This document shows positions 1-64,000 of a DNA stretch of 64,000 bases, one piece after another (positions within the stretch are counted from its first letter, which is position 1; every line of letters starts with the position of its first letter). The position numbers were made by a program, and so were the translations under genes. Origin of the DNA: Minisyncoccia bacterium (GTDB taxonomy: Bacteria > Patescibacteriota > Minisyncoccia > Phycocordibacterales > UBA918); the NCBI GenBank assembly GCA_046293175.1, contig JBKBPM010000001.1, forward strand, positions 4,484 to 68,483, in the 5' to 3' direction. The notes beneath the pieces were generated by a model. That model was not told where the DNA came from and searched no databases. It saw nothing but the letters and a program-made list of their open reading frames with translations.

Positions 1-1139
1 AGTGTTGTAGACAGTAATTGTTTTGGTTGTCATAGCTTCTGTTGTGCGGTCTTTAAGTGCGGCAGCGATGTTGTTTTTTAATGTTGATGCTAGTTTGGTG
101 TCGGTGAGGATACTCGATAATGCACCAGCGAGCGCTGGGCTGTTGTCTCTTGGTACCAAGAGCCCACTTTTGCGATCGGAAACAATATCAGTAATCCCAC
201 CAACATTAGTGGCGACAATCGGTAGTTGAGCCAAACCTGCTTCATGAAGAACGTATCCATATGATTCTGATTTTGAAGCCAAGACAAATATATCAAACGC
301 TTTAAGGAAACGGGCTGCTTCGTGGAGGCTCCCAACCACAAAAATATGCTCAGACATACCACGGTCTTTGACCCATGCTTCCAGATTGTCTCGCAGTTGG
401 CCATCGCCGATACAGATGAGACGTAGGTTTGGATTAGTAGCAGTGAGGCTACGTACAGCTTCAAAAAGCACTTGGTGACGTTTGATCGGATGGAGTTCTG
501 CAACACAGACAAGCCATGGATCGTTTTGGTAGGGGAGAAGTACCGGGAAAAAATCGACAATCTTCTCACGAGCTTCGGCCCGTGAGAACATGACACCGAT
601 ACTGCGTCCAGGGTTAATCACAGACATTTTTTTATGTACTCCTGGCCAATTCATCTCTCGCATCATGCCAGATGAGACTGCGATAGTATGGTGTGAGAGA
701 ACGACGGAGGCATAATGGATACCTTTGATGAGGAAACGTTGCCAGAAGGGCCTGTCTTCATTAAAAGCCCACCCATGAGCGGTAAAAACAATACGTGGGA
801 CTAACGCCAAACGTCCAACCAAAGCTCCCATAGCGCCAGCCTTTGAACTATTAAGATGAAGCACGTCTGGTTTTTCGGTACGGAAAATGGTGTAGAGCTC
901 GCGCGCGAGAAAAAGCTCTTGTTTGACATGAACATCGCGCGCGAGGCTTTTGATAGTAATGGTACGAATACCTGCATGATGAAGCATCTCGACGAGCGTA
1001 CCATTACCACCAAGAGCGACCACAGGTTCAAATTCATTGCGATTGAGGGTGGTCGCAAGATCGTAGACGTAACGTTGCGCCCCACCCCAATTTGACTTGG
1101 TAATAAGGAACAGTATTTTTTTAGGTTGCGAGGCAGACA
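1..1139 (-). CDS. GT4-family glycosyltransferase (group 1), 5' end inside window, 3' end runs off window start
   Basis: Reverse-strand ATG at 1137-1139 (not in ORF track because no stop in window). Translation MSASQPKKILFLITKSNWGGAQRYVYDLATTL...VLHEAGLAQLPIVATNVGGITDIV shows GT4 N-domain and E-x7-E-type C-terminal region. Confidence 0.75.
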
Positions 1140-1314
1140 TATAGTTAGTTAGAACGGTTTTCCAGTCGAAGAATAAGTGATTCTATGAAGTAAAATAAGG
1201 CTATTATCGGTTTTATCGGCGTAATCATGGGGTATAACCAAGCATACCGCATTTTGGATACAGAAGCGACTAAGGCTTGCTAGTCTAGTATCCTCTGGTA
1301 CCATAGGAGCACTT

Positions 1315-2718
1315 ATGGGAGAACGTACTCGGGAGCTCACCATTCTCATTATTGGTGACAGTATTGCTTTTTTGAGTGCGCTTTGGCTGACGCTATTAGT
1401 GCGATATTTGGACTGGCCAGCTAGGGATTTGCTCGCAAGTCACTTTGGTCCATTTCTCCTCCTGTCTGGACTGTGGCTGTTTATTTTCTACATTGGCGGT
1501 CTTTACGACAAACACACCACCATTCTCAAAACGTTTTTGTTTAGTCGGATTTTAAACACACAGGTAGTCAATATCATCTTAGCGTTTTTCCTTTTTCTCA
1601 TTATTCCATTTGGTATTGCGCCAAAGACCAACCTGGTCATTTATCTCTTTATCTCAGTAGGGTTGATTACTTATTGGCGTATGTATCTGTATCCGCGCTT
1701 TGCGCCGATTGCCCACAAGCGCGCCATACTCTTGGCCGACGGGGACGAAGCGATTGAGCTCGTCGACGAAGTAAATAACAATGACCGCTACTCCTATTCC
1801 TTTGTGCGTTTGATTGATAGCCAAACGGCACTAAAAACACCAGATTTCAAAGAAAAACTACTTGCTCTCATTGAAAAAGAGCGGATTGATATTATTGTGG
1901 CCGACCCACATAGTCCCTATCTCGAACAAGTGTTGCCGGAGTTGTTTGATAAGGCGTTTATAGATTTTGATTTTACCTTCCTCGATTTCTATAAAGTGTA
2001 TGAAGACACGTTTGATCGTGTGCCACTCTCGGCGTTGCGATACGATTGGTTTTTAGCGCATGTCTCACAATCACGGAGTCTCGTGTATGATGTATCAAAA
2101 CGTCTCATTGATCTGGTGACCTGTCTTATTCTAGGAATTGGTTTTCTTATCCTCTTGCCCTTTGTGTATCTTGCCATGCGCATTGAAGGTCCCGGCCCGT
2201 TCTTCATTACCCAAGACAGAATTGGGCAATACAATCGACCAGTGAAGGTGCATAAAATTCGCACCATGACGAAAAATCTCGCTGGTAGTGGTACCTGGAC
2301 CGGGGAAGATGCTAAGCAAAATAATGTGGTGACAAAAGTCGGGGCGATTTTGCGCAAGCTCAGTATTGACGAGATTCCACAGATTTGGGCAATCATCCGT
2401 GGCGATATGTCACTCATTGGTCCGCGTAATGATACCGCTGGTCTTGGTGAGCGTCTCGCGAGTGAAATCCCATACTACAAAATCCGCTACTTCGTAAAGC
2501 CGGGAGTGACCGGTTGGGCGCAGACCAATCAGCGCTATATTCCAGGGAATATCAGTCCGCAATCAATTGAGGAATCTCGGATTCGCTTTTCTTATGACTT
2601 GTACTACCTCAAGAACCGATCATTCTGGCTTGATATGGCGATTTTCCTCCGGACGATTAAGACGGTTTTGTCGCGGTTTGGAGTGTCCGTATATTTTCCA
2701 CGTAATAAATTTAAATAA
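1315..2718 (+). CDS. Polyprenyl-phosphate sugar phosphotransferase (bacterial sugar transferase, WbaP/WcaJ/EpsB-like)
   Basis: N-terminal TM segments; C-terminal catalytic region PFFITQDRIGQYNRPVKVHKIRTM ... DEIPQIWAIIRGDMSLIGPR ... KPGVTGWAQ typical of Bac_transf family. Confidence 0.85.
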   Translation: MGERTRELTILIIGDSIAFLSALWLTLLVRYLDWPARDLLASHFGPFLLLSGLWLFIFYIGGLYDKHTTILKTFLFSRILNTQVVNIILAFFLFLIIPFGIAPKTNLVIYLFISVGLITYWRMYLYPRFAPIAHKRAILLADGDEAIELVDEVNNNDRYSYSFVRLIDSQTALKTPDFKEKLLALIEKERIDIIVADPHSPYLEQVLPELFDKAFIDFDFTFLDFYKVYEDTFDRVPLSALRYDWFLAHVSQSRSLVYDVSKRLIDLVTCLILGIGFLILLPFVYLAMRIEGPGPFFITQDRIGQYNRPVKVHKIRTMTKNLAGSGTWTGEDAKQNNVVTKVGAILRKLSIDEIPQIWAIIRGDMSLIGPRNDTAGLGERLASEIPYYKIRYFVKPGVTGWAQTNQRYIPGNISPQSIEESRIRFSYDLYYLKNRSFWLDMAIFLRTIKTVLSRFGVSVYFPRNKFK

Positions 2719-2913
2719 TAGTAGGTGGCTCAATAAACAGAGTTGGAAATGGCACCAAAAAAACGCCCGCGGAAGGCGCATTTTGGTGGGTGGACCAAAA
2801 TTAATTATAGTCGCTACGCTCATTAATTTCGGCCACATTCGCCATTGTTGGGCTAAAGCTCTTTGTGGCTCATGTTACTTTTCTTTATCTTCTAATGTTA
2901 TACTCTTGAACAT

Positions 2914-3993
2914 ATGAAACAAACGGTTTTTATTGTTGGTGGTGCTGGGTACATCGGTGAGATGCTCTGTGATCAGATGAGTAAGCGTGACGATGTTGCA
3001 GCGATTGTAGCGTTGGACAAAGAGCCGCAGTCAGAGTTTTCAAAATCAATTCCCAAAGTTACCTATATACAGCACAACATGGCTGATGACGGCTGGCAGG
3101 AACAAGTAGCAGCTCATAACCCGACTACGGTCGTACATACTGCATGGCAGATTCGTGCTATGTACGGTCAGGCACAAGAAGAGTGGCGTTGGAATGTCGA
3201 AGGATCTGACAAAATCTTCCAGTTCGCGATGACGACCGACTCGGTAGAAAAGCTCATTTATTTTTCTACCGCTTCTTCATACAGTGCACGCTCTAACAAC
3301 ACGATCGAGCATCGATTTACTGAACTCGAAGGGTTTCGTGATGACGACTACATTTATGCCAAAGAAAAGAAGGTTACCGAAGAGCGTCTTAAGACCTTGT
3401 TTGATGAGCGCAAGGCAGCGGGGAAGCCAGTGCCGCAGGTCTTTGTGGTACGACCAGCGGCAATTACTGGTCCACGTGGTCGCTATATGCGCAACCGTTT
3501 TGGTCTCCAGTCTGCGCTCCAAGGTAACCTCAAGGGAGGCTTTGCGTATAAGCTCGTAACGTCACTCACCGCGTTTGTGCCAGCCACGAAGCTTTGGGCA
3601 CGTCAGTTCATCCATGAAGATGATGTGAATGATATCGTGATGAAGTTCACCTTCGAACCATTCAGTCAGGATTATGTGGTGTTCAACATTACACCTGACA
3701 GCGAACCGGTATTAGCCAAAGATATGGCTGCAGCAGTTGGGAAGCGTATCTTGCCTATACATCCCTGGATGGCCCGGATTGCCTTCTTTTTCTTTTGGCA
3801 CGCAACACGGGGTAAGGTACCAACTTGTCCCGGATCATGGCGGTTCTACTCGTATCCGGTGGTGATGAGTGGCGCCAAGCTCGCGACGGTGTACGAGTGT
3901 AAGTACACCAGTAAAGATGCGTTTCAGTACACTGACGGTCGGTACGAATCATACGTGCCTGAGACGCTCCGTCGCCCGAAGCCAAAACAGTAG
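2914..3993 (+). CDS. NAD-dependent epimerase/dehydratase family protein (SDR)
   Basis: Rossmann GxxGxxG (VFIVGGAGYIGEM) near N-terminus, YxxxK (YIYAKEK). Confidence 0.65.
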   Translation: MKQTVFIVGGAGYIGEMLCDQMSKRDDVAAIVALDKEPQSEFSKSIPKVTYIQHNMADDGWQEQVAAHNPTTVVHTAWQIRAMYGQAQEEWRWNVEGSDKIFQFAMTTDSVEKLIYFSTASSYSARSNNTIEHRFTELEGFRDDDYIYAKEKKVTEERLKTLFDERKAAGKPVPQVFVVRPAAITGPRGRYMRNRFGLQSALQGNLKGGFAYKLVTSLTAFVPATKLWARQFIHEDDVNDIVMKFTFEPFSQDYVVFNITPDSEPVLAKDMAAAVGKRILPIHPWMARIAFFFFWHATRGKVPTCPGSWRFYSYPVVMSGAKLATVYECKYTSKDAFQYTDGRYESYVPETLRRPKPKQ

Positions 3994-3996
3994 GTT

Positions 3997-4359
3997 ATGC
4001 GGAAAATTGTCACTGCAGCTTTTTGTTCTGTGGCAAATCAACCGTGGTGGGTGAGGTTGGGTATGGTGGGGACCCATATCGGTTGGATTGGTGCCGCCTA
4101 CCTCGCGTATCATGCCAATGATATGCCGCTTATGTTAATTGCGATTGGCACGATACTATTCTCGTGTACGTTTCACCTGACCGGACGTCGTGGTTTTGAG
4201 ATTATCGACACTGCCTACGCGGCTCTTTATATAGGCCTTGGCCCGTTGCTCCTTAGTGTAGCTGGCGCATCTCTGAAAGAATGGTTGTTTGGTGGTGTTG
4301 TGACACTTGCTGCGCTCTTTTATCTATACGATATCGACCCATCGCCGATTGAGTGGTAA
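3997..4359 (+). CDS. Small integral membrane protein, unknown function
   Basis: 120-aa ORF with 3-4 hydrophobic helices immediately after epimerase gene. Confidence 0.35.
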   Translation: MRKIVTAAFCSVANQPWWVRLGMVGTHIGWIGAAYLAYHANDMPLMLIAIGTILFSCTFHLTGRRGFEIIDTAYAALYIGLGPLLLSVAGASLKEWLFGGVVTLAALFYLYDIDPSPIEW

Positions 4360-4482
4360 ATGTCTGGCGTATGTACAGTGGCACGCTCTCTGGCATATCA
4401 CCGCTTCACTCTTAACATTGCTTATCTACGGTATCTATTTAGATTATTGGCGCTTTTAAGTTGGTGTCAGGTCTCGCTGTAA

Positions 4483-5301
4483 TTGTGGTATACTCACCTC
4501 CATATGATTATTGATGGACGAGCATTGGCGGGTGCAATCGTATCAGATTTACGAAAAGAAACCGCCGCTATGGCAGGATTGCCGCTCCTCACTGTTTTTA
4601 CCTGTGCACCAAATTTTGAAACGAAGAAGTTTCTTGATCTCAAAACGAAGCGAGCAGCAGAGGCTGGTATCTCGGTCAGTGTGATTGAACTTCCGCCAAA
4701 CGTTACGTTGGCTCAGGTGAACACCGCCATCAATCAAAGTCGAACTATTAGTGACGGTATCATTATCCAGTTTCCGTTTCCACACCTCACTACCAAAGAC
4801 CTCATTGATTTACTACCAACCGAGCTCGATGTTGATGTTACGAATTATGATGGACAAGCCAAGGGATTATTGCCGCCAGTGGTAGGGGCGATTGCAGAAA
4901 TCAGCCAAGCTCATACTATTGATTGGGTTGGGAAGTCGGTGGTGGTGGTGGGTAATGGGCGCCTGGTGGGCGCGCCTGCGGCTGCCTATGCTGTAACCCA
5001 AGGAGCGACGGTGACCGTGGTCACCAAAGACTCCAATAATCTTTCAGTGACTCATGACGCTGATATTATTATTCTCGGTGCTGGTTCGCCGGGACTCCTC
5101 ACACCAGAGATGGTGAAAGACGGAGTTGTGGTATTTGATGCGGGAACTTCCGAAGAGGGAGGTATGCTCGTGGGCGATGCCCATCCTCTTGTGGCGAACA
5201 AAGCCAGTCTATTCACCCCAGTCCCTGGAGGAATAGGTCCGTTAACCATTGCCATACTCCTCAAAAACGTGCTCTATTTGGCCAAACAGCATAGAAAATA
5301 A
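4483..5301 (+). CDS. folD: Bifunctional methylene-THF dehydrogenase / methenyl-THF cyclohydrolase FolD (start possibly ATG 4504, MIIDGR)
   Basis: MIIDGRALA...; VVVGNGRLVGAPAA NADP-binding loop; TPVPGGIGPLTIAILLKN C-terminal motif. Confidence 0.85.
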   Translation: MWYTHLHMIIDGRALAGAIVSDLRKETAAMAGLPLLTVFTCAPNFETKKFLDLKTKRAAEAGISVSVIELPPNVTLAQVNTAINQSRTISDGIIIQFPFPHLTTKDLIDLLPTELDVDVTNYDGQAKGLLPPVVGAIAEISQAHTIDWVGKSVVVVGNGRLVGAPAAAYAVTQGATVTVVTKDSNNLSVTHDADIIILGAGSPGLLTPEMVKDGVVVFDAGTSEEGGMLVGDAHPLVANKASLFTPVPGGIGPLTIAILLKNVLYLAKQHRK

Positions 5302-5347
5302 AGCGCTTTTATGGTATAACAGCCATATTATTTTGTAAGGTTCAGGT

Positions 5348-6805
5348 ATGGGCTCAAAAACAGACGCCAAAGACACTTCACCACAGGTGGAGGCTTTCAT
5401 TAGAATTTTTCGCGCAGTTGTTGTGTTGGCGCTTGGTGTGCTTATTGGCTATTTCGTCTGGTACAACGCGACCACGCCCGATGCCAAGTTCCCCTTTAAG
5501 CTCGGGCTCGATCTCGCAGGTGGTAGTCACCTCGTTTATGAAGCGGACGTGAGTAAAATTGATCCCGCTGAAGTGCCAGAGCTCATGGCAGTGTTGCGCG
5601 ATGTGATTGAACGTCGTATCAACGTCTTTGGTGTTTCAGAACCAATTATCCAGGTCGAAGAAAGTAGTTTTGCGGCCGAAGAGAAGCGTCACCGTCTTGT
5701 GGTTGAACTCCCGGGAGTCACCGATGTGGAAGCAGCGGTTACTGAAATTGGCCGTACACCACTCCTTGAATTTAAGCTCATGAATGCAGAGAAGGTAATT
5801 GCGGCTGAACAAGCCGAGAACCTTCGCCGCAGTGCTTCTGGAACCGGTGCCATCATTGGTAATGTTTCAGTAAATGGAGAATCGGTTGATTCATTAGACC
5901 CATACACCGATACTGGTCTCACTGGACGATACCTTGCCAGTGCTGCTCTGGAATTCGCTGGGGGACAGTCTGGACAGCTAGCAAACGAACCGTTAGTCGC
6001 TATTACGTTCACGGACGAAGGGGGTAAGTTATTTGAAGAAATCACCCGTAATAATGTTGGGCAGCAGCTCGCGATTTTCCTTGATGGTGAAATCATTTCG
6101 GCTCCCCGCATTAATGAAGCCATCTCTGGTGGTCGAGCCACCATTTCAGGCGGCTTTACTCCAGATGAGGCCCGAGAACTCGCGCAGAACCTCAACTTTG
6201 GTGCGCTTCCCGTACCAATTAATCTTGAAAGTACACAAACCATCGGCGCTTCACTCGGAGCTGAGGTGCTCGAAAAAGGGGTAACGGCCGGTATTGTTGG
6301 TCTCGGGATCGTCATACTCTTTATGGTGTTGTGGTACCGCGTACCTGGACTCATTGCCGGTCTTGCCTTGCTGCTCTATGTGACCATTATGCTGTCTCTC
6401 TTTATGCTCATTCCTGTCACTCTGACGGCAGCGGGTCTTGCTGGTTTTATTTTGTCACTGGGTATGGCGGTGGATGCAAACGTACTAGTCTTTGAACGTA
6501 TGAAAGAAGAAATGCGCGCTGGACGAAGTAGTCGAGCCGGTGCCGAAGAAGGTTTTCGTCGAGCGTGGAGTGCGATTCGAGACGGAAACGCCACCAGTAT
6601 TCTTTCGGCTATTGTATTGTTTTGGTTTGGTACCTCCATTGTTAAAGGCTTCGCCCTGGTGTTTGGTATCGGCGTGATTGTATCAATGATAAGTGCGATT
6701 GTACTCACTCGTACTTTGCTTATGGCATTGCCGGATTATCAGTTGTCACACAGTAGGTTTATTCGCTTCGTCTACGGCAGTGGATTTAATCGTTCAAATA
6801 ATTAA
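5348..6805 (+). CDS. secD: Protein translocase subunit SecD
   Basis: LGLDLAGGSHLVYEAD signature, periplasmic domain, C-terminal 6-TM bundle. Confidence 0.9.
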   Translation: MGSKTDAKDTSPQVEAFIRIFRAVVVLALGVLIGYFVWYNATTPDAKFPFKLGLDLAGGSHLVYEADVSKIDPAEVPELMAVLRDVIERRINVFGVSEPIIQVEESSFAAEEKRHRLVVELPGVTDVEAAVTEIGRTPLLEFKLMNAEKVIAAEQAENLRRSASGTGAIIGNVSVNGESVDSLDPYTDTGLTGRYLASAALEFAGGQSGQLANEPLVAITFTDEGGKLFEEITRNNVGQQLAIFLDGEIISAPRINEAISGGRATISGGFTPDEARELAQNLNFGALPVPINLESTQTIGASLGAEVLEKGVTAGIVGLGIVILFMVLWYRVPGLIAGLALLLYVTIMLSLFMLIPVTLTAAGLAGFILSLGMAVDANVLVFERMKEEMRAGRSSRAGAEEGFRRAWSAIRDGNATSILSAIVLFWFGTSIVKGFALVFGIGVIVSMISAIVLTRTLLMALPDYQLSHSRFIRFVYGSGFNRSNN

Positions 6806-6811
6806 TCCGGT

Positions 6812-7789
6812 ATGTTTTCAGTTATCTACAAAAAATACTTTCTTGCGGCGACTGTCGTGATCTTTGCGGTATCGCTTGGAATCATCGCGGTGTTCGGATT
6901 ACAGTATAGTATCGACTTTACCGGAGGCGCCCTCACGGAAGTGAGTTACGATGTGGTACCCACCAAGGCTGAACTAGAAAGCGCCCTTACGCCACTTAAT
7001 CTCGGTGGTGTCTCGGTGCGCGAAACCACATTAGGTGACCGAGGTGAAGGGTATTTCATTCGTACTCGTGACCTCTCAGAAGAAGAACGTACTACGCTCG
7101 AAGAAACTATTCTAGCGGTAGGAGAAGGAGGAAATATTGAGCGTTTTACCACCGTTGGACCAACTATTGGAGCCGAGCTTTCGAGCAAGGCGGTGTGGGC
7201 GCTTGGGTTTGTATCACTCATTATTATTCTCTATGTTGCGTATGCCTTTGCGGGTATCGGCAAGCCAGTGAGTGCCTGGATTTATGGGCTTATTACAATT
7301 TTTGTGCTCTTTCACGACGTGCTCGTACCGACAGCGATGATGAGTCTGCTTGGTCACTTTGTGGGCGCTGAAATTGATGTCCTCTTTGTGATGGCGGTCC
7401 TCGCTGTCCTTGGGTACTCGGTCAACGACACGATTGTTGTATTTGACCGGGTCCGTGAAAATCTAAAATTAAATCGAACGGAAAGACGGACCAAAATCAA
7501 AGAGCCAGGTGGTATTGAACTAGAGCATGTTGAGTATACCTTGACCAAGCCGTTTAATGACATTATTGGTCCCGCTGTTACCGAGACCCTTGGTCGGTCG
7601 ATTAATACCTCGTTCACTACACTGCTCGCCCTCATTGCGCTGTACTTTTTTGGTGGGGAATTAACTAAAAATTTTGCACTGGTGTTGATGGCTGGTGTGG
7701 TAGCGGGAACCTACTCGTCTATTTGTATGGCGGTACCACTTTTGGCAGCGTATGCTAAGTGGCAGGCAAAGCGTGAGATTAGTAAGTAG
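6812..7789 (+). CDS. secF: Protein translocase subunit SecF
   Basis: Immediately downstream of secD; SIDFTGGALTEV motif and SecF-type TM bundle. Confidence 0.9.
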   Translation: MFSVIYKKYFLAATVVIFAVSLGIIAVFGLQYSIDFTGGALTEVSYDVVPTKAELESALTPLNLGGVSVRETTLGDRGEGYFIRTRDLSEEERTTLEETILAVGEGGNIERFTTVGPTIGAELSSKAVWALGFVSLIIILYVAYAFAGIGKPVSAWIYGLITIFVLFHDVLVPTAMMSLLGHFVGAEIDVLFVMAVLAVLGYSVNDTIVVFDRVRENLKLNRTERRTKIKEPGGIELEHVEYTLTKPFNDIIGPAVTETLGRSINTSFTTLLALIALYFFGGELTKNFALVLMAGVVAGTYSSICMAVPLLAAYAKWQAKREISK

Positions 7790-7792
7790 TCT

Positions 7793-8344
7793 ATGATTAT
7801 TGGTATTGCCGGAACCGACGGATCTGGAAAAGGCACGGTCGTTGATCATCTCGTTAAAAATTATGGCTTTGCGCATTACTCCAGCCGAGCGATTATTCTT
7901 GAACACATAAACGCTTTTGGATTGCCTGACACTCGAGCTCAGATGCGGCTCTCCGCTAATGAGCTACGTGCAAAGCATGGAAATGATTTTTTGGTGACAC
8001 AAGCACTTAAACGCATGCAGCGTGATGGTGTACATAATGCGATTATCGAATCAATTCGAGCTACCGCTGAAGCAAATACACTAAAATCTCACGGAGGAAT
8101 CCTGCTCGCTGTTGATGCCAATCAAGAACTTCGTTATGAGCGTGTACAAGCTAGACGTTCAGAAACAGACCGAGTCTCATTTGAGCAATTTGTTGCACAT
8201 GAAGAGCTTGAAAAGAATGATCCCGACCCTCATGGTATGCAAAAAGGGAAAGTGATTGAAATGGCCGATTACACCATCATGAACGATGGTACCATAGAGG
8301 AGTTGCATCAGGCGGTTGATGCGTTTATGCAAAAATATCTCTAA
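7793..8344 (+). CDS. P-loop nucleotide/nucleoside kinase family protein (exact substrate unclear)
   Basis: Walker A IGIAGTDGSGKGTV at N-terminus, 183 aa, kinase-like size. Confidence 0.5.
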   Translation: MIIGIAGTDGSGKGTVVDHLVKNYGFAHYSSRAIILEHINAFGLPDTRAQMRLSANELRAKHGNDFLVTQALKRMQRDGVHNAIIESIRATAEANTLKSHGGILLAVDANQELRYERVQARRSETDRVSFEQFVAHEELEKNDPDPHGMQKGKVIEMADYTIMNDGTIEELHQAVDAFMQKYL

Positions 8345-8349
8345 TAATA

Positions 8350-8390
8350 AAAAAGACCGGCACCTAGAGGTGCCGGTCTTCAGTATTTTT
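8350..8390. terminator. Bidirectional rho-independent terminator between convergent genes
   Basis: aaaaagaccggcacctagaggtgccggtcttcagtatttttg; 9-bp GC-rich stem flanked by A-run and T-run. Confidence 0.7.
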
Positions 8391-8396
8391 GACCTC

Positions 8397-9095
8397 TTAA
8401 TTATGAATCCTGGTGCCGATAAACGGACGTCCGGCCAAGTAATCCTCAAGGCTTGATAGCTTCAGGCCATTAAGCTGCGCGACTTCAATATTATCGCGCT
8501 CGGCCACCTTCGCAGCCACGGGGTCAAATGGAGCAGAGAGACCAGGTGCCCAATCTTCAGGGATGAGTTTGCGGAAGTCAGCCCAGGTGATGTCTTCGAT
8601 CTTCTGCGCGTCTGGATTCGTGTGTGGGTTGTCCGTGTACACGTAGTCAGTGTTCGAGAGGTTGATGACGGTCTTCGCACCAATCTTCTCCGCAATCTGG
8701 ACGGCGCGGAGGTCAGTGGAGCAGCCAGGACGATATCCAGCCGCAATAATGACGCGGTACTGCGGAGGCACATCAAGGACCTCGTCAGGGTTCTTGATCA
8801 TAATGTGGTAGGCAATATCACGAAAGATAGTTCGCAAAAGGTGGCCATTAAGGTGAGTCGAGTGAATGCCAAGCCAATCAAGGTCATCTCGGGTCAGGTC
8901 AGTCACGTCACCGGCTGCGTCTTGGTAGCGTCTCGCCGTCTTGCCACCGCCGGCGATGATAATAAAACGACGACCACTTTGGGTCGCTTCATTGGTGACT
9001 AAGGATTTGAGGGTCTTCAAAAAGGTGGTGTCAATCTGATCAGGGACAATCAGTGATCCGCCAACTGACATAACAATGGTTTCTGTGGTAGTCAT
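8397..9095 (-). CDS. Amino-acid-kinase-fold protein, UMP kinase (PyrH)-like; start taken at MTTTET rather than upstream ORF-track start
   Basis: IVMSVGGSLIVPD ... FIIIAGGGKTARRY ... VIIAAGYRPGCSTD pattern of the aspartokinase/UMP-kinase fold. Confidence 0.55.
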   Translation of the reverse strand: MTTTETIVMSVGGSLIVPDQIDTTFLKTLKSLVTNEATQSGRRFIIIAGGGKTARRYQDAAGDVTDLTRDDLDWLGIHSTHLNGHLLRTIFRDIAYHIMIKNPDEVLDVPPQYRVIIAAGYRPGCSTDLRAVQIAEKIGAKTVINLSNTDYVYTDNPHTNPDAQKIEDITWADFRKLIPEDWAPGLSAPFDPVAAKVAERDNIEVAQLNGLKLSSLEDYLAGRPFIGTRIHN

Positions 9096-9160
9096 AACGA
9101 CTTCATTGTACGTGAGTAGGGTAACTTGTAAACAAATATGAAGTGGTACAATAGGGACAT

Positions 9161-10129
9161 ATGGAAAATGAACCACAACAAATTGAAACGTCAACGCAAC
9201 CGGCAATGGCTGCCACCAAGCCTGTCATTACCTCGGGGCGTCAATTGCTCCGGCAATCACTTGGATTTACCTTCACTAACTTTTGGCCACTTTTTGCTAT
9301 TTCACTACTCTCAGGACTAGTAGCGCTCCCGAGTCTTATTTTGGCTTTATATCTCGATACCCAGCTCGATTCGTCACTGGCGGTACAATATGGTCTTGCC
9401 ATCCTCGTGACCGTACTTGGTCTTGTCGGATCAATTGCATCTATGACCATGGCGACCCGCGCCACCATGCACGCCGGGGAATGGCGGTTGTCGGCTATTC
9501 TCGGGAGCCTAGGTCAGCTCTGGTGGCCACTGTCGCTCACGATCTTTTTTGCCTACGCAGTGATGGGGGCTGGGTTTATTTTCTTTATCATCCCGGGCAT
9601 CGCTTTTACTGTCTTTCTCTTGCCAATTATGTGGGTAGTGGCAGTGGAAGGGCTCCGTGGCAAGGCAGCCTTGGTTCGTTCGATTACGCTGGTGTCTCAG
9701 TACTGGTGGACGGTCTTTGGTCGGCTCTGCTTCCTCGGCCTCGTGTGTCTCTTGGCTTTTGTGGCAGGACTTCTTGCTGTGGTGGTCTTTTCGCCAGCTG
9801 CCTTTTTCCTTTATATGATTAATGAAACGTTTGCCCTTATTGTCTCTGTATCGGGAGCAGTAGCTGTTTATCTTGTGACAGCTACCTTTGCAACGTTTGT
9901 GATGATGCGGTATTCGCTCTTGCTCTACGAAGATTTGGTGCAGGCGACGACGGTCGAGAAAACTCCTAGCCGGTGGAGTGGCTGGCCACTGTCGGTTTTC
10001 TTGGTTATCGGTTCGCTCCTTGGTGTGCTGTACTTGCTGGCACTTCCGTACCTAACGCTAGAGGATATGCGTGAAAATACCGATGAGCCACTCCCATGGG
10101 AAGCAAGTCTCGAAGAGTTTTTTAACTAA
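9161..10129 (+). CDS. Polytopic membrane protein, unknown function
   Basis: 322 aa with at least 6 hydrophobic helices; no recognised catalytic motif. Confidence 0.4.
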   Translation: MENEPQQIETSTQPAMAATKPVITSGRQLLRQSLGFTFTNFWPLFAISLLSGLVALPSLILALYLDTQLDSSLAVQYGLAILVTVLGLVGSIASMTMATRATMHAGEWRLSAILGSLGQLWWPLSLTIFFAYAVMGAGFIFFIIPGIAFTVFLLPIMWVVAVEGLRGKAALVRSITLVSQYWWTVFGRLCFLGLVCLLAFVAGLLAVVVFSPAAFFLYMINETFALIVSVSGAVAVYLVTATFATFVMMRYSLLLYEDLVQATTVEKTPSRWSGWPLSVFLVIGSLLGVLYLLALPYLTLEDMRENTDEPLPWEASLEEFFN

Positions 10130-10141
10130 AGAACAGACACA

Positions 10142-10180
10142 GTAAAAGACCATCTTACTCGTGAGGTGGTCTTTTATGAG
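10142..10180. terminator. Hairpin terminator between convergent genes
   Basis: aaagaccatcttactcgtgaggtggtcttttatg. Confidence 0.5.
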
Positions 10181-10187
10181 CAGAGAG

Positions 10188-10763
10188 CTATTTTGTAGTA
10201 ACGCGCACTCCCCAGGGGGTGGTGGTCAGAGGGTTGCGGTACCGGCGGCAGACAGGGAAGAGACAGAAGGCTAATATCACGATGATAATAGAGCGCCAGA
10301 ACTGAAACCCAATCCACCACTCATCCGTCATCGTGTGCCGCACAATTTCGTTTGTGATACCAGCTACCAGAAAGATACTAAACCAGAACCAGGTCATGAC
10401 CTGCCAGCCAGCCGGAAGGAGATCAAAGGATTGGCCAAACAGGCGTTCGAGCAAGGGTTTTGACCACGTCCGACTGCGGTAGAGGACGGCGGCACCAAGG
10501 AGGAAATAAACCGTATCTGAGAAAATAATGATATCGGGGGTGTTGCCAAAGAACGTGAGCAATCCCGACACAATCACAAAAAAGCCAAAAATGAGGGATA
10601 GTGCCGGTAGTCGCTTCTGGTAGAGGAGCATCACAGCCACGACCGCAATGGTGACGTATACATAGAGGAGAGTCGAGGTGATGAAATCGTAGTGGTAACT
10701 GGCGACGTAGAACACGACCATTGGCACACATTCGAGCAAAAAGAGGAGAGTTGTCTTCACCAT
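10188..10763 (-). CDS. YciB/IspZ-like inner-membrane (intracellular septation protein A family) protein; start placed at MVKTTLL
   Basis: 5-TM layout and LLERLFGQSFDLLPAGWQVMTWFWFSIFLVAGITNEIV segment resembling YciB core. Confidence 0.45.
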   Translation of the reverse strand: MVKTTLLFLLECVPMVVFYVASYHYDFITSTLLYVYVTIAVVAVMLLYQKRLPALSLIFGFFVIVSGLLTFFGNTPDIIIFSDTVYFLLGAAVLYRSRTWSKPLLERLFGQSFDLLPAGWQVMTWFWFSIFLVAGITNEIVRHTMTDEWWIGFQFWRSIIIVILAFCLFPVCRRYRNPLTTTPWGVRVTTK

Positions 10764-11016
10764 GTGACGTAATGGTATCACAGTCCGCTCGGCAACTGGT
10801 ATAGGGGGAACAAATAATCGCCAAAAAGGCATTACTTGACAGCACTTTATTTATCCACTGTAATTATTTGACACTTAGTTATTCCTGTGCTAGGTTAGGC
10901 GGGCTTGGGGGATGGTCTCCATCCTTACTGGCCCTGCTACCAACCCTGAGGGGCGTGGACGATTAGCGGGTTGCAACTCACCAGGGCTTTATGCCCGTAC
11001 TTGAAAGAGGCTTACG

Positions 11017-11436
11017 ATGAAACTGAAGAATTCCATGCTTGGCATCGCCGTCATCGCCCTGACCGCTGTTCTCGCCCTCCCGGCCGCCGCGACCGGTTCC
11101 GGCGGCTGCTGGTACTGTGGGGGTGTGAAGGAACGCTCTGCGACCTTCAGCTCGAATGCCGGTGGCGGTGTCGTCAATGAAGGGCAGGCCCTCGCAGCGG
11201 GCAAGAAAACCTTGACCTTGTCGACCTCTGTGTCGACCAAGGACCTGGGCGCTGGCGGTTCGGCCGTGGTCCCGGAGAAAGGCGATCCGAAGGCTTCGGC
11301 CTATTCCTATGCCGACTTCCAGACCTCGGGTCTTTCCATGTCGCTGGCGGTCGGGACGACGTCCGCTGCCGCAGCGTCGATGGAGACCGGCGAGGCGGTC
11401 GCTACGGGTTCGGCCGAGACCGCGGTCGACAACTAA
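11017..11436 (+). CDS. Secreted Ala/Gly/Ser/Thr-rich protein in high-GC islet (foreign-looking)
   Basis: About 65% GC and GCC/CTG/ACC codon bias unlike the rest of the window; signal peptide MKLKNSMLGIAVIALTAVLALPAAA; SD-like aagagg 8 nt upstream. Confidence 0.5.
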   Translation: MKLKNSMLGIAVIALTAVLALPAAATGSGGCWYCGGVKERSATFSSNAGGGVVNEGQALAAGKKTLTLSTSVSTKDLGAGGSAVVPEKGDPKASAYSYADFQTSGLSMSLAVGTTSAAAASMETGEAVATGSAETAVDN

Positions 11437-11458
11437 GCCGATTCGTTCGGTTCAAGAT

Positions 11459-11490
11459 AAAGGGGGTTCCAGCAATGGGACCCCCACTTT
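11459..11490 (+). terminator. GC-rich rho-independent terminator
   Basis: aaagggggttccagcaatgggacccccactttttata. Confidence 0.7.
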
Positions 11491-11643
11491 TTATACTTGA
11501 CAAATTAATCTAGATATGGTAGCTTTTGAGCGCTACCGTTATGGAGCCTGATACCCTTGGTTATCTTTGGGACCGCTATCAGATCTGTACTCGCCTGGGG
11601 ATGTCCCCAATCAAATCCAATGTCAAACTAGAAGGATGATGAC

Positions 11644-12396
11644 ATGTTGAATATCAAAACCTTGGCTCTGATGGGTGCTTTTGCTCTGAGCCCGCTGGCT
11701 GTCTATGCCAACGGGAGCGATGCGTCTTCGGAATCCAATGCGAATTCCCAGTCGACGTCGATCGCTGGCGCTCAGGCGCTCAACAACGTCGAGCTGAACT
11801 CGGTGGCTGTGGCCCTCTCGGGCACGGACTGCACCAATGGCGCCGGTGCCAGCTTCGCCGGTTTCGGTTTCGTCTTCCAGATGACCGATGCCGAGTGCAA
11901 GCAGCTGCGGGCTGCGCTGGCGATGGATACGACCGGCACCGGCTCGAAAGGCTCGGTTCGGGCGCTCATCATCGCCTCGGCTTCGACCAAGGGCTTCGCT
12001 CCACCTCCCGGCTTGCCGGCGACGGTCGAAACCTGCGATTACCGCCACGAGAACCGGACGCTCTTTTTCCGGTCGAGTGCCAACAGCCTCGAAGGCCAGC
12101 TGAGCGATCGTCTTGCGTGCATCATCAGCCGCGAAACCATGCTCGAGGTCAACCTGTCGGCGCTGCGGCACAAGACCGAGGCCCGCTTGGCCAAGCTCTC
12201 TGCTGCTTCGGCCCCGGCGGCCGTCTCGACGAAGAGCAATGGCGCCTCCAGGAGCCTGCTGTCTGTCACCGACACCAAGGTTCGGGTCCGGGTGAATGGG
12301 ATCAACTACCCGATCACCGGCAAGAACTTGGTCGACTGGCAGTCGGGTCGGCCCCTCAACTTCGGTGGTGTGTCGCTCACCAAGTTCGACTTCTGA
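11644..12396 (+). CDS. Secreted, possibly outer-membrane-type beta-rich protein in high-GC islet (ends ...SLTKFDF with C-terminal Phe)
   Basis: Signal peptide MLNIKTLALMGAFALSPLAVYA; alternating hydrophobic pattern near C-terminus; terminal aromatic residue as in diderm OMPs; about 64% GC. Confidence 0.5.
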   Translation: MLNIKTLALMGAFALSPLAVYANGSDASSESNANSQSTSIAGAQALNNVELNSVAVALSGTDCTNGAGASFAGFGFVFQMTDAECKQLRAALAMDTTGTGSKGSVRALIIASASTKGFAPPPGLPATVETCDYRHENRTLFFRSSANSLEGQLSDRLACIISRETMLEVNLSALRHKTEARLAKLSAASAPAAVSTKSNGASRSLLSVTDTKVRVRVNGINYPITGKNLVDWQSGRPLNFGGVSLTKFDF

Positions 12397-12439
12397 CACC
12401 GCACATCAACTGCACAGCGCGCTCGCGCGCTGTGCGCCT

Positions 12440-12478
12440 TGACCCCGTTCGCTTTGCGAGCGGGGTCTTTTACTTTGT
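12440..12478 (+). terminator. Rho-independent terminator
   Basis: gaccccgttcgctttgcgagcggggtcttttactttg. Confidence 0.7.
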
Positions 12479-12561
12479 ATATACAATGGATGATTTTTTT
12501 ATATTGCATTTGGTTTCTAAATATGGTGACATAGAGTGAGAACAGGTTTTAATCAACGGGG

Positions 12562-12849
12562 GTGTCGATGACTCAACAGGTGACAGTTACCACCAGTCTG
12601 CGTATGCAAATCATCGGCTTCTTCCTCATCACGATGGTGGGGATCCTCCTTTGGTTTGCTTTTGAACTACGGCAAGTAGTAAAGGGTCACGAAGTGGCAG
12701 CGTCATTGCACACTGCAGAAATCGTGCGCGTGGTAATGCCTGCCGAGGAAGTTCCTGGCATGTGCTTGCCATTGTTGCCGGTTAAATTGTGGAATCGAGA
12801 CCCGGCGACAGTACCCGATCCACCACCATGGACACGTGTGGTGGTCTAA
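12562..12849 (+). CDS. Hypothetical small membrane protein (GTG start) in high-GC islet
   Basis: 95-aa ORF with one TM (IIGFFLITMVGILLWFAF); followed by terminator aggccccgttcgagagaacggggcct at 12868-12895. Confidence 0.3.
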   Translation: MSMTQQVTVTTSLRMQIIGFFLITMVGILLWFAFELRQVVKGHEVAASLHTAEIVRVVMPAEEVPGMCLPLLPVKLWNRDPATVPDPPPWTRVVV

Positions 12850-12950
12850 AGCGGCTGCACAGGCCCCGTTCGAGAGAACGGGGCCTTGCTTGTAAAAACG
12901 GCTGATTTGTTGCATAATAAAATTGAATCACCAAGACAGAAAGGAGGTGT

Positions 12951-13148
12951 ATGGTGGTGCGGGAATACAAGGGTCCTGAAAGAAGAGGTCCAGATATGCT
13001 GATCAAACTGGTTTTTCTTGGGGTGATAACCTTGATGATTTATCTCACCTGGTTAGCTCCTCGACCGCAGCCTGGCTGTCTGGGTCAAGAACCGACTTGG
13101 GTGGTCGGTTTACCAACCTGTGATGGGTTGGTGCCATCAGAAGAATGA
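12951..13148 (+). CDS. Hypothetical small membrane protein with strong SD
   Basis: aaaggaggtgtATG (canonical GGAGG SD, 5-nt spacer); single TM LIKLVFLGVITLMIYLTWLA; terminator aggcctcgtccacaaggacgaggcct at about 13176-13212. Confidence 0.35.
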   Translation: MVVREYKGPERRGPDMLIKLVFLGVITLMIYLTWLAPRPQPGCLGQEPTWVVGLPTCDGLVPSEE

Positions 13149-13294
13149 AGAATCGTTTTTGGATTTAGAAGAAACATGGCCTCGTCCACAAGGACGAGGC
13201 CTCATTTTGTCTCATTTTTGCTGCTGGCCGCGCGGGCTTTTTACACCTGGTCAACCAGCCGCTTTGGGGTAGGTATTTTATCCGCGTTAAATGC

Positions 13295-13322
13295 TTGCAT
13301 TATTTTTCAATATCTGTATAAT
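13295..13322 (+). promoter_or_regulatory. Candidate sigma70-type rRNA promoter (TTGCAT-N16-TATAAT) upstream of 16S
   Basis: ttgcattatttttcaatatctgtataat about 460 nt upstream of 16S 5' end in an AT-rich leader. Confidence 0.45.
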
Positions 13323-13783
13323 GCTCGCACTGTTCGTTGGAAGTAATTCAGGCCTTCTTTTGAGGTCTATCACTTTCGAAGGGAACACTGCATTTTGACA
13401 ACCTCGCGAAGAAGCATCTGAATCTTTGGTTCAGAAATTTATTCGTGGGAACCAAACTAATTTTGAGGAACTAGTTTTGGTCAATATCACTTATCTGATT
13501 CCCAAAATCAGATAGGTACGTATATTATTTTTTACATTTTTTAAAATGTAGACAAATGGTATGCATCAGCACAAATATAAGCAATTGAATATCGAATATT
13601 CTTTTGTCTTATCCTTAGGTAAATTGTTAGAAAGCAGCGGGAACCAAAGTACAGTACCGCTACATATTCAGTTATGAACTTTCTAGCGCAGATCACAGAA
13701 ATGAAAAATGAAGAATTATAAATGAAAAATTATTTTTTCATTTATAACTTCTCATTCATAATTTCTTTCTTCTGTCTTTAATT

Positions 13784-15232
13784 AGAGTTTGATCCTAGCT
13801 CAGGATGAATGCTGGCGGCGTGGATGAGGCATGCAAGTCGAATGGGTTTAGGCCCATGGCAGACGAGGTAGGAACACGTAGGTACGTACCCAAGAGTCAG
13901 GGATAACCGGCCGAAAGGTCGAATAATACTTGATGGTCCCTTCGGGGTAAAGATTTATCGCTCTTGGAACGGCCTGCGGGCTATCAGCTTGTTGGTAAGG
14001 TAACGGCTTACCAAGGCTACGACGGCTAGGGGAGGTGAGAGCCTGACCCCCACCGATGGAACTGCGACACGGTCCATACTCCTACGGGAGGCTGCAGTCG
14101 AGAATCTTCCGCAATGGACGAAAGTCTGACGGAGCGACGCCGCGTGGTGGATGAAGTCCCTCGGGACGTAAACACCTTTTATGAGGGAGGAAGTTTATTG
14201 ACGTTACCTCATGAATAAGGGGCTCCCAACTCTGTGCCAGCAGGAGCGGTAATACAGAGGCCCCAAGCATTATCCGGATTTACTGGGCGTAAAGGGTGCG
14301 TAGGCGGTTATATTAGTCGGGTGTTAAATCCCGGGGCTCAACCCCGGAATCGCATCCGAAACGGTATAACTAGAATCAGTCAGAGGCAAGCAGAACTCTC
14401 GGTGTAGGGGTGAAATCCGTTGATATCGAGGGGAATACCAAATGCGAAGGCAGCTTGCTGGGACTTGATTGACGCTGAGGCACGAAAGCGTGGGTAGCGA
14501 AGCGGATTAGATACCCGCGTAGTCCACGCCCTAAACGCTGTCTGTTGGCTATAGGGAGTATCGACCCTCTCTGTGGCGAAGTTAACACGTTAAACAGACC
14601 GCCTGGGTAGTACGAGCGCAAGCTTAAAACTCAAAGGAATAGACGGGGGCTCGCACAAGCGGTGGATCATGTGGCTTAATTCGTAGCTAAGCGAAAAACC
14701 TTACCAAGGCTAGAAACTATACTGCACGCTCCGGGAAACCGGAGAAGCCTTCGAGGGTGTATAGCAGGTGATGCATGGCCGTCGTCAGTTCGTGGCTTGA
14801 GCTGTTCCCTTAAGTGGGGAAACGAACGCAACCCTCGTTGCCTGTTACAAGTGTCAGGCGAGACTGCTCCCTCACGGGAGAGGAAGGTGAGGATGACGCC
14901 AGGTCAGCATGTCCCTTGATGCCTTGGGCTGCACACGTGATACAATGGGTGATACAATGGGACGCAATACCGTAAGGTGGAGCAAATCCCCAAAACCATC
15001 CTCAATTCGGATTGAGGTCTGCAACTCGACCTCATGAAGTCGGAATCGCTAGTAATCGTGAATCAGCACGTCACGGTGAATACGTTCCCGAGCCTTGTAC
15101 TCACCGCCCGTCAACTCAAGGGAGTCGGGAGTGCCCGAAGTGCCAGTTTATCTGGTCCTACGGTAAGCTCGATGACAGGGAGTAAGTCGTAACAAGGCAC
15201 GGCTAGCGGAAGCTGGTCGTGGATTAATTCCA
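13784..15232 (+). rRNA. rrs: 16S ribosomal RNA (complete, about 1450 nt), CPR-like divergent
   Basis: agagtttgatcctagctcag 5' end; gtgccagcaggagcggtaatac (515 region variant); ggattagatacccgcgtagtcc; gtactcaccgcccgtcaactc; 3' end gtcgtaacaaggcacggctagcggaagctggtcgtggattaattcc. Confidence 0.93.
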
Positions 15233-15454
15233 ATTGGACACGTCGTTGCGTCTTGGTAACAAGATTGCACATAACGGCTAATTGGTCGATATTAGGTAGC
15301 TCAATTGACTACCTAATGAGTAGACGATACAGAACACTCTGAAGTGGTATCGGACTTTTAGGAAAGACTAAAGCCAAAGGATAAGACAAAAGAGCAGACG
15401 AGCAATTGCTTTTTTTGTACCCTATATTTGTTGCATATTGATATGAAGTGGGTG

Positions 15455-15497
15455 AAAAACACCGCTGTCCCGTAGGGACAGCGGTGTTTTTCGTATG
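15455..15497. terminator. Bidirectional terminator directly downstream of 16S (no ITS or 23S follows)
   Basis: aaaaacaccgctgtccctacgggacagcggtgtttttcg. Confidence 0.75.
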
Positions 15498-15507
15498 GGC
15501 GATAGTT

Positions 15508-15975
15508 TTAGATATCAAAGACTGGCGGCAGCTCGCCCCGGGTGGCGCTTGGTGAACGTGGTTGTGGGCGAGGGGACGTGCATGGGGCGTAACTTGTATA
15601 GTCATCACTCAAATAATCTGGTACGACATCATTCCCGCAGTTATCAAGACCAAGACCATCGGTGAAGATATTAATAATGCCCCAAAACGAGAGAATAAAA
15701 ATGAAGACACCAATACTGTAGAGGGCGAGGTTCTTGGCGTTTTCTCGACCCTCTTCGGTAGCACCTTTAATTATAAAAAAACGAACACCGTTCCAGACAA
15801 AGATCAGAAAAGCAACCCCAAGCAGGAAGGGGATGAGATAATTGTTGAAAAATTGAAACAATACTGGTAGAGCATCTTGTAGACCGCCTGGCCCTGTGGC
15901 CATACTCATACCAGCGGCGATCACCAAAATGATGATCATTCCAAGTCCCATAGACATGCCACTACTATAGCGCAT
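15508..15975 (-). CDS. Small polytopic membrane protein (weak resemblance to TrbC/VirB2-type pilin topology); start placed at MRYSSGMSMG
   Basis: Three hydrophobic helices, Pro/Ser-rich C-terminal tail. Confidence 0.4.
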   Translation of the reverse strand: MRYSSGMSMGLGMIIILVIAAGMSMATGPGGLQDALPVLFQFFNNYLIPFLLGVAFLIFVWNGVRFFIIKGATEEGRENAKNLALYSIGVFIFILSFWGIINIFTDGLGLDNCGNDVVPDYLSDDYTSYAPCTSPRPQPRSPSATRGELPPVFDI

Positions 15976-16010
15976 TTGTGGGCCTTTTTCACTGTTTTGC
16001 TGGGGAATTA

Positions 16011-16038
16011 TTGACTTTTGGCCATTTTTGTGTATAAT
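16011..16038 (+). promoter_or_regulatory. Strong sigma70-like promoter TTGACT-N16-TATAAT
   Basis: ttgacttttggccatttttgtgtataat, followed by SD-bearing small ORF. Confidence 0.5.
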
Positions 16039-16104
16039 ATTAAGTAAGTGGGGTGACCCACAAGGAGCTTGAAAACGCGCCTCGTGGCGCAAAAGGAGGA
16101 AACA

Positions 16105-16235
16105 TGTTGAGAGAATTGCCTTGGATTCTGTTGGAATGTCTCATCAAGGCCGTCCTCGTTTTCGTCCCGGAGACGAAGATGACAGCCGAGGAGGCGAACC
16201 AGGAAGGTCCGCGGGACTACCTGTCCCGCAAATAA
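16105..16235 (+). CDS. 43-aa small protein in high-GC islet
   Basis: aaaaggaggaaacATG canonical SD; MLRELPWILLECLIKAVLVFVPETKMTAEEANQEGPRDYLSRK; not in ORF track (<60 aa). Confidence 0.3.
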
Positions 16236-16279
16236 CTTAACCAGCCCGCAAAGACGGGCATATGAGGAGAGAGCAGAAA

Positions 16280-16426
16280 TGACGCAAGAACAAATTGTAG
16301 AGCTGGTACAACGTCGTCCTTGGACGATGATCATTGCAGCTCTCATACTGGTGGCCGTGGTCACGGCGATTGGTTCTGGGATCGAAACCTACATCTACCC
16401 GGTGTTGAAGAGGTGGGGGCTGTGAA
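16280..16426 (+). CDS. 48-aa single-TM small protein in high-GC islet
   Basis: gaggagagagcagaaATG SD; MTQEQIVELVQRRPWTMIIAALILVAVVTAIGSGIETYIYPVLKRWGL; followed by hairpin aggaggcggaatctgccgcctct at about 16577-16605. Confidence 0.35.
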
Positions 16427-16675
16427 GGTTCACCCTCTTGACAGCAATGCAAACCTCCGCGTGAAGCTCAATCGCCGCTCACCCGGCCGATGGTTTCGCA
16501 AGGAAGTGCTGTCTTACTCACTGCATGTGCGAATGACTGTCGTACTGCTCGGGATTTGTGTTCTTTGATGGATGATGTAAGGAGGCGGAATCTGCCGCCT
16601 CTTGCTGCTTGGACATTCGGTCCCGGCAGCTTTTGTTTTATGAGACTATTTGCGGTACAATCTCGTGCATTGCCT

Positions 16676-16782
16676 AGGTGGTGTAATTGGTAGGTGAGAC
16701 AGTGTGGAGCACTGTCGAACGGCGCTTCAGGTGCGTATGCCGCAAGGCGTGGAGGCTGTCATAATCTGGGAGATTATGACAG
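16676..16782 (+). pseudogene. Partial, interrupted duplicate of tRNA-Leu (D-arm, anticodon arm and variable arm) followed by an 11-bp perfect hairpin
   Basis: Shares gtggtgtaattggtag (16 nt) and cgcttcaggtgcgtatgccgcaaggcgtggagg (33 nt) with the intact tRNA-Leu 140 bp downstream. A 29-nt insert replaces ccacgta, and the T-arm and acceptor are replaced by ctgtcataatctgggagattatgacag. Confidence 0.45.
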
Positions 16783-16818
16783 GAAGTTGCTCGGTATTTT
16801 ATAAATTGAAGATATAGT

Positions 16819-16900
16819 GCTGGAGTGGTGTAATTGGTAGCCACGTACGCTTCAGGTGCGTATGCCGCAAGGCGTGGAGGTTCAAGTCCTCTCTCCAGCA
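16819..16900 (+). tRNA. tRNA-Leu (anticodon CAG), long variable arm, no encoded CCA
   Basis: Acceptor GCTGGAG/CTCCAGC, D-loop TAATTGGTAG, anticodon loop TTCAGGT, variable arm TGCCGCAAGGCGTG, T-loop TTCAAGT. Confidence 0.8.
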
Positions 16901-17220
16901 CTATGTATTCAATAAGATACCAGCAACCTATACAGATTCTGTAAGAATCAAGTCCTCTCCTAGATACAAACATAAAACCTTTCGAGTCAACTCAAAAGGT
17001 TTTATGCTACTTCATTTGAAATCTTTTTGCGTCTTTTGTCGTTACGAGTTACTAAGTATAATTTTCACAAGTTCAATTATACTAAGTACTCTTGACCACG
17101 ACTCACGGTTCGCAAGCTCACAACGTTCCGTCTCGGACAAAGGTCGTATCTACCAAAACTAGTAAATACTAACAACTAAAAACACCATTCCATAAGAATG
17201 GTGTTTTTAGTTGTTTCCTT

Positions 17221-17259
17221 TGTCCGCGCTCTAGGATTCGAACCTAGGACCTTTCGAGT
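17221..17259. repeat. 39-bp perfect direct repeat copy of the 3' portion of tRNA-Ile (second copy 17390-17428 is inside the intact tRNA)
   Basis: tgtccgcgctctaggattcgaacctaggacctttcgagt identical at both loci. A further 19-bp near-identical copy of the tRNA 3'-flank (tctttttgcgtcttttgtc) lies at 17021-17040 versus 17375-17393. Confidence 0.8.
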
Positions 17260-17391
17260 GAGCCAGTTTGGGAAACTGGCGCAAGACTCATCCTGAATCT
17301 TTTGGAGCTTTGCGAACAAAAGAAGCGGATGAGTGGACAGCTCCTGTAAGGAGTCAGTCGAATGCTTTTAAATGTTCTTTTGCGTCTTTTG

Positions 17392-17465
17392 TCCGCGCTC
17401 TAGGATTCGAACCTAGGACCTTTCGAGTATCAGTCGAATGCTCTAGCCAACTGAGCTAAGCGCGG
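17392..17465 (-). tRNA. tRNA-Ile (anticodon GAT)
   Basis: Reverse complement CCGCGCTTAGCTCAGTTGGCTAGAGCATTCGACTGATACTCGAAAGGTCCTAGGTTCGAATCCTAGAGCGCGGA folds as cloverleaf with loop CTGATAC. Confidence 0.8.
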
Positions 17466-17638
17466 ACAAAAGAAACAAAGAACATTGTAGCCAACCCTAT
17501 CAGCTCATAAATATCGCTGATTCGCTTCGCGACCGGAAAAATTACTATTCGCAATTTTTAGCTCGCGCGGACAAGGGCTTCTACGAAGCTTCTACAATGA
17601 CCGCTACTATAGCAGATTATTTTAGAAATTGTAAGGGG

Positions 17639-18214
17639 TTACAGGAAAAGGCGAAAGGCAGTATGCATGCCGTAGGCGTAGATACTTTGGTTGACTAAGT
17701 TACCCAAAAACAGCGGGATCATCATCGTTCGCCACGAGACGCCAAGTAAGGCGAGGGGGATGATCAGGGCTTCGTTTGGAATTGATATAAACGCAGCATA
17801 AAGAAAGATGATCGGAATAAGCCACTTCCGGTGGTGCTTGTGGATATGCTCGAGGCGGGTGATGAACTTGGGATATTTATGAGCGAGAGTGTCACGGCTG
17901 ATGCGGCCAAAGACATAGCCAATGAAGTCGGCGAGCAGGGTCCCAATGGTGAGGGCAAAAATGATACCAATAAGGTTCAGTCCCGCGGCGGTGAAGATGG
18001 GGGTGAAGGCAACAGCGGGGATGGGCAAGATAACATTAAGTCCTGCGATAGTTGCAATGACGACTACCCCGAAATAACCCAGAGAAGCCACCTGTGCCTG
18101 TAAGTCGGGTGTACGCAAAAGATACTCAGCAAAAAAGAGCGCACCAAAAGCCACGACAAGGAGTATTGTCAGGAGAAACAGACCAAAGAGCACTTGTTTC
18201 TTCCGCTTGACCAT
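17639..18214 (-). CDS. DedA/VTT (SNARE-associated, TVP38/TMEM64-like) family membrane protein
   Basis: 4-5 TM helices, LPIPAVAF ... FIGYVFGRISR motif region resembling the DedA core. Confidence 0.5.
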   Translation of the reverse strand: MVKRKKQVLFGLFLLTILLVVAFGALFFAEYLLRTPDLQAQVASLGYFGVVVIATIAGLNVILPIPAVAFTPIFTAAGLNLIGIIFALTIGTLLADFIGYVFGRISRDTLAHKYPKFITRLEHIHKHHRKWLIPIIFLYAAFISIPNEALIIPLALLGVSWRTMMIPLFLGNLVNQSIYAYGMHTAFRLFL

Positions 18215-18245
18215 TATAGGTAGTGTACCACGCTCGGTACGAGTA

Positions 18246-18440
18246 TTACCGAGAGAAGTCGGTTATGGTTGCTGGATCTTGATTGGCTATGGCTTCAAGT
18301 TGATTAGTGGTGGCTTCTAGTTCGGCAGTGGCAGTTGAGAGTTCGGTTGTGAGCGTATAGACAAAAAAAGCAAAGCCACCAACCAGGGTCCAAGCAATGT
18401 ATGGGAAAATACGGTACTGTTCGAGTGAACGCTTAGACAT
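18246..18440 (-). CDS. Small membrane protein with C-terminal coiled-coil-like segment
   Basis: 64-aa ORF, one TM (IAWTLVGGFAFFVYTL) then ELSTATAELEATTNQLEAIANQ. Confidence 0.3.
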   Translation of the reverse strand: MSKRSLEQYRIFPYIAWTLVGGFAFFVYTLTTELSTATAELEATTNQLEAIANQDPATITDFSR

Positions 18441-18561
18441 AGTGGTATTTTAGCCGAATATTTTAATACAAACGAGGAAGGGGTGTGGATGCATTGACAA
18501 ATGAGTTTTGATATGTATAATGCTGTTATATCGTTATTTGCGAATCCGGGAAGGTAGTAAC

Positions 18562-19023
18562 ATGATGAAATCATCTGCACCGAGGCTTCTCTTGGGCGCT
18601 TCGGCAGTAAAACCTCGCGACCGAATGCTGCGGAGTATCCTGTCTCATGAATGCCAGGACACCACTGAATTCGAAGGGGGTGGTGATCAGACGACGGCAT
18701 TGGTCGACGAATTTCACCCTGCAGAGCTCGTCACCCTGAATCGCGAGGTCTCCCTTGTTCGGGTCTGGGGGCAGTCCGGGACCTTTCCAGTCCAGCGCTG
18801 GATTCTAAACCAGTTCTGTGGGCGGTACCCGGCATCTTCTCTTTACGAAGGCATGGCCTTGGCGGTGCGGCTCGGAACAACCTGGCAACGGGGACATCTC
18901 GAGGTGAAGGAGATCATTCCTTTTTCGACAGCTTCGCGGGTCGCAGAAGCGACTGCTACCCAATTGGTTGAAGAAATGATGTCGACAACCTCGTTGAGAA
19001 CGAAGCGGAGCCGGGGTGCATAA
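18562..19023 (+). CDS. Hypothetical protein in third high-GC islet (start at MMKSS)
   Basis: About 57% GC, SD-like ggaaggtagtaacATG; ends in GC-rich terminator gagccggggtgcataaccccggctcgttttttt (19003-19040). Confidence 0.4.
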   Translation: MMKSSAPRLLLGASAVKPRDRMLRSILSHECQDTTEFEGGGDQTTALVDEFHPAELVTLNREVSLVRVWGQSGTFPVQRWILNQFCGRYPASSLYEGMALAVRLGTTWQRGHLEVKEIIPFSTASRVAEATATQLVEEMMSTTSLRTKRSRGA

Positions 19024-19038
19024 CCCCGGCTCGTTTTT

Positions 19039-19389
19039 TTGTTACTTTTCGACTACTTCATGAGTACTATGAGCCAGACGCACAACAGAAGGGACATTAA
19101 GACAATGGCAGACGTTGATATTTTTCACGCACCAAAGCGGTGTGCTGATAACCAACCGCCGTTGGCGGATGCCATCAGACGTATCCGGGTGGTAGCGCCA
19201 ATTACTGCGCAGCCACATCTGAAACGATTGGCGGATGAACTGGAATTTCGCACCCCTCACTGTCCCGATGCAGTTACCACCACGGCGGTGCGCAACTCCC
19301 TAGGGACAGTGCTGGGCAGTATGATCGATGCGGTGCCGTTTCGGCAGCGACATGAAGCCGCTTTCGATTTCTTCGGCTTAACCGACTGA
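19039..19389 (+). CDS. Hypothetical protein in third high-GC islet (true start uncertain; candidate ATGs at about 19060 and 19105)
   Basis: GC-rich ORF followed by terminator agccgggcatcgcacgatgcccggtttt (19411-19440). Confidence 0.3.
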   Translation: MLLFDYFMSTMSQTHNRRDIKTMADVDIFHAPKRCADNQPPLADAIRRIRVVAPITAQPHLKRLADELEFRTPHCPDAVTTTAVRNSLGTVLGSMIDAVPFRQRHEAAFDFFGLTD

Positions 19390-19496
19390 CGACATCGATC
19401 CACAAACCTGAGCCGGGCATCGCACGATGCCCGGTTTTCCTACATCATATGTGCTCTCGACACCACGCCCTTTTTTCAGTACTCTAGTAAAACAAT

Positions 19497-20873
19497 ATGA
19501 CTGACTTCAAAGACTATTTTAAAGGCAAACGAGTGGTGGTTATGCGGATTGGTTTGTTGGGTCGTGGGATTGGCGATACAGCCTATCTCGCTGAAGCCGG
19601 GGCGGATGTTCTGGTAGTCGATGCTGCGCCACAAGAAGTCATGCAGCCAGCAGTTGATCAGCTATCGCAATACCCGAATATTGCCTGGAAGTTTGGTCCC
19701 TATGATTTTGCTGACTTCAAAGACGCTGACCTCGTACTCGTGGGTGCCGGGGCACCACTTGATGAACCAGTGCTCCTTGAGTGTCAAGCGGCAGGAGTTC
19801 GATTGGTTCAAAGTGCCGCGCTATTTGCTGAGCTGTCTGGTGTGCCAGTGATTGGGGTGACCGGGACACGAGGGAAGAGTACCGTGACGATGATGATTCA
19901 TCATGTACTCTCGTACATCACCAGTGAGAATATTTTGCTCGGGGGTAACATCCGTGGGGTCTCCAATCTCCAGCTCCTTAATGAAGTAAAAGAAGATTCG
20001 CTCTGTGTGATGGAGCTCGACTCGTGGCAGCTTCAGGGCTGGGGCTGGGCCGGTATCAGTCCACAGGTGGCCGTCTTCACGAGTTTTATGGAAGATCACC
20101 TCAATTACTACTCTCGTGGTGGCAAATCTCACGACGACGCCATGGCGGCTTACTTCGTGGACAAAGCACAGATATTTTTGCATCAAGAAGAGAGTGGAAC
20201 ATTTATCACCACTCCTGCGGTATTTGAATGGGTAAAAAAGGTCTTGCCAAACGAAACGATTAGCCAGGAGCTAGTACTCGCAGACACCTCTGTTTTACCC
20301 GAGGACATGCTCCTCTCGATGCCGGGTGAGCATAATCGCCTCAATGCTGCTTTAGCCTATGAAGCCCTTAAGGCAGTCGGGCTTGATGATGAGGCTATTT
20401 TTGAAGGCCTCGCAACTTTCCCGGGGGTTGAAGGACGCTTGCAATTGGTAGCAACCAAAGACAATGTCCGCGTTTACAATGACAACAATGCGACAACACC
20501 GCAGGCCACTATTGCTGCGCTTGAAGCACTTGATTTGGGGAACCGGAACATTATCTTGATTGCCGGTGGAGCAGATAAAAATATTGATGTGACCAATCTC
20601 GCTTATGCGATTACGCAACACTGCAAAAATGTCCTCCTGATTCCTGGTTCCGGTACCGATAACCTCCTCTCGTATCTCGATGGCGGAGAAGTGGGTGTTT
20701 CAGTCTTACCAAACCTCAAGACTGCCTTTGCCGAAGCGACGCGCTTCGCAGAAAACGGCGACATCATCCTCTTTAGTCCAGCCTTTGCCTCATTCTCACA
20801 GTACAAAAATGAGTACGAACGTAATGATGAGTTCCTTAATCTTGTACAGCAGTGGGAGGACACGGTAGAGTAA
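19497..20873 (+). CDS. murD: UDP-N-acetylmuramoylalanine--D-glutamate ligase MurD
   Basis: N-terminal Rossmann KRVVVMRIGLLGRGIG, Mur ligase P-loop GVTGTRGKSTVT, C-terminal Mur_ligase_C region. Confidence 0.85.
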   Translation: MTDFKDYFKGKRVVVMRIGLLGRGIGDTAYLAEAGADVLVVDAAPQEVMQPAVDQLSQYPNIAWKFGPYDFADFKDADLVLVGAGAPLDEPVLLECQAAGVRLVQSAALFAELSGVPVIGVTGTRGKSTVTMMIHHVLSYITSENILLGGNIRGVSNLQLLNEVKEDSLCVMELDSWQLQGWGWAGISPQVAVFTSFMEDHLNYYSRGGKSHDDAMAAYFVDKAQIFLHQEESGTFITTPAVFEWVKKVLPNETISQELVLADTSVLPEDMLLSMPGEHNRLNAALAYEALKAVGLDDEAIFEGLATFPGVEGRLQLVATKDNVRVYNDNNATTPQATIAALEALDLGNRNIILIAGGADKNIDVTNLAYAITQHCKNVLLIPGSGTDNLLSYLDGGEVGVSVLPNLKTAFAEATRFAENGDIILFSPAFASFSQYKNEYERNDEFLNLVQQWEDTVE

Positions 20874-20900
20874 TATAGCGTATATGCTATAGTAGTTTGT

Positions 20901-22187
20901 ATGGAAAAGCATATTCACTTTATTGGTATTGGTGGAATCGGTATGAGTGCCTTGGCGCGTTTTTGGCAACACGAGGGAGCGGTGGTGACGGGGAGTGATC
21001 GTGAGCCCAGTCTTATCACCAAAGGGCTGGAAGACCTCGGCATCGTTATTGACTATGAGCAAAAAGCGGAGAATGTAAGTTCGAGGAAAGACCTCGAACT
21101 AGTGGTGTACACCGAAGCGATGCCAAAGGATCATCCGGAGATGATGGCCGCGCGTGAGCTTGGAGTACCAATGGTCAACTACTTTGAAGCGCTTGGCCAA
21201 GTCGCAAACGAGTACTACCTTATTGCGGTAGCCGGCAGTCATGGGAAGACGACGACCACTGCGATGATTACCGACATTCTCGAAGAAGCGGGCCTTGATC
21301 CAACTGCTATTATTGGTTCACTCCGCAGCAAGACAAAGAGCAACTTTCGCGCCGGGAAGAGCAAATATGCGGTGGTGGAAGCTTGTGAGTATAAACGAGA
21401 CTATCTTCATCTTGAGCCTGATGTGCTCGTGATCACGAACCTCGAATGGGAGCATGTTGACTACTACAAAGACCTCGCTGATGTGCAGAGCGCCTTTCGG
21501 GAGCTCGCACTTAAAGTGCCTGAAGACGGTGCGATTGTAACTAATGTCACGGATCCTAATATCGCACCAGTGATTGCAGGCCTCTCGACCAACATTATCG
21601 ACTATCGTCCGCTCATTGACTTGACCCTCAAGCTCCGTCAGCCGGGTATGCACACCCGCATGAATGCGGCTGCGGCTCGTGGCGCGGCCGAGTTCCTCGG
21701 TATTGAAACAACAAAGGTGAATGAAGCACTTAAGTGGTTTGCGGGGACCTGGCGTCGGTTTGAATACAAAGGGGAAGTGAATGGCGCTCCAGTCTATGAT
21801 GACTACGGACACCATCCAACCGAGCTGCGCGCAACATTTGCTGGAGTGCGTGAGCTCTATCCTGACCATAAGCTCAAGGTAGTATTTCAATCCCATACCT
21901 ATTCCCGTACCTACGAACTGTTTACTGATTTTGTAACGGTACTTGCTACTGCGGATGAGGTATCGCTTTTGCCAATCTACGCCGCTCGTGAAGAAAACAA
22001 ATGGGGGGTAACGAGTGAAAAGCTCGCTGCAGAAATTATTGCAAAGGGTACCCCTTGTACGGTCTACGAGACGATTCCGGCTTGTGCCCTCGCGATCAAA
22101 GAATCACTCTCGTACGAGAAAAAAGAAGTGGTCTTAGTGATTGGTGCAGGAGCGGTGACGGAGGTTGCAACTCTGCTCACTGAGTAG
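20901..22187 (+). CDS. murC: UDP-N-acetylmuramate--L-alanine ligase MurC
   Basis: HFIGIGGIGMSALA N-terminus, AVAGSHGKTTTTAMI P-loop. Confidence 0.85.
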   Translation: MEKHIHFIGIGGIGMSALARFWQHEGAVVTGSDREPSLITKGLEDLGIVIDYEQKAENVSSRKDLELVVYTEAMPKDHPEMMAARELGVPMVNYFEALGQVANEYYLIAVAGSHGKTTTTAMITDILEEAGLDPTAIIGSLRSKTKSNFRAGKSKYAVVEACEYKRDYLHLEPDVLVITNLEWEHVDYYKDLADVQSAFRELALKVPEDGAIVTNVTDPNIAPVIAGLSTNIIDYRPLIDLTLKLRQPGMHTRMNAAAARGAAEFLGIETTKVNEALKWFAGTWRRFEYKGEVNGAPVYDDYGHHPTELRATFAGVRELYPDHKLKVVFQSHTYSRTYELFTDFVTVLATADEVSLLPIYAAREENKWGVTSEKLAAEIIAKGTPCTVYETIPACALAIKESLSYEKKEVVLVIGAGAVTEVATLLTE

Positions 22188-22244
22188 GTAACTTTTTTCC
22201 GTTAGCTGTGGTACTATAAGGGACAACTTCATAACATGTATCGA

Positions 22245-22410
22245 GAGCATGAGAGAGGGAACTGACCCGCTGCTAAAAACCAGCAACATCTCATCCGCAA
22301 CCAGCTATCAACGATAGCCCGGTGCGACTTTCTTCACTAGTTCTACAACTAGTGGTAGATACCACACCTCTTTCGATACGCATTCATTTGAATGCGTTTT
22401 ATGTTGTTGC
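22245..22410 (+). promoter_or_regulatory. Structured metK leader: candidate SAM-responsive riboswitch-like element plus intrinsic terminator (attenuator)
   Basis: AUGAGAGAGGGAACUGACCCGCUGCUAAAAACCAGCAACAUCUCAU parallels the SAM-I core (AGAGGGA..GGCCC..GAAACC..GCAACC) with a P1-like closing helix AUGAGA/UCUCAU. Downstream hairpin acgcattcatttgaatgcgttttatg sits 25 nt before the metK start. Confidence 0.3.
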
Positions 22411-22433
22411 TTTAGTTCATTAATTTTCTTTTT

Positions 22434-23380
22434 ATGTTAAAAACTGCTGAATGTGTTTCACCTCGTCATCCTGATAAGATTTGTGATCGGATTTCTGACG
22501 CTGTTCTTGATGTGTATCTATCTGAGGACCCAAAAAGTCGAGTGGCGATTGAGGCGGTGGGGAGTCATGGTCAGGTGTGGGTGACTGGGGAGGTTACCTC
22601 AACTGCGACCGGCATCGATATTCCGGCTATTGTCCGCGAGATAGCGGGAGATAATTTAGAAATTCGTGTGCACGTCGTAGCGCAGAGTCCAGAGATTGCG
22701 CAGGGGGTGGATGTAGGTGGTGCGGGTGACCAAGGTATTATGACCGGCTATGCCACCCGTGAGACCAAAAGTTATATGCCACGTGAGTACGAGTTGGCCC
22801 GTCAGCTCTGTCAGAAGGTATATGAAGTTTTCCCGTTTGATGGCAAGACTCAAGTGACGGTTGATGGTACCGGTGCAGTTACCTCAGTGGTCTGTAGTTT
22901 CCAAAACGCACCAAAGGCTAAGCTTGAAGCGCTCGTACGGTCGGTGATCCCTAATGCTCGCGAATACCACATCAATCCCGCTGGTGATTGGAGTCAGGGC
23001 GGCTTTGATGCTGATGCTGGGCTTACTGGACGTAAGATTATTGTCGACAACTATGGACCTGAGGTGGCAGTTGGTGGCGGCGCCTTCTCTGGTAAAGATC
23101 CGAGCAAGGTAGACCGTAGCGCCGCCTATATGGCACGGCGCATTGCAGTTGATTATCTCGAGGCACGGCCTGAAGCGAATACGGTCCTCGTGAAGCTTGC
23201 GTACGCCATTGGGCACCCTGAGGCACTTATGGCGGTCGCTATCGTCGACGGCGTACCAGAGACGGTCGAAGGGTACAATCTCACCCCGCAGGAATTAAGG
23301 ATTTCCTCGGGCTTGAGGCACCAATCTACGCTGATACGGCAGCGTGGGGGCACTTTGGGCGCGGGTTTAGTTGGAGGTAG
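22434..23380 (+). CDS. metK: S-adenosylmethionine synthetase MetK (compact form) with an apparent 1-nt deletion or frameshift near 23298-23301; true frame ends at TAG 23378-23380
   Basis: HPDKICDRISDAVLD, GGGAFSGKDPSKVDRSAAY signatures in frame 0; conserved C-terminus DFLGLEAPIYADTAAWGHFGRGFSWR* is in the -1 frame starting at 23300. Confidence 0.8.
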
Positions 23381-23387
23381 GAGAACA

Positions 23388-23427
23388 AGAAAAGGCCGGA
23401 GCTATCGCTCCGGCCTTTTCTTTTTTC
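23388..23427 (+). terminator. Rho-independent terminator between metK and rsmI
   Basis: aaaaggccggagctatcgctccggccttttcttttttc. Confidence 0.75.
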
Positions 23428-23457
23428 AAAATCGTGGTACGGTATGGCAACTACGTA

Positions 23458-24143
23458 TGCATAAAATTGGCACCCTTTTTGTCGTTGCTACCCCGATTGG
23501 GAACATGGAGGATATCACACTCCGTGCGCTTCGGGTTTTTCGTGAAGTAGATTATGTGTTGTGTGAGGATACTCGTACGACCGGGAATCTTTTGAAGCAC
23601 CACGGGGTAAAGGCCAAACTAAAACGTTACGATGCACATGCCAGTGTCGCCGCTCACGAAGCGATTGTGGCTGACCTGGTCGTCGGGCAGTCAATTGCCC
23701 TGGTTTCAGACGCCGGAACCCCAGGTGTCTCAGATCCCGGAGTGGTCCTGGTACGCCAAGCCCGCGCCGCGGGCTGTCGGATTGATGCTATTCCTGGTGC
23801 GTCAGCTATTACGGCCGCTATTTCTATCGCTGGTATCAACGGAAATCAGTTTAGTTTTCTCGGCTTTGTCCCAAGTAAGAAGGGGCGCGAGACATTTTTT
23901 GCAGATCTCGAGCTCTATGATCATCCGGTAGTTTTTTTTGAGGCAACTCACCGTATTCTTAAAACACTAGAGAGCCTCGCGGCACAGTACAGTACCGCTA
24001 CGCTTCATCTCGCGCGAGAACTTACCAAATTCCATGAAGAGATGCTTGTGGGATCGCCGGCGGAGATTTTGGCAACCTTAACCGCAGCACCGGTCAAGCA
24101 AAAAGGGGAGTTTGTACTTATTTTGACCCAACCAAACGCCTAA
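23458..24143 (+). CDS. rsmI: 16S rRNA (cytidine1402-2'-O)-methyltransferase RsmI (tetrapyrrole-methylase fold)
   Basis: MHKIGTLFVVATPIGNMEDITLRALRVFREVDYVLCEDTRTTGNLLKHHGV; ORF track fuses it to metK only because of the upstream frameshift. Confidence 0.8.
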
Positions 24144-24169
24144 AAGTTTTCCACAGTTTTAGTTATATT

Positions 24170-24442
24170 TTGTCACCCGGGTTTTGGTGCGGTATACTCG
24201 AAGGAATGACTAAAGGCACACTGGTATTTCTGTTAGGGTTAGTAACGATTGTTTTGCCATCGCTCGGTATACCGATGTTGTGGAAGCAAATCATCTTTGC
24301 ACTCATGGGTGTATTACTCATTGGGATTGGCTACAGTATTCGCCGTTCCCAGTACTTATCTACTCTTGAGCATGATGGTACTGTACGTACCGCTGAGACG
24401 TTTGTAGAGACGACCGAACCACTATTTGATACCACCCGGTAG
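24170..24442 (+). CDS. Small 2-TM membrane protein
   Basis: 90-aa ORF, hydrophobic helices LVFLLGLVTIVLPSLGI and IIFALMGVLLIGIGY. Confidence 0.3.
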   Translation: MSPGFWCGILEGMTKGTLVFLLGLVTIVLPSLGIPMLWKQIIFALMGVLLIGIGYSIRRSQYLSTLEHDGTVRTAETFVETTEPLFDTTR

Positions 24443-24462
24443 ATAACCAACATATTTGCTTT

Positions 24463-26127
24463 GTGGTAGCTGGTACAATATCCCTAATGAATCAGATAAT
24501 TAAGTTTCTGCTTTTGTTCTGTGTACTGTTTGGAGCAGAGATTGCTTTGGCTGCACCAATTGTGCCTGGGTCATTTTCAACGACGTGGGATACTGGTGTT
24601 GATACTACCGTTACGATTAACCTTGGAGTTTGCCCAAGTGCCATATATTGGGAAGAAATTGGTAATGCTAGTAATAATGGTACAACTACTGATTGTGTGG
24701 GTAGCACTCAAACTATCACTTTTCCCACTCCAGGGCAGTATCGAACAGACTTCAGTGGTTCTTTTACGAAAATTGATTTAGGAGTTTTAGGTAACCGATA
24801 TAAATTTCGTACGGTTGAGCAGTGGGGAAGTAGTAACTGGACGGACATGTACCTTGCTTTTTCTAATGTTACCCAGCTTGTATTTAATGCTGTTGATACC
24901 CCAGATCTATCTTCGGTGACAGATATGTCATACATGTTTAGTGGGGCAACTAATTTTAATTCTCCGATTGGAAACTGGGATGTATCCAATGTGACTTCAA
25001 TGTTTTTTATGTTCAGATCTGCGGCAGCGTTCAACCAGCCGCTCAATGCTTGGAATATTTCAAACGTGACAAACATAAAGGGTATTTTTAATAACGCCAC
25101 TTCCTTTAATCAGCCACTTGATAACTGGGATGTATCTCAGATTACAGAAATGCATTCAGTGTTTGCTGGTGCTACTGCTTTCAATCAACCACTCAATTCC
25201 TGGGATGTCTCGCAGGTAACCTCATTCCGAGGCGAAGCCCCATACCCTGATAGAGGCATGTTTGCCGGTGCCACCTCATTCAATCAACCACTCGATGCCT
25301 GGGATGTCTCAAGTGCCTCTGATATGAGATGGATGTTTAATGGCGCCACCTCATTCAATCAACCACTCGATGCCTGGGATGTCTCAAATGTAACTAGTAT
25401 GGCGAGTATGTTTCAAAATGCTACCGCATTTAACCAACCACTCGATGCCTGGGATGTCTCAAATGTAACTAGTATGGCGAGTATGTTTCAAAATGCTACC
25501 GCATTTAACCAACCACTCAATTCTTGGGATGTCTCAAGTGCCTCTGATATGATATGGATGTTTAATGGCGCTTCTTCATTTAATCAGTCACTTCGAAATT
25601 GGCAAATTTACAGTGAGGTAGCAATAGGAGATATTTTCCGTGATGCAACTGCGTTATCCTCGGAAAATTATGCTGATATGCTTATTGGTTGGTCACAATT
25701 AAGTTCAATACCTATGAATATTGATCTAGGTATTGTATCGGCTCGGTACTGTGATACGGCCGAAAACGCTCGAACATTACTCCGTACTGAGTACCTTTGG
25801 AATATTACCGACCTTGGCCCTGAAGTCTGTGCATCAGTTGAAGAACCGGCTCCAGAGGTTACCCCTCGGGTAGGAAATGGTAGTACAAGGACAAAAGTAG
25901 GTCTTCGAGAAAAACGTCTTGATGACCTTAAGGCCGCCATGTCTTCCAGTACTGCACCGGTGAGTGAAAAGCTTGTCAGTTTTGTTTCCTCCCTCAAAAA
26001 ATTCCTCAACTACCTCACGACCCACGAAGAAGAAATGAAAAATCTCTCGCCAGAAGAGTCTAAAGCGGTAATAATGGTACTACGAGACGCCATTCTGGAG
26101 CTCCTTAAGTGGCTGCCGGGGGTCTAA
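24463..26127 (+). CDS. Secreted BspA-like / DUF285 (Mycoplasma-lipoprotein-type) repeat surface protein
   Basis: Signal peptide; about 10 tandem 25-26-aa repeats of consensus FNQPLxxWDVSxVTxMxxMFxxATxFNQ. Confidence 0.75.
   Translation: MVAGTISLMNQIIKFLLLFCVLFGAEIALAAPIVPGSFSTTWDTGVDTTVTINLGVCPSAIYWEEIGNASNNGTTTDCVGSTQTITFPTPGQYRTDFSGSFTKIDLGVLGNRYKFRTVEQWGSSNWTDMYLAFSNVTQLVFNAVDTPDLSSVTDMSYMFSGATNFNSPIGNWDVSNVTSMFFMFRSAAAFNQPLNAWNISNVTNIKGIFNNATSFNQPLDNWDVSQITEMHSVFAGATAFNQPLNSWDVSQVTSFRGEAPYPDRGMFAGATSFNQPLDAWDVSSASDMRWMFNGATSFNQPLDAWDVSNVTSMASMFQNATAFNQPLDAWDVSNVTSMASMFQNATAFNQPLNSWDVSSASDMIWMFNGASSFNQSLRNWQIYSEVAIGDIFRDATALSSENYADMLIGWSQLSSIPMNIDLGIVSARYCDTAENARTLLRTEYLWNITDLGPEVCASVEEPAPEVTPRVGNGSTRTKVGLREKRLDDLKAAMSSSTAPVSEKLVSFVSSLKKFLNYLTTHEEEMKNLSPEESKAVIMVLRDAILELLKWLPGV
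25366..25515 (+). repeat. Perfect 75-bp tandem duplication (2 units) inside the BspA-like gene
   Basis: ctcgatgcctgggatgtctcaaatgtaactagtatggcgagtatgtttcaaaatgctaccgcatttaaccaacca repeated head-to-tail (25366-25440, 25441-25515). Confidence 0.9.
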
Positions 26128-26179
26128 AAAGTGTACATAACGGTCATTTTAGCTCTTCTCTCTCGGGTATACTTGGGGT

Positions 26180-27718
26180 ATGTACAACGAAGAGGATACA
26201 CCTCGCCGTTTTTACGCGATTTCGTTTGAAGATGATGAACCGATTGTCACAATGGGGACGCTTATTCCGCGTAAAGAACTATCGTTTCATCCGAGAACTG
26301 TTGCCCTCCCGCCACGTCCAACGAGACTCCTCATCGCTTCTCGAACGTTGGCACTCCTCGCCACACTCGTCTTTTGTATTTATGGAGCCGTCTTTGTGGC
26401 GCCAATCGCGGTCGAACGAGGACAAACCCTGCTTGCGAGTACCTTTTCGACTATCATCGCGACCAATAACGCACCCGTTGTGATTGAGCATCCGTACTCC
26501 AAAGAAGTGACACCTTTGACGTATGGTATAGAGGTAGCGTTTTCAGAGCCAGATTTTTTTGCCACTGCACGGGATGCGTTTATCGAAGCTGAGCGGACGT
26601 TTGTCGAGGCTGACTTGGCGGCGATGCGCCTGCGTTATTTTGAGGACGGAGTGCTGGTCCTTGAATATCCGATTGTAAAAAAAGGAGAACCTGGTACCTT
26701 CTGGGAGACACCAGCTGGACTTTATGAGGTAGAGAAAAAGAAACAAACACACTTCGCCTCTTTCGGACAAGTGTATTTGCCGTATAGTATGGCCTTCCAG
26801 GGTAACTTTTATATTCACGGTACGCCGTACTACGAAACCGGGGATGTACCGACCACTACTGCCCAAGGTGGTATCGAGCTCGCTACAGCTGATGCTAAAG
26901 AGCTCTACGAAGTGGTGCCACTCCACACACCGGTTTTGGTCTACGAACGAGCTGCCGACCGCAAAGAGTTTTTGTATGAACCAAAAGTACCGGAACTAGC
27001 CACTCCCCACTACCTGATTGCTGATGTTGAATCAGGTACGGTTCTGGCCGCAAGCGACCTCAGTGAAGCGGTCCCGATTGCGTCACTGACGAAGTTGATG
27101 ACCGCGGTTGTGGCCGCTGAATATATCAATCTCGATACCCGAGTGGCGATTACTGAGCCAACTTTTGTACAATCACTTATTCCTCGTCTAGGAGAGCGAA
27201 GCTCGGTGTCGTTCTATTCACTCCTTGAACTCCTGCTGCAGGAATCATCAAATGAAGCGGCTGAGGTAATTGCTTCTGAAGTCGGACGTGAGCAGTTTAT
27301 CAAGTACATGAATGAGCGTGCGAAGTCGCTTGGTATGTCATACACCACATTCACTGATCCATCGGGTCTTGATAATGGCAACGTCTCGTCGGTGGGAGAT
27401 CTGCTTCGACTGATGCAGTACATTTACGAAAAGCGCCATTTTATTGTTGATATCAGTGCTGGAAAAAAACTCCCGGACATGTATGTGACGGGTGAATTCA
27501 GTGGTTTGGCTAACTTCAATACCGTTGACGGTATGGATAATTTCATTGGTGGTAAAATCGGTGAGACCACCGCAGCCGGACAAACTTCCGTCACACTACA
27601 CACCCTTAATGTGCGGGGTGAAGAACGGGTAGTGGCAATTATTATTCTCGGCTCAAAGGGACGCAATGCTGATGTGACGGCACTACTGAAGTATGCAGAA
27701 GAGCGTTTTGGCAGCTAA
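26180..27718 (+). CDS. Membrane-anchored fusion: L,D-transpeptidase (YkuD)-like domain with D-Ala-D-Ala carboxypeptidase (peptidase S11, PBP5-like) domain
   Basis: N-terminal TM; YkuD-like FYIHGTPYYETG...AQGGIEL (canonical SHGCIRL position carries Gly instead of Cys); S11 motifs ASLTKLMT (SxxK), SGLDNGN (SxN), GGKIGET (KTG-like). Confidence 0.65.
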   Translation: MYNEEDTPRRFYAISFEDDEPIVTMGTLIPRKELSFHPRTVALPPRPTRLLIASRTLALLATLVFCIYGAVFVAPIAVERGQTLLASTFSTIIATNNAPVVIEHPYSKEVTPLTYGIEVAFSEPDFFATARDAFIEAERTFVEADLAAMRLRYFEDGVLVLEYPIVKKGEPGTFWETPAGLYEVEKKKQTHFASFGQVYLPYSMAFQGNFYIHGTPYYETGDVPTTTAQGGIELATADAKELYEVVPLHTPVLVYERAADRKEFLYEPKVPELATPHYLIADVESGTVLAASDLSEAVPIASLTKLMTAVVAAEYINLDTRVAITEPTFVQSLIPRLGERSSVSFYSLLELLLQESSNEAAEVIASEVGREQFIKYMNERAKSLGMSYTTFTDPSGLDNGNVSSVGDLLRLMQYIYEKRHFIVDISAGKKLPDMYVTGEFSGLANFNTVDGMDNFIGGKIGETTAAGQTSVTLHTLNVRGEERVVAIIILGSKGRNADVTALLKYAEERFGS

Positions 27719-27890
27719 AGTTTTTATATAATCACTAACTACCGCGTTACCTCCGTCTTTTAGGTCTTTTAACGTATAAAAGGTACACTTCAGACTTGCA
27801 GTCATAGGCGTCCTTGTATTTAGCGATTATCTGACAAACTACAGAGAGGGTGGCTCTAAAAAAAGTGAACTATAGTATAATGACAACAAC

Positions 27891-29786
27891 ATGACGCAGT
27901 TTGACCCAGAAAAAATCACCTTCTTTGCCAAAACCGACGCTCGGGGGAAAGTTATACCCTTTGGTATCAAAGCCCGTGACCGTCAGCGACACATGTACGT
28001 CATCGGGAAGACAGGTATGGGTAAGTCGACCTTGCTTGAAAATATGGCTGCCCAAGATATCCAAAGTGGGGAAGGGATGGCTTTTATCGACCCGCACGGT
28101 TCAGCCGCCGAAAAGCTCCTTGAGTATATTCCGGAACATCGAGTAAACGACGTCATCTATTTTGCGCCATTTGATCTTGATAATCCAGTCTCGTTTAACG
28201 TGATGGAAGACGTTGGTCCAGATAAACGTCATCTCGTAGTGTCCGGCCTCATGTCGACCTTCAAGAAGATATGGGTTGATGCCTGGAGTGCCCGTATGGA
28301 GTACATTCTTACCAACGCGCTTTTGGCCCTCATTGAGTACCCTGATACAACACTCCTGTCAGTCAACCGTCTGTTTTCAGATAAGCACTTCCGCAACCGC
28401 GTCGTTGACTACGTGAAGGATCCAGCCGTAAAAGCTTTTTGGGTGGAAGAATTTGCGGCATATACCGATCGTTTTGCGGCTGAAGCCTTGCCAGCGATTC
28501 AAAACAAAATCGGTCAGTTTACGGGGAACCCCCTCATTCGTAATATCATCGGCCAACCACACTCAAGTTTTGATATTCGTAAAATTATGGATGAGAAAAA
28601 GATTCTCATTATTAACCTCTCTAAGGGGTTGGTAGGAGATACTAATGCGAACCTGCTTGGGTCCATGCTTACTACCCGTATTTACCTCGCGGCCATGAGT
28701 CGCGCTGACCTACTACCGGCGGTGATGAAGACAATGCCAAACTTCTACTTCTACGTGGACGAGTTTCAATCGTTTGCGAACGCCACTTTTGCGAATATTC
28801 TCTCTGAAGCGCGTAAGTACCATCTCAACCTCATTATTGCGCACCAGTACATCGAACAGATGGAAGAGGATGTCCGTAATGCGGTCTTTGGTAACGTCGG
28901 AACGACGGTAGCGTTTCGCGTTGGGCCATTTGATGCGGAGGTGCTCGAGACCATCTTCACGCCACGGTTTTTGGCAGCGGACCTCGTGAATCTTGGTGCC
29001 TATCAGATTTATCTGACACTCATGATTGATGGGATTGGCTCGCAACCATTTTCGGCCGTGACCTTGCCCGAGATCCCACCGCCACGGATTTCGTGTCGAG
29101 ATATGGTGATAGCGGCGAGCCGCAAGAACTTTGCGACTCCGCGTCCGATTGTCGAAAAAATCATCACCGATCTGCATACGCCAGTTGAACCACCAGTTAA
29201 GCCACCAAAGCCTGATATACCAAAAAGCGACACTCACAAAGGTGAAGTGAAGTCGACAGGTGCTTCGAGTTCTGCAAGTAGTAGTACACCAAAGACTGAC
29301 AAACCGGTACCAACCGCACCAGCCCGAATCGACCGGCCAGCTCCAAAGCCAAAGCCAAAACCAACCAATCGCCCGGTAGGCTCTGAAGCTAAACCGAAGC
29401 CGACACCAACCCCAGTTCCAACGGTGACCGCCGATGGGCTCAAGGCTGTGCTCGCTCGTATTGCTGCTGCGACCAACGATACCAATGGCAAGAAAGGCGA
29501 AGATAAGCCCGCAGCAGCAACGTCAAAGGTTGAAGCAACGGCACCAGCTACTGATCATCGAAGTGCCTTGCGGTCGGTGCTTGGTTCTGTACTTGAAACA
29601 GCGTCAGCGCCACAAATGACGGTACCTGCTCCAGTCGAAAAACCTGAACCAAATCCACAGTCAACAGCACCAGCTTCAGCTCCAGTAGCTCCTGATACTG
29701 CCTATATATCTGATGCGGCTGAACCAGATATCAAAGTGCTCAAAAAAATCCTCAGGAATGATGCTAAGGTCAAATCTCCATTTTGA
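27891..29786 (+). CDS. VirD4/TraD/TrwB-like (type IV coupling protein superfamily) P-loop ATPase with long Pro/Lys/Thr/Ala-rich disordered C-terminal tail
   Basis: Walker A YVIGKTGMGKSTLL; Walker B FYFYVDEFQSF; ARKYHLNLIIAHQYIEQM downstream motif; C-terminal 200 aa low complexity (PKPKPKPT, PTPTPVPT). Confidence 0.55.
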   Translation: MTQFDPEKITFFAKTDARGKVIPFGIKARDRQRHMYVIGKTGMGKSTLLENMAAQDIQSGEGMAFIDPHGSAAEKLLEYIPEHRVNDVIYFAPFDLDNPVSFNVMEDVGPDKRHLVVSGLMSTFKKIWVDAWSARMEYILTNALLALIEYPDTTLLSVNRLFSDKHFRNRVVDYVKDPAVKAFWVEEFAAYTDRFAAEALPAIQNKIGQFTGNPLIRNIIGQPHSSFDIRKIMDEKKILIINLSKGLVGDTNANLLGSMLTTRIYLAAMSRADLLPAVMKTMPNFYFYVDEFQSFANATFANILSEARKYHLNLIIAHQYIEQMEEDVRNAVFGNVGTTVAFRVGPFDAEVLETIFTPRFLAADLVNLGAYQIYLTLMIDGIGSQPFSAVTLPEIPPPRISCRDMVIAASRKNFATPRPIVEKIITDLHTPVEPPVKPPKPDIPKSDTHKGEVKSTGASSSASSSTPKTDKPVPTAPARIDRPAPKPKPKPTNRPVGSEAKPKPTPTPVPTVTADGLKAVLARIAAATNDTNGKKGEDKPAAATSKVEATAPATDHRSALRSVLGSVLETASAPQMTVPAPVEKPEPNPQSTAPASAPVAPDTAYISDAAEPDIKVLKKILRNDAKVKSPF

Positions 29787-29822
29787 GAACCTAGGACATC
29801 GGATGTTCTAGGTTCTCAAAAC
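29786..29822. terminator. Near-perfect hairpin after ATPase gene
   Basis: ttttgagaacctaggacatcggatgttctaggttctcaaaac (15-bp stem, one mismatch). Confidence 0.6.
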
Positions 29823-29948
29823 ACGCTCTTGTCAGAGAGAGAAAGGTGAGTTGTTTTTTGCCCAAAATAACAAAACCCTCGCGACTATACACAGGTGTCC
29901 CTATCCGTGACCGACTGTGGTCAGAAGAGAGGAGTACAATATACTTAT

Positions 29949-30062
29949 ATGGCAAACAACGAGCAAAATTTTGACTTCGATTTACCAACTGTCGTAAGTA
30001 ACGCACCAGCCACACCACGAGTACATATTGGTGGGGATGTTTGTGTCGCTTGCGAAGGCTAA
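29949..30062 (+). CDS. 37-aa small ORF with double-Gly and two-Cys C-terminus (speculative small peptide)
   Basis: agaggag 14 nt upstream of ATG; MANNEQNFDFDLPTVVSNAPATPRVHIGGDVCVACEG; immediately followed by 46-bp perfect palindrome. Confidence 0.25.
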   Translation: MANNEQNFDFDLPTVVSNAPATPRVHIGGDVCVACEG

Positions 30063-30075
30063 TTATTACACTAGG

Positions 30076-30121
30076 TTGACAACACGGGCGGAAACCAAAT
30101 TTGGTTTCCGCCCGTGTTGTC
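30076..30121. promoter_or_regulatory. 46-bp perfect palindrome (23+23) between small ORF and epimerase-GT gene: terminator and/or operator
   Basis: tgacaacacgggcggaaaccaaatttggtttccgcccgtgttgtca followed by tattttgg; 37 bp upstream of ATG 30159. Confidence 0.7.
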
Positions 30122-30158
30122 ACTATTTTGGAGGTTTTCTGGTACTATAGAAGCGCAT

Positions 30159-31601
30159 ATGGCAAAACTGATTGTGGTGACCGGTGGGGCAGGGTTTGTA
30201 GGCTCACACCTCTGTGAGCGTTTGGTACATGATGGTCACCGGGTAATTTCCCTTGATAACTATTTCACCGGTAGTACGGCAAATCATGTAGAAGGGGTCG
30301 AGTACCGTACCGGTCACACCAAAGACATCGCTTCTCTTGTACCGGAAACACCAGATATTATTTTCCACCTCGGCGAATATGCTCGAACGGAGAAGAGTTT
30401 TGAAGATATTGAAATTGTCTTTGATCTCAACAAGACCGGCACCTTTGCGGTCCTTGAGTATGCCAGACGAACCAAGGCGAAGCTCATCTACGCCGGATCG
30501 TCGACTAAGTTTGCCGATGGCGGTAGCGGTCGCAATCAAAGCCCGTACGCCTGGAGTAAGGCGACTAACACGGAACTGGTAGAAAATTATGCAGAGTGGT
30601 TTGGTCTCAATTACGCCATCACGTATTTCTACAATGTGTATGGTCCACGCGAGATGAGTGGGGCGTATGGTACCCTCATTAAAATCTTTAGTGACCTCTA
30701 CAAGAGCGGGCAGCCATTGACCGTCACGGCACCCGGTACCCAGACCCGCAACTTTACCCATGTCGAAGATATCGTGAATGGTCTTGTGCTCGTCGGTGAA
30801 AAGGGTCAAGGGGATGGTTACGGTATCGGCGCAGACGAGATGTACGGTGTACTAGAGGTAGCCAACATGTTTGGTGGTGAGATAATCATGCTGCCTGAGC
30901 GCAAGGGTAATCGGCTCCAAGGTGGTGTCGATAATGCACAAGTAAAGGCGCTTGGCTGGCAGCAAAAGCATCGCTTGCCAGACTGGATTGAAGCCGTGAA
31001 GAAAGAAGTCGGGGCGGTAGTGCCACAAGAACAGCGCATCTTGGTTTTTTCGACTACCTTCTACCCACACGCCGGTCCAGCCGAGCATGCGCTCTGCGAT
31101 CTGATGCGCGCCTTACCACACGTGCAGTTTGATGTGGTCACCACAAAGTTCTCCAAAGACACGATGGGGGATGCCTGCGATATTCCAAATGTCACCCTCT
31201 ACCGGGTTGGGGTCGGGCGGCCACTAGACAAGTACCTCCTCCCGCTCGCGGGGGCAAGGATAGCGAGCCGTTTACGCCGCCAGCACTCGTATATGTTTAA
31301 GTGGTCACTGTTTGCGAGTTACGGTGCACTCGCATCCCTCTTATCCTTTGGGCCACATATCCCGCACCTCATTACGCTTGCTGATCAGAAGCTCGGAAAT
31401 ATTCCCTGGTTTACTCGTGTGGTACTAAGGCATGTGCTTGGCACTGCAGACCAGGTCTACGCTATGGATACCTATGAAGCGAAGAGTGCGGTCTCGCTTG
31501 CGAAGCGTACCACCCTTGTCCGCTCGATTGGTCAAGGTGATGCCTTCGCAAACCAGCTCCGCGTCGCCTATGGTAACTATCTTCGTGCGCGGATAAAGTA
31601 A
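30159..31601 (+). CDS. Fusion: UDP-glucuronate decarboxylase (UDP-xylose synthase)-like SDR with a GT4 N-terminal-domain-only module
   Basis: LIVVTGGAGFVGSHL, DNYFTG, YAWSK, FYNVYGPRE (UXS-like) over aa 1-310; then ILVFSTTFYPHAGPAEHAL...FDVVTTKF paralogous to N-terminus of next gene. Confidence 0.65.
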   Translation: MAKLIVVTGGAGFVGSHLCERLVHDGHRVISLDNYFTGSTANHVEGVEYRTGHTKDIASLVPETPDIIFHLGEYARTEKSFEDIEIVFDLNKTGTFAVLEYARRTKAKLIYAGSSTKFADGGSGRNQSPYAWSKATNTELVENYAEWFGLNYAITYFYNVYGPREMSGAYGTLIKIFSDLYKSGQPLTVTAPGTQTRNFTHVEDIVNGLVLVGEKGQGDGYGIGADEMYGVLEVANMFGGEIIMLPERKGNRLQGGVDNAQVKALGWQQKHRLPDWIEAVKKEVGAVVPQEQRILVFSTTFYPHAGPAEHALCDLMRALPHVQFDVVTTKFSKDTMGDACDIPNVTLYRVGVGRPLDKYLLPLAGARIASRLRRQHSYMFKWSLFASYGALASLLSFGPHIPHLITLADQKLGNIPWFTRVVLRHVLGTADQVYAMDTYEAKSAVSLAKRTTLVRSIGQGDAFANQLRVAYGNYLRARIK

Positions 31602-31603
31602 TT

Positions 31604-32812
31604 ATGAAAAGGAAAATTCTTATCTTTTCGCTTGGATACTACCCAAAGCACATCGGAGGCGCTGAGGTCGCCATCAAAGAAATTACCGACCGACTCTCAC
31701 CAGAGGAATACGAATTTCATGTGCTCTGTAATCGGTACGATAGTACCTTGCCAAAGGAAGAACACATTGGGAACGTGATGGTGCATCGCATTGGTCTCAC
31801 AAAGAAAAATCCGACCATGGGAGATTTGCGGAAGCTTCCACTCCATCTCAACAAAATCATCTACCAATTTTCGGCTTACTATACCGCGAAGCGTCTCCAC
31901 AAGCATTATCACTTTGATGCGATTTGGGCGATGATGGCACATAGTTGTGGAGTGCCAGCGGGGATGTTCAAAAAACGGTTCCCGGGGGTACCGTATGTGC
32001 TGACGCTCCAAGAAGGCGATCCACCAGAGTACATCGAGCAAAAAATGAAAATATTTGGCAAGCTCTTCCCGGAGGGATTTTCTCGGGCTGATGTCATTCA
32101 ATCTATTTCGACCTTTCTCCAGGGCTGGGCACTCCATATGGGCTTTCGTGGTAAGCAAGTGATTATCCCAAATGCGGTTGATACGAAGAAGTTTATGGTG
32201 GAGCTTTCAGCTGAACGACGACAAGAACTACGACAAGAATTAGGTCTCGCTGAAAACGATATCGTTCTCGTCACCACTTCACGCCTGGTGCATAAAAACG
32301 CGGTAGATGACGTGATCAAAGCGATGGCACTTTTGCCAGCTGAGGTGAAGTTTATTGTCTTTGGCATTGGGCCAGACGAAGACAAACTCAAGTCCTTGAT
32401 TGCTGACCTCAAGCTTGGTGATCGGGTTTCGCTCCGCGGTCAGATTGGTCACGATGTGATGCCAAGCTACCTCAAGGCCTGCGATATCTTTATTCGACCG
32501 TCACGCAGTGAGGGGATGGGGAACTCATTTGTAGAAGCCATGGCGGCTGAGCTACCGGTGATTGCAACTCAAGAGGGTGGTATTGCCGATTTTCTATTTG
32601 ACCGAAACCTCAATCCGGATAAAGAGACGACCGGCTTTGCCGTCCGCAAAGATAATCCCGAAGATATTGCGACTGCTGTGCGTGAGATTATGGCCAACCC
32701 GGAATTTGTTGCCGACGTGGTGGCGACCGCCAAAGCCATGGCCATTCGTGATTATGATTGGGATATTATAGCCAAGCGGATGCATGATGAAGTTTTCCAA
32801 CCATTGTGGTAG
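31604..32812 (+). CDS. GT4 glycosyltransferase
   Basis: ILIFSLGYYPKHIGGAEVAIKEI N-domain; C-domain FIRPSRSEGMGNSFVEAMAAELPVIATQEGGIADF. Confidence 0.8.
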   Translation: MKRKILIFSLGYYPKHIGGAEVAIKEITDRLSPEEYEFHVLCNRYDSTLPKEEHIGNVMVHRIGLTKKNPTMGDLRKLPLHLNKIIYQFSAYYTAKRLHKHYHFDAIWAMMAHSCGVPAGMFKKRFPGVPYVLTLQEGDPPEYIEQKMKIFGKLFPEGFSRADVIQSISTFLQGWALHMGFRGKQVIIPNAVDTKKFMVELSAERRQELRQELGLAENDIVLVTTSRLVHKNAVDDVIKAMALLPAEVKFIVFGIGPDEDKLKSLIADLKLGDRVSLRGQIGHDVMPSYLKACDIFIRPSRSEGMGNSFVEAMAAELPVIATQEGGIADFLFDRNLNPDKETTGFAVRKDNPEDIATAVREIMANPEFVADVVATAKAMAIRDYDWDIIAKRMHDEVFQPLW

Positions 32813-33071
32813 GTGAGTTCGTCCAAAAATCCTTCAGACTTTGTTGCGCTACACTCAGAAACACTCATCGTTAGAAAGTCTGGGAGAATTTCGCAAGAGG
32901 TTGCCAGCTATTTTGAAAAAAGCGACAACCTGTACAGCTTCTGTAAGAAGTGTCTATATACGCTTCATACTTCCTCACTCGCGCTTCGCGTCTATGGAGC
33001 TTCTGAGACCATACTCTTTAGATTTCTGAGGGATTTTTGGCAGGCGTTAATCGTGATATAGTAGAATTCTT

Positions 33072-34199
33072 ATGAAGATTCTATTGGCGGCCGGACTATA
33101 TCCACCAGATATTGGTGGGCCGGCCCGCTATGCTGAGATGATAGCGACGAGACTACCAGCAGAAGGAATGGCGGTTACGGTGGTGCCGTATCGAGAGGTG
33201 CGGAGTGTTCCAAAAATCTTTCGGCATCTCGCCTATACCTGGCGACTGTGGCGTGCCAGTCGGGGCGTATCTGTAGTCTACGCGCTTGATCCAATCAGTG
33301 TTGGGGTGCCAGCAGCAATCGTGTCCTTCCTCCGCGGGCTACCACTGGTGGTCCGACTTGGTGGCGACTACGCGTGGGAGCAAGGAGTCCAGCGTTTTGG
33401 TGTGACTAAGACGCTTGATGCCTATACAAAAGACCCGCATCAGGTCAGATTGCCCGTGCGGATACTAGCCGGGATACAAGCACAGGTGGTGAGGCGGGCT
33501 AAAGCGGTAGTGGTCCCAAGCCAGTACCTCAAAGGGGTTGTGGCGACCTGGGGTGTTGCGCCCTCGCGACTACATGTCATCTACAGTGCGCATACGGTTG
33601 AGCCACTCAAAGACAGCCGCAATGATCTGCGAGCCCAATTAGGTTTTGCCGATCAAACTATCGTGAGCATTAGTCGCCTCACACCATGGAAAGGCATGAG
33701 TGCGCTCCTTGATATGATGGTGGAGCGAAAAGCACGCGGTGACGCAACCAAACTCGTCATTGGTGGAGATGGGCCTGAGCGGGCACCGCTTGAAGCAAAA
33801 ATAAAAACCCTGGGACTTGAGTCGTCTGTGCGGATGGTTGGGGCATTGTCGTTTACTGACGTCTTTCGATATGTGACTGCTGCGGATGTGTTTGTGCTTA
33901 ATACCGCGTACGAAGGACTATCACATCATCTCATTGAAGCACTTGCGCTTGGGACACCGGTCGTGACCACACCGGTTGGCGGGAATCCCGAATTGATCAC
34001 TGATGGGGTGGAGGGACTCTTGGTAGGGGTAAATGACGTGTCGGCCCTTGATACAGCGATTGAAAAAATCCTCACTGATAGTGCCTTGCGAGACAGGCTC
34101 GTTGCCGCCGGTCAAAAGAAGGCAGCCCAGTTTGCGGCGGCAGATGCGATTATGCCTATCAAACAACTTTTGGAGCGTATAATCAGTACTAAGGCATAA
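33072..34199 (+). CDS. GT4 glycosyltransferase
   Basis: ILLAAGLYPPDIGGPARYA; C-domain VLNTAYEGLSHHLIEALALGTPVVTTPVGGNPELI. Confidence 0.8.
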   Translation: MKILLAAGLYPPDIGGPARYAEMIATRLPAEGMAVTVVPYREVRSVPKIFRHLAYTWRLWRASRGVSVVYALDPISVGVPAAIVSFLRGLPLVVRLGGDYAWEQGVQRFGVTKTLDAYTKDPHQVRLPVRILAGIQAQVVRRAKAVVVPSQYLKGVVATWGVAPSRLHVIYSAHTVEPLKDSRNDLRAQLGFADQTIVSISRLTPWKGMSALLDMMVERKARGDATKLVIGGDGPERAPLEAKIKTLGLESSVRMVGALSFTDVFRYVTAADVFVLNTAYEGLSHHLIEALALGTPVVTTPVGGNPELITDGVEGLLVGVNDVSALDTAIEKILTDSALRDRLVAAGQKKAAQFAAADAIMPIKQLLERIISTKA

Positions 34200-34207
34200 C
34201 CTCTTAT

Positions 34208-35353
34208 ATGCATGTAGTCTCTCTCGGCCACGATACAAAGATATTTGACTCGACCTCGCGGCCGTACGGGAGGCAAGTGGCCTATGCCAAAAAAGCCGGG
34301 CAGCTCTCGATGTTGATTCCGACCCATACATCCTATCCCACGGTGACGACAGAGGGTTTTGTGGTTGAGGCAGTGGCCGCCCGTCTCGCACCGGTATGCT
34401 TCATAAAGCTCCTCGTCAGGACGCTACAAGTGGTCTCTCATGCCAAAAAGAATGAGAAGGTGGTCCTCACCGTTCAAAGCCCGTTTGAGCTTGGATTGAT
34501 TGGACTTATTGTTTCAAGGTGGGGTCGTGTACCACTGGAGGTTCAGGTTCATGGTGATTTTTACAGTCGGGAGTATTGGCGTCTCGAATCGCGCGGTAAC
34601 CGCATCCGCTATCAGCTTGGGTTGTTTGTGCTGCGCAGAGCCAATCGGGTGCGAGTAGTAGGGGAGCGGATCCGAACGTCACTCGTTAGTCGCAAAGTGG
34701 CGCGAGAGAAGATTACTGTCTTGCCAATTCAGACGGCACTCACTTCATTTTTGGAAGCTTCACCCCGACCACTCTGGCCAGACACCAATCGACTCACGAT
34801 TATTTCGGTCGCCCGCTTCTCACGTGAGAAAAATCTTTCCATGTTGCTACAGGCTTTTAAGTCTGTTAATCAGGTACATTCTGATACACAGTTGGTGCTC
34901 GTTGGTGAAGGCGGAGAAGAGAAAAAACTCCGGGCAGAGATTGCCGCTCTTTGGCCGAATCATGATGCTCCAGTACTTATATACCCGTGGCAGTCAGATG
35001 TGGCGGCCGTTATGAAAGCGGCAGATATCTTTGTCCTCACCTCTGACTACGAAGGGTATGCGATGGTGCTTGGTGAAGCTATGGCGGCGGGTCTACCGAT
35101 TGTGACGACAGACGTCGGATGTGTCGGTGAACTTTGTCTCCCCGATGTGCATGCACTGGTGGTACCACCGCGTGATGAAGCCTCATTGGCTGCTGCACTC
35201 ACCACCTTGGCGACTGATACTGATCTGCGTACACGTATAGCAGCAGCTGGGATGGTGACGGTAAGGTCGATGGAACAAAGTGACGAGGTATACACCAGTC
35301 AGATTGTCGCTGGTTGGAGTAGCCTTGTGAAGTTGGAAAGAAAAGGACCCTGA
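34208..35353 (+). CDS. GT4 glycosyltransferase
   Basis: VLTSDYEGYAMVLGEAMAAGLPIVTTDVGCVGEL C-domain. Confidence 0.75.
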   Translation: MHVVSLGHDTKIFDSTSRPYGRQVAYAKKAGQLSMLIPTHTSYPTVTTEGFVVEAVAARLAPVCFIKLLVRTLQVVSHAKKNEKVVLTVQSPFELGLIGLIVSRWGRVPLEVQVHGDFYSREYWRLESRGNRIRYQLGLFVLRRANRVRVVGERIRTSLVSRKVAREKITVLPIQTALTSFLEASPRPLWPDTNRLTIISVARFSREKNLSMLLQAFKSVNQVHSDTQLVLVGEGGEEKKLRAEIAALWPNHDAPVLIYPWQSDVAAVMKAADIFVLTSDYEGYAMVLGEAMAAGLPIVTTDVGCVGELCLPDVHALVVPPRDEASLAAALTTLATDTDLRTRIAAAGMVTVRSMEQSDEVYTSQIVAGWSSLVKLERKGP

Positions 35354-35431
35354 CGGGACGAAACCCGGCAGGGGACTTTTTGTTGTGATGTCTATATAAT
35401 AGCAATATCTGTTGTGTTGTTAAGATTCAAC

Positions 35432-36481
35432 ATGAAAAAGAAACTCCTCATCATCACGCAGGTTGTTGATACCAAGCATCCAATCTTGGGCTTTTTTCAT
35501 GGTTGGATTGAGGAATTTGCAAAGCAGTGTGAGCAGGTTCACGTGATTGCTCTACAAGTCGGAATACACAATCTTCCGAGTAATGTGACTGTACACTCCC
35601 TTGGTAAAGAAGCGGGCGAGAGTCGTCTTAAATATCTGTGGCGATTTTATCGAACAATTTATACACTCCGGCATGAGTACGACGCGGTGTTTGTGCATAT
35701 GAATCAGGTGTACGTGATTTTGGGTGGACTCCTCTGGCGACTTTGGGGCAAGCAAATTGGTCTTTGGTATGCGCATGGCGCGGTTTCACTTTCGCTGCGA
35801 GTGGCGACGTGGCTCACCCATATTGTTTTCACCTCCACCCCACAGGGCTTTCGTATAAAATCCCCTAAGGTGGTAGTGACCGGGCAGGGGATTGATATGA
35901 GCCGCTTTCGGTATGTCCCGCGTACAGAGTTTTCAATGTTGCGCCTTTTGGTTGTCGGACGGATTGCCGAATCAAAGGGCATCAAGACGCTCCTTGAAGC
36001 GTGTCACCGGCTTAAAGAATCAGGTATACCATTTTTGTTTACGATTGTCGGAGCGGCGACAACCGAGACGGAACGGCAGTATGAAGCTACGCTCCACGAG
36101 TACTGCAAAAACAACGGACTTGAGTCGCAGGTAATTTGGCATGGCGGTGTAGCTCAGACAGAACTACCAGCTCTCCTTGCCGCCACCGATATTTTTATTC
36201 ACGACGGTGCCACTAACAGTCTTGATAAGGTACTGGTCGAGGCGGTGGCTTGTGGGGTGCCAGTGATTTCCTCAAATCCTTCGTACCGCTACATCATGGG
36301 GGAGAACGAATGGCCCATCTTTTTTCCGCCGCGTGATAGTGTCTCTCTCGCTACAAAAATCACTGAGCTTGCGAACCGATCCCTGTTTGACAAGAACGAG
36401 TTTACACGAGCTACTGCCGCAAAAGTGCAACAGGAGCATAGTCTTTCAAATTTGATTGCAAAGATTTTGGATAGTTATTAA
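35432..36481 (+). CDS. GT4 glycosyltransferase (start at MKKKLLII)
   Basis: FIHDGATNSLDKVLVEAVACGVPVISSNPSYRYIMG C-domain. Confidence 0.75.
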   Translation: MKKKLLIITQVVDTKHPILGFFHGWIEEFAKQCEQVHVIALQVGIHNLPSNVTVHSLGKEAGESRLKYLWRFYRTIYTLRHEYDAVFVHMNQVYVILGGLLWRLWGKQIGLWYAHGAVSLSLRVATWLTHIVFTSTPQGFRIKSPKVVVTGQGIDMSRFRYVPRTEFSMLRLLVVGRIAESKGIKTLLEACHRLKESGIPFLFTIVGAATTETERQYEATLHEYCKNNGLESQVIWHGGVAQTELPALLAATDIFIHDGATNSLDKVLVEAVACGVPVISSNPSYRYIMGENEWPIFFPPRDSVSLATKITELANRSLFDKNEFTRATAAKVQQEHSLSNLIAKILDSY

Positions 36482-36533
36482 TAGACTTTGATTTCGTTGA
36501 TTATACAGATTTATTCATTGTGGAATTTATGTA

Positions 36534-36542
36534 GGGGGGGGG
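36534..36542. repeat. G9 homopolymeric tract about 50 bp upstream of secreted-protein gene (candidate slipped-strand phase-variation site)
   Basis: atgtagggggggggtagaatagg; longest G/C homopolymer seen in the window, in a promoter-proximal position. Confidence 0.8.
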
Positions 36543-36593
36543 TAGAATAGGATTATTATAATGATGTAAAAGTTATTAGATTATCTTTACCCT

Positions 36594-37286
36594 ATGAAGA
36601 ATGTATTAATAATATTTTGTTTCTTCTTTCTATTCATAAATCATGTAAGCGCAGAGACGGTAACCATTTATGGTTCAACCGGCGATGGCCATCTTGGCAC
36701 ACCTTGGGGTGTAAATGATTGGACAGGTCAGCGAATGGCAACAACTGGTAGAGATGTAGATTACACCGGTTCGCAAGTCGAGGTACTTTCATTTATCGGT
36801 AGTCCATCTACTTGGACTTCAATTTACCGCGGATTTCTAGTGTTTGATACTTCCGTGATACCAGATAATGCTGAAATCATCAGTGCCTCAACGAGTATAT
36901 ACACTAATGTTGTGCATAATGATGATAACGATACATATGCATATATGGGCTTGTATCAAGGAATGCAAAACTCTACGAGCAGTATCGATGTTGGTGATAT
37001 TGATCAATGCTCAGATTCCCTGAACAGCCCAACTGCAGGTGCTGCAACAATTGATATAGACAATTTTTCAGTCAATACATATAGCACTTTTGGTCTAAAT
37101 TCAACTGGAAAAAGTTGGATAGACAAAGCGGGTTATACAAAACTTTGTTTCCGGGAAGGTCATGACGCGGGTAATGATCAAATTTCTGGTGGACAGTATA
37201 CCTATTCGGGTTTCAGATTTAGATCAGCTGAAGCTGCAGGAACCAGCACGGATCCGTATATGAAGATAGAGTACATACTTCCTTAG
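36594..37286 (+). CDS. Secreted protein of unknown function (low-GC sub-island)
   Basis: Signal peptide MKNVLIIFCFFFLFINHVSA; about 40% GC vs about 50% in neighbours; terminator aaaacacccttatgtaagggtgtttt at 37305-37330. Confidence 0.5.
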   Translation: MKNVLIIFCFFFLFINHVSAETVTIYGSTGDGHLGTPWGVNDWTGQRMATTGRDVDYTGSQVEVLSFIGSPSTWTSIYRGFLVFDTSVIPDNAEIISASTSIYTNVVHNDDNDTYAYMGLYQGMQNSTSSIDVGDIDQCSDSLNSPTAGAATIDIDNFSVNTYSTFGLNSTGKSWIDKAGYTKLCFREGHDAGNDQISGGQYTYSGFRFRSAEAAGTSTDPYMKIEYILP

Positions 37287-37409
37287 ATAAATAAAATTAT
37301 ATTTAAAACACCCTTATGTAAGGGTGTTTTAAATAAATTTCATCATGCCACTAGACAAAACCTAGCAGGCAACTTTAAAAATTGTTACTATACAAAGAAT
37401 AAATTCAGT

Positions 37410-38198
37410 ATGAAGACAATTATTAACACGGTACCTAAACTAGCCTGGGAACTCTCTGGACATTCAATTTTAGCGACATTGATACTCAGTTGTCGACTCA
37501 GTTATTTTTATATCACCCGGTATTATTGGCCGGCCTGGGGCGATTTTTCAATCACTGTGTATGTGACAAGAAAAGCTCAATTGTTCACGCTTCATAGTTT
37601 TTTGGATGTCGCAGGCCTCGCTGAAGCATTTGTTGATAAAGAGTATTCGTTTGACGGAATTGATGAAGTCAAAACAATTTTAGATATCGGTGGACACATT
37701 GGTGACAGTACACTCTATTTTCGGATGAAGTATCCAAAAGTCACTATTTTTGTGGTGGAGCCAGCGACAGAAACGTTGAAGTATTTACGCAAAAATTTTG
37801 CTAACGATGACAAGGTAAAAATTATTCAAGGCGCATTGGCGGCTACTTCAGGGTATCTAGAACTACAAATTACAAAAAATTCTATGGGTCACTCCCTGAA
37901 ATCGCGCTCTTCTGGAGTTGGTCATGAGACAGTTAAAACTCATACGCTATCGGATATCTGTAGTCTGGCGGGGGTGTCTAAATTTGATATCACAAAATTT
38001 GATATTGAAGGCGGTGAAGATGCATTATTAAGTATCAAACCAAATACATATAGCCGGGCCTATATTGGAGAAATTCATCTTGACCTCCTGCCGGGTGTGT
38101 CACTCGAAGATTACAAAACTGTATTCAAAGATGCTTCAGTGACCTTCACAAACACAAAACACCAAAAGCGATATATAATGAGAGCCCTGTATGCATAA
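37410..38198 (+). CDS. FkbM-family SAM-dependent methyltransferase
   Basis: ILDIGGHIGDSTLYF, FVVEP, FDITKFDIEGGE motifs. Confidence 0.75.
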   Translation: MKTIINTVPKLAWELSGHSILATLILSCRLSYFYITRYYWPAWGDFSITVYVTRKAQLFTLHSFLDVAGLAEAFVDKEYSFDGIDEVKTILDIGGHIGDSTLYFRMKYPKVTIFVVEPATETLKYLRKNFANDDKVKIIQGALAATSGYLELQITKNSMGHSLKSRSSGVGHETVKTHTLSDICSLAGVSKFDITKFDIEGGEDALLSIKPNTYSRAYIGEIHLDLLPGVSLEDYKTVFKDASVTFTNTKHQKRYIMRALYA

Positions 38199-38829
38199 AA
38201 TATCCCCGCATTACTCAATTATTCGAACCGCTGAGTACAAAGCTCTAGAGAAGCTTTTGATGAACGGAAAGATTCTAGACGTTGGTGGAGGCAAGAATAC
38301 CGCCTACCACCACATCATTAAAGGAGAACATACCTTCACGGTCATTAACCTCGACGAAAATTCACAACCTGACTTTATTGTTGATATTGAAAAGTCATTT
38401 CCATTTGAGAATGGTGTATTTGATCACTGTGTTTGTCTTAATGTACTTGAGCATGTCTGGCTGTACGAAAACGCTTTTAGTGAAATGGTTCGGGTGACCA
38501 AGACGGGCGGTACGATAGTTATAACTACACCATTTATGCACCATATTCATGGTTCACCGGATGACTATCTGCGGTACACACCATCAGTCTATAAGAGAAT
38601 CGTTGAGCGATATGATTGTGAAGTCGTTTCAATTGAAGCTACCGGGCAGGGACTTTTTTCGGTTGTCTACCAATCAATCTTTATTGGGATTCCAACCAAG
38701 ACACTTAGGTATATTGGAAAGAAAATTGCCGTAGGTCTAGACAGCTTCTTTTCCACTCTTTCAAAACGTTATCGCAAAATGGCGGAGACTTTACCGCTTG
38801 GTTACATTGTGATCATAAAAAAGAAGTAG
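38191..38829 (+). CDS. Class I SAM-dependent methyltransferase (Methyltransf_11-like); start overlaps previous stop (ATGCATAA)
   Basis: ILDVGGGKNTAYH motif I; VCLNVLEHV; GGTIVITTP. Confidence 0.7.
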   Translation: MHKISPHYSIIRTAEYKALEKLLMNGKILDVGGGKNTAYHHIIKGEHTFTVINLDENSQPDFIVDIEKSFPFENGVFDHCVCLNVLEHVWLYENAFSEMVRVTKTGGTIVITTPFMHHIHGSPDDYLRYTPSVYKRIVERYDCEVVSIEATGQGLFSVVYQSIFIGIPTKTLRYIGKKIAVGLDSFFSTLSKRYRKMAETLPLGYIVIIKKK

Positions 38830-38866
38830 TCACTTTTTGGTGGTCAAGAAGGTAATAGGTTGATAT

Positions 38867-39814
38867 ATGAACATACTCGTCACCGGTGGAGCCGGATTTA
38901 TTGGCAACGCATTTACGCTAAAAGCAGTGGCCGAGGGGCATACGGTGACAGTCATCGATAACATGAATAGTTACTATGACCGCAGTCTCAAAGAGGCGCG
39001 TCGGGCGCGCTTGCCAGAGACAGTTACCTTTGTAGAAGGTGATATTACCGACCGTGCACTCCTCACTCGACTCTGCGAAGGAGAGCATTTTGACGCAATT
39101 GGTCACTTTGCGGCGCAGGCCGGGGTACGGTATTCGCTCGAACACCCTGAGGTGTATGTCGAGAGTAATTATGTGGGGACCTTTACGATTCTTGATGTTG
39201 CTCGCCTTTGTGGTATCACAAAAATTGTCATGGCGTCGACTTCGTCGGTCTATGGCGATGATACCCCTACTCCGTTTGTGGAGACAGCACCAGCTAGTCA
39301 CCCGGTATCCATTTATGCCGCGACGAAGCGTGGGGTAGAGATCTTGGCCTCGACCTACGCCCATCTCTACCAGATGGAGATTACGGCCCTGCGCTTCTTT
39401 ACGGTATATGGTCCGTGGGGGAGACCAGACATGGCCCTCTTTCATTTCACCAAACAAATGTTGGCCGGTGAACAGATTCCTGTCTACAACAACGGGCAGA
39501 TGCGCCGGGATTTTACCTACGTTGATGATATTGTCGACGGCTTTTACCGCGCAGTGACTACTTCCATCCCCGGATACACCGTCATGAATATTGGCAATGG
39601 GCAGCCGGTTGAACTGATGGACTTTATCCGACACCTTGAGTCCGCTCTTGGTGTAGAGGCGAAGATAGACTTTAAACCAATGCAGGCTGGGGATGTGCAT
39701 GAGACGTATGCTGATATCAGCCAAGCCAAAGAGAAGCTGGGATATGACCCAAAGACTGATATTAAGCAAGGAATCATATCTTTTGTCGAGTGGTACCGTA
39801 GTTATTATCAGTAG
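38867..39814 (+). CDS. UDP-glucuronate 4-epimerase-like NAD-dependent epimerase
   Basis: ILVTGGAGFIGNAF, YAATKRGVE, hallmark LRFFTVYGPWGRPDMA. Confidence 0.75.
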   Translation: MNILVTGGAGFIGNAFTLKAVAEGHTVTVIDNMNSYYDRSLKEARRARLPETVTFVEGDITDRALLTRLCEGEHFDAIGHFAAQAGVRYSLEHPEVYVESNYVGTFTILDVARLCGITKIVMASTSSVYGDDTPTPFVETAPASHPVSIYAATKRGVEILASTYAHLYQMEITALRFFTVYGPWGRPDMALFHFTKQMLAGEQIPVYNNGQMRRDFTYVDDIVDGFYRAVTTSIPGYTVMNIGNGQPVELMDFIRHLESALGVEAKIDFKPMQAGDVHETYADISQAKEKLGYDPKTDIKQGIISFVEWYRSYYQ

Positions 39815-39834
39815 GGCATTATGCTACTATAATG

Positions 39835-40490
39835 CCATGTCGGATTTTACTTTTTTACTGAAGGAAATTAGCAAAGGTCGCTCAGTGACCCGGTCATTTT
39901 TTAACAATGCGGTGCGCAAGATTTCGGTGCGTGGTAAGGTGATTGATATTGGAGCGGGGAGTAGTCCTCATTACCAGGACCTCATGCTCAAAGAGCCGGG
40001 AGCGGAGTTTGTGAGTATGGATCGCCTTACGGGGGACAGCACCAACTTTGAGACTGATGCGCTGCCGTACGAAACCGCGAGTTTTGATACGGTGATCTCG
40101 ATGAACGTGCTTGAGCATATCTACAATTACAAATGGCACTTTGGTGAACTCGTCCGGATCTTGAAGCCCCAAGGGAAATTCGTGATGTTTGTGCCGTTTT
40201 TGTACATGTACCACCCAGGACATAGTGATGGGCTCCTTGATTGTCACCGCTATACCCGTGATGCACTTGAGCGCATGTGTGCGGAGGTGGGTCTTACCGC
40301 CGAAGTAAAGGAGGTAAGTCGGGGCGTCTGTATCGCAGCGCTTAATATGTGTATCTTGTCGATGCCAAAAATCATCCGGCCTTTCTTCTTTGTACCAGCC
40401 TATCTCCTTGATGGTCTCTTAATCAAATACCGTCCGCTTTACCCGCGTCAGTTTCCACTCGGGTACATGGTGGTAGCCGTAAAAAAATAA
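39835..40490 (+). CDS. Class I SAM-dependent methyltransferase, paralog of 38191-38829
   Basis: VIDIGAGSSPHY; ISMNVLEHI; C-terminus PLGYMVVAVKK vs PLGYIVIIKKK in paralog. Confidence 0.65.
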
Positions 40491-40493
40491 TCT

Positions 40494-41522
40494 ATGGTCC
40501 CCATCTATATTTTTAGACGCAAAGATGGTATCAAAGATTCGATTTTGTTGACCCTGATGCAGAGTCAAAATGAGTACGAAGGTGGACTCTTTCAGCAAAT
40601 CAAAACGGCGCCATTTCGTACGCTCGCTACGTTTGTGGGAGAAGGGGAGTCAGCGAAGTATGTGATGATTCCACACAATTATTTTGCTATCGAAAATGAT
40701 ACTGCGTACCTAGAGGAAGCAGCCGCCTATGCGAAACAAATTGGTGCGAAACTCTTTGTCTTTGCCTACGGCGATAGTGCTGAACCGATTGTGATTGATA
40801 ATGCGATTATTATTCGCTCCTCAGCCTACACGTCACGCCTGCGGCCAAACGAAATCATCATGCCGGCCTTTGTGGAGGATATCGGTGAGCAATTCGGAGT
40901 ACACTATCGTGAGAAGACCGTACCGGTACCAACGATTGGTTTTACCGGTTGGGTACGATTCGGAAATTTTAAACAAGAGTATAAGTACCAAATCAAAATC
41001 TGGCGCTCAAAAATGGCTATCTGGTTTGCGGGTGCGCCAAAGCCCTCGCTCCAGGGTCTCTACTACCGTCGCAAAGCCATTGATTACATTAATCGCGCCA
41101 AGCGGGTAACCGGTCGCTTTATCATGCGTGGTTCGTACTCAGGGAGCGCAAAGACAATCGAAGCAGATCCGAGTGTGGTACGCAAGCAATTTGTAGACTC
41201 AATCACCGAGGCGGATTTGTCGCTGGTGGTACGGGGCGACGGCAACTTCTCACTGCGGTTCTTTGAAGTGCTCTCGCTTGGCCGGATTCCGGTGTTTGTG
41301 GATACGGAGACACCACTCCCACGCGTGACAGAGATTGATTACGACTCGTTTATGATTCGGGTTCCGCACGAGCGACTCCATGATATAGAAACTATTGTTG
41401 GTGATTTTTGGGACGCTTGTACCCCTGAGCAATACCAGGCTATGCAGCAAAAAGCCCGTACCATCTTTGAGACGAAGCTTCGAGCTGATCGATTTTACAC
41501 TGACCTTTTTGCCACCCTATGA
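40494..41522 (+). CDS. Exostosin/GT47-like glycosyltransferase (tentative)
   Basis: LSLVVRGDGNFSLRFFEVLSLGRIPVFV resembles the GT47 C-terminal motif (PRGD..S.R..EAL..GCIPV). Confidence 0.4.
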   Translation: MVPIYIFRRKDGIKDSILLTLMQSQNEYEGGLFQQIKTAPFRTLATFVGEGESAKYVMIPHNYFAIENDTAYLEEAAAYAKQIGAKLFVFAYGDSAEPIVIDNAIIIRSSAYTSRLRPNEIIMPAFVEDIGEQFGVHYREKTVPVPTIGFTGWVRFGNFKQEYKYQIKIWRSKMAIWFAGAPKPSLQGLYYRRKAIDYINRAKRVTGRFIMRGSYSGSAKTIEADPSVVRKQFVDSITEADLSLVVRGDGNFSLRFFEVLSLGRIPVFVDTETPLPRVTEIDYDSFMIRVPHERLHDIETIVGDFWDACTPEQYQAMQQKARTIFETKLRADRFYTDLFATL

Positions 41523-42358
41523 GCATTCTTTTTAATGCCTTTATTTCTATCTCTAGTCTCTTTAAAGCACCGCTCTCTGCGCGACGAAAACTTTTGGTGT
41601 TGTGGTGGTACCTCTGTATCTTGGTAGCCTTACCATTCTCTCGACTGACGCGTCAGCGTCGTATTTATTGTGCTGGGTTTGTCATTGAGGGGTTTGATCT
41701 TGCGACATTACGGTTCCTTTACGAAGAAACTTTTTTGCGTCAAGAATACAACGTGCAGCTTCCGAAAGCACCGTACTGTATTGATGCCGGAGCCAATATT
41801 GGTATTGCCACCCTCTTTATCAAGTGGCTCTATCCCGACGCTCACGTACTGGCGATTGAACCAGATCCTGCCACCGTCGCACTCTTGCGCAAGAATATAA
41901 AGCGGAACAAACTCAAGGACGTCACTGTTTTCCATGGTGCGGTTAGTGACCAAGCTGGCCAGTTATCGCTCTTTATTCATCCTACGAAGCAAGGGTCGCT
42001 GAAGATGAGCAACTATGCCCGCAAGGGTATGACGGTTGAAGTACAAGTACCGGCCGAGCGACTGTCGACACTCCTTACTAAAGCTGGGTGGTCACATATC
42101 GATTTTGCCAAGATTGATATTGAAGGAGCAGAGTGGCAGGTTCTCCGTGACCTCACGACTAGCGGCTGGCTCGCCAAAGTAGGACAGTACGTCATCGAAT
42201 ACCATCACCTCATGGGTACCCACGAATCAAAATTCAGTGAGTTCCTCAGGGACTTTGAAGCAGCGGGGTATCTCTACCAAATGAATACCAAGTCGTTGCC
42301 GTATAACCACGCCCCACAGTTTCAGGACGTGCTTCTGTATCTGAAGCGGGCGGTATAA
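41519..42358 (+). CDS. FkbM-family methyltransferase
   Basis: CIDAGANIGIATLF, AIEPDP, FAKIDIEGAE. Confidence 0.7.
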   Translation: MSILFNAFISISSLFKAPLSARRKLLVLWWYLCILVALPFSRLTRQRRIYCAGFVIEGFDLATLRFLYEETFLRQEYNVQLPKAPYCIDAGANIGIATLFIKWLYPDAHVLAIEPDPATVALLRKNIKRNKLKDVTVFHGAVSDQAGQLSLFIHPTKQGSLKMSNYARKGMTVEVQVPAERLSTLLTKAGWSHIDFAKIDIEGAEWQVLRDLTTSGWLAKVGQYVIEYHHLMGTHESKFSEFLRDFEAAGYLYQMNTKSLPYNHAPQFQDVLLYLKRAV

Positions 42359-42362
42359 CATT

Positions 42363-43514
42363 ATGGCTACTGATACCCGTAGTGTCATTGTCTATGTACT
42401 CCCGAGTCTCGTCGCTTCCGGTGGTATCGAGCGGCAGTTTTTGGCCCAGATGAAAGTGATTGATACGACGAAGTTCGTCATCCATGTAGTAACGCTTTGT
42501 ACCTACCCTGGTCGTGAATCACTCTATGAGCAGCTACCCGAGCATGTGACCGCGCATGAACTAGCGTGGCGGGGTGGGTTTGATGTGAAGACAATTTTTA
42601 GATTGTTTCGTCTCTTACGTCGTCTACGACCGGCGGTAGTAGTATCAAGTATGGTGACCGCAAACACGCTGGTGCGATATCTCCGGCCCTTGGTGGGATA
42701 TAAGGTAATAGCGCGCGAGCATAACACCTACGAAGACAAGACATTACGACACAAAATCCGCGATCATATTGGCGCTTACTTTTCGAGTCGGATTGTCGCG
42801 GTCTCAAAAACAGTGGCTGATTTCTCCTCTCACCAATCATGGATACCAAGGCGTTGGTTTACGGTTATCTACAATGGGATTGATACCAAACGGGTGGCCG
42901 AATTTTTGGCTACGGAAGCACCAATCAAAGTTCCGGCATTACGAGCGGAGTTTGGTTGGAGCGAAGAAACCAAGATGATTCTTAATGTTGCTCGACTCAA
43001 AAAGCACAAAAATCACCGTCTTCTTATTGACGGTTTTGCACTCTACCTCAAAACGCACCCGACTGACGACGTTGTTCTTTGTATTGTCAGCGCCGGCAGT
43101 GAAGAAGCGAACCTTCGTGCGTATATTGCCGAGCTTGGGCTCCAAAACCGCATTGTCTTGACCGGCTACCGCAATGACGTGTATACCTTTTTTGCTGCAG
43201 CCAAGGCCTTCTTTTTGACGTCTGACATTGAAGGATTTCCCAATGTCGCCATTGAAGCGCTTGCGTTTGGCGTACCGGTCGCATCAACTATCGTCCCTGG
43301 TATTGATGAGATTATTGTTGATGGGGAACAGGGGAAACTCTTAGAACGTACCCCGGCCTCGGTTTGTGCTACAATGGACTGGTTTTTTAAGTTATCAGAT
43401 GATGACTATGCGAAGGTAGCAATGCGCGCCAAGGCTACGGCAGCAGCATTTGATATCAAACGGATTGTTGGGGAATACGAAGACTTATTTTGTGAACTGA
43501 TAACGAGAAAATGA
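42363..43514 (+). CDS. GT4 glycosyltransferase
   Basis: VIVYVLPSLVASGGIERQ; C-domain FLTSDIEGFPNVAIEALAFGVPVASTIVPGIDEII. Confidence 0.8.
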   Translation: MATDTRSVIVYVLPSLVASGGIERQFLAQMKVIDTTKFVIHVVTLCTYPGRESLYEQLPEHVTAHELAWRGGFDVKTIFRLFRLLRRLRPAVVVSSMVTANTLVRYLRPLVGYKVIAREHNTYEDKTLRHKIRDHIGAYFSSRIVAVSKTVADFSSHQSWIPRRWFTVIYNGIDTKRVAEFLATEAPIKVPALRAEFGWSEETKMILNVARLKKHKNHRLLIDGFALYLKTHPTDDVVLCIVSAGSEEANLRAYIAELGLQNRIVLTGYRNDVYTFFAAAKAFFLTSDIEGFPNVAIEALAFGVPVASTIVPGIDEIIVDGEQGKLLERTPASVCATMDWFFKLSDDDYAKVAMRAKATAAAFDIKRIVGEYEDLFCELITRK

Positions 43515-43515
43515 T

Positions 43516-44364
43516 ATGAAAGAAATTTGCGGAGACGTTTCAAAAGAAAATAATCTATCAGTACTCGAGAAGACTCAGTATTTTTTTCATAACCTTACCC
43601 GTGGTCTCTACGGGCACCACACCTGGCTTTGGTGCAAACGGTTGCCTGCACCAACCAATTTCAGTAAACGGATTACTGATTCACCGATGCGGTTTTTACT
43701 TGATAATGCCTTTGCTGAAGTAATCAAGCGGTATGTGCCAGCCGCATCGCTGTCAGTATTTGATATTGGGTCAGGAACAGCGTACTACCGGTCAGCCTTG
43801 GCTGCCCTTGGTAAGAGTGGCACCTATACCGGGTTAGATGTGTATCGCCACCCTCGCTATAGTGACGATGCGGTACCAGCCTTTGCGTCATCAATGATTA
43901 TCAGAAAGATTGAGGATCTTGTGCCAACTACCACCTATGATTTGGTGATGAGTATCACTGCCCTTGAGCATATACAAGATGATCAAAAAGCGATTACGCT
44001 CTCGACTGCCTTGGCAGGACAAAATGGGGTGCAGGTACATATTGCGCCGTCATTCCTGTCACTCTTTTTGTATCTGTGGCATGGCTATCGGCAGTACACG
44101 CCGTGGCGGGTAAAACACTTGTTTAAAGGGTTGCCGTATGATGTGTATCGTCTCGGTGGGTGGGGAAGTTTTTTGGTACACTTCCTTTTTATTACCGTAC
44201 CAGAGCGAATTATCGGTTTGCCGTCACCTCGTCGCTTCGCCATCTACCACTACAGTCTGCGGGTTGGTCTCTTTGTAGACCGCCTTATCCCGTTTGGATC
44301 AATCGCCTACATCGTCGTGGTGCGACCACAAAAAACCTATGAATCGTCTTCGACAAAAAATTAA
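43516..44364 (+). CDS. SAM-dependent methyltransferase (tentative)
   Basis: VFDIGSGTAYY motif I, ITALEHI motif. Confidence 0.5.
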   Translation: MKEICGDVSKENNLSVLEKTQYFFHNLTRGLYGHHTWLWCKRLPAPTNFSKRITDSPMRFLLDNAFAEVIKRYVPAASLSVFDIGSGTAYYRSALAALGKSGTYTGLDVYRHPRYSDDAVPAFASSMIIRKIEDLVPTTTYDLVMSITALEHIQDDQKAITLSTALAGQNGVQVHIAPSFLSLFLYLWHGYRQYTPWRVKHLFKGLPYDVYRLGGWGSFLVHFLFITVPERIIGLPSPRRFAIYHYSLRVGLFVDRLIPFGSIAYIVVVRPQKTYESSSTKN

Positions 44365-45148
44365 ATCACTCACCCAAGCCCAAAAGTTTGGTACTACGTG
44401 GTTGGATCGTGGCTACATCGTAGCGATGTTGTTGTGGCGTCCATTGCGGCGGCGTTTTGGTATCAAGGATACACCGTGCGTATTTCATATCACTATTAAT
44501 GCCACACCACTCTCGGTGACCCTAAATGGTTCGCATGATGAGTTTTTGATTTTTGACGAAATCATGATTCGTCAGGAGTACAACGTACCCGCTCTGAAGA
44601 GTAAAGAGGTGCGACACATTATAGATGCTGGCGCCAATATTGGTCTTGTATCCTTGTTTTATAGTGCCATGTACAAAGATGCGGTGATTCATGCCTATGA
44701 ACCGAATCCTGAGTTATTCCCACGCCTGCGAGCGCAAGTGGCGCAGTGTCCACGGATAGTGCCGCATGAATTGGCACTAGGTGGCCACAGTGGCCAGGTA
44801 CAGTTTTATGTGAATCCAGAAAAAAGCATTGCTTCATCACTGACTCCAAGACCTGATATGCCACTGGTGCCGTACGAAGTGACCGTAGCGGCACTTGATG
44901 AGGTGGTGAGAGAAGCGGGGATGGAGCAGATTGATATTCTTCAGTTTGATATTGAGGGAGCGGAATATGAAATGTTGGCACACTCAACAGCGGCGGCAGC
45001 GAGCCGGGTTTTGATTGGTGAAATCCATGAAGATTTAAGTGGACACAAACTTGAAGATTTTGTGAAGTTGCTTCCACATCATGACGTGACCGTGGCTCCT
45101 GGTCGAAAGGCGGGTCGGTATGTAATCCTTGGTATACACGAAGGATAG
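44339..45148 (+). CDS. FkbM-family methyltransferase (start at MNRLRQ)
   Basis: IIDAGANIGLVSLF, AYEPNP, LQFDIEGAE. Confidence 0.7.
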   Translation: MNRLRQKIKSLTQAQKFGTTWLDRGYIVAMLLWRPLRRRFGIKDTPCVFHITINATPLSVTLNGSHDEFLIFDEIMIRQEYNVPALKSKEVRHIIDAGANIGLVSLFYSAMYKDAVIHAYEPNPELFPRLRAQVAQCPRIVPHELALGGHSGQVQFYVNPEKSIASSLTPRPDMPLVPYEVTVAALDEVVREAGMEQIDILQFDIEGAEYEMLAHSTAAAASRVLIGEIHEDLSGHKLEDFVKLLPHHDVTVAPGRKAGRYVILGIHEG

Positions 45149-45155
45149 TCTCTGT

Positions 45156-46061
45156 ATGAAAATTTCCATTATTATCGCTACCTACAACCGAGCACAATTG
45201 CTACCAAAAGCAATTGCGAGTGTACTGGCTCAGACCTATCAAAACTGGGAGTTGGTCGTGGTAGATGATGGTTCTACAGATACTACTGACGAGGTGATGC
45301 GGGGGTACACTCACGATCTTCGAATTATCTTCCACCGTTTGTCACAAAATCAAGGAGCGACCGCTGCTCGCAACTATGGCCTTTCAAAAGCAACAGGAGA
45401 TGTACTCATGGTTTGGGATAGTGACGACATACTTTTTCCAGAGGCCTTAGAGCGGGTGACAACATTGTTTGCTGAACAACCAGAAGCGAGTATTATTTCG
45501 GCACACTGCCGGCAAATCAAGCAAGGAGCGGTGATTCCATACACGCCGCTTGCGACCGGTTATAAAAGTGTTGAAGCTATTGTGGCGCGTATATTACCAG
45601 CCAATACAAAAATTCGAGCTGTTAAAAAATCAGTGTTTACTGATGTTCGCTACGAGGCACGAAATATCGACTTCACCGTTAACTGCTATTTAGCAGAACG
45701 GGGACAATGGTATCACAGCAACGAAGAGCTTGGTGAGTTGTATCTCGAGTCTGATACTGTGTCATTGACCACGAGTCGCTATACTTTCAAACCGGGTCGA
45801 TCGATTGAACGGGTTGAACCACTCAAACGATTTTTGACACACTTTAAGACAATTCTCATTAAGCATGCGCCACAACGTCTCGGGGCGCTGTCGTACGGTG
45901 CTTCGATTGGATTACTGTTGATGAAAGAGAAGCGCCAAGCGATTCAGTATGCTTGGCAGGCAGTACGATACGATTGGTCACTGAAACACGCGTTGTGGTT
46001 TTTGTTTGTTCTATTGCCTGGGTCAGGCGTGCTGCTCCGCTTTTACACCGGTGCCACTTAG
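45156..46061 (+). CDS. GT2 family glycosyltransferase
   Basis: ISIIIATYNRAQLLPKAIASVLAQTYQNWELVVVDDGSTDTT. Confidence 0.75.
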   Translation: MKISIIIATYNRAQLLPKAIASVLAQTYQNWELVVVDDGSTDTTDEVMRGYTHDLRIIFHRLSQNQGATAARNYGLSKATGDVLMVWDSDDILFPEALERVTTLFAEQPEASIISAHCRQIKQGAVIPYTPLATGYKSVEAIVARILPANTKIRAVKKSVFTDVRYEARNIDFTVNCYLAERGQWYHSNEELGELYLESDTVSLTTSRYTFKPGRSIERVEPLKRFLTHFKTILIKHAPQRLGALSYGASIGLLLMKEKRQAIQYAWQAVRYDWSLKHALWFLFVLLPGSGVLLRFYTGAT

Positions 46062-47288
46062 TGGACGATAGAAATACCACAAGACAATAAAGAGGCGGGT
46101 TATTTCACAAATAAACATCGCGGCGAGTACGCCAAAGATACCAAAGAGTGGCGTCAGGACGAGGAGCAGAATAATCTTGAGTCCCGGGATAACGGTTTGG
46201 ATAATATAGAGCGCCTTGGTGTCGGCGTGGGCTTTAATCGCTTCTTGCAGTAGGCCAGCCGGGAAGAAGAGTATCAAAAAGGCAAATACCTGTGAGTAGA
46301 TAATTGCTTCGGTATAGCCAGGGACAAAGTAGCTAAACAAGAATGGTGCAACAGCAACATACGCAAGCACAATCCCAATCGAGACGATCAATAGGGCCAG
46401 GAGTTTTGGCATCATGGTCGACTGAAGATGAGTGAGTGATCGCTGGCTAAAACGAGGGAGCGTAATGGTAGTGAGGATTTTGTTGAGATAACGTAGCTGC
46501 TGGGCAGGGGCAATGGCAATCGTGTAGATAGCTAATTGTACCGGACCAAGCACATGCCAGATGACGACCTTATCAAGTTGGTAGGAGACACCACCAAGAA
46601 TGTTCATGAGACTCAGGTGTTTGCCGTAGGTGGTTGATTGATGGTCGCGTTTGTTATTCGGTTTGTAGTGATTGGTGACCACGTAATAGAGCACGATATG
46701 GAGTACGACCTGGCTCACCATATAGACGGCGAAAAGGGTGAGGATGGCAGTCGTGAAATAGAGGGTGATCAGCGATGCGAGTACCGGCACCACATTAATG
46801 AGGATACCAACAATACTGTAGTTCTTGTGGTCATGGCGACCATTGATGAGTGCGGTGTAGAGCGGTAGAGCATTAATGAGTGGGGCAGTGAGAGTGGCGA
46901 CGAGACTCCCCAGACCAATGACGAGGTTGCCTTGCCATAAGTAGTAACCGCTGATACCAAGTCCAAGCGCTACCATCCCAAAGCTGTACCGGAGTGAGGT
47001 TTTGATGCCAGCCTGAAGTTCGCCCTCGTATCCGCGGGCAACTGAGCGGGTGACCGAGGTAGCAAAGCCGGTGAGGGCAATCACACTAATAAAACCAAAG
47101 ATGGTGAGGAGGTACTTGTAGGTACCAAAGTCGTTTTCACTCAGGCTATTCGCTAAAAGCACGGTGAGAACAAGGCTCCCGACACTGCCAATCATCTGAC
47201 CACCAAAAAGCCAGAGCGTGCTCGGGAGATGGGTGCGCAGGGAAAGACGACTACGTCGTTCAATCGCAGAAATGACTCTTGACCACAT
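46023..47288 (-). CDS. Wzx-like oligosaccharide flippase (MOP superfamily polysaccharide biosynthesis protein)
   Basis: 421 aa, about 12 TM helices, typical PST-family layout, inside glycan locus. Confidence 0.7.
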   Translation of the reverse strand: MWSRVISAIERRSRLSLRTHLPSTLWLFGGQMIGSVGSLVLTVLLANSLSENDFGTYKYLLTIFGFISVIALTGFATSVTRSVARGYEGELQAGIKTSLRYSFGMVALGLGISGYYLWQGNLVIGLGSLVATLTAPLINALPLYTALINGRHDHKNYSIVGILINVVPVLASLITLYFTTAILTLFAVYMVSQVVLHIVLYYVVTNHYKPNNKRDHQSTTYGKHLSLMNILGGVSYQLDKVVIWHVLGPVQLAIYTIAIAPAQQLRYLNKILTTITLPRFSQRSLTHLQSTMMPKLLALLIVSIGIVLAYVAVAPFLFSYFVPGYTEAIIYSQVFAFLILFFPAGLLQEAIKAHADTKALYIIQTVIPGLKIILLLVLTPLFGIFGVLAAMFICEITRLFIVLWYFYRPLSGTGVKAEQHA

Positions 47289-47361
47289 AAATATTGGTAT
47301 AGTTTATCAAACTATATAAGAAGACGATACGTTACAAGCCTTTTCATTTCGTTTTTCGTGG

Positions 47362-48240
47362 GTGTATACTAGGCCTTGTATGGAAAATCAATCAGTCGTG
47401 TGTCTGTCTTGTCAGTCACCACGTGTGACCGTTCTCACACACAACATGAACAAATGCGAGGCTTGCGGTTACTTCTTTGTCGCAGTCCTAGAGCGCGATC
47501 GGCAGCAAGCTAATTTTCAACTTATCACCAATGCACCAGTAGATGCCGCCGCACTCGCGGCCATGAAAAAGAAATATCCTAAAGATAGCCACGCCAAGCG
47601 AAAACTCTACGAAGCGTATGCAGAAAAAGCGCTGGCATGGTATGGACCTGAGGTGGCTATCCTTGATGTCGGAGCTAGTGGCGGATTTTTCCTTCATGAG
47701 GTAGAAAAGCGGGGAGCAAAAAAGGAGAATCTGCGCACCCTTGAGGTCGATCGTACGTACCAGGCAATGACCGAAGAATACTTTGGTTACGAAGGTGATA
47801 TCGAAAATATTGAAACTTACCAAGCGCCACGTCAGTACCATTTGATTACATTGTTTGATGTGCTTGAGCACGTCCATAAGTTTTGGGACGCCCTTGCGAC
47901 GATGCATAACGCGCTTACTCCAGATGGACGCCTCCTTTTAAAGCTCCCGAATGGTCGGTGGGCCTACTTTAAGTATAAGATGGCGATGCTCCTCGGGTGG
48001 CAAAAAAAAGTGCCAGGCTATCTCTACCTCGAACCAGGTGGGCACCTCAACTACTGGAACTACCAGTCCATTAAGACCCTTGAGAAAGCTGGTTTTGAAC
48101 TGGAGTCATTTGTGTACGTTCGTCCGTACAAGGAGCAGTTTGGTTCTCAGTACCCGGTCCGTATCTTGGGATATCGACTTAATGCGCTTTTGGGACTTAA
48201 TTTGTTTCCTGAGTTTATCGCCGTATTCAAGAAAAAATAA
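47362..48240 (+). CDS. SAM-dependent methyltransferase with N-terminal CxxC...CxxC zinc-ribbon (sugar C-/O-methyltransferase type)
   Basis: CLSCQSP...CEACGYFF; ILDVGASGGFF motif I; LFDVLEHV. Confidence 0.6.
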   Translation: MYTRPCMENQSVVCLSCQSPRVTVLTHNMNKCEACGYFFVAVLERDRQQANFQLITNAPVDAAALAAMKKKYPKDSHAKRKLYEAYAEKALAWYGPEVAILDVGASGGFFLHEVEKRGAKKENLRTLEVDRTYQAMTEEYFGYEGDIENIETYQAPRQYHLITLFDVLEHVHKFWDALATMHNALTPDGRLLLKLPNGRWAYFKYKMAMLLGWQKKVPGYLYLEPGGHLNYWNYQSIKTLEKAGFELESFVYVRPYKEQFGSQYPVRILGYRLNALLGLNLFPEFIAVFKKK

Positions 48241-48284
48241 CTTTTGTTTGCAATAACGAGTTACATCCGATATAACAGGCACAT

Positions 48285-49148
48285 ATGAAAGAATTACAAA
48301 TCGGATTTATCGGACAAGGGTTTATTGGCAAGCATCTCGCTGACGATTTTGCTGAACGAGGATTTACCATTGTCCGGTACGCGCTTGAACCAGAGTTTGC
48401 TGACAACAAAGACGCCATCAAAGACTGTGATATCGTTTTTATTGCGGTACCAACCCCAACGACACCAACTGGTTTTGATTCCCGAATTCTTGAGGCAGTT
48501 TTGCCACTGGTGGGGGCTGGTAAAACGGCAGTAATTAAATCAACGATGTTGCCAGGTACGACCCTACGACTCCAAAAGCAATTTCCTGATATTGTGGTAC
48601 TCCACAGTCCAGAGTTTTTGCGAGAGAAGAGTGCGCGTGAAGATACCAAAGAACCACTCCGTAATATTGTTGGCATGCCAATTGCAGATGAAGCGCATCA
48701 AACAGCAGCTGAGCAAGTGATGGCAGTTTTGCCGAATAGTCCGTTTACTCTGATCACCGGTGCGGCTGAAGCCGAGCTCATTAAGTATGCAGGTAACAAT
48801 TTCCTCGCACTGAAGGTCATCTTTATGAATATTATCTACGATGCCGCTGAGGCTGTTGGTGCCAACTATTCTTTGATTGCCGAAGCCATGAAAGCCGATC
48901 CGCGGATTGGAACGAGTCATATGAACGTAATTGATCAAAGTGGTCACCCAGGGAGTGTGCCGGGACGAGGGGCGGGCGGACACTGCTTTCCGAAAGACTG
49001 GGCAGCCTTCACCGATTGGTATAGAGCAACTTGTGCTGATGACACTGCCGGCCAGGCTGTGCTTGATGCCGTAGAGAAAAAGAATATTGATTTGCTTCGC
49101 AGTAGTCAAAAAGATCTCGACTTACTCGCTGGTATTTACGGCGCGTAA
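48285..49148 (+). CDS. UDP-glucose/GDP-mannose dehydrogenase family protein, short form (287 aa)
   Basis: IGFIGQGFIGKHL NAD-binding fold; catalytic GGHCFPKD. Confidence 0.7.
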   Translation: MKELQIGFIGQGFIGKHLADDFAERGFTIVRYALEPEFADNKDAIKDCDIVFIAVPTPTTPTGFDSRILEAVLPLVGAGKTAVIKSTMLPGTTLRLQKQFPDIVVLHSPEFLREKSAREDTKEPLRNIVGMPIADEAHQTAAEQVMAVLPNSPFTLITGAAEAELIKYAGNNFLALKVIFMNIIYDAAEAVGANYSLIAEAMKADPRIGTSHMNVIDQSGHPGSVPGRGAGGHCFPKDWAAFTDWYRATCADDTAGQAVLDAVEKKNIDLLRSSQKDLDLLAGIYGA

Positions 49149-49168
49149 TGAGATAGATTTTATTTTAT

Positions 49169-50179
49169 ATGTCCACCCCAAAGACCAAAGTTGTGGTAGT
49201 TGGTGGTGGTACCGGTACTTACACACTGTTGCGAGGACTGAGGCAGTATCATAATGAGCTTGATATTACAGCAATTGTGACGATGGCTGATTCCGGTGGT
49301 TCGACCGGTCGGCTTCGTGATGAATTCGGACAGTTGCCGGTAGGGGATGTGAGACAGGCGCTCGCTGCCTTGGCTCCTGATGTACCAGGCGCCAAGAATC
49401 TCTTACGCGATTTATTTTTGTACCGCTTCAAAAGTGGGGAAGGACTCTCTGGTCACAATTTTGGCAACCTCTTTTTAACTGCGCTCACCGATATGCTCGG
49501 TAGTGAAGCAGAAGCCATTGAAGCGGCTGGAGTATTGCTGCGTATCGAAGGGAAGGTGATCCCGGTGACCACCGACAAGGCCCATCTTGCTGCAACTTTT
49601 AGTTCTGGTCGAACCGTGGTTGGTGAACATGAGATTGATGAACCGAAACCAGAACATATTCATGATCGAATTACGACGCTCTTTCTGACCCCAATAGCGA
49701 AGCTTTCAGTTGAGGCAAAAGAGGCACTTTTGTCTGCCGACTGTATTATTTTTGGGCCGGGTGATTTTTATACGAGTATTCTCGCGAATGCGGTCGTGAC
49801 TGGTTTTGCCGACGCTGTGAAGGAGAGTCAGGCGACTATACTGTTTGTGGCTAATTTGATGGCGAGGCCTGGGCAGACAATTGGCATGCACCTCGCTGAC
49901 TATGTAACGGAGTTTCATCGCTACGTGTCTGTTTTGCCAGATCTCATTGTGGTGCCAGACACGCTGTTGCCAGGAGAGCTTGTACAGCACTATGCCGATA
50001 CCGAAGGTGTGCATCCAGTCTCGCATCAGATCACTGATGAGCGAATCAAGCTGCATGCTGCACCAATCATAAACCAAGAACGTTTTTTGCCAGAGGCTGG
50101 TGACGTACTTATTCGAAGTCTCATTCGTCACGATAGTGACGCGCTAGCGGCAGCAATTGTCGGTCTGCTCCACAGATGA
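49169..50179 (+). CDS. YvcK/CofD-family (UPF0052, gluconeogenesis-factor-like) protein
   Basis: VVVVGGGTGTYTLLRGL ... ITAIVTMADSGGSTGRLR. Confidence 0.75.
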   Translation: MSTPKTKVVVVGGGTGTYTLLRGLRQYHNELDITAIVTMADSGGSTGRLRDEFGQLPVGDVRQALAALAPDVPGAKNLLRDLFLYRFKSGEGLSGHNFGNLFLTALTDMLGSEAEAIEAAGVLLRIEGKVIPVTTDKAHLAATFSSGRTVVGEHEIDEPKPEHIHDRITTLFLTPIAKLSVEAKEALLSADCIIFGPGDFYTSILANAVVTGFADAVKESQATILFVANLMARPGQTIGMHLADYVTEFHRYVSVLPDLIVVPDTLLPGELVQHYADTEGVHPVSHQITDERIKLHAAPIINQERFLPEAGDVLIRSLIRHDSDALAAAIVGLLHR

Positions 50180-50219
50180 CGCATCTCTTGTTTTCAAAAC
50201 ACAGTATACTAGTGACAGT

Positions 50220-51509
50220 ATGGAAGACGGTCAATATATCAAAGACGCTCAACGGTCACTTGATTCGATTCTTCGTAATGGTCGCCAGAAAAACCAAACG
50301 GCAGCAATACCAGAAGTTTCAGTGAGCGAAGCCCGTCAATCGCCGGTAGCGGAACTCACTTCAACCCGTACTAAGACTCGGGTGTTGTTTATTACTACTG
50401 ATACCAGCATGCTCAATCAAGCCACCAAGTCGCTTGACGGCTTCACGGCTATCAGAGACCTCTTTCATGAGGTGCATATAATGGTATTGCGAACTGGTAT
50501 CAAGCCAAAAAATCCCGTACTGCGTATTGATAACAATACCTGGCTCTATACGGTGACAGCCAAATATGCCTGGCAGTTACCGTTTTTTGGCTGGTCAATG
50601 TTGGCCAAAGAGCTCACCTTTGCTGAAGGTTTTAGACCAGATATTATTGTGGCGCGTGAAGTAGGGGTGAGTGCCTTTTGCGCGTATGGAGCGGGTACCT
50701 ATTATGGCCGTTCTATACAACTGCATATTCCAGAACGTCACCGACAGGCCGCCAAGTGGCTAGAGCGCAAATTTGAGGCTTGGCTCATCCGACTCTTTCC
50801 AAGTATTCGTGTTACGACCGAAGAGCTTGCAAAGTCATACCAGGCAGCACTTGGAGAAGATTATGATGTTGCTATCTTGCCGCGGTACCGCGGGTATATC
50901 AATGATTTTACGGGTAAGCAGGGAACATACCTTCGTACTAAATACCCGCAATTTAGTTTCATCGTATTGTATGTAGGTGACCTGATACCAACATCAACTG
51001 CTTTTAGTGCCATTGATGCGGTGCGGGGTATTTTGCGCAACCCACGAGTTGGTTTTTTGATGGTGGGAAATGGAACCGGAGTTATGGAGTGCGAACGCCG
51101 AGCGGAACTCTTGGGTATTAAAGATCAGGTAGTGATTGAACGTCGAGCTGATGACATTGCCGCCTACATGAGCAGCGCTGATGTGCTTCTGGTGACTGAT
51201 GTTGACGCTACTGCCGATGAGGTGGCATTGTACGGAGCAGCGGCTGGTACTCCTACCGTCATGACGAAGACGGCCCTGCGTGAAGATATCTTCGTCGATG
51301 GTGAATCTGCCTACCTGGTATCTGATGCCCGCTCAAACCGTATTGGTGAGATTTTAGTACGCTTATTAAATAATAATACCGATCGACTTCTCATGCGCGA
51401 TCGCAGTAGGCAAGCCGTGGTGAGTCGTCTCTCGACTAGTCAAAGCGACTACGAACGAGCCTTTCGGGCCAGTATTGAGGAGGCGCTTTTATACGAAGTC
51501 TCATCATAG
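50220..51509 (+). CDS. GT4-like glycosyltransferase (start at MEDGQY)
   Basis: C-terminal GT1-type domain FLMVGNGTGVMECERRAELLGI...LLVTDVDATADEVALYGAAAGTPTVMTK. Confidence 0.6.
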   Translation: MEDGQYIKDAQRSLDSILRNGRQKNQTAAIPEVSVSEARQSPVAELTSTRTKTRVLFITTDTSMLNQATKSLDGFTAIRDLFHEVHIMVLRTGIKPKNPVLRIDNNTWLYTVTAKYAWQLPFFGWSMLAKELTFAEGFRPDIIVAREVGVSAFCAYGAGTYYGRSIQLHIPERHRQAAKWLERKFEAWLIRLFPSIRVTTEELAKSYQAALGEDYDVAILPRYRGYINDFTGKQGTYLRTKYPQFSFIVLYVGDLIPTSTAFSAIDAVRGILRNPRVGFLMVGNGTGVMECERRAELLGIKDQVVIERRADDIAAYMSSADVLLVTDVDATADEVALYGAAAGTPTVMTKTALREDIFVDGESAYLVSDARSNRIGEILVRLLNNNTDRLLMRDRSRQAVVSRLSTSQSDYERAFRASIEEALLYEVSS

Positions 51510-51559
51510 CAGTACCTGTTTCTGTTTGACGGCATGGTACACTTTTACTACAGATTTTT

Positions 51560-52387
51560 ATGAAAATGCGACATGGCCCAGCGTTTATTGGTATCGGTGC
51601 CTCACATGCCGGACTGACACAAGTCACTAAATGGCTTAGTGAACATGAAGCAGTTACTGATACTATAGTGGCAGGAAATTTTTTTAATACCGAAGCCTTT
51701 ACAAAAAAAGGTCTTGCTTGGTATGAGAACCGCATCGGTTGTGGTCAAGAGAACAAGGGAAAGTTGTGTGGTGATGTCACTGCTGGCTATTTGGTAGATA
51801 AAGATGTACCGAAACGCATTGCGACCACATATGGTGATGCTAAACTTTTTTTGATTGTCAGGCATCCTCTCAAACGGGCACTCCAGGCGTACCTTACAAA
51901 TCAATCTATTGATAAGTCAGCCGGTCATTTATCAGCTGCTGCATATTTGGCGAAAGAAACAGCCATTCAAACAGAGAGCTACTACGCTGATCACTTGGCG
52001 TATTACTACGAGTATTATGCACCGGTAAATCTTCATATTATTGTGTACGAAGATTTAGTAGCCGATCCAGTCAAGACTATGCAGGCACTCTATACGTACC
52101 TGGAGATTGATGCTGGGGTAATTCCAAAAAGCCTTAAACATCTTGCGCCTCCACCGGAGCCACCAAAAAACCCAGGTCTCATCAAACGTACGCGCATGCG
52201 CATCCATTCGTTGTATAAGCGACTCCGCGCACGTCCAGTCGGGCCACTGTTTCCGCCAGAGCCAGATATAGACAGTCTGCTTTCACCAGAAGAAAAGCAG
52301 CTTTTTGTGGCGAGTCTGCGACCAGCGACCGATCGGCTGTCGCATATAGTAGGGAGGGATATGCTTTCTTTCTGGGACCTCTCCTAG
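51560..52387 (+). CDS. Sulfotransferase-family protein (tentative)
   Basis: 5'-PSB-like PAFIGIGASHAGLTQVTKWL and 3'-PB-like LFLIVRHPLKRALQAY. Confidence 0.5.
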   Translation: MKMRHGPAFIGIGASHAGLTQVTKWLSEHEAVTDTIVAGNFFNTEAFTKKGLAWYENRIGCGQENKGKLCGDVTAGYLVDKDVPKRIATTYGDAKLFLIVRHPLKRALQAYLTNQSIDKSAGHLSAAAYLAKETAIQTESYYADHLAYYYEYYAPVNLHIIVYEDLVADPVKTMQALYTYLEIDAGVIPKSLKHLAPPPEPPKNPGLIKRTRMRIHSLYKRLRARPVGPLFPPEPDIDSLLSPEEKQLFVASLRPATDRLSHIVGRDMLSFWDLS

Positions 52388-52624
52388 ATTTCACCAACTA
52401 ACCCCATCTTCTTTGTTGTCATCGTCAAAGAAAAAGTCATTGTATATCTAATACGCCTCCTTTTTCTTTTCCTCGACGCCGCGAATCTGCGGTCATTTGC
52501 TGAAATCTAGAACTGGAATTTGTTATTAATGAGAAATTTGTGACTACTGACCGTAGAAAGACATTAGGAATAGGTGTTCGTCTAGAGATGGTCGGTTTTT
52601 TGCCTGTGGTATAGTAGTAGCCAT

Positions 52625-54844
52625 ATGAAAGATATTTTGCAAGGTATTATTTATGTTGGTTTGTTTGCGGTACCATTTTTAACCCTATACGTCGCAAACG
52701 AAAACTTTTTTCCATACATTACCGGTAAGAATTTCTGGTTCCGTATCATCGTCGAAATTGTTTTAGCCGCTTACGTTATTCTCGCACTCCTCGATACCAC
52801 TTTCCGGCCACGCTTTTCTTGGCTTTTGGTAACCTTCAGTGCTCTGCTTGGCGTGATGCTTATTGCGACACTGCAGGCTGAACATGTGACTACAGCGCTC
52901 TGGAGTAATTTTGAGCGTATGGATGGCTATGTCACTCTTGTACACGTCTTCTTATACTTCTTGGTATTGGCTAGTATGTTCAAGAGTCGAGCAATTTGGA
53001 CCTACTTCCTCAACACTACCGTCGGTGTGGCGGCACTGGTAGCGCTGAATGGCGTGGCTCAGCTTTCCGGTGGTACCACGCGTGTTGATAGTACACTTGG
53101 AAACGCTGCCTACATGGCCGTGTATATGCTCTTCCATATCTTTATTGCAGCGTTCCTCTTTGCTCGCACGAAGGTGGTTCCATACCGCGTCATTTATGGC
53201 TTGTTGATTGTGCTCTTTGTGTTTGTGCTCTTGCAAACCGGTACTCGAGGTACGGCTATTGGTCTTGCGACTGGATCACTTGCGATGGTGGCGTATATGG
53301 TGCTTTTTGCTACCAAGAATCCGCAGATTCGGCGCTACGCGGTGATTGCTACAGTGGCGCTTGTTGTGGTGTTCTCTGGCTTCTTTGCCGTTCGTGATTC
53401 AGCCTATATCCAGAGTAAGCCAGCCTTAGCTCGTATTGCGAACATTGATCTTGGTAACGACCTTCGTGTCCGTTCAATTATTTGGGGTATGTCTATTGAG
53501 GGAGTAAAAGAACGACCACTCTTTGGTTGGGGGAATGGTAACTTCAACTACGTCTTTAATGAACAGTACGACCCTCGTCTCTATGGTCAGGAACAGTGGT
53601 TTGATCGGGTGCACAATATTGTATTTGATTGGCTGATTGCTGGCGGTGTGGTTGGCTTGTTAGCGTACGGCAGTATCTTTGCGGCCATATTCTATTACCT
53701 TATTATCGTCGCTTGGCGAAAGGAGAGTGCAATTCCGGTAATGGAACGTGGTATTTTGGTTGGTTTGACTGTGGGGTACATGACGCACAACCTGGTGGTG
53801 TTTGACAATATCATTAGTTACATTTTCTTTGCGGTTCTCCTGGCTCTGGTGCACAGTTACTACAGTGAGGAATGGGGTGGTTTCATGAAGCGATCATTAC
53901 CAAAGCCAATTGTGACGCAGATTGTGGCACCTATCATCGTCGTGCTCGCTGTTGTTTTTGTCTACGTCGTCAACGTACCAGGAATGCGTGCCGCATCAGG
54001 TATTATTGATGCGTTTCGTACCCAAGATATTGCACAGCGTCTCTCCATCTTTGAAGAGATTTTGGCACTTAACTCGTTTGCCCAGCAAGAAATTGTTGAG
54101 CAGCTTGCCCAGCAGGCGATGGGTATTGCCCAGAATCCTGGAGCTATTGACCCTGCCCTACGCGATAAGTTTTTGGCTACTGCCGAATCAGAATTGCAAA
54201 AGATGGTGCAAAAGAAGCCCGGGGACGCTCGACTTCATGTCTTCCTCTCGAGTTACTATCGTGCGACTGGTGATCAGGCCAAGGCACAGGCTGAACTTGC
54301 TATCGCTCGTTCATTGTCACCAAAGAAGCAAGCGATTATTCTCCAGCAGGGTGCAGTAGAAATTGCCCTTGGCAACAACGAAGCGGCGCGTGATTTCTTT
54401 GCGGAGGCATTCCGACTGGATGAAACCAACGATGAGGCGCGCGAGTACTATTACGCCTCACTCTTGTTTACGGGTGAATTAGAACAGGCAGATGGTCTTT
54501 TGGCTTCAACCACACCTGAATTCAAAGATCGTATTGCCAATAGTGATTTTGTCTTCTCGGCACTTAATCAAGCAAAGCAGTATGAAACACTCGCCGGTCT
54601 CTACGAACAACGTGTGCTTGCTACACCTGATAATGCGCAGCAGTGGGCAAGTCTGGCCTTCCTCTACTACCAGCTTGGTCAAGAAGCTTCAACCACTAAT
54701 AAAGATCGTCAGCGAATTATGACAGATAAGGCAATTGAGACATTGGCTCGAGGAGCTAAAGCTGTACCAACCTTTGCACCGACAGCAGAGTGTGTATCAA
54801 CAAATCTCAAGGCCGGACGAGCACCTGAGGTGGGTTGTCAGTAG
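52625..54844 (+). CDS. O-antigen ligase (Wzy_C / WaaL-like) domain protein with C-terminal TPR repeats
   Basis: About 12 TM, LLQTGTRGTAIGLATGSLAMV loop motif, then TPR-like helical repeats. Confidence 0.7.
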   Translation: MKDILQGIIYVGLFAVPFLTLYVANENFFPYITGKNFWFRIIVEIVLAAYVILALLDTTFRPRFSWLLVTFSALLGVMLIATLQAEHVTTALWSNFERMDGYVTLVHVFLYFLVLASMFKSRAIWTYFLNTTVGVAALVALNGVAQLSGGTTRVDSTLGNAAYMAVYMLFHIFIAAFLFARTKVVPYRVIYGLLIVLFVFVLLQTGTRGTAIGLATGSLAMVAYMVLFATKNPQIRRYAVIATVALVVVFSGFFAVRDSAYIQSKPALARIANIDLGNDLRVRSIIWGMSIEGVKERPLFGWGNGNFNYVFNEQYDPRLYGQEQWFDRVHNIVFDWLIAGGVVGLLAYGSIFAAIFYYLIIVAWRKESAIPVMERGILVGLTVGYMTHNLVVFDNIISYIFFAVLLALVHSYYSEEWGGFMKRSLPKPIVTQIVAPIIVVLAVVFVYVVNVPGMRAASGIIDAFRTQDIAQRLSIFEEILALNSFAQQEIVEQLAQQAMGIAQNPGAIDPALRDKFLATAESELQKMVQKKPGDARLHVFLSSYYRATGDQAKAQAELAIARSLSPKKQAIILQQGAVEIALGNNEAARDFFAEAFRLDETNDEAREYYYASLLFTGELEQADGLLASTTPEFKDRIANSDFVFSALNQAKQYETLAGLYEQRVLATPDNAQQWASLAFLYYQLGQEASTTNKDRQRIMTDKAIETLARGAKAVPTFAPTAECVSTNLKAGRAPEVGCQ

Positions 54845-54856
54845 TAACTATTTCAT

Positions 54857-55889
54857 GGCTGATTTAGTGGTACTGGAGAAGGTCTCCCTCGCAGAGCATA
54901 CAACCCTCAAAGTTGGTGGTACCGCGCGCTATTTCATTACCGCTACGAGTGAAGCAGAGGTGGCAGAAGCAGTGCAGTTTGCACATGAGCGGCAATTACC
55001 GCTTTTTGTGCTTGGAGCAGGTTCAAATGTGCTTGCAAGTGATGGTGAGTATGCTGGTGTGGTACTTAATATTCGTCTACTGGGTAAAGAAGCAATTGTT
55101 GACGAAAGTACTAACTCGGTGCTTTTTACCGTTGGTGCTGGTGAAGATCTCGACACGATTATTGCTCATACTGTTCTATCTGGTTGGTGGGGGATAGAAA
55201 ACCTCTCGGCTATCCCGAGCTCAATTGGTGCTGTTCCAGTGCAAAATGTGGGAGCCTACGGCGTCGAGGCGAGTCAGGTGATTGTGTCAGTGCGGGTGTA
55301 TAACGGGGAGACAAAACAGATTGAAACGTGGATCGCTAGTCAGTGTGCATTTGCGTATCGTGACTCAATCTTCAAACATGAAAGAGGGCGGCAAGCGATA
55401 GTACTGGCAGTTACGTTCCGATTATCGGTAACACCCACACCTCATTTAAGCTACAAAGATCTAGTCGAGTATTTTGGTGATACAACACCTACTCAGGCTG
55501 CGATTCGTGCAGCGATTATTGCTATTCGGGGAAAGAAATTTCCCGATTGGCGAGTGGTTGGTACCGCTGGTTCATTCTTCAAAAATCCTATCATTCCATC
55601 GACCCAGGCTGCATTACTCAAAGAGCAGTACCCAGAGCTTCCCGTTTATGATACCGATACTGCTGATCAAAAAAAGGTATCATTAGGATACGTGCTTGAT
55701 AAAATTTGTCACCTCAAAGGATACTGCGATGGACCAGTTTGTCTCTATCAAGAGCAGGCTCTTGTGCTTACTGTGGTTCCAGGTACTGGTGCTGATGTAG
55801 TCACTGCTTTCGCAAAAAAAATTGCCGAAAAAGTTTTTGCTACAACAAATATTTCAATTGAGTGGGAAGTAGTTTTACTTTCGAACTGA
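54857..55889 (+). CDS. murB: UDP-N-acetylenolpyruvoylglucosamine reductase MurB (start at MADLVV)
   Basis: TTLKVGGTARYF, LGAGSNVL FAD-binding motifs. Confidence 0.8.
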
Positions 55890-56080
55890 TAAGGAGAAAA
55901 AATTTCTTATTTAAATTTTTTAATTTTTTCTTATCCACACAAATTGTGTGAAAACAAATTGTATGAAAAAAAATTACACGTGATAATAGATGTAAGCAGA
56001 CATTCTCTCAAACAGTTCTTTCTTTAAGGTGAGAGAGTCATGCGGTCGAAATTTATTCAACTAACTCTCATCACACATAT

Positions 56081-56224
56081 ATGGCAGTAGCAAAGAAGAA
56101 GGCCGCTAAGAAAGTAGCCAAGAAAGCAGTGAAGAAGGCTCCAGCAAAGAAGAAGGTAGCCAAGAAAGCTGTAAAGAAGGCTGCCCCTAAGAAGGCCGCA
56201 AAAAAGGTAGCAAAGCGCAAGTAA
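56081..56224 (+). CDS. 47-aa Lys/Ala-rich histone-H1-like basic protein (Hc1/AlgP-repeat type)
   Basis: MAVAKKKAAKKVAKKAVKKAPAKKKVAKKAVKKAAPKKAAKKVAKRK; own terminator aaaaaccgcttctagcggttttt at 56250-56274; missed by ORF track (<60 aa). Confidence 0.5.
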   Translation: MAVAKKKAAKKVAKKAVKKAPAKKKVAKKAVKKAAPKKAAKKVAKRK

Positions 56225-56318
56225 GACACCTCCGTGTCGAACTAATAGCAAAAACCGCTTCTAGCGGTTTTTGCTTTGTCTTTGTGTTTCCTATAAAAAA
56301 CGGTATACTTTGCAGGCT

Positions 56319-58832
56319 ATGTCATTTTTAGATAGATTTTTTGGCCCTAGTTATCAAAAAGAGCTTACCGCACTTACTCCATTGGTGGCTGAAATTAATG
56401 GACTCGAATCAGTGTATGCTTCGTCTACCATTACTGATTTGCGTGAGGTTACTAAATCCTTGCAGGCAAAGTTGGCTGCGGATGAAGCTGAACTTGATGA
56501 TGTGCTTCCCACGGCTTTTGCGTTAGTACGGGAAGCCAGTAAACGTACCCTAGGGCTCCGTCATTATGACGTGCAGCTTATGGGTGGTATTCTCCTCCAT
56601 CGCGGTAAAATCACTGAAATGCGCACTGGAGAAGGAAAGACACTAGTGGGGACACTCCCAGCCTTTCTCAATGCTCTTGGCGGAAAGGGTGTCCATGTTG
56701 TGACAGTCAATGATTATCTGGCACGACGTGACGCGGTGTGGATGGGTCAGGTGTATGATCTCCTTGGTCTCTCAGTTGGTATTATTAATAGTACCGGTTC
56801 GTATATCTATGATGCGTCACACGTGGAAAAGGATCGAGAGCGTGATGATGTTGGTTCATACAAAGTTGTCTATGACTTTTTGCGGCCATGTACACGTACT
56901 GAAGCATATGCGGCTGATATTACCTACGGAACTAATAGTGAATTTGGTTTTGACTATCTCCGCGATAATATCGAATTCGATACTACTCGCTTGCGTCAAC
57001 GCGGGCATACGTACGCCATCATTGATGAAATTGACTCTATCTTGATTGACGAAGCAAGAACACCGCTTATTATTTCAGCGCCGGCTCAAGATTCTGAAAA
57101 CCTGTATGCTATTTTTGCTGGTATTGCGAAGCAGCTCAAGTTTGAAGAGCATTACGTGGTGGATGAAAAGCTTCGCAGTGCGACATTAACTAACGCTGGT
57201 ATTGAAGCGGCAGAAAAAATGCTCGGTGTAGACAATATCTATACTGACAAGGGTATCAAGTATGTACATCATCTTGAAACCGCTGTTCGTGCACAAGCAC
57301 TCTACACACGAGATAAGGAATACGTCGTACGAGACGGGGAGGTTGTCATTGTCGATGAGTTTACTGGTCGTTTGCAACCAGGTCGTCGCTGGTCTGACGG
57401 ACTCCACCAAGCCATTGAAGCCAAAGAAGGTGTGGCTGTGCAGCGTGAGTCGCGGACCTATGCGTCCATTACCTACCAGAACTATTTCCGTATGTACGAA
57501 AAGCTCTCTGGTATGACTGGTACGGCTCTCACCTCCGAAGAAGAGTTTTACACCGTATACAAGCTTGAGGTAGTGCCAGTACCAACCCATCGTCAGGTGT
57601 CCCGCGTTGATCACAATGATCTCATTTTTCAAAATGAAGCTGGAAAGTTTAAGGCGATTATTGCGCGGGTGAAAGAAATTAATCAAACCGGACAGCCTAT
57701 TCTTATTGGTACAGCATCAATTGAGGTCAACGAGCGTATGTCAGAGGCGCTTAAGAAAGCCGGAGTGGTGCATCAGGTACTCAATGCCAAGAATCACGAA
57801 CGTGAAGGGGAGATTATTGCTGCTGCCGGTATGAAAGGTGCTGTGACATTGGCTACTAACATGGCGGGTCGTGGCGTGGACATTAAACTTGGTGGACCGC
57901 AAGCCTCACCAGAACAAGCAGAAGAGGTCCGTAACCTCGGTGGTCTCTTTGTGTTGGGAACTGAGCGTCACGAAGCGAGACGTATTGATAACCAGCTTCG
58001 TGGTCGAGCCGGCCGACAAGGAGATCCTGGCGCAACCCAGTTCTATGTTTCCATGGAAGACTCTCTGATGCGTGTGTTCGGAGGGGAACGAGTCAAAAAC
58101 CTCATGGGCACCTTTGGCATTCCCGAAGATCAGCCAATTGAGATGAAACTCATCTCTCGCCAGCTAGAAGCTGCTCAAACTCGAATTGAAGGCTTCCATT
58201 TTGATTCCCGTAAGCAAATCTTGGCCTACGATGATGTACTTAACATGCAACGTATCTCGATTTATAATCGTCGTCATAAATTGCTGCATCAAGATGTAGC
58301 CGAACTTTCAGCAATTAAAGATGAGGTGATTGCCGTAGTTCCATCAGTCGCGGAGGTATTTGCCACCAAAGAGGCAGAATTCGGAACTGAGCATATGAAC
58401 CAGATGTTTTCACAGCTCTGCCTACAGATTATTGACTCGCTCTGGGTTGATCACCTCGAGTTGATGGGACATATTCGTTCGAGTGTAAATCTCCGTGCTT
58501 ATGGTCAGCGTGACCCACTCATTGAATATCGTCGCGAGGGGACAGAGGCATTTTTGGACCTCCAGCACACTATTCTCCATCGTATAGCTGAGGTGCTTCC
58601 GGTTATGCAGCCGGCGGTAATTGCCAAGGAAGAAGTAGCTCACCAAAAAGAAGCGGAAGCAGCTCTTAAGGCGAGTGAAGGTGGGGAGAAAAAAACTGCT
58701 CCCAAAGTAGCTGAGACTCTTCCAGGTCGCAATGATATCGTGACTGTCACGAATGGTGTGACGACCCAAACCATGAAATACAAAAAAGCAGAACCACTCT
58801 TAGCCTCAGGTTGGCAGCTGGTATCAAAGTAA
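56319..58832 (+). CDS. secA: Preprotein translocase ATPase SecA (start at MSFLDRFFG)
   Basis: RHYDVQLMGGILLHRGKITEMRTGEGKTLV, DEIDSILIDEARTPLIIS, TNMAGRGVDIKLGG motifs. Confidence 0.9.
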   Translation: MSFLDRFFGPSYQKELTALTPLVAEINGLESVYASSTITDLREVTKSLQAKLAADEAELDDVLPTAFALVREASKRTLGLRHYDVQLMGGILLHRGKITEMRTGEGKTLVGTLPAFLNALGGKGVHVVTVNDYLARRDAVWMGQVYDLLGLSVGIINSTGSYIYDASHVEKDRERDDVGSYKVVYDFLRPCTRTEAYAADITYGTNSEFGFDYLRDNIEFDTTRLRQRGHTYAIIDEIDSILIDEARTPLIISAPAQDSENLYAIFAGIAKQLKFEEHYVVDEKLRSATLTNAGIEAAEKMLGVDNIYTDKGIKYVHHLETAVRAQALYTRDKEYVVRDGEVVIVDEFTGRLQPGRRWSDGLHQAIEAKEGVAVQRESRTYASITYQNYFRMYEKLSGMTGTALTSEEEFYTVYKLEVVPVPTHRQVSRVDHNDLIFQNEAGKFKAIIARVKEINQTGQPILIGTASIEVNERMSEALKKAGVVHQVLNAKNHEREGEIIAAAGMKGAVTLATNMAGRGVDIKLGGPQASPEQAEEVRNLGGLFVLGTERHEARRIDNQLRGRAGRQGDPGATQFYVSMEDSLMRVFGGERVKNLMGTFGIPEDQPIEMKLISRQLEAAQTRIEGFHFDSRKQILAYDDVLNMQRISIYNRRHKLLHQDVAELSAIKDEVIAVVPSVAEVFATKEAEFGTEHMNQMFSQLCLQIIDSLWVDHLELMGHIRSSVNLRAYGQRDPLIEYRREGTEAFLDLQHTILHRIAEVLPVMQPAVIAKEEVAHQKEAEAALKASEGGEKKTAPKVAETLPGRNDIVTVTNGVTTQTMKYKKAEPLLASGWQLVSK

Positions 58833-58849
58833 CTATCACCAGAGGAGCC

Positions 58850-58879
58850 AAAAAACACCCATTGTAGGGTGTTTTTTGG
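58850..58879 (+). terminator. Rho-independent terminator after secA
   Basis: aaaaaacacccattgtagggtgttttttgg. Confidence 0.7.
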
Positions 58880-58894
58880 TATACTTGCAATAAT

Positions 58895-59239
58895 ATGATA
58901 CGAATTATTGTTTATGTAGCCACGAGCGCTTTAGCTCTCCTTATAGCAAATGAGATTATTCCTGGCCTCACCATCGATACTTGGCAGACAGCTGTCTTTG
59001 CGGCGGTGGTTCTTGGTGTGCTTAACAGTTTTGTAAAACCGATTCTGATACTCCTCACCCTACCCATTACGCTCATTACCCTTGGGTTGTTTATTCTCGT
59101 AATCAATGTCCTCTTATTTATGACGGCCGCTTGGCTCCTCCCGGGGTTTGCAGTTGCTGGCTTTGTACCAGCCGCCCTTGGTACTCTTATGGTGAGTGTC
59201 GTTCATCTATTTGTAGGGAAGATGCAGCAAGCCGATTAA
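58895..59239 (+). CDS. YvlD / phage_holin_4_2 (PF04020-like) 4-TM membrane protein
   Basis: LLTLPITLITLGLFILVINVLLFMTAAWLL motif; terminator aaaacgcccaccttggggcgttttttt at 59267-59300. Confidence 0.5.
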   Translation: MIRIIVYVATSALALLIANEIIPGLTIDTWQTAVFAAVVLGVLNSFVKPILILLTLPITLITLGLFILVINVLLFMTAAWLLPGFAVAGFVPAALGTLMVSVVHLFVGKMQQAD

Positions 59240-59364
59240 TCAAGTGAGAGAAAACTGTCCGTACATAAAAACGCCCACCTTGGGGCGTTTTTTTATGTAA
59301 GAAATTACTTTTACTCACAGTCCCTCAAAAGTCGTCTTATTTTTAGAGTCATTAACACCCCTTA

Positions 59365-59640
59365 AAAATCATAAAATTTGCTATAGATAGTTGGTCTACT
59401 CTATCAAGAAGAGTGGAATAAAAGATGATCACGGTAGGGGAGAGACGTGGACATGACCATTAGAGATACGCCACACTCACGGACACCACAAGGGTATTTC
59501 CATTTTTAGACTCCTTTCAGTCGTTAAAAATTAGGTCATTTCGCTATAGTCGCCCTGTGTCATCAAATTGGTGGAATCAAGAGTGTTTGCGGTAGTTGAG
59601 AGACGTGGACGTGGCCATTAGGGATAGGCCACGCTCACGG
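59365..59640 (+). repeat. Two tandem imperfect (about 75-80% identical) units of about 120 nt upstream of obg; candidate structured ncRNA duplicates
   Basis: Unit A 59365-59485 and unit B 59524-59640. They share ttaaaaat..atttgctatagat.., and conserved cores cggtaggggagagacgtggacatgaccattagagatacgccacactcacgga versus cggtagttgagagacgtggacgtggccattagggataggccacgctcacgga. Confidence 0.6.
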
Positions 59641-59714
59641 AAATTCGCCATAGTCGGCACAAGCGCCTCGTTGGCTCATTTCATTTTGACTCAAGAAAGT
59701 TTTTATGGTATGAC

Positions 59715-60689
59715 ATGCAGATGTTTACAGATCAAATCACTATATACGCTGAAGCCGGAGCCGGAGGAGACGGTGTTACGCGCTGGCGTCACGAGAAGTT
59801 TGTCCCCAATGCAGGACCGTCAGGTGGAAACGGTGGAGATGGTGGAGACGTCTACATTGAAGCCGTGCGAGACCTCGGGCTACTTTCAAAGTATCTCGGT
59901 AATCCACGTTTTAGCGCGGGTGCGGGTGTGCCTGGGCAAACCGGAAGTAAGGCTGGTCGTCATGGTGAAGATCTCATTATCAAGGTTCCTGTTGGTTCAA
60001 TTGTCACTGATGTGAGTCGTGAACGGGTCTACGAATTTTTTACCGAAGGACACAAAGAACGAGTCTTTAAGGGTGGTCGTGGCGGCTTAGGTAACGAGCA
60101 CTTTAAGTCTTCCACGAACCGCTCTCCCGAAGAAAACACCAAAGGCAAGCCTGGAGAATCGGGAGACTTAAAAATTGAGCTTACGCTTGTAGTGGATGTG
60201 GGACTTATTGGTTTGCCAAATGCGGGTAAGTCGACTCTTCTTAATACGTTCACCAATGCGCGTAGTGCGGTTGGTGCCTATCCCTTCACTACCCTCGTCC
60301 CACACCTAGGTGACCTCTATGGCTTTGTGCTTGCTGACATCCCAGGACTCATTGAAGGAGCCCACACGGGGAAGGGACTCGGACATACCTTCTTGCGACA
60401 CGTCACCAAGACCAAAATGCTCCTCCATCTTGTTTCTTTTGAGCACGAAGACCTAATTGAAAAGTATTATATCATTCGAAATGAGCTATCTTCGTACAGT
60501 AAAGACCTTGAAGATAAAGAAGAATGGATTATTTTTACTAAAAAAGACCTTGCAAATAAAGAGCAATTAGAAAAAGTGCAAGAGTTTATTGACAAGTCTA
60601 ACAAACGTGTCTTTATTATATCTACAGAAACTGGGGAAGGAATCAAAAACCTCCAAGATACCCTTGTCGAGCGCCTTCGAGGAACGTAA
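59715..60689 (+). CDS. obg: GTPase Obg/CgtA
   Basis: Gly-rich Obg fold AGAGGDGVTRWRHEKF...GGNGGDGGDV; G1 GLPNAGKSTL; G3 DIPGLIEGA. Confidence 0.85.
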   Translation: MQMFTDQITIYAEAGAGGDGVTRWRHEKFVPNAGPSGGNGGDGGDVYIEAVRDLGLLSKYLGNPRFSAGAGVPGQTGSKAGRHGEDLIIKVPVGSIVTDVSRERVYEFFTEGHKERVFKGGRGGLGNEHFKSSTNRSPEENTKGKPGESGDLKIELTLVVDVGLIGLPNAGKSTLLNTFTNARSAVGAYPFTTLVPHLGDLYGFVLADIPGLIEGAHTGKGLGHTFLRHVTKTKMLLHLVSFEHEDLIEKYYIIRNELSSYSKDLEDKEEWIIFTKKDLANKEQLEKVQEFIDKSNKRVFIISTETGEGIKNLQDTLVERLRGT

Positions 60690-60698
60690 AATACCCCC

Positions 60699-62111
60699 AT
60701 GTATACGCCAACTATTGGGCTAGAAGTTCACGCCGAATTAAAAACCAAGAGTAAAATGTTTTGTGGGTGCCAGAATAATCCACATCATGATGAACCGAAC
60801 ACCAATGTCTGTCCGGTTTGTATGGCACACCCGGGAACGTTACCGGTACCAAATGAGGCAGCCATAAAATCTGTCCTCATGTTTGGAACAGCAGTTGATG
60901 GTGCACTTGCGACCTATTCAGAATTTGATCGTAAAAATTATTTTTATCCGGATATCCCAAAAGCCTATCAGCTCAGTCAGTATGCATTCCCGTTTGTGAA
61001 AGGGGGAGTGTTGGCGGGAGTTGAACTCACCCGGGTGCATCTCGAAGAAGATACTGCGCGTAGTCAACACGACAAAGGGGAAGGAAGTCTCATTGACTAC
61101 AATCGGGCTGGCGTACCACTCATGGAGTTGGTGACTGAACCAGTTATTCATGATGCACAAACAGCCGGGAACTTCGCTCGGGAACTACAGCTCTTATTGC
61201 GAACTCTTGGCATTAGTGATGCAAATATGGAGAAGGGAGAGATGCGGGTAGAAGCCAATATATCGGTTAGCAAAGACACTAATCTCGGTACTAAGGTAGA
61301 AGTCAAAAATCTTAACTCATTTAGATCAGTCGAAGATGCTATCAACTATGAAATCAAGCGGCAGATAGCAGTGCTTGAAGCTGGAGGAGAATTGAAACAG
61401 GAAACGAGAGGATGGGATGAGAACAAGAGCGAGACGTATGTGCAGCGCAGTAAAGAAACCGCTAAAGACTACCGATATTTTCCTGATCCGGACATTCCAA
61501 AGTACGATTTGACTTTAAAAAATGATTTTTCGAAGTCGGCCCTATCCGAGATAATGCCTGTTCTACCCAATGAAAAGCGCTTAAAATATAGTCTTCTCGG
61601 ATTAACGAACTCACAGATAGAAATAATAATAGCAGACCAACATATCGACTCGTACTTCGCATCGCTCCTTGAGGTGATGGGTGAAGAAGCAACTCCTGTG
61701 CTAGCATTGGCCGTCAATTATCTCCTGACCGACATGGTGCCACTTTGGAGTAATGTAACGACGACTGACACCATCATCTCACCAGAGCACTTTGCAGCCC
61801 TGATGGGTCTCCTTTACACCCGCCAGATCACCTCACGGGTAGCAAAGGACCTACTTATTGAGTTTGCCTTACAAGACAATGATTTAGTAGCTATCATTCA
61901 AGAGCGAGGACTCCTCGCTTCCAGTAACTCCGCTGACCTCGAGCGAATAGTGGACGAGGTATTGTCCAGCAACGAATCAGTGGTGGCAGAATATCAGGGA
62001 GGGAAGATAAGCGTTATTCAGTTCTTGGTTGGCCAAGTGATGAAGCAGACTAAAGGAGCTTCAGACCCCATCACCGTGCGTGAGGTACTAGAACGCAAGC
62101 TTCAAAGCTAA
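60699..62111 (+). CDS. gatB: Asp/Glu-tRNA amidotransferase subunit B GatB
   Basis: TIGLEVHAELKTKSKMFCGC, YFYPDIP, C-terminal GatB/YqeY domain. Confidence 0.85.
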   Translation: MYTPTIGLEVHAELKTKSKMFCGCQNNPHHDEPNTNVCPVCMAHPGTLPVPNEAAIKSVLMFGTAVDGALATYSEFDRKNYFYPDIPKAYQLSQYAFPFVKGGVLAGVELTRVHLEEDTARSQHDKGEGSLIDYNRAGVPLMELVTEPVIHDAQTAGNFARELQLLLRTLGISDANMEKGEMRVEANISVSKDTNLGTKVEVKNLNSFRSVEDAINYEIKRQIAVLEAGGELKQETRGWDENKSETYVQRSKETAKDYRYFPDPDIPKYDLTLKNDFSKSALSEIMPVLPNEKRLKYSLLGLTNSQIEIIIADQHIDSYFASLLEVMGEEATPVLALAVNYLLTDMVPLWSNVTTTDTIISPEHFAALMGLLYTRQITSRVAKDLLIEFALQDNDLVAIIQERGLLASSNSADLERIVDEVLSSNESVVAEYQGGKISVIQFLVGQVMKQTKGASDPITVREVLERKLQS

Positions 62112-62198
62112 ACGAGAAATCTAGAGTTATGAACATATCTCGGCCACCTTATGGTGGTCATTTATGTACATAGTTTGTATACTAAAAAGCAGTAAGGT

Positions 62199-63068
62199 AT
62201 GGATACGGTCACTGTCAACGGAAAGATCTACAAAAAAGCCGCTGTTTTGGCTAAGCAATTTCGCTATACTACTGACTATATTGGTCAACTGTGTCGTAAC
62301 AAGAAGGTAGACTGCCAATTTGTCGGTCGCTCCTGGTACGTCACTGAAGCATCACTTCTTGCCCACAAAGATAATCGTTATAAAGAAGTTCGTGTAGACG
62401 AGAAAACTATAAAAAACAATAATATCTCGGTACGTGATACTTCTGAAATCTCAGTTAGGCCTCGTCTTTTGAAAACTGCACAAAAGCTTGCGCCAACTTC
62501 TCATTTTGCTTCGCGTCTCATTCCTCGCGAATCGAAATATTTTCCAGATGAAGCTGAGCTTTTGCCAGTTACGCTCAAACCTACTCCTACCATTAAACCT
62601 ATCATTCCAACCACTATACCGGTAGCTCTTGAAGCGGCCACAACCATCAAAGTAAAAGCTGAAAAATCTATAGCAAAGCTTGATTTTACTGATCTTCCTA
62701 CCGTTGCTCTAACTGGAAATTTGGTGGTACAGGAGATTGTCCCTGATGTGACTCCTTCAACTCCGGTAGTACTTCCTGTACCTGGAATGGCAAAAGCAAA
62801 GCCTGAGACGACCCCCCATGAGGTTAAGACGGTCCTTGTACAGCCGCCTGTAGACAACAAGATAAGCTTTACACCAACACAGGTCCGTGCCCTTCCTAAG
62901 CCAGCTCCTCGGTACTTTTTACTGGCAACCTCTATCCTTACGAGTTGTCTTTTATTTGGGTTTGTGACGACAGCCAATGTCGTGTTTACTATCGGTAAAA
63001 ACATCACCGTGAAGCAGGTGCAATTTGACGTTGCTCCACTCCAAAATTGGCTTGTAAAGTCACGCTAG
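62199..63068 (+). CDS. Hypothetical protein: N-terminal Xis/MerR-type HTH-like module with Pro/Thr-rich linker and C-terminal TM
   Basis: KIYKKAAVLAKQFRYTTDYIGQLCRNKKVDCQFVGRSWYVTEASL; paralogous to N-terminus of next gene. Confidence 0.4.
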   Translation: MDTVTVNGKIYKKAAVLAKQFRYTTDYIGQLCRNKKVDCQFVGRSWYVTEASLLAHKDNRYKEVRVDEKTIKNNNISVRDTSEISVRPRLLKTAQKLAPTSHFASRLIPRESKYFPDEAELLPVTLKPTPTIKPIIPTTIPVALEAATTIKVKAEKSIAKLDFTDLPTVALTGNLVVQEIVPDVTPSTPVVLPVPGMAKAKPETTPHEVKTVLVQPPVDNKISFTPTQVRALPKPAPRYFLLATSILTSCLLFGFVTTANVVFTIGKNITVKQVQFDVAPLQNWLVKSR

Positions 63069-63137
63069 TTATTAACACCTTAAAGGTCGGTTATTCATGC
63101 TGAAATAGCTATAATATTACTAGCTATTTCGTAGAGC

Positions 63138-63857
63138 ATGTCAGAAAATTTTTTCATCGGGAATCGTCGCCTTATCCCACTCAAAGAAGTCACCAAAATT
63201 GTCCCGTACTCACGCGAGTATGTGGCTCGTTTGGCTCGCGATGGTAGAGTAGCTGCAGCACAAATTAACCGGCAGTGGTACATCGATCCAGAGTCTCTCA
63301 AAAACTTTTTTGATCAAGCCCAGCTCGAGATGCAGGCGCGTGGTGAATACGTCCGCGAGTTGCGCAAGCAAGAGCTCGATCTGCATGAATGGTGGTCAGC
63401 GTTTGTTGATACGCAAAAAAATCGTCAGGTTGGCCGTGCTGGCCGTGCTGCCAAGAAATCAATTTTGATAATTATTCTCGGTCTTTTTGTTGGACTTTTA
63501 GTGACGCGCTTCGCACCACTGGGGGATCCGGCAGTACTAGCTTCTTTGATTGAGAGTCAACAGCTCGCATCACTCATCACGGCACAAGACAATGAAGCGG
63601 CCGCCGTATCGTGGTACGAAACTGGCGATGTGGTGACCGAAGACGAATCACTCTTAAGTCCTGTAGGGATACTCCTTCTCCCTGATGGTGTGTCTGAAGA
63701 TCCTGCAGCCTTCTTTTCTGATGAGGTACGCGTAGAACAAACTGGTCCAACCAGTGGTGTTATCTATAGCTCGACTTCATCAAGTTCTGTGCCATTTGTG
63801 CGAGTGACTGCAGATGAGCAGGTTGAGTCGGTGGAATCGGTAGAGCTGGAGCCATAG
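63138..63857 (+). CDS. Hypothetical protein: N-terminal Xis/MerR-type HTH-like module with TM and acidic C-terminal region (paralog of 62199-63068)
   Basis: LIPLKEVTKIVPYSREYVARLARDGRVAAAQINRQWYIDPESL; TM KKSILIIILGLFVGLLVTRF. Confidence 0.4.
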   Translation: MSENFFIGNRRLIPLKEVTKIVPYSREYVARLARDGRVAAAQINRQWYIDPESLKNFFDQAQLEMQARGEYVRELRKQELDLHEWWSAFVDTQKNRQVGRAGRAAKKSILIIILGLFVGLLVTRFAPLGDPAVLASLIESQQLASLITAQDNEAAAVSWYETGDVVTEDESLLSPVGILLLPDGVSEDPAAFFSDEVRVEQTGPTSGVIYSSTSSSSVPFVRVTADEQVESVESVELEP

Positions 63858-63863
63858 TTTTTT

Positions 63864-64000
63864 ATGTATCGGTCTTATTATCTACAACTTTTTGTCTCAC
63901 TGGTGGCACTCGCCACGGTGACATTGTTGTGGGTAATACCAGCACAAGCCCAGTTCAATGAACAGATTAATTACCAAGGGCGACTCCTTGATGCGACTGG
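63864..64000 (+). CDS. Secreted protein, 5' end only (runs off window)
   Basis: MYRSYYLQLFVSLVALATVTLLWVIPAQA signal-peptide-like N-terminus; no stop in window. Confidence 0.3.
   Translation, partial: MYRSYYLQLFVSLVALATVTLLWVIPAQAQFNEQINYQGRLLDAT

Follow-up and report, generated by a model that had tools for sequence, protein, structure and literature searches.

A Kaiserbacteria-like 16S rRNA without the anti-Shine–Dalgarno core, promoter-proximal gene starts and a GC-rich islet carrying Shine–Dalgarno motifs

Few bacteria have lost the anti-Shine–Dalgarno (anti-SD) sequence of their 16S rRNA, and what is known of the consequences comes mostly from Bacteroidia and reduced symbionts. Lineages lacking the anti-SD have been treated by Lim (2012), Amin (2018) and Tsurumaki (2022), and we use these studies as our frame. 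The loss is already published for a subgroup of Parcubacteria (Tsurumaki 2022; PMC10783764), the anti-SD having been detected in just 48% of Parcubacteria (Tsurumaki et al. 2022, RNA 28:1041, PMC9297842), and our core finding is thus a further case of a known phenomenon. As in that subgroup, the gene described here is a short Parcubacteria 16S whose 3' end is without CCUCCU and specific to its lineage. PMC9297842 reports only the detection rate and the overlap with lineages lacking uL1 (the DNA analysed here holds no ribosomal protein gene in its 64 kb); beyond it we describe the tail sequence, a proposal for the mechanism of initiation, a tail/trailer hairpin and islets bearing SD motifs.

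Surveys of the anti-SD give a similar picture in the parts consulted here. Organisms without an anti-SD are also without SDs in PMC6107228, Wolfebacteria and Campbellbacteria are listed as SD-scarce and without CCUCC in PMC10783764, and class iv of the surveys includes Ca. Wolfebacteria and Ca. Campbellbacteria, also Parcubacteria. Our locus resembles the lineages of PMC6107228, as far as the consulted text describes them, in that the 13 nt behind helix 45 contain no CCUCC, SDs are not enriched and no variant SD matches the tail. Kaiserbacteria-like lineages and the tail GAUUAAUUCCAAU are not named in that portion of PMC6107228, nor does it look for promoter-proximal starts. The 'group C' of GeneMarkS-2 (Lomsadze 2018) is cited in the consulted section of PMC10434106.

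In Bacteroidia the anti-SD is present but sequestered, the mRNAs are SD-less apart from one SD-bearing gene, rpsU, and exposure of CCUCC on ribosomes without bS21 explains rpsU translation (PMC6847099, PMC13000453). Here, too, most genes are SD-independent and a very small set has a strong SD, and the additional role of the Bacteroidia anti-SD in 16S maturation is paralleled by the conserved tail/trailer hairpin. However, occlusion of the Bacteroidia type, where a retained anti-SD is hidden by bS21, bS18 and bS6, does not apply to a 16S from which the anti-SD itself is absent. With CCUCC missing, nothing is left to be exposed, and the products of the SD genes are small secreted or membrane proteins rather than bS21.

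Actinobacteria and Deinococcus-Thermus, the 'group C' type, are dominated by leaderless mRNAs, with a -10 element at a fixed short distance before ATG starts, and they keep a canonical anti-SD together with SDs at internal and leadered genes. The same placement of the -10 element upstream of ATG starts is seen here in DNA motifs, but the anti-SD is gone, internal genes are tightly coupled and the commonest spacing predicts a leader of 2-3 nt.

The 16S rRNA gene and its 3' tail

We analysed a 64-kb stretch of DNA (the window) from a 676-kb contig whose host is Candidatus Paceibacteria, a Kaiserbacteria-like MAG; the features given below as start..end lie on the + strand. Rfam RF00177 matched at 13777..15234 and nowhere else in the window, scoring 1382 bits (gathering threshold 50), and covered the full model (positions 1-1533) without truncation. 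The complete gene is 1458 nt long, short and of CPR type, and no 23S gene comes after it. Helix 45 is intact (CACGGCUAGC GGAA GCUGGUCGUG; 15198..15221), 10/10 of its pairs being standard or G-U. The flanks can form a pre-16S leader-trailer helix in which the leader strand UCUUUUGUCUUAUCCUU (13600..13616) is a perfect 17-nt complement of the trailer strand (15377..15393), with a duplex energy of -70.3 as against -49.5 +/- 4.7 for shuffled trailers. As the helix closes at 15377-15393, the mature 3' end predicted from it must be upstream of that point. Sequence comparison also suggests a putative rRNA promoter upstream (TTGCAT, 16-nt spacer, TATAAT; 13295..13322), which is conserved in the relatives L037 and L065 and forms the right edge of the islet described below.

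The original prediction, that this 16S tail is without CCUCC, was confirmed, and the string that it quoted is exact. In the RF00177 alignment the model's GGAUcACCUCCUUu aligns to GGAUUAAUUCCAAU at 15221..15234, in place of GGAUCACCUCCUUA. The CCUCC core has become AUUCC, of which UCC alone survives, and the roughly 13 nt that follow helix 45 contain no CCUCC(U). With the core mutated in this way, no normal SD helix is expected on host ribosomes. A mature end with CCUCC further downstream was also looked for: CCTCC is absent from 15200-15500 and the leader-trailer helix closes by 15393, and we rejected for the window a canonical tail that is displaced downstream or split by an insertion. Within the window CACCTCCTT occurs perfectly just once, at 12941-12949, as the antisense of an mRNA SD, and a search around the rRNA loci of the window, L125, L129 and L131 found no conserved non-coding element with CCUCC.

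At least 10 independent contigs carry the identical tail (L012, L024, L037, L040, L065, L070, L092, L111, L125 and L129); they come from unrelated samples and assemblers, include two NCBI Kaiserbacteria genomes and share 85-96% 16S identity. Tail types track 16S clades, and the contigs with this tail make up one such clade. The tail is therefore a trait of the clade and not an error.

Ordinary genes lack SD motifs and often start beside a -10 box

Start positions were validated with Pfam N-terminal alignments and independent gene calls, and Pfam confirmed the identities of MurD, MurC, SecD, SecF, SecA and GatB. Across 53 ORF starts in the 64-kb window the duplex energy with a canonical tail was -3.48, not better than the -4.17 of internal ATGs, and GGAG, GAGG or AGGA preceded 9% of starts and 9% of controls. 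When the islet genes were set aside, just 2 of 51 native genes had an SD-like word. The claim that native genes lack SDs thus stands, and the absence of CCUCC, of SD enrichment over control ATGs and of any tail-complementary motif supports initiation of ordinary genes without SD/anti-SD pairing. A clean contrast in SD use between canonical and non-canonical tails was not obtained. In the same sample a 4-mer SD was present at 20% of canonical-tail CPR loci versus 11% of non-canonical ones, and a 6-mer SD at 7.7% versus 5.7%, a modest difference because the canonical-tail CPR loci are SD-poor too; SD-poverty is for the same reason not specific to tail loss.

The native genes fall into 26 with an adjacent -10 box, 14 that are coupled and 11 others, beside four islet genes; the 11 (of 51) fit neither of the first two classes cleanly. 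At operon-first genes an extended -10 box (TGnTAnnnT) ends 6-10 nt upstream of the ATG. Hexamers matching TATAAT at five or more of six positions peak at a 9-nt spacer (11/53 genes) and have spacers of 6-9 nt in 17/53, while the background of about 1.35% per position refers to the simple TANNNT and not to this five-of-six class. Among uncoupled native genes, 26/37 carry an A2/T6 hexamer at a spacer of 3-13. Examples are secA (TATACT, 9 nt, ATG; 56304..56321), where Pfam residue 5 falls at profile position 2 and independent gene calls agree; a Wzy_C-family membrane protein (TGGTATAGT, 9 nt, ATG; 52607..52627), supported by PF04932 on the L122 copy and by independent calls; murC (TGCTATAGT, 7 nt, ATG; 20885..20903), placed by Pfam; and folD (TGGTATACT, 9 nt, ATG; 4486..4506), with Pfam residue 3 at profile position 1. 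The 14 coupled genes overlap the preceding stop or start no more than 15 nt after it (gaps of -26 to +10 nt), as in the ATGA stop/start overlap at 41519..41522.

A -10 box that ends 6-10 nt before the ATG predicts mRNAs that are leaderless or have leaders of 0-3 nt. At the most frequent spacer, 9 nt, the predicted transcript has a leader of 2-3 nt and does not begin strictly at the AUG; one native start (TATACT, 6 nt, ATG; 26168..26182) has the spacing predicted for a strictly leaderless mRNA. The arrangement recurs elsewhere. Orthologues in other lineages without an anti-SD have the adjacent -10 architecture, as do most native genes of the Kaiserbacteria locus L129, and across 85 loci without CCUCC the -10 motif peaks at spacers 5-8 (8, 14, 12 and 10, against a background of about 2), whereas the profile of 35 canonical-tail loci is flat.

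These data allow us to propose a model, which we regard as probable, that combines a 16S without an anti-SD, near-leaderless operon-first mRNAs, coupled downstream genes and a relaxed tail. Ribosomes built on a single, unlinked 16S with the AUUCC tail would be unable to form the normal SD helix. Ordinary genes, with promoters right at the start codon, would start translation without a docking sequence: operon-first transcripts would begin at the AUG or 1-3 nt upstream of it and engage the ribosome directly by their start codon and the initiator tRNA, and downstream cistrons would be translated by termination-reinitiation coupling, a few nucleotides past the preceding stop. Era, which recognises GAUCACCUCC, is lost in most CPR (PMC10582724). 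With few SD-dependent genes and without this ligand, constraints on the tail may already have been relaxed, leaving it free to change. The remaining constraint would be pairing of the tail with the start of the 3' trailer, in a small hairpin that shows covariation between clades. We read transcription start sites and the 3' end of mature 16S from DNA motifs, and from these we infer the leaderless and coupling mechanisms and the history of relaxed constraint.

Three other accounts of the tail and the gene starts were weighed against this model. Were the mRNAs ordinarily leadered and bound by the 30S subunit independently of SDs, through unstructured A/U-rich leaders, bS1 or Kozak-like contexts, as in Bacteroidia (PMC6847099), the -10 boxes would be coincidental. 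The AT-rich upstream regions would suit such an account, as would the 11 native genes without an adjacent box and the boxes 15-22 nt upstream of the starts at 62199, 63138 and 51560, which imply short real leaders. AT-richness alone should give a flat profile, however, and the hexamers instead peak sharply at 6-9 nt, many with a TGn extension, in a pattern that recurs at orthologous genes of other lineages and that canonical-tail loci of comparable AT content do not show. We consider coincidence improbable. It is hardly credible that the tail co-evolved with a new SD, so that genes bear a motif complementary to GGAUUAAUUCCAAU such as GGAAUU. UUCC does remain able to pair with GGAA and, if one G-U pair is allowed, with GGAG, two islet orthologues have a UUGGAG that makes 6 bp with their own tail, and the tail is invariant over 85-96% 16S identity. 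Yet 4- to 6-mer complements of the tail are not enriched upstream of starts, the complement of the 14-mer tail is seen 5 times where 6.75 are expected, and the own-tail duplex energy of -2.04 at starts is worse than the -2.75 at control ATGs. Even the islet SDs fit the canonical tail (-7.95) far better than their own (-4.26), which 17.5% of composition-matched shuffled tails equal. With no excess in k-mers, duplex energy or 14-mer complements, a co-evolved SD was rejected, in line with Amin et al., who in the consulted part of PMC6107228 report no instance of an altered anti-SD accompanied by a correspondingly altered SD.

The remaining account is that the rRNA is an artefact or does not work, through a mis-assembled 3' end, a pseudogene or a second, CCUCC-bearing 16S elsewhere. 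Assembly errors are common in rRNA regions and our view covers 64 kb of the 676-kb contig; two tail types are kept by Alteromonas (PMC6107228, in the part consulted), and a canonical 16S elsewhere (CCUCC; CACCUCCUU) would explain the conserved islet SDs. Against this stand the full-length, high-scoring gene with its intact helix 45 and 17-bp leader-trailer helix, the recurrence of the tail in unrelated samples and assemblers, and the way in which tails follow phylogeny. CPR genomes usually have a single rRNA operon, which counts against a second copy. L058 has the same helix 45 and a CCUUC tail, but the idea that it represents the family's second 16S type was rejected; at only about 80% identity it is not a paralogue. 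We judge an artefact or second copy very unlikely.

A GC-rich islet with SD motifs

Between IspA and the rRNA promoter lies a GC-rich islet (10880..13290), marked by its GC, GC3 and terminators and joined to native genes in an independent Logan contig, L123. Its high-GC part (10.85-12.5 kb) has a GC content of 0.60-0.66 versus 0.478 for the whole window, and the GC3 of its first two genes is 0.78-0.80 versus 0.41-0.52 for native genes. The prediction spoke of several such islets; this one is clear, and the window has no other that is. Four genes lie in it, all monocistronic and coding for small proteins with a signal peptide or membrane segments. Each has a leader, an SD-like motif and a terminator to itself (terminators at 11462-11485, 12441-12467 and 13178-13201), and the islet has -35/-10 promoters and long leaders of its own. 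In order these encode a 139-aa signal-peptide protein (11017..11436; AAGAGG at 11005-11010), a 250-aa signal-peptide protein (11644..12396; GAAGGA at 11631-11636, leader of about 120 nt), a 93-aa membrane protein (12568..12849; GGGGGTG at 12558-12564) and a 65-aa membrane ORF (12951-13148). The last stands behind the canonical SD AAAGGAGGTG (12940..12949), directly upstream of the ATG at 12951, which pairs at -15.5 kcal/mol with a canonical tail and at -3.8 with the tail of its own 16S. Islet genes had been credited with perfect SDs; SD-like motifs do precede all four, and one of the four is perfect.

Islet proteins have no Pfam domains, and neither the islet nor its 120-nt leader matched an Rfam family. 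In protein searches the islet proteins hit nothing but themselves and one 1.2-kb JGI fragment (for the 139-aa protein, nothing besides itself), and plasmid and phage collections gave no match.

The original prediction read the islet as a relic from an SD-using donor that independently supports horizontal transfer. Its composition, its foreign-looking signals (-35/-10 promoters, long leaders, terminators) and its orphan proteins agree with a foreign origin, as does L037, which at 91% 16S identity has no islet and carries an AA-kinase gene 670 nt from its 16S. The cargo likewise differs, with none detectably shared among the islets of the window, L065 and L092. As stated, however, the donor reading is not supported. 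Relatives with the identical tail have GC-rich, SD-bearing islets at the same locus, L065, L092 and L125-L132 all have islets at this site, and in the set L092, L125, L127 and L132 the islet dS of 0.4-1.5 equals the 0.6-1.6 of flanking native genes, so that in this set the island is not younger than its surroundings; dN/dS of 0.14-0.5 points to purifying selection. In Kaiserbacteria relatives the SD columns are 85% identical versus 64% for the rest of the leader. The 250-aa gene of the window and its sole homologue, the L124 fragment, differ by a dS of about 1 with a dN/dS of 0.2, and both keep AAGGAUGA before the ATG. Apart from atypical composition, marks of a recent island are missing: no integrase, tRNA target, flanking direct repeats or donor match was found at the islet region. 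A recent import from a GC-rich, SD-using donor, with the islet SDs as non-functional relics, consequently seems to us somewhat unlikely. With islet dS equal to flanking dS and SD columns more conserved than the leader, the comparison, whose flank part is drawn from the relatives' islets, indicates instead that the islet class in these relatives has probably been long resident and under selection on its SDs.

The model set out above covers ordinary genes, and translation of the minority SD-bearing islet class falls outside it; we count the conserved canonical islet SDs in genomes with a variant tail against it. Their conservation suggests that some reader of SDs may persist. Our tentative proposal, which we advance with a good deal of doubt, is that canonical SDs are selected on a few GC-rich, rRNA-adjacent genes for secreted or membrane proteins in a family whose 16S is without CCUCC. 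If this is true, the reader would be something other than the standard 16S tail. The role might fall to a specialised second 16S or another 3' end, to an RNA or protein acting in trans (e.g. a CsrA-like protein that binds GGA) or to residual pairing of GGAG with UUCC, or else the motif may serve something other than translation. As a full explanation, residual pairing of the islet SDs with their own tail is weak in view of the mean of -4.26 that so many shuffled tails equal, and strong canonical SDs are also found in clades whose tails are without UUCC.

The tail/trailer hairpin and implications for CPR biology

The end of the tail and the first trailer bases form a small hairpin (UCC AAUU GGA; 15229..15238), the counterpart of CUCCUU-UCU-AGGGAG in canonical-tail CPR. 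The end of mature 16S is predicted to fall in its loop, near 15234-15235. Loop lengths vary between clades, so no single register fits all, and we scored covariation with a register-free script and shuffle controls rather than one fixed structure. A stem of at least 4 bp over tail position 9 was present in 62% of 81 non-CCUCC tails versus 25% of shuffled ones, and the pairs covary at position 7 (CG/UA), position 9 (CG/AU/UA) and position 10 (CG/AU). The covariation suggests a processing role of the 16S 3' tail apart from mRNA binding, which agrees with recent F. johnsoniae genetics. In lineages without an anti-SD this hairpin with the pre-rRNA trailer, rather than mRNA binding, would constrain the tail; combined with selection on the islet SDs, this makes up the more speculative reading, which we think may well prove wrong.

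The window offers a clean natural case in CPR with a testable proposal, near-leaderless mRNAs and coupling. The proposal has consequences for gene calling in CPR MAGs, where start-codon models that assume SDs will misplace starts, for expressing CPR genes in other hosts and for our view of how translation initiation evolves under relaxed constraints. Resolving how the SD-bearing islets are used would show either that CPR ribosomes are heterogeneous in a hidden way or that SDs can work without an anti-SD.

The 16S rRNA gene and its 3′ tail

Rfam identifies a single complete bacterial SSU rRNA gene in the window, at 13777-15234 (+ strand; 1382 bits, model 1-1533), and the 3′ sequence quoted for it in the original prediction is an exact match. 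In the 3′ alignment to the Rfam model helix 45 is intact, and model GGAUcACCUCCUUu is replaced by window GGAUUAAUUCCAAU at 15221-15234; the claimed absence of CCUCC from the tail is real. Positions 13600-13616 pair with 15377-15393 in a perfect 17-nt leader-trailer helix enclosing the 16S, with a duplex energy of -70.3 versus -49.5 ± 4.7 with shuffled trailers. The arrangement resembles that of an rRNA precursor undergoing normal processing, and the position of the helix places the mature 3′ end upstream of 15377. CCTCC is absent from 15200-15500, which argues against a mature end further downstream that would restore the motif. Across the 64 kb, a perfect CACCTCCTT occurs just once, antisense to an mRNA Shine-Dalgarno (SD) sequence. 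Allowing up to one mismatch, CACCTCCTT was found 27 times on both strands against 12.5 ± 3.1 expected (0 of 100 shuffles reached 27), an excess that may reflect codon or composition effects.

No 23S gene was found 3′ of the window 16S, and the 13777-17465 region links it to neither a 23S nor a 5S gene. Its nearest RNA genes are tRNA-Leu(CAG) (16819-16901, + strand) and, 2.2 kb 3′ on the opposite strand, tRNA-Ile(GAU) (17391-17465, - strand), with a T4SS-pilin-like gene (15508-15975, - strand) between the latter and the 16S. That gene and those at 24487-29786, encoding a secreted DUF285-repeat protein, an L,D-transpeptidase/D-Ala-D-Ala carboxypeptidase fusion and a VirD4/TraG-like coupling ATPase, together suggest a type IV secretion or cell-surface module. 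Directly 5′ of the 16S lies an AT-rich inverted repeat (aaatgaaaaat...atttttcattt, 13700-13765), overlapping a promoter-like site at 13735-13762. The nearest 16S relatives bear ~430-860 nt insertions at the equivalent of window 15104/15105 (contigs L012, 2298-3157; L070, 1281-2119; L065, 420-853), which the window copy lacks; such insertions are typical of CPR rRNA.

Metagenomes scanned with helix 45 as the anchor and the tail unconstrained yielded 120 16S 3′ ends. The window tail, GAUUAAUUCCAAUUGGA, recurs unchanged in L012, L024, L037, L040, L065, L070, L092 and L111, and also in L125 and L129, the latter from Ca. Kaiserbacteria GCA_001783435.1. These loci share 89-96% 16S identity with the window by BLAST and form one clade with it in a rough NJ tree (656 conserved alignment columns; identities there 85-93%). 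Sister clades have other non-CCUCC tails, such as GAAUAAUUCAAUUUGAA, GAAUAUUUCAAGAGAAA and GAUCAAUUAAACUA, and GAUCACCUCCUUUCUAGGGAG is retained by more distant CPR in the sample. Given this distribution, the tail is a clade-level trait rather than an assembly error. Anti-SD loss in Parcubacteria is already published, and the window is a further case: an anti-SD was detected in just 48% of Parcubacteria (Tsurumaki et al., PMC9297842), and PMC10783764 lists Ca. Wolfebacteria and Ca. Campbellbacteria as SD-scarce organisms without CCUCC.

Translation starts of native genes

The original prediction held that native genes lack SD motifs, suggesting that they are initiated independently of them. 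We evaluated 53 long non-overlapping ORFs, each from its first in-frame ATG, against 792 internal ATGs. Over positions -20 to -1, starts paired no better with the canonical tail than internal ATGs did (-3.48 vs -4.17), and SD 4-mers were not enriched (9% of starts, 9% of controls), bearing out the claimed lack of SDs at native genes. Likewise, the 53 starts showed no enrichment of complements to the organism's own tail (duplex -2.04 vs -2.75 in controls), nor was the 14-mer complement of that tail over-represented; these energies and counts argue strongly against a co-evolved SD matching the new tail. According to Amin et al. (PMC6107228), organisms without an anti-SD are generally without SDs too, and none has a variant SD that matches its tail.

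Native ATGs are instead nearly touched by extended -10 boxes (TGGTATACT, TGGTACAAT, TGCTATAGT and similar). Hexamers with at least 5/6 matches to TATAAT peak at a 9-nt spacer (11/53 genes), with spacers of 6-9 nt in 17/53; the simple TANNNT background is ~1.35% per position, a figure that does not apply to the 5-of-6 class. With the islet genes set apart, 26 native genes have a -10 box at a spacer of 3-13 nt, 14 overlap the upstream gene or begin ≤15 nt past its stop, and 11 fall in neither class, several having a box 15-22 nt upstream. Pfam profiles begin within 2-6 residues of the proposed N-termini of SecA, MurC, GatB, MetK, FolD, two epimerases, an AA-kinase and an AAA kinase, and the window starts match gene calls made independently on Logan contigs, so the first-ATG rule has not produced artefactual starts. 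Pfam also confirmed the gene identities originally named. At 22434-24143, one 569-aa ORF encodes a complete S-adenosylmethionine synthetase (N, M and C domains) fused to a TP_methylase domain (RsmI/tetrapyrrole methylase family), an unusual fusion.

The same layout precedes orthologues in lineages without an anti-SD: secA in L114 (TAGAAT, 6 nt, ATG) and L016 (TAATAT, 6 nt), AA-kinase in L037 (TATACT, 6 nt), murC in L016 (TGGTATATT, 9 nt) and secD in L093 (TAGAAT, 8 nt), and it recurs at the majority of L129 native genes. Among 85 non-CCUCC loci the -10 profile has its maximum at spacers 5-8; in 35 canonical-tail loci it is flat.

Transcription normally begins ~7 nt past the -10 hexamer. Given this offset, the observed spacings predict native mRNAs with 5′ UTRs of 0-3 nt, and the cAT-ATG sequence at many native genes suggests that the transcript would start at that A. 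SD-independent initiation of native genes is supported, with -10 boxes abutting the ATG and tight gene spacing added as its likely mechanism. The leaderless architecture itself is of a known kind; our literature search found no paper tying leaderless mRNAs to Parcubacteria or CPR. Several CPR lineages that retain CCUCC (e.g. L062, L011, L013) likewise have few SDs (6-mer in 7.7% of ORFs) and -10 boxes next to their ATGs. On this pattern, an SD-poor, leaderless style of initiation may be older than anti-SD loss in Parcubacteria.

A hairpin between the tail and the 3′ trailer

In canonical CPR, CUCCUU pairs across a UCU loop with AGGGAG or AAGGAG just downstream. In non-CCUCC clades the trailer is complementary to, and pairs with, these tail positions (UUCC-AAUU-GGAA, UUCA-AUU-UGAA, UUUC-AAGA-GAAA, GUC-AAUU-GAC). 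Across CPR clades (tails of L002-L121) the hairpin joins the last tail bases, at the anti-SD position, to the first trailer bases as CUCC/GGAG, UUCC/GGAA, UUCA/UGAA, UUUC/GAAA or GUC/GAC. Of 81 distinct non-CCUCC tails, 62% have a stem of 4 bp or more that includes tail position 9, compared with 25% with shuffled trailers (maximum 36%, 200 shuffles); among canonical tails the share is 82% versus 13% shuffled. The pairs covary: CG 21 and UA 42 at position 7; CG 62, AU 16 and UA 8 at position 9; CG 35 and AU 24 at position 10. The window's own stem is just 3 bp (15229-15231 with 15236-15238; hairpin 15229-15238).

This covariation suggests a role for the tail in pre-rRNA processing, independent of mRNA binding. 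Most CPR have lost Era, which binds GAUCACCUCC (PMC10582724); this loss, combined with few SD-dependent genes, would remove two major constraints on the tail, and pairing with the trailer seems to be one that remains. Such a constraint fits the impaired 16S maturation seen on anti-SD ablation in F. johnsoniae (PMC13000453), and the covariation is worth following up.

SD-bearing islets beside the 16S gene

The window islet (~10,880-13,290) is flanked by IspA and, at its right border, by a conserved putative rRNA promoter (13295-13322; TTGCAT, 16 nt, TATAAT), and comprises four + strand genes for small signal-peptide/membrane proteins. Its GC content is 0.60-0.66 over 10.85-12.5 kb; GC3 is 0.78 and 0.80 in the first two genes and near-native in the last two small ones (0.56, 0.46; native genes 0.41-0.52). 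A scan placed an intrinsic terminator after 3/4 of the genes, and on visual inspection the genes are preceded by -35/-10-type promoters and by leaders as long as ~120 nt. The genes were predicted to carry perfect SDs; SD-like motifs are indeed present (AAGAGG, GAAGGA, GGGGGUG, AAAGGAGGUG), but only AAAGGAGGUG is perfect.

In an independent assembly, Logan contig L123, the left side of the islet is joined to native genes. The islet gene at 11644-12396 encodes a protein identical to ACK4SL_00085, a hypothetical protein of a Candidatus Paceibacteria bacterium MAG (NCBI). The islet proteins were otherwise orphans in protein searches, Pfam and Rfam searches of the islet gave no match, and plasmid and phage comparison gave no similarity. 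The only homologue, a 1.2-kb JGI fragment (L124, GC 0.57), shares terminator, promoter, leader and AAGGAUGA-ATG at 75% nucleotide identity, with dN/dS 0.2 and dS ~1 for the 250-aa gene. The ~120-nt leader of this gene (window 11520-11643; L124 210-331) is ~75% conserved, contains several GGA motifs and has no Rfam match; A(A/G)GGAUGA before its ATG resembles a CsrA-type site. The leader is a possible cis-regulatory RNA.

The gene order over window 1.3-22 kb (Bac_transf, epimerase, FolD, SecD, SecF, AAA kinase, AA-kinase, IspA, islet, 16S, T4SS pilin, VTT, MurD, MurC) is matched in L129, and the AA-kinase-to-16S region varies among relatives. L037 has 0.67 kb there and no islet. In L065, whose tail is the same and whose 16S is 89% identical, the islet is a different GC-rich one (2600-4200, GC 0.61-0.65), with CAGGAGAA, AGAGGAGAA and AAGGAGAA preceding its genes. 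A third islet at this site, with orthologues of ~140, 133, 235, 317, 254 and 38 aa and a 76-aa gene 3′ of the 16S, is common to L092 (Ca. Kaiserbacteria RIFCSPLOWO2_02_FULL_45_11) and L125-L132 (in L129, 8318-12020 and 16383-16613). In L129/L130, 0 of 15 native genes (GC3 0.25-0.51) have an SD, and 7/7 islet genes (GC3 0.58-0.77) have AGGAG or GGAGG, none with an adjacent -10 box, on the same contig as the anti-SD-less tail.

The islet SDs had been taken as independent support for horizontal transfer from an SD-using donor. This support is weakened by the SD-bearing islets at the same locus in same-tail relatives and by their divergence: in Kaiserbacteria-set genome pairs, islet dS (0.4-1.5) equals that of flanking native genes (0.6-1.6), indicating that the islet co-diverged with the genome and fits poorly with a simple, recent transfer. 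In the same pairs dN/dS is 0.14-0.5 for islet and 0.02-0.08 for native genes, and islet GC3 remains high across the islet-bearing genomes (0.6-0.8). Between L126 and L127 divergence is mosaic (g254, g38 and p130 dS 0.04-0.17 vs 0.9-1.5 for the locus's other genes), which indicates recent within-family recombination around the locus.

The SDs themselves are conserved, SD columns being 85% pairwise identical versus 64% for other upstream columns (7 orthologue groups; Fisher p = 3e-9, pairs non-independent), and (U/C)AGGAG persists ahead of g235 through changes in its flanks and spacing. Kaiserbacteria-set islet SDs pair far better with the canonical tail (mean -7.95 kcal/mol) than with their own (-4.26), which 17.5% of composition-matched shuffled tails equal. 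Clades with tails devoid even of UUCC likewise have strong canonical SDs ahead of small ORFs. Over all non-CCUCC loci a canonical 6-mer SD precedes 5.7% of 406 ORFs versus 2.05% of controls (p = 1.5e-5), and relative to their locus these ORFs have elevated GC3 (+0.084 vs +0.016; p = 0.009). As a reader for such SDs, no second 16S, split exon or conserved CCUCC-bearing element was found in the locus-level sequence examined. On these comparisons, this class of islet looks foreign but appears to behave as a long-term selected resident, and the foreign look of SD-bearing islets against their long residence is a paradox worth pursuing.

Follow-up and report, generated by a model that had tools for sequence, protein, structure and literature searches.

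Nested tRNA genes and structured non-coding modules at the tRNA-Ile and tRNA-Leu loci of a Paceibacteria genome

The window analysed here, 64 kb of the genome of an ultra-small bacterium (Paceibacteria/CPR), holds a tRNA-Leu and a tRNA-Ile gene that are each surrounded by fragments summing to exactly one extra collinear tRNA, 5' pieces included. These loci probably represent nested self-compensating insertion cassettes at tRNA loops, in which the resident tRNA-Ile and tRNA-Leu genes have been split around replacement tRNAs. The outer fragments occur in one copy each and are collinear with a tRNA, the intact resident type exists in relatives, and the modules lodged between the fragments are conserved and show covariation. 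Furthermore, parts of these loci are gained and lost between close relatives, and one module unit lies away from tRNA genes, at a site which relatives leave unoccupied.

Outer and inner tRNA copies

Both inner genes are intact and were recognized by ARAGORN and Rfam: tRNA-Leu(CAG) at 16819-16901 on the plus strand, and tRNA-Ile(GAU) at 17392-17465 on the minus strand, with a score of 72.2 bits. The initial annotation had described partial duplicates beside them, which are real and comprise more pieces than it listed. The 3' half of tRNA-Ile at 17221-17259 recurs at 17390-17428 as the 39-nt perfect repeat already reported, which begins within the anticodon loop (tRNA position 37) and grows to 49 nt at 94% identity (17211-17259 versus 17380-17428). 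A copy of the tRNA-Ile flank, previously given as 19 bp at 17021-17040, does exist, but it measures 16 nt and starts at 17025 (17025-17040, an exact match to 17378-17393). The interrupted partial tRNA-Leu reported at 16676-16755 is borne out by two perfect repeats of 16 nt (16678-16693 and 16825-16840) and 33 nt (16723-16755 and 16848-16880), and the perfect hairpin next to it is also present, with 12 bp (16756-16767/16771-16782) instead of 11. Three pieces had been missed: 13 nt of tRNA-Ile covering positions 23-35 (17354-17366, identical to 17430-17442), 12 nt of tRNA-Leu from the T loop and T stem (16948-16959, identical to 16882-16893), and GTCCGCGC at 17565-17572, followed by GTTGGCTA, which equals tRNA-Ile D-loop sequence. 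By our own arithmetic, about 0.05 pairs of exact 12-mers are expected by chance in 1.3 kb, and far fewer of 13- to 39-mers; all the tRNA pieces are ordered as in a tRNA.

Independent support comes from short-read unitigs of run SRR31360863, which are 100% identical to the window and end at 17399 and 16752, within the repeats, which break short-read assemblies at this locus. ORFs over the tRNA region (e.g., 16674-16973 and 17268-17459) were discarded as spurious, since they overlap the tRNAs and hairpins, and gene calls in the matching stretch of relatives have no Pfam match.

The outer tRNA-Ile, whose parts all lie on the minus strand, runs from the 5' acceptor strand through the module M1 and the D loop, the stem that carries the intact tRNA, positions 23-35, and the module I-A to positions 37-73. 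Upstream, a promoter scan placed a promoter (CTTACA, 18 nt, TATAGT) at 17606-17635, and a cccTTACA...tgcTATAGT block is found upstream of the unit at 12 or more related loci. The resident leader and 5' acceptor strand (AGAAGCCCTT-GTCCGCGC) occupy 17565-17582 and are paired with 17217-17229 in the minimum free energy (MFE) fold of the window. This leader stands directly 5' of the intact tRNA-Ile at the related loci L072, L075, and L080, where the trailer ACA(R)GGGGCTTTT is its pairing partner; the helix of leader and trailer (AGAAGCCCYTGT...ACARGGGCTTTT) encloses the plain tRNA-Ile at these three loci and the outer copy in the window. M1 (17487-17572), an 86-nt three-hairpin module ending in GTTGGCTA, is found at the D-loop position. 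The 5' strand of the long carrying stem (AATGTTCTTTGTTTCTTTTGT, 17466-17486), the intact tRNA-Ile (17392-17465), and the 3' strand of the stem (CAAAAGACGCAAAAGAACATT, 17371-17391) follow. This stem comprises the inverted repeats I3 and I12 and is paired in the MFE fold; its leader type also flanks the nested tRNA-Ile in L012, L009, and L019, and the core of its 3' strand, ACAAAAGACGCAAAAG, is found again at the 3' end of a stretch named X (17025-17040), where it constitutes the flank copy described above. The leader and trailer of the inner tRNA-Ile differ from the resident ones and are common to the cassettes in L012 and L009. Next come the outer fragment with positions 23-35 (AGCATTCGACTGA, 17354-17366) and I-A (17260-17353), a three-hairpin module in the anticodon loop, located within one tRNA copy between positions 35 and 37 (hairpin a, 17341-17353, loop TTACA; hairpin b, 17286-17334; hairpin c, 17262-17280, loop CCC). 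The outer 3' half (positions 37-73) and the resident trailer AAAGG (17216-17259) are followed by a terminator-like 20-bp hairpin with a T run (17171-17215). The single tRNA-Ile of L016 bears this resident trailer, not the inner one.

The outer tRNA-Leu lies on the plus strand and starts with a 5' fragment (acceptor GCCTAGG and D arm, 16672-16693), which is identical at 22 of 22 positions to the intact, un-nested tRNA-Leu of L080 and is preceded by a promoter and leader common to L080, L075, and L019. A 29-nt hairpin insert (16694-16722) replaces nucleotides of the D-stem 3' strand and the anticodon-stem 5' strand; it is present in L019 and, with a compensatory change, in the L016 lineage, and absent from the outer copy of L075. 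After the anticodon loop, variable arm, and T-stem 5' strand (16723-16755), the T loop holds I-B (16756-16948), a three-hairpin module that is the reverse complement of the I-A type (hairpin c', 16756-16782, loop GGG; a long hairpin, 16785-16929; hairpin a', 16936-16948, loop TGTAA). The intact tRNA-Leu is situated at the tip of the long hairpin, and the outer 3' fragment (CAAGTCCTCT-CCTAGAT, 16949-16965) completes the copy. A bidirectional terminator-like 17-bp hairpin (16971-17006, inverted repeat I5), common to both convergent units, is kept in L016, L075, and L072. The window outer exons align end to end with the un-nested L080 gene of acceptor GCCTAGG. The acceptor GCTGGAG of the inner gene is shared by all three aligned nested tRNA-Leu copies (window, L019, and L075), and the un-nested ones have GCCTAGG, GCCCAGG, GCCGTGG, or GCCGGAG. 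In L075, the outer tRNA-Leu differs from the inner one by compensatory pairs, which means that the outer copy was once a working tRNA. Gene conversion had been considered as the reason for the match between inner and outer copies, but it is unnecessary, since the shared parts are conserved tRNA sequence and these L075 copies differ. At both loci, the insertions replace from one to seven nucleotides, with no duplication of them.

Structured modules and their occurrence in relatives

M1, the I module, and X constitute three conserved structured non-coding families without an Rfam entry. The alignment of M1 (A1, 16 sequences) supports 25 predicted pairs, 16 of them with compensatory changes, and 98.8% of its cells are paired versus 78.5% in shuffles. 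Its covariation score is 0.595 versus 0.191 in shuffled alignments; slid controls do not exceed 0.138, and none of 500 shuffles reaches the observed value. The derived model (R1) scores 102 bits in the window and 61-70 bits in L075, L080, and L082, all outside the seed. The context of M1 is the tRNA-Ile D loop in every one of about 20 genomes, and M1 is old, with a mean column identity of 67%. A metagenome scan with an 18-mer of M1 returned 47 loci, of which eight, from three lineages, are real and the rest chance matches.

I-type modules show 13 different hairpin-c stems among the 15 instances tabulated, all of them paired. I-A is 95.7% identical to its L075 counterpart versus 76.6% for the adjacent VTT gene, and two of the four differences form one compensatory pair. 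The shell of outer fragments and modules at tRNA-Leu is 90.5% identical to that of L019 over 305 nt, while genes reach 70-78%, and 13 of its 14 changed pairs keep pairing. In their MFE folds, both window loci form cloverleaves nested in one another (z-scores -11.6 and -6.3). X (17021-17165, minus strand), a structured stretch with a leader and trailer of the tRNA-Ile type, has no Rfam match and is kept in L016, L038, L004, and L075 (89.7%).

The third I copy of the window is a free unit of about 240 nt (32816-33056, minus strand; core module at 32871-32951), placed antisense between two glycosyltransferase (GT4) genes, with inverted repeats about 20 nt long at its ends (CCAAAAATCC.TCAGA). In the window, 259 nt separate the two genes, compared with 15 nt in L069, L070, and L071. 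The three window copies occur in both orientations and are divergent; hence, they are not recent transpositions. Their GGG/CCC hairpins were rejected as a dispersed repeat: within the window, they are found only at the two tRNA loci and in the free unit. The loops of I-A (UUACA and CCC) are complementary to those of I-B (UGUAA and GGG). However, inverted copies of a single sequence necessarily have complementary loops, which therefore are not independent evidence, so that a kissing-loop docking of both modules was set aside.

Rfam was searched with E-values of 10 or below across 16400-17800 and with the gathering score for seven loci. Only the tRNAs and the 16S rRNA matched; these searches revealed no group I intron, group II core, or other ribozyme or self-cleaving motif. 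Weak miRNA and plastid Rfam matches correspond to plain hairpins.

Four occupancy states exist at the tRNA-Ile locus among relatives. The closest one, L072 (VTT gene 95.8% identical at the nucleotide level), has a naked tRNA-Ile with neither half of the shell, whereas L016 holds M1 and the carrying stem only and lacks exactly the 169 bp at 17260-17428. In L075, L080, and L082, a plain tRNA is followed by a tandem outer copy, and L019 has an arrangement like that of the window plus two more modules. Thus, both halves of the tRNA-Ile shell occur independently, and the tRNAs are nested in some genomes and tandem in others. The "outer" type of tRNA-Leu is found intact and un-nested in L080. The pattern of similarity is incongruent: the window promoter is 98.7% identical to that of L075 but 86.5% identical to that of L072. 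The direction of these events (insertion versus deletion) was assigned by parsimony from about 25 loci.

Origin of the nested loci

According to the explanation that we favor, the partial copies would be pieces of the original resident tRNA-Ile and tRNA-Leu genes, whose loops were entered by small, non-coding, hairpin-rich cassettes. M1 would have entered the D loop and an I module the anticodon loop of tRNA-Ile, while the 29-nt hairpin would have entered the D arm and another I module the T loop of tRNA-Leu. In each gene, one cassette would have brought along an entire substitute tRNA, borne on the tip of a long stem, so that the cell keeps a working tRNA and the resident gene survives only as surrounding collinear fragments. 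Transcription from the tRNA promoter is predicted to yield the whole unit as a single precursor of nested cloverleaves, from which ordinary end-processing enzymes would release the inner tRNA. Cassettes may be lost by recombination between tRNA-identical segments, leaving a plain tRNA as in L016 and L072, and may be gained either through insertion targeted to loops or through homologous replacement in which DNA of other Paceibacteria takes over the locus. Several observations speak against a cassette origin. The 64 kb yielded neither a mobilising enzyme nor a target-site duplication nor a free form of the element, and the three I copies are divergent. M1 is old and confined to the tRNA-Ile D-loop context, resembling a functional-RNA domain rather than a roaming element, and the modules are more conserved than their coding neighbours, which could mean host selection for an RNA function and not horizontal spread. 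A bolder proposal, possible but tentative, is that I modules, with or without a tRNA at the tip, form a new non-coding, self-compensating class of mobile DNA that homes to cognate tRNA loops and puts its own copy in place of the gene. The split tRNA and its modules would then have been co-opted as an ornate tRNA-scaffold RNA, in which the complementary loops (UUACA/UGUAA and CCC/GGG) dock the modules and, in this genome, join the tRNA-Ile transcript to that of tRNA-Leu.

The outer fragments and modules could alternatively constitute a functional composite RNA, a tRNA-derived ornate shell whose cloverleaf hub presents M1 and the I modules and from which the co-transcribed nested tRNA is cut out. 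Strong covariation, conserved loops, conservation above that of adjacent genes, and the constant context of M1 are consistent with such an RNA, as are the complementary loops of I-A and I-B and a single promoter-to-terminator unit with paired ends (z = -11.6), and GOLLD RNA provides a precedent. However, the independence of both tRNA-Ile halves, the naked tRNA-Ile of L072, and the free I unit between glycosyltransferase genes, whose site is empty in relatives, downgrade the shell as one co-dependent RNA. In addition, its parts are nested in some genomes and tandem in others, and the loop complementarity is automatic. This alternative is rather unlikely. A functional shell is nevertheless compatible with a cassette origin.

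The initial annotation rightly regarded the partial copies as footprints of DNA inserted at tRNA genes and the neighbourhood as a recombination hotspot. The boundaries are located in the anticodon and T loops, and occupancy is polymorphic among relatives. Its interpretation as attL/attR sites of integrase-mediated elements, decayed or deleted down to 130-350 bp, is in contrast largely refuted by the layout of the fragments and is now very unlikely. The 39/49-nt repeat of the tRNA-Ile 3' portion does start in the anticodon loop and a tRNA-Leu fragment in the T loop, which are reportedly the tRNA sublocations favored by integrases. Empty sites exist in relatives, and in L072 an insert of 140 nt separates an intact tRNA-Leu from an 18-nt 3' copy downstream. 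However, the duplication made by an integrase is limited to the 3' block, which stretches from the crossover point as far as the 3' end, whereas here 5' fragments are present too, each outer segment occurs once and in order, and I-A lies inside one tRNA copy instead of between two att blocks. The intervening DNA consists of conserved structured modules with compensatory changes, not of decaying remnants, and units of 94-169 bp would make very short circles for recombination. In none of the roughly 25 related loci does a larger, gene-bearing element lie between the repeat copies, and viral contigs contain no attP match to the tRNA-Ile block, the tRNA-Leu block, the I-module 20-mer, or the M1 pattern. 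As the annotation had stated, the window shows no integrase: no Pfam match to a recombinase or transposase was obtained in about 50 of the 58 window ORFs of at least 90 aa. About a dozen of the scanned ORFs have no Pfam match at all.

It is highly improbable that the modules are introns whose splicing joins the outer fragments into an additional tRNA-Ile or tRNA-Leu. The modules occupy intron-like positions (D loop, anticodon loop, variable region, and T loop), the fragments match the tRNA exactly, and rRNA genes of CPR bacteria are known to carry insertions. Nevertheless, splicing was rejected because the fragments do not form a canonical tRNA: once joined, those of tRNA-Ile lack U8, C13, G22, and U36, and those of tRNA-Leu lack seven nucleotides of the D and anticodon stems and two of the T loop. 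The outer copy of L012 has extra anticodon-stem nucleotides and no anticodon, modules of the same family appear in both orientations, and Rfam gives no ribozyme match for them. An assembly artefact, or a plain tandem duplication followed by random decay, hardly deserves more credence; repeats break short-read assemblies here, and L011 contains a gap of 100 N inside tRNA-Ile, but the same architectures are present in independent assemblies from different studies (L016, L025, and L048; L038 and L044; L045 and L053; L075, L076, and L077). Moreover, the unique parts are structured and covarying, and perfectly conserved segments alternate with unrelated sequence, unlike in random decay.

Significance and comparison with known systems

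tRNA genes are classic landing pads for mobile DNA, and in the known cases the host is spared because the insert either carries the tRNA 3' end, as in integrative elements, or splices out, as in introns. The nested loci apparently represent a third solution, where a miniature non-coding cassette nests in a tRNA loop together with a whole replacement tRNA. A full-text literature search yielded no account of nested tRNAs, of these modules, or of such insertion and replacement. Should this be general in Paceibacteria, lineages could acquire tRNA genes bearing foreign acceptor stems from one another in this way, the assembly breaks at these loci would be explained, and caution would be needed before taking every partial tRNA as an att scar. 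If I modules are indeed a mobile class, the host could not lose the element without losing the tRNA. M1, the I module, and X are moreover present in genomes otherwise thought to be streamlined.

Like integrative elements (phages, ICEs, genomic islands, and CIMEs), the cassettes sit in the anticodon or T loop, the damage is repaired by insert-borne tRNA sequence, tRNA segments appear as direct repeats (here of 39/49 nt), and relatives have empty sites. However, the inserts here are 90-250 nt long, non-coding, and integrase-less, they contribute a whole tRNA on a stem rather than a 3' block alone, resident 5' fragments remain, and several modules are nested in different loops of one gene. Loop interruptions by structured RNA, sometimes several in one gene, are shared with the group I introns of bacterial tRNA anticodon loops and with the multi-intron, split, and permuted tRNAs of archaea; unlike in these, there is no Rfam ribozyme core, the fragments cannot join canonically, and a second gene nested within them, rather than splicing, maintains function. 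MITE, REP, and BIME sequences are also small, non-coding, and hairpin-rich, insert in either orientation, and are polymorphic between relatives, and the free I unit resembles them in its inverted ends. In contrast to them, the modules exist in few divergent copies (three in 64 kb), show no target-site duplication, have a preference for tRNA loops, and are able to carry a tRNA gene. We know of no cognate transposase for these modules, and none was found in the 64-kb window, nor was any other mobilising enzyme or free element form.

Among large RNAs, GOLLD and ROOL are multi-hairpin non-coding molecules tied to tRNA genes, and the linker of GOLLD can contain covalently held tRNAs (PMC12286853). 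The present loci, however, give no match to their covariance models, occur in a chromosomal housekeeping context and not in phages, and use a split tRNA as scaffold. Finally, tmRNA and YrlA/Y RNA likewise pair their 5' and 3' ends into an acceptor-like helix beside a T arm, with large insertions in between. The loci described here match no Rfam model of these families and yield no tmRNA call by ARAGORN; unlike in tmRNA and YrlA/Y RNA, their tRNA-like part was copied recently from the tRNA next to it, and their halves are gained and lost independently.

Outer and nested tRNA copies

By ARAGORN and Rfam, the window carries tRNA-Leu(CAG) on the forward strand (16819-16901) and tRNA-Ile(GAU) on the reverse strand (17392-17465), and no further tRNA gene. 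All the repeats listed in the initial annotation are present. The Ile repeat (17221-17259 and 17390-17428) is perfect over 39 nt and reaches 49 nt at 94%, the flank repeat (17025-17040 and 17378-17393) spans 16 nt, and perfect Leu copies of 16 and 33 nt are followed by a 12-bp hairpin at 16756-16782. Three pieces are absent from that list: positions 23-35 of tRNA-Ile recur over 13 nt at 17354-17366, the T loop and T stem of Leu recur over 12 nt at 16948-16959, and the 5' acceptor strand and D-loop sequence of Ile are found at 17565-17572 and about 17488-17495. An independent short-read run yields unitigs that match the window at 100% identity and end inside the repeats, which are thus real and assembly-breaking. 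In the related locus L011, a 100-N scaffold gap (1172-1271) lies inside the tRNA-Ile gene, beside a 69-nt direct repeat, and ARAGORN finds no tRNA there because the repeats defeated the assembly. The tRNA-Ile 3' half has exact matches in 18 species-representative genomes, all from Patescibacteria/CPR and mostly Paceibacteria, and its block is present twice in two of them as well.

The pieces on the Ile strand make up one extra, collinear tRNA-Ile around the intact gene. The promoter (17635-17606) is followed by the leader with the 5' strand of the acceptor, and then by M1, a module of 86 nt with three hairpins that takes the D-loop position. Next come the D-loop sequence GTTGGCTA and a long stem tipped by the intact tRNA-Ile. 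Behind positions 23-35, the 94-nt module I-A, also of three hairpins, is inserted at position 36, and after it come positions 37-73 with the trailer and a terminator-like hairpin. The Leu unit has the same construction on the opposite strand. Its D arm, with the acceptor GCCTAGG, is followed by a hairpin insert of 29 nt, then by the anticodon loop, the variable arm and the 5' strand of the T stem, then by the module I-B, which has the intact tRNA-Leu in its long hairpin, and lastly by the remaining T arm with the acceptor 3' strand. The minimum-energy folds recover both nested cloverleaves, at -174 kcal/mol for the Ile unit (z = -11.6) and -123 kcal/mol for the Leu unit (z = -6.3).

Upstream of both tRNA genes, at 1.6-2.2 kb, lies a 16S rRNA gene (13777-15234) with no 23S beside it. 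Among the loci compared, tRNA-Ile has a promoter of its own and is 1-2 kb away from 16S. The two genes are on opposite strands in the window, L013, L075, L080, and L082 and share a strand in L014, L002, and L012; this arrangement looks like a dispersed remnant of the rRNA operon spacer. The stretch 11000-13000 is GC-rich (0.55-0.59 vs. about 0.48 elsewhere), holds long overlapping ORFs (11623-12399 on the reverse and 11644-12396 on the forward strand), neither with a Pfam match, and is probably one of the "foreign islets" of the initial annotation. At 15508-16092 (reverse strand), the window encodes a small protein similar to a type IV secretion pilin, and L068 and L082 also have a pilin-like gene between 16S and the tRNA. 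The product of 27891-29786 (forward strand) resembles the TrwB coupling protein.

Occupancy states among relatives

Related loci were found through homologues of the adjoining VTT-domain gene and sequence patterns, the comparison covering 64 kb of the window genome and 3-14 kb windows from about 25 relatives. In L072 (VTT gene 95.8% identical in nucleotides), tRNA-Ile is naked, with its promoter, leader AGAAGCCCCTGT, and trailer ACAGGGGCTTTT, and behind an intact tRNA-Leu on the same strand come an insert of 140 nt and 18 nt that repeat the 3' end of this gene. L075, L076, and L077 (VTT 76.6%) hold a plain tRNA-Ile, followed in tandem by an outer copy that includes both I-A and a variant of M1, and a tRNA-Leu shell (outer fragments plus modules) like that of the window without the 29-nt insert. 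L080 (VTT 72.4%) also has a plain tRNA-Ile with a tandem outer copy, and its tRNA-Leu is intact and un-nested, with the acceptor GCCTAGG. In L016, L025, and L048 (coding genes 76-82%), tRNA-Ile has M1 and the carrying stem only, exactly 17260-17428 being missing, and a plain tRNA-Leu (acceptor GCCGGAG) is preceded by what remains of the 5' part of the outer copy. Finally, L019 (coding genes 70-78%) resembles the window at both genes, with two extra modules in tRNA-Ile.

The outer Leu fragments of the window align end-to-end with the intact tRNA-Leu of L080, and the three aligned nested tRNA-Leu genes (window, L019, and L075) share a different acceptor, GCTGGAG, which indicates that the outer copy is the resident gene and that the inner one came with the cassette. 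For tRNA-Ile, the leader/trailer helix around the plain genes of L072, L075, and L080 is the one around the window's outer copy, and the inner gene has a different leader and trailer, common to the L012 and L009 cassettes and X (see below). The window promoter is 98.7% identical to that of L075 vs. 86.5% to that of L072, an incongruence with relatedness; lineages evidently swap whole-locus variants.

On the reverse strand of L019, at about 300-560, a block of ~170 nt is duplicated in tandem, each copy starting with the tRNA-Leu 3' end (CAAGTCCTCTCCTGGGCA) and holding an inverted T-arm copy (GAGGACTTGAA); a related insert follows tRNA-Leu in L072 and L082. A palindromic insert of ~105 nt, with ends CCCGTTAGAAGT...ACTTCTAACGGG, lies right after the VTT stop codon, before the tRNA-Ile promoter, in L016 (7200-7330) and L075 (3577-3682), and is missing from the window and L072, constituting another small insertion polymorphism.

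Structured modules M1, I, and X

In an alignment of M1 from 16 loci, 16 of the 25 predicted pairs show compensatory changes, 98.8% of the cells are paired (78.5% in shuffles), and covariation scores 0.595, compared with 0.191 for shuffles and no more than 0.138 for slid controls. The derived covariance model finds one copy in the window and scores 61-70 bits at loci outside those used for building; every copy lies in the D-loop context of a tRNA-Ile.

I modules consist of hairpin a (loop TTACA), the linker CTGTACA, a long hairpin b, (T)CTTGC, and hairpin c with a C-rich loop. The 15 tabulated instances, segmented by hand and with one mis-registered row (L019 Leu, hairpin b), differ in their stems, with 13 versions of the hairpin-c stem and 12 of the basal b stem, and pairing is complete in nearly all of these. 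The modules occupy anticodon loops, T loops, and the variable region in either orientation. In L012, L009, and L002, the tip of hairpin b carries tRNA-Ile; the window, L019, and L075 have tRNA-Leu there. The tRNA promoters (17606-17635 in the window) have the -35 box CTTACA, a possibly coincidental likeness to the hairpin-a loop of every I module (in the window at 17341-17353, 16936-16948, and 32937-32951).

A third I module (32871-32951, reverse strand) lies away from tRNAs, within a unit of ~240 nt (32816-33056) with inverted ends of ~20 nt, antisense between two GT4 glycosyltransferase genes. The orthologous spacer measures only 15 nt in relatives with glycosyltransferases 91% and 84% identical, so the I-module family is gained or lost as DNA. 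One hairpin within this unit, CGCGAAGCGCG, resembles the middle one of M1.

The conserved stretch X (17021-17165, reverse strand) is non-coding and ~145 nt long, with a tRNA-Ile-type leader and trailer at its ends (tttGTCCGAG...CTCGTAACGACAAAAGACGC) and twin ACTTAGTA motifs. It is found in L016, L038, L004, and L075 (89.7% identity in the latter), inside the tRNA-Ile-carrying stem in L016 and L038, and may be a cassette with different cargo.

Proposed insertion into tRNA loops

The initial annotation interpreted the repeats as attL/attR-like scars of an integrase at a tRNA hotspot, left by past integration and excision events or by a decayed element. Insertion footprints at such a hotspot, with occupancy polymorphism, are borne out by the states among relatives, and, as it noted, no integrase appears: Pfam scans of about 50 of the 58 ORFs that reach 90 aa gave no integrase or transposase match. 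However, an integrase duplicates the 3' block only, yet here there are 5' pieces as well, every segment is found a single time, and I-A is located within a tRNA copy, all of which argues against att scars; the intervening DNA is no decayed island but the element itself.

The reading we favor, with somewhat better than even confidence, is that small structured cassettes insert, nested and self-compensating, into loops of resident tRNA genes, one cassette per gene carrying a replacement tRNA. Parsimony suggests these directions of change. Loss would proceed by recombination between tRNA-identical segments, as directly suggested by the plain tRNAs of L016 and L072, which bear the flanks of the outer copy. 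No target-site duplication is seen at the insertion sites, where 1-7 nt are replaced instead, and no mobilizing enzyme was found among the window ORFs scanned. Taken alone, the covariation and fold results favor a single functional shell RNA, a model compatible with cassettes. Selection on RNA structure is suggested by I-A, 95.7% identical to that of L075 vs. 76.6% for the adjoining gene, by the constant position of M1, and by the Leu shell, 90.5% identical to that of L019 vs. 70-78% for coding genes, with 13 of 14 changed pairs still paired, although the structure was predicted from the window itself, which biases this count towards it. Nevertheless, the two halves of the Ile shell are found independently of each other, the closest relative has none of it, some genomes have a nested layout and others a tandem one, modules appear in either orientation, and the site of the free unit is empty in relatives, all of which better fits insertion cassettes.

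Rfam contains no family for M1, the I module, or X, and no description of these modules was found in the literature searched. The nearest published analogue found is GOLLD RNA, whose linker can carry tRNAs (PMC12286853).

Follow-up and report, generated by a model that had tools for sequence, protein, structure and literature searches.

A peptidase S11 domain joined to a YkuD-like domain without its catalytic cysteine in a fusion family of Patescibacteria

The tiny genomes of Patescibacteria (CPR) encode very few enzymes for the cell wall, the chemistry of which has hardly been studied. The window analyzed here (the whole stretch of 64,000 nucleotides) comes from an uncultured Paceibacteria (CPR) bacterium and encodes a polypeptide in which an L,D-transpeptidase (LDT)-like domain, with Gly in place of the catalytic Cys, is followed by a D,D-carboxypeptidase-like domain. 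The locus raises the questions of whether this pairing is shared by relatives, whether the Cys has truly been lost, and what a domain without its nucleophile contributes to a polypeptide whose other half has its catalytic residues in place.

One polypeptide with a YkuD-like and a peptidase S11 domain

The gene at 26180..27718 (+) is an ATG-started ORF with exactly these ends, encoding 512 aa followed by a stop codon (Table 1). Its product is identical to NCBI MFN3692496.1, where it is named “L,D-transpeptidase family protein”. The presence of both domains in one polypeptide, as put forward in the original prediction, was confirmed by Pfam and Foldseek. PF03734 (YkuD) matched aa 140-254 (E = 2.8e-13; 51.1 bits against a cut-off of 23.4; profile positions 2-146 of 146), and PF00768 (Peptidase_S11) matched aa 269-488 (E = 2.6e-28; 99.5 bits against a cut-off of 27.6). 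A domain-only AF2 model of the YkuD-like part, a YkuD beta-sandwich, reached a pLDDT of 81, and its top 50 Foldseek PDB matches were all LDTs, with 5bmq as the best (E = 2.9e-9). With the full model, the S11 half, which has the penicilloyl-serine-transferase fold, retrieved PBP7/PBP5-type structures (6azi and 6muq, E ~2e-14, probability 1.00), and a PDB sequence match was obtained for 6muq (E = 9.6e-19).

The proposed N-terminal transmembrane (TM) helix was also found, not at the very N-terminus but behind a predicted cytoplasmic tail of 53 aa. The top Kyte-Doolittle 19-mer windows start at aa 56-60, and the K/R bias around the helix (six before, one after) predicts an N-in, C-out topology. 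Within the tail, F11 (116), Y12 (114), G26 (117), I29 (118), and P30 (116) are kept in at least 113 of 121 relatives, and the N-terminus aligned to the query in only ~16 of 150 representatives. The segment preceding the YkuD-like domain contains Y115 (119), G116 (121), F126 (118), and F127 (119), again of 121. Given the domain order TM-YkuD-S11, the Cys-less domain occupies a stalk position.

Table 1. Features of the fusion gene and its product, in window coordinates
Feature	Residues (aa)	Position	Strand	Basis or remark
Complete gene	1-512	26180..27718	+	Predicted type-II membrane protein, YkuD-like domain then S11 domain (ORF and Pfam)
Predicted cytoplasmic N-terminal tail	1-53	26180..26338	+	Predicted disordered, pLDDT <50
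Tail motif RRFYAxS(F/Y)xDDxP...G.LIP	9-30	26204-26269	+	In closer relatives only
Single TM helix, contains C66	~56-78	26345..26413	+	Kyte-Doolittle; AF2 helix 54-73
Juxtamembrane/pre-YkuD segment	100-139	26477..26596	+	Two short strands and a helix; conservation, AF2 model
YkuD (L,D-transpeptidase) fold domain without catalytic nucleophile	140-254	26597..26941	+	Pfam, PDB sequence matches 5bmq/1zat/6fj1, Foldseek
His213, counterpart of the LDT catalytic His	213	26816..26818	+	Alignment to solved LDTs
Degenerate motif Q229-G230-G231-I232-E233-L234	229-234	26864..26881	+	Replaces the ancestral S-G-G-C-I-R-L of the family
Gly231 codon GGT	231	26870-26872	+	Cys position; Glu233 at the Arg position
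Peptidase S11/low-molecular-mass class C PBP domain	269-512	26984..27715	+	Pfam, Foldseek, PDB sequence match
SxxK box S302-L-T-K305	302-305	27083..27094	+	Nucleophilic Ser, general-base Lys; alignment, n = 121
SxN box S356-S357-N358	356-358	27245..27253	+	Alignment, n = 121
K-x-G box K459-I460-G461, then E462-T463	459-461	27554..27562	+	Alignment, n = 121

HMMER alignments to solved LDTs set “aqGGiel” of the query opposite “gsHGCvnl” (5bmq) and “gsHGCin” (E. faecium Ldt_fm, 1zat), which places Gly231 at the catalytic-Cys position, as originally predicted. The sole Cys of the protein is C66, within the TM helix, and there is thus none outside the membrane. Query “fyiHGtp” pairs with the catalytic-His strand of the solved LDTs, with H213 aligned to the His of “giHD” (Ldt_fm) and of “glHt” (5bmq), and this His is kept in 119 of 121 relatives, with 95% retention within the Cys-less clade described below. 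The nucleophilic Cys of the (S/T)-x-G-C-(I/V)-(R/N) motif is absent from the product, where the motif reads Q-G-G-I-E-L, and the domain is therefore a member of the fold family and not an L,D-transpeptidase enzyme; no thioacyl intermediate is possible because the Cys is gone (Gly231) and the neighboring Arg is now Glu233. In some MAFFT runs Gly takes the place of the Cys, and in others the Cys is deleted and the loop is one residue shorter; the domain lacks a nucleophile under either alignment. A missing YkuD profile match or a Cys elsewhere in register would have spoken against the original prediction; the profile match is clear, and the only other Cys-rich columns of the alignment lie at aa 66 (TM) and aa 175 (six sequences).

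The S11 module had been called complete on the basis of SLTK, SGLDNGN, and KIGET. The first motif and the S11 residues stood, with Ser and Lys of the SxxK box invariant in 121/121 relatives, but “SGLDNGN” (aa 395-401) corresponds to a conserved loop of the S11 domain and not to the SxN box. The true box, S356-S357-N358, is likewise invariant (121/121) and aligns to “SeN” of the PBP7-type structures 6muq/6azi. The third box is K-I-G, a non-canonical form with Ile where KTG has Thr. Its K and G are kept in 120 of 121 relatives, position 460 is Val (83) or Ile (37) throughout the subfamily, and related subfamilies have KTG, KNG, or KSG; Thr463, downstream of the box, is conserved.

The S11 domain shares its fold (Foldseek E ~2e-14, TM to target 0.69-0.80), its SxxK and SxN residues, and its third-box Lys and Gly with single-domain class C low-molecular-mass PBPs of MEROPS family S11 (E. 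coli PBP7/PbpG-like DD-endopeptidases 6azi and 6muq, Listeria PBPD2 5zqa, and B. subtilis DacB-like 3mfd). The PBP5/DacA-type C-terminal beta-rich domain and amphipathic anchor are absent, as the S11 domain ends the protein (last helix aa 495-510 of 512). Unlike those PBPs, the window protein has an N-terminal TM anchor, a preceding YkuD fold, and K-I/V-G for K-T-G. The best NCBIfam model, PBP7/PbpG endopeptidase NF008668, scored 93.1 bits, far below its equivalog cut-off of 294, and the protein is not an equivalog of PbpG.

The fusion family and the repeated loss of active sites

The YkuD-S11 fusion constitutes a large CPR-specific (Patescibacteria) family of at least ~873 members, in which TM anchor, YkuD, and S11 lie in one polypeptide that can be aligned end to end. 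Among the 120 homologues listed (52-95% identity), nearly all span 98-100% of the query, the exceptions including three shorter fragments with 57-89% coverage. A diverse sample was formed by the 150 best 50%-identity representatives, 137-138 of which span both domains. Within Patescibacteria, this architecture is of ancient origin and widely distributed. No paralogue of the fusion gene was found within the 64-kb window, and the full-text literature searched yielded no description of the fusion or of natural Cys-less YkuD domains.

Both active sites are retained in 74 of 137 diverse representatives and in 102 of 112 in a second sample. Of the 138 diverse representatives with two domains, 115 have the motif (S/T)GGCI(R/K)L, which is also found in L002 and L004-L007, distant relatives known from their genomic sequences. 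Judging from this distribution, the canonical SGGCIRL is the ancestral motif of the family and Cys the ancestral residue.

The Cys has been lost repeatedly in the family, mostly to Gly. An apparent 119/121 Gly at this position was a one-residue MAFFT gap artefact, and a family-wide Gly was dropped because block inspection of the column (n = 121) counts 57 sequences with Cys, 38 with Gly, and 22 with a gap. As to conservation in relatives, on which a survey had been proposed, the fusion is conserved, whereas Gly is a trait of the query clade and of several other independent lineages; Cys-less forms as a whole occur in many independent lineages. The query clade is coherent and Cys-less; its members (22/22 sampled, plus L001) read xGG-IEL, with 65-92% full-length identity and ~69% mean identity over the YkuD domain. 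The reverse state is seen in other members, in which the LDT Cys is intact and the S11 Ser/Lys are lost. A tandem pair in L008 hints that such S11-dead fusions may occur together with a further S11 PBP. An origin of these S11-degenerate sequences in mafft --add was rejected after HMM realignment and inspection by eye, since the flanks align well, and one of them (P0154) retains a Pfam S11 score of 75 bits. Members with both active sites lost were not found among the ~370 proteins checked.

Cys-bearing fusion members (P0130, which is Candidatus Kaiserbacteria MBI4086510.1; L002; L008, 6809-8224) share architecture and length with the window protein at ~45-58% identity but, unlike it, keep SGGCIRL together with intact S11 motifs, on which grounds they would plausibly be true bifunctional DD-peptidase/LD-transpeptidases. 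A precedent for such a fusion is PDB 4xxt, a Clostridial structural-genomics entry and the second-best structural neighbor of the query YkuD domain (Foldseek), in which YkuD is paired with a Zn-dependent amidase/DD-carboxypeptidase-like domain; YkuD thus has a metallopeptidase as its partner in 4xxt and a serine S11 PBP in the window protein. In E. coli, the tetrapeptide donors used by an LDT come from a DD-carboxypeptidase, and the LdtD-PBP6a-PBP1B “repair machine” has the same two activities as the intact fusion members (PMC6428754), on separate polypeptides, whereas the window protein is one polypeptide with a dead LDT half. The earlier argument that a fusion would be functionally logical agrees with this source and with an ancient, widespread architecture in which most members keep both active sites. 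The two-step logic from DD-carboxypeptidase to LDT fits the family but is impossible within the window polypeptide itself. As the two domains and the way their functions are related are already familiar, the fusion does not represent a new type of system.

The fusion gene, murD, and murC form part of a conserved block, and Paceibacteria relatives share the arrangement murD-murC ... fusion-TraG-like ATPase. That the fusion is functionally linked to the TraG/VirD4-like ATPase downstream of it was rejected, as the two genes are neighbors in L001-L003 and in close relatives and are not adjacent in L004-L010; their adjacency is treated as lineage synteny. A promoter/terminator scan around the gene gave nothing above shuffled expectation.

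Role of the cysteine-less domain

Strong purifying selection still acts on the Cys-less YkuD domain. Between the query and P0001, dN was 0.047 for YkuD and 0.052 for S11, with dS >1.5; dS is saturated even in this closest pair, so comparisons rest on dN, and omega is a rough guide. Within the Cys-less clade, conservation reaches 95-100% in the fold-core motifs TPAGLY, FQGNF, and IHG-P, and no truncations or frameshifts were found. The YkuD/S11 divergence ratio is 1.78 in this clade versus 1.22 in Cys-bearing members (~1.5x faster), S193, W202, and V224 are relaxed, and clade-specific replacements occur at W174F (100%), W215T (73%), and R233E (86%). Constraint on the domain is partly relaxed and its pocket is remodelled. 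His213 is conserved in the clade as well; it is not obviously needed by a pure spacer and may be structural.

Set against YkuD LDTs (B. subtilis YkuD 1y7m, E. faecium Ldt_fm 1zat, M. tuberculosis LdtMt2, and 5bmq), the domain shares the fold, a catalytic-type His, and the G-x-I-x-L strand. It differs in Gly231 for Cys, in Arg to Glu at +2, and in the replaced pocket tryptophans, and the thioester chemistry that defines LDTs is therefore lacking in the window protein.

Our preferred reading, which we regard as probable, is that the protein is a live D,D-carboxy/endopeptidase whose YkuD-fold part serves, without catalysis, as a pedestal or for docking, and that from a bifunctional ancestor this lineage kept the DD-peptidase chemistry. 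With its catalytic residues in place, the S11 domain is a predicted D,D-carboxypeptidase and/or D,D-endopeptidase that would act on the cell’s own peptidoglycan stem peptides, with acylation of Ser302 and subsequent hydrolysis. The YkuD-like domain would most probably be a rigid pedestal or spacer by which S11 is held in place and oriented at the wall, and some docking of stem peptides, residual or altered, may persist. In the family ancestor, the DD-peptidase would have made tetrapeptides and the LDT would have used them for 3-3 cross-links; the window lineage would have retained the DD-peptidase chemistry alone. The original suggestion of a non-catalytic module is in keeping with the purifying selection and the conserved fold core, and the remodelled pocket (W174F, W215T, R233E) leans toward a scaffold or altered binding over unchanged peptidoglycan binding.

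Degenerate LytM (dLytM) factors such as EnvC and NlpD have a peptidoglycan-enzyme fold whose catalytic residues are lost and which retains a non-catalytic role in wall remodelling. They are a conceptual analogue of another fold that activates separate amidases, whereas the dead domain of the window protein is covalently joined to a live partner.

A tentative extension, which we hold to be possible but not probable, is that YkuD-S11 forms an obligate two-domain unit in which each domain is also a non-catalytic aid to the other in docking or positioning, so that either site has been lost repeatedly but never both. If so, lineages would toggle between bifunctional, “DD-peptidase-only” (as in the window), and “LDT-only” forms, a natural experiment in reciprocal pseudo-enzyme evolution that would report on the use of 3-3 versus 4-3 cross-links across CPR lineages.

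Alternatively, the Cys-less domain may be a specific stem-peptide reader, a substrate-docking module and no passive pedestal, which would bind tetra- or pentapeptide stems and pass them on to the S11 site or target that site. The purifying selection and the retention of His213 and the G-G-I-x-L strand are consistent with this, and the independent Gly lineages keep the whole pocket (W174 95%, W202 89%, R233 100%), which fits ligand binding there. In the query clade, however, the pocket has changed (W174F, W215T, and the charge reversal R233E), which argues against unchanged recognition and makes this role rather doubtful for the window protein.

The S11 domain may itself have another task, as a D,D-transpeptidase (K15-like), as a beta-lactam sink or sensor, or in acting on a host wall in episymbiosis. 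Matches by structure and by sequence include the K15 DD-transpeptidase of Streptomyces, the K-I-G box is atypical, and cultivated Patescibacteria are episymbionts (PMC11623550). The top sequence and structure matches are nevertheless PBP7-type endopeptidases and DacB/PBP5-type carboxypeptidases, the TM anchor would sit in the producer’s membrane, and the gene lies within the murD/murC block; we find such a task improbable.

It is highly improbable that the YkuD-like domain is still an enzyme, for example an L,D-carboxypeptidase or endopeptidase using another nucleophile or a His-activated water. His213 is retained in most of the clade, and F174 and E233 are conserved within it, so something is selected. 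The nucleophile position is nonetheless Gly, no conserved Ser or Cys was seen near it in the clade alignment, and the rate of the domain goes up after Cys loss. To our knowledge, all characterized YkuD enzymes (transpeptidases, L,D-carboxypeptidases, and DpaA-type hydrolases) use a Cys thiol (reviewed in PMC12729407). Equally hard to credit is a functionless, decaying relic whose deletion has simply not yet happened: the faster divergence relative to S11 and the relaxed pocket residues point that way, but the closest-pair dN is as low as that of S11 at saturated dS, the clade retains its sequence identity and fold core with reading frames intact, and Cys-less forms persist across many independent lineages.

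Implications for cell-wall synthesis in Patescibacteria

A CPR-wide DD-peptidase/LD-transpeptidase fusion suggests that 3-3 cross-linking fed by in-cis trimming of pentapeptides is core to wall synthesis in these organisms. One lineage gave up the LDT chemistry yet retained the domain, and a database name like “L,D-transpeptidase family protein” therefore misleads in its case; metabolic reconstructions that score the window protein as an LDT would err. The recurrent loss of the Cys, the alternative loss of the S11 site, and the lack of a double-dead form among the proteins checked offer a comparative handle on what peptidoglycan-enzyme folds do beyond catalysis.

Domain architecture of the fusion protein

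A YkuD domain and a peptidase S11 domain had been proposed to share one polypeptide, and both Pfam domains were indeed found above their curated cut-offs (see the table). The fusion is a predicted type-II membrane protein in which the anchor is followed by a nucleophile-less YkuD fold and then by an S11 domain that keeps its catalytic residues. The predicted transmembrane (TM) helix is present with a positive-inside orientation, not at the very N-terminus but after a 53-residue cytoplasmic tail.

PDB sequence matches to aa 138-255 were L,D-transpeptidases (LDTs; 5bmq and Ldt_fm, 1zat/6fj1), as were all of the 50 best structural neighbours of a model built for aa 97-266 alone (pLDDT 81). The C-terminal half matched PBP7-type DD-endopeptidases (6muq, 6azi) and then DacB/PBP5/PBP6-type carboxypeptidases, and the full-length AF2 model (pLDDT 75) matched the same S11 structures. 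The top NCBIfam model was the PBP7/PbpG endopeptidase equivalog, at 93 bits far under its cut-off of 294.

In residue-level HMMER alignments, 'fyiHGtp' of the query falls on the catalytic-His strand, and 'aqGGiel' lies opposite 'gsHGCvnl' of 5bmq and 'gsHGCin' of Ldt_fm. The central observation of the original prediction, a Gly in place of the LDT Cys, is right, since Gly231 occupies the position of the nucleophilic Cys and the sole Cys of the protein, C66, is inside the TM helix. At the +2 position the query has Glu233, whereas the family has Arg. In the S11 domain, the SxN box had been assigned to SGLDNGN and is instead S356-S-N358, while the third box stands as K-I-G, with K-T-G not present.

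The otherwise disordered cytoplasmic tail carries a motif, RRFYAxS(F/Y)xDDxP...G.LIP, seen only in closer relatives; most of the distant members of the family have shorter proteins in which it is missing. A cytoplasmic partner may dock there. Between the closest pair, dS in the tail is 0.44, below the rest of the gene, over only 53 codons.

Features of the fusion protein and its flanking genes
Feature	Window position	Strand	Protein position or length	Detail
Merged metK/RsmI-like ORF	22434..24143		569 aa	junction near 23290-23445
DUF285 (BspA-like repeat) surface protein	24463..26127			directly upstream of fusion
Fusion ORF	26180..27718	+	512 aa	ATG start
Tail motif	26204..26269		aa 9-30	
TM helix			aa ~56-78	
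YkuD domain			aa 140-254	PF03734, E 2.8e-13, 51 bits (cut-off 23.4)
Gly at Cys position	26870-26872		Gly231	codon GGT
Peptidase_S11 domain			aa 269-488	PF00768, E 2.6e-28, 99.5 bits (cut-off 27.6)
TraG/VirD4-like ATPase	27891..29786			TrwB_AAD_bind, TraG-D_C; directly downstream of fusion

Family distribution and reciprocal loss of active sites

A word-indexed search with the fusion gave 1358 matches, of which the best 120 were examined. These share 52-95% identity with the query, nearly all cover 98-100% of it (three are shorter fragments), and both Pfam domains occur in nearly every one; their named sources are Patescibacteria or Paceibacteria. When 1.84 billion representatives were searched exhaustively with a profile, 873 matched at E <= 1e-30, and 137-138 of the best 150 (E <= 1e-77) span both domains. 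Only ten loci matched both domains in a one-genome-per-species scan, all in Patescibacteria MAGs, although the scan used family-specific peptide patterns that independent fusions elsewhere could escape.

The fusion is thus kept in relatives, while the Gly substitution, whose conservation had also been raised, is not family-wide. Among 121 aligned sequences (the query and 120 homologues), 57 have the canonical SGGCIRL, 38 have Gly at the Cys position, 22 (the query and its clade) have a one-residue-shorter xGG-IEL, and Ser (n = 2), Ala (n = 1) and Arg (n = 1) account for the rest. As Cys is kept in 115 of 138 more diverse two-domain representatives, and SGGCI(R/K)L is found in distant genomic relatives (L002, L004-L007), Cys is the ancestral state. 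Its loss is recurrent, given at least 15 state changes on a neighbour-joining tree of the S11 domain only and, as a result that does not depend on the tree, ten or more Cys-less proteins whose nearest relative is Cys-bearing at 73-83% identity. The replacing residue is overwhelmingly Gly, one transversion from TGY.

Active sites were cross-tabulated for 137 diverse two-domain representatives aligned with an HMM. Both sites are intact in 74, Cys is lost with S11 intact in 23, and Cys is intact with degenerate S11 motifs in 40, whereas none has lost both. The SxxK Ser and/or Lys is gone in 31 of the 40 S11-degenerate members, and loss of SxxK, SxN and KTG residues beside an intact Cys is seen in, for example, P0154, P0158, P0168, P0193 and P0288-P0291. 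Misalignment was rejected as the source of these calls: the flanks align (P0154 'HPQGGLAHIMTALVA' versus query 'VPIASLTKLMTAVVA') and P0154 scores 75 bits with Pfam S11. A second sample, around P0154, held 102 intact and 10 S11-degenerate proteins, all 10 with Cys, and none with both sites dead. Pooled counts of intact, S11-degenerate, Cys-lost and both-lost proteins are 233, 50, 85 and 0 (Fisher p ~9e-7, phylogeny ignored). No doubly inactive protein occurs among about 370 examined; such forms may be under-sampled, since the proteins were ranked on their resemblance to queries with an intact S11 site or an intact Cys. The family is ancestrally bifunctional.

Several variants were observed. 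A three-domain YkuD-S11-PGA_cap form (CapA-like, PF09587, E 1e-62 to 1e-72) occurs in L010 (5746..8046), with Ala at the Cys position, and in P0190 (780 aa); P0209, P0233, P0237 and P0242 are of comparable length (768-798 aa). In L008, a Paceibacterota MAG, a stand-alone S11 PBP gene (5791..6798) directly precedes a full fusion gene (6809..8224) with both active sites intact, which is a tandem S11 duplication.

Constraint on the Cys-less YkuD domain and its possible roles

At the sequence level, the Cys-less YkuD domain shows purifying selection and no decay, with constraint that is partly relaxed. The closest pair, 92% identical, has a dN of 0.047 in YkuD and 0.052 in S11 with dS > 1.5, and omega of ~0.03 is only a rough value because dS is saturated. 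Across the Cys-less clade, conservation of the fold-core residues (F141, E143, G157, TPAGLY 177-182, FQGNF 206-210, IHG 212-214 and P216) is 95-100%. The ratio of YkuD to S11 divergence comes to 1.22 for Cys-bearing pairs, 1.4-2.0 for Gly lineages and 1.78 for the query clade. Changes in the query clade cluster at positions near-invariant among Cys-bearing members: W174F (100% F), W215T and R233E (86%) are clade-specific, and S193, W202 and V224 are relaxed. The W and R residues concerned stay conserved in the other Gly lineages.

In separate E. coli enzymes, a DD-carboxypeptidase is documented to supply the LDT substrate (PMC6428754), and in intact relatives the DD-peptidase and LDT activities plausibly act in sequence. 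In the window protein, the S11 domain would trim pentapeptides and/or cleave 4-3 cross-links via Ser302, and the YkuD-like domain, presumably no longer catalytic, is probably retained to support or position the S11 domain as a pedestal, perhaps with docking in an altered form. Rival readings would make that domain a specific stem-peptide reader, leave it with residual non-thiol catalysis, or treat it as a neutral relic; another would give the S11 domain a non-hydrolase role.

Genomic context and significance

The gene lies in a block of murD, murC, metK, an RsmI-like methylase, a small TM protein, the DUF285 protein, the fusion, the TraG/VirD4-like ATPase, an epimerase and GT4 glycosyltransferases. 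This block is kept in the close relatives L081 and L082 and partly in L001-L003; it is absent around the distant members L004-L010 and is therefore read as lineage synteny. The 64-kb window holds no fusion paralogue, and promoter and terminator scans around the gene were uninformative.

Neighbouring genes have features of their own. The large DUF285 protein shows ~50% identity between close relatives versus 88-96% for neighbouring genes, which suggests a fast-evolving surface or host-interaction protein. The N-terminal ~430 aa of the ATPase, which is of the coupling-protein type, are 86-94% identical in relatives where the fusion is only ~50-92% identical, a degree of conservation unusual among CPR genes; a Pro/Lys/Ala-rich low-complexity tail makes up the C-terminal ~200 aa of the ATPase. 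A one-base frameshift ~30 codons ahead of the metK stop merges metK with the RsmI-like (TP_methylase) gene that follows it. The proper metK C-terminus (IKDFLGLEAPIYADTAAWGHFGRGFSWR*) is in another frame and matches L081, which has two distinct genes of 315 and 228 aa; the frameshift is either genuine or an error of assembly.

The two domains, and how they relate functionally, are already well known. The protein is deposited at NCBI under the name 'L,D-transpeptidase family protein [Candidatus Paceibacteria bacterium]' (MFN3692496.1), and automatic annotation has assigned it the two domains. The literature searched contained no description of this YkuD-S11 fusion, of natural Cys-less YkuD domains or of the reciprocal-loss pattern. 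By itself, the window protein is a modest curiosity and a caution for annotation; of the two leads, the pattern across the family is the more interesting.
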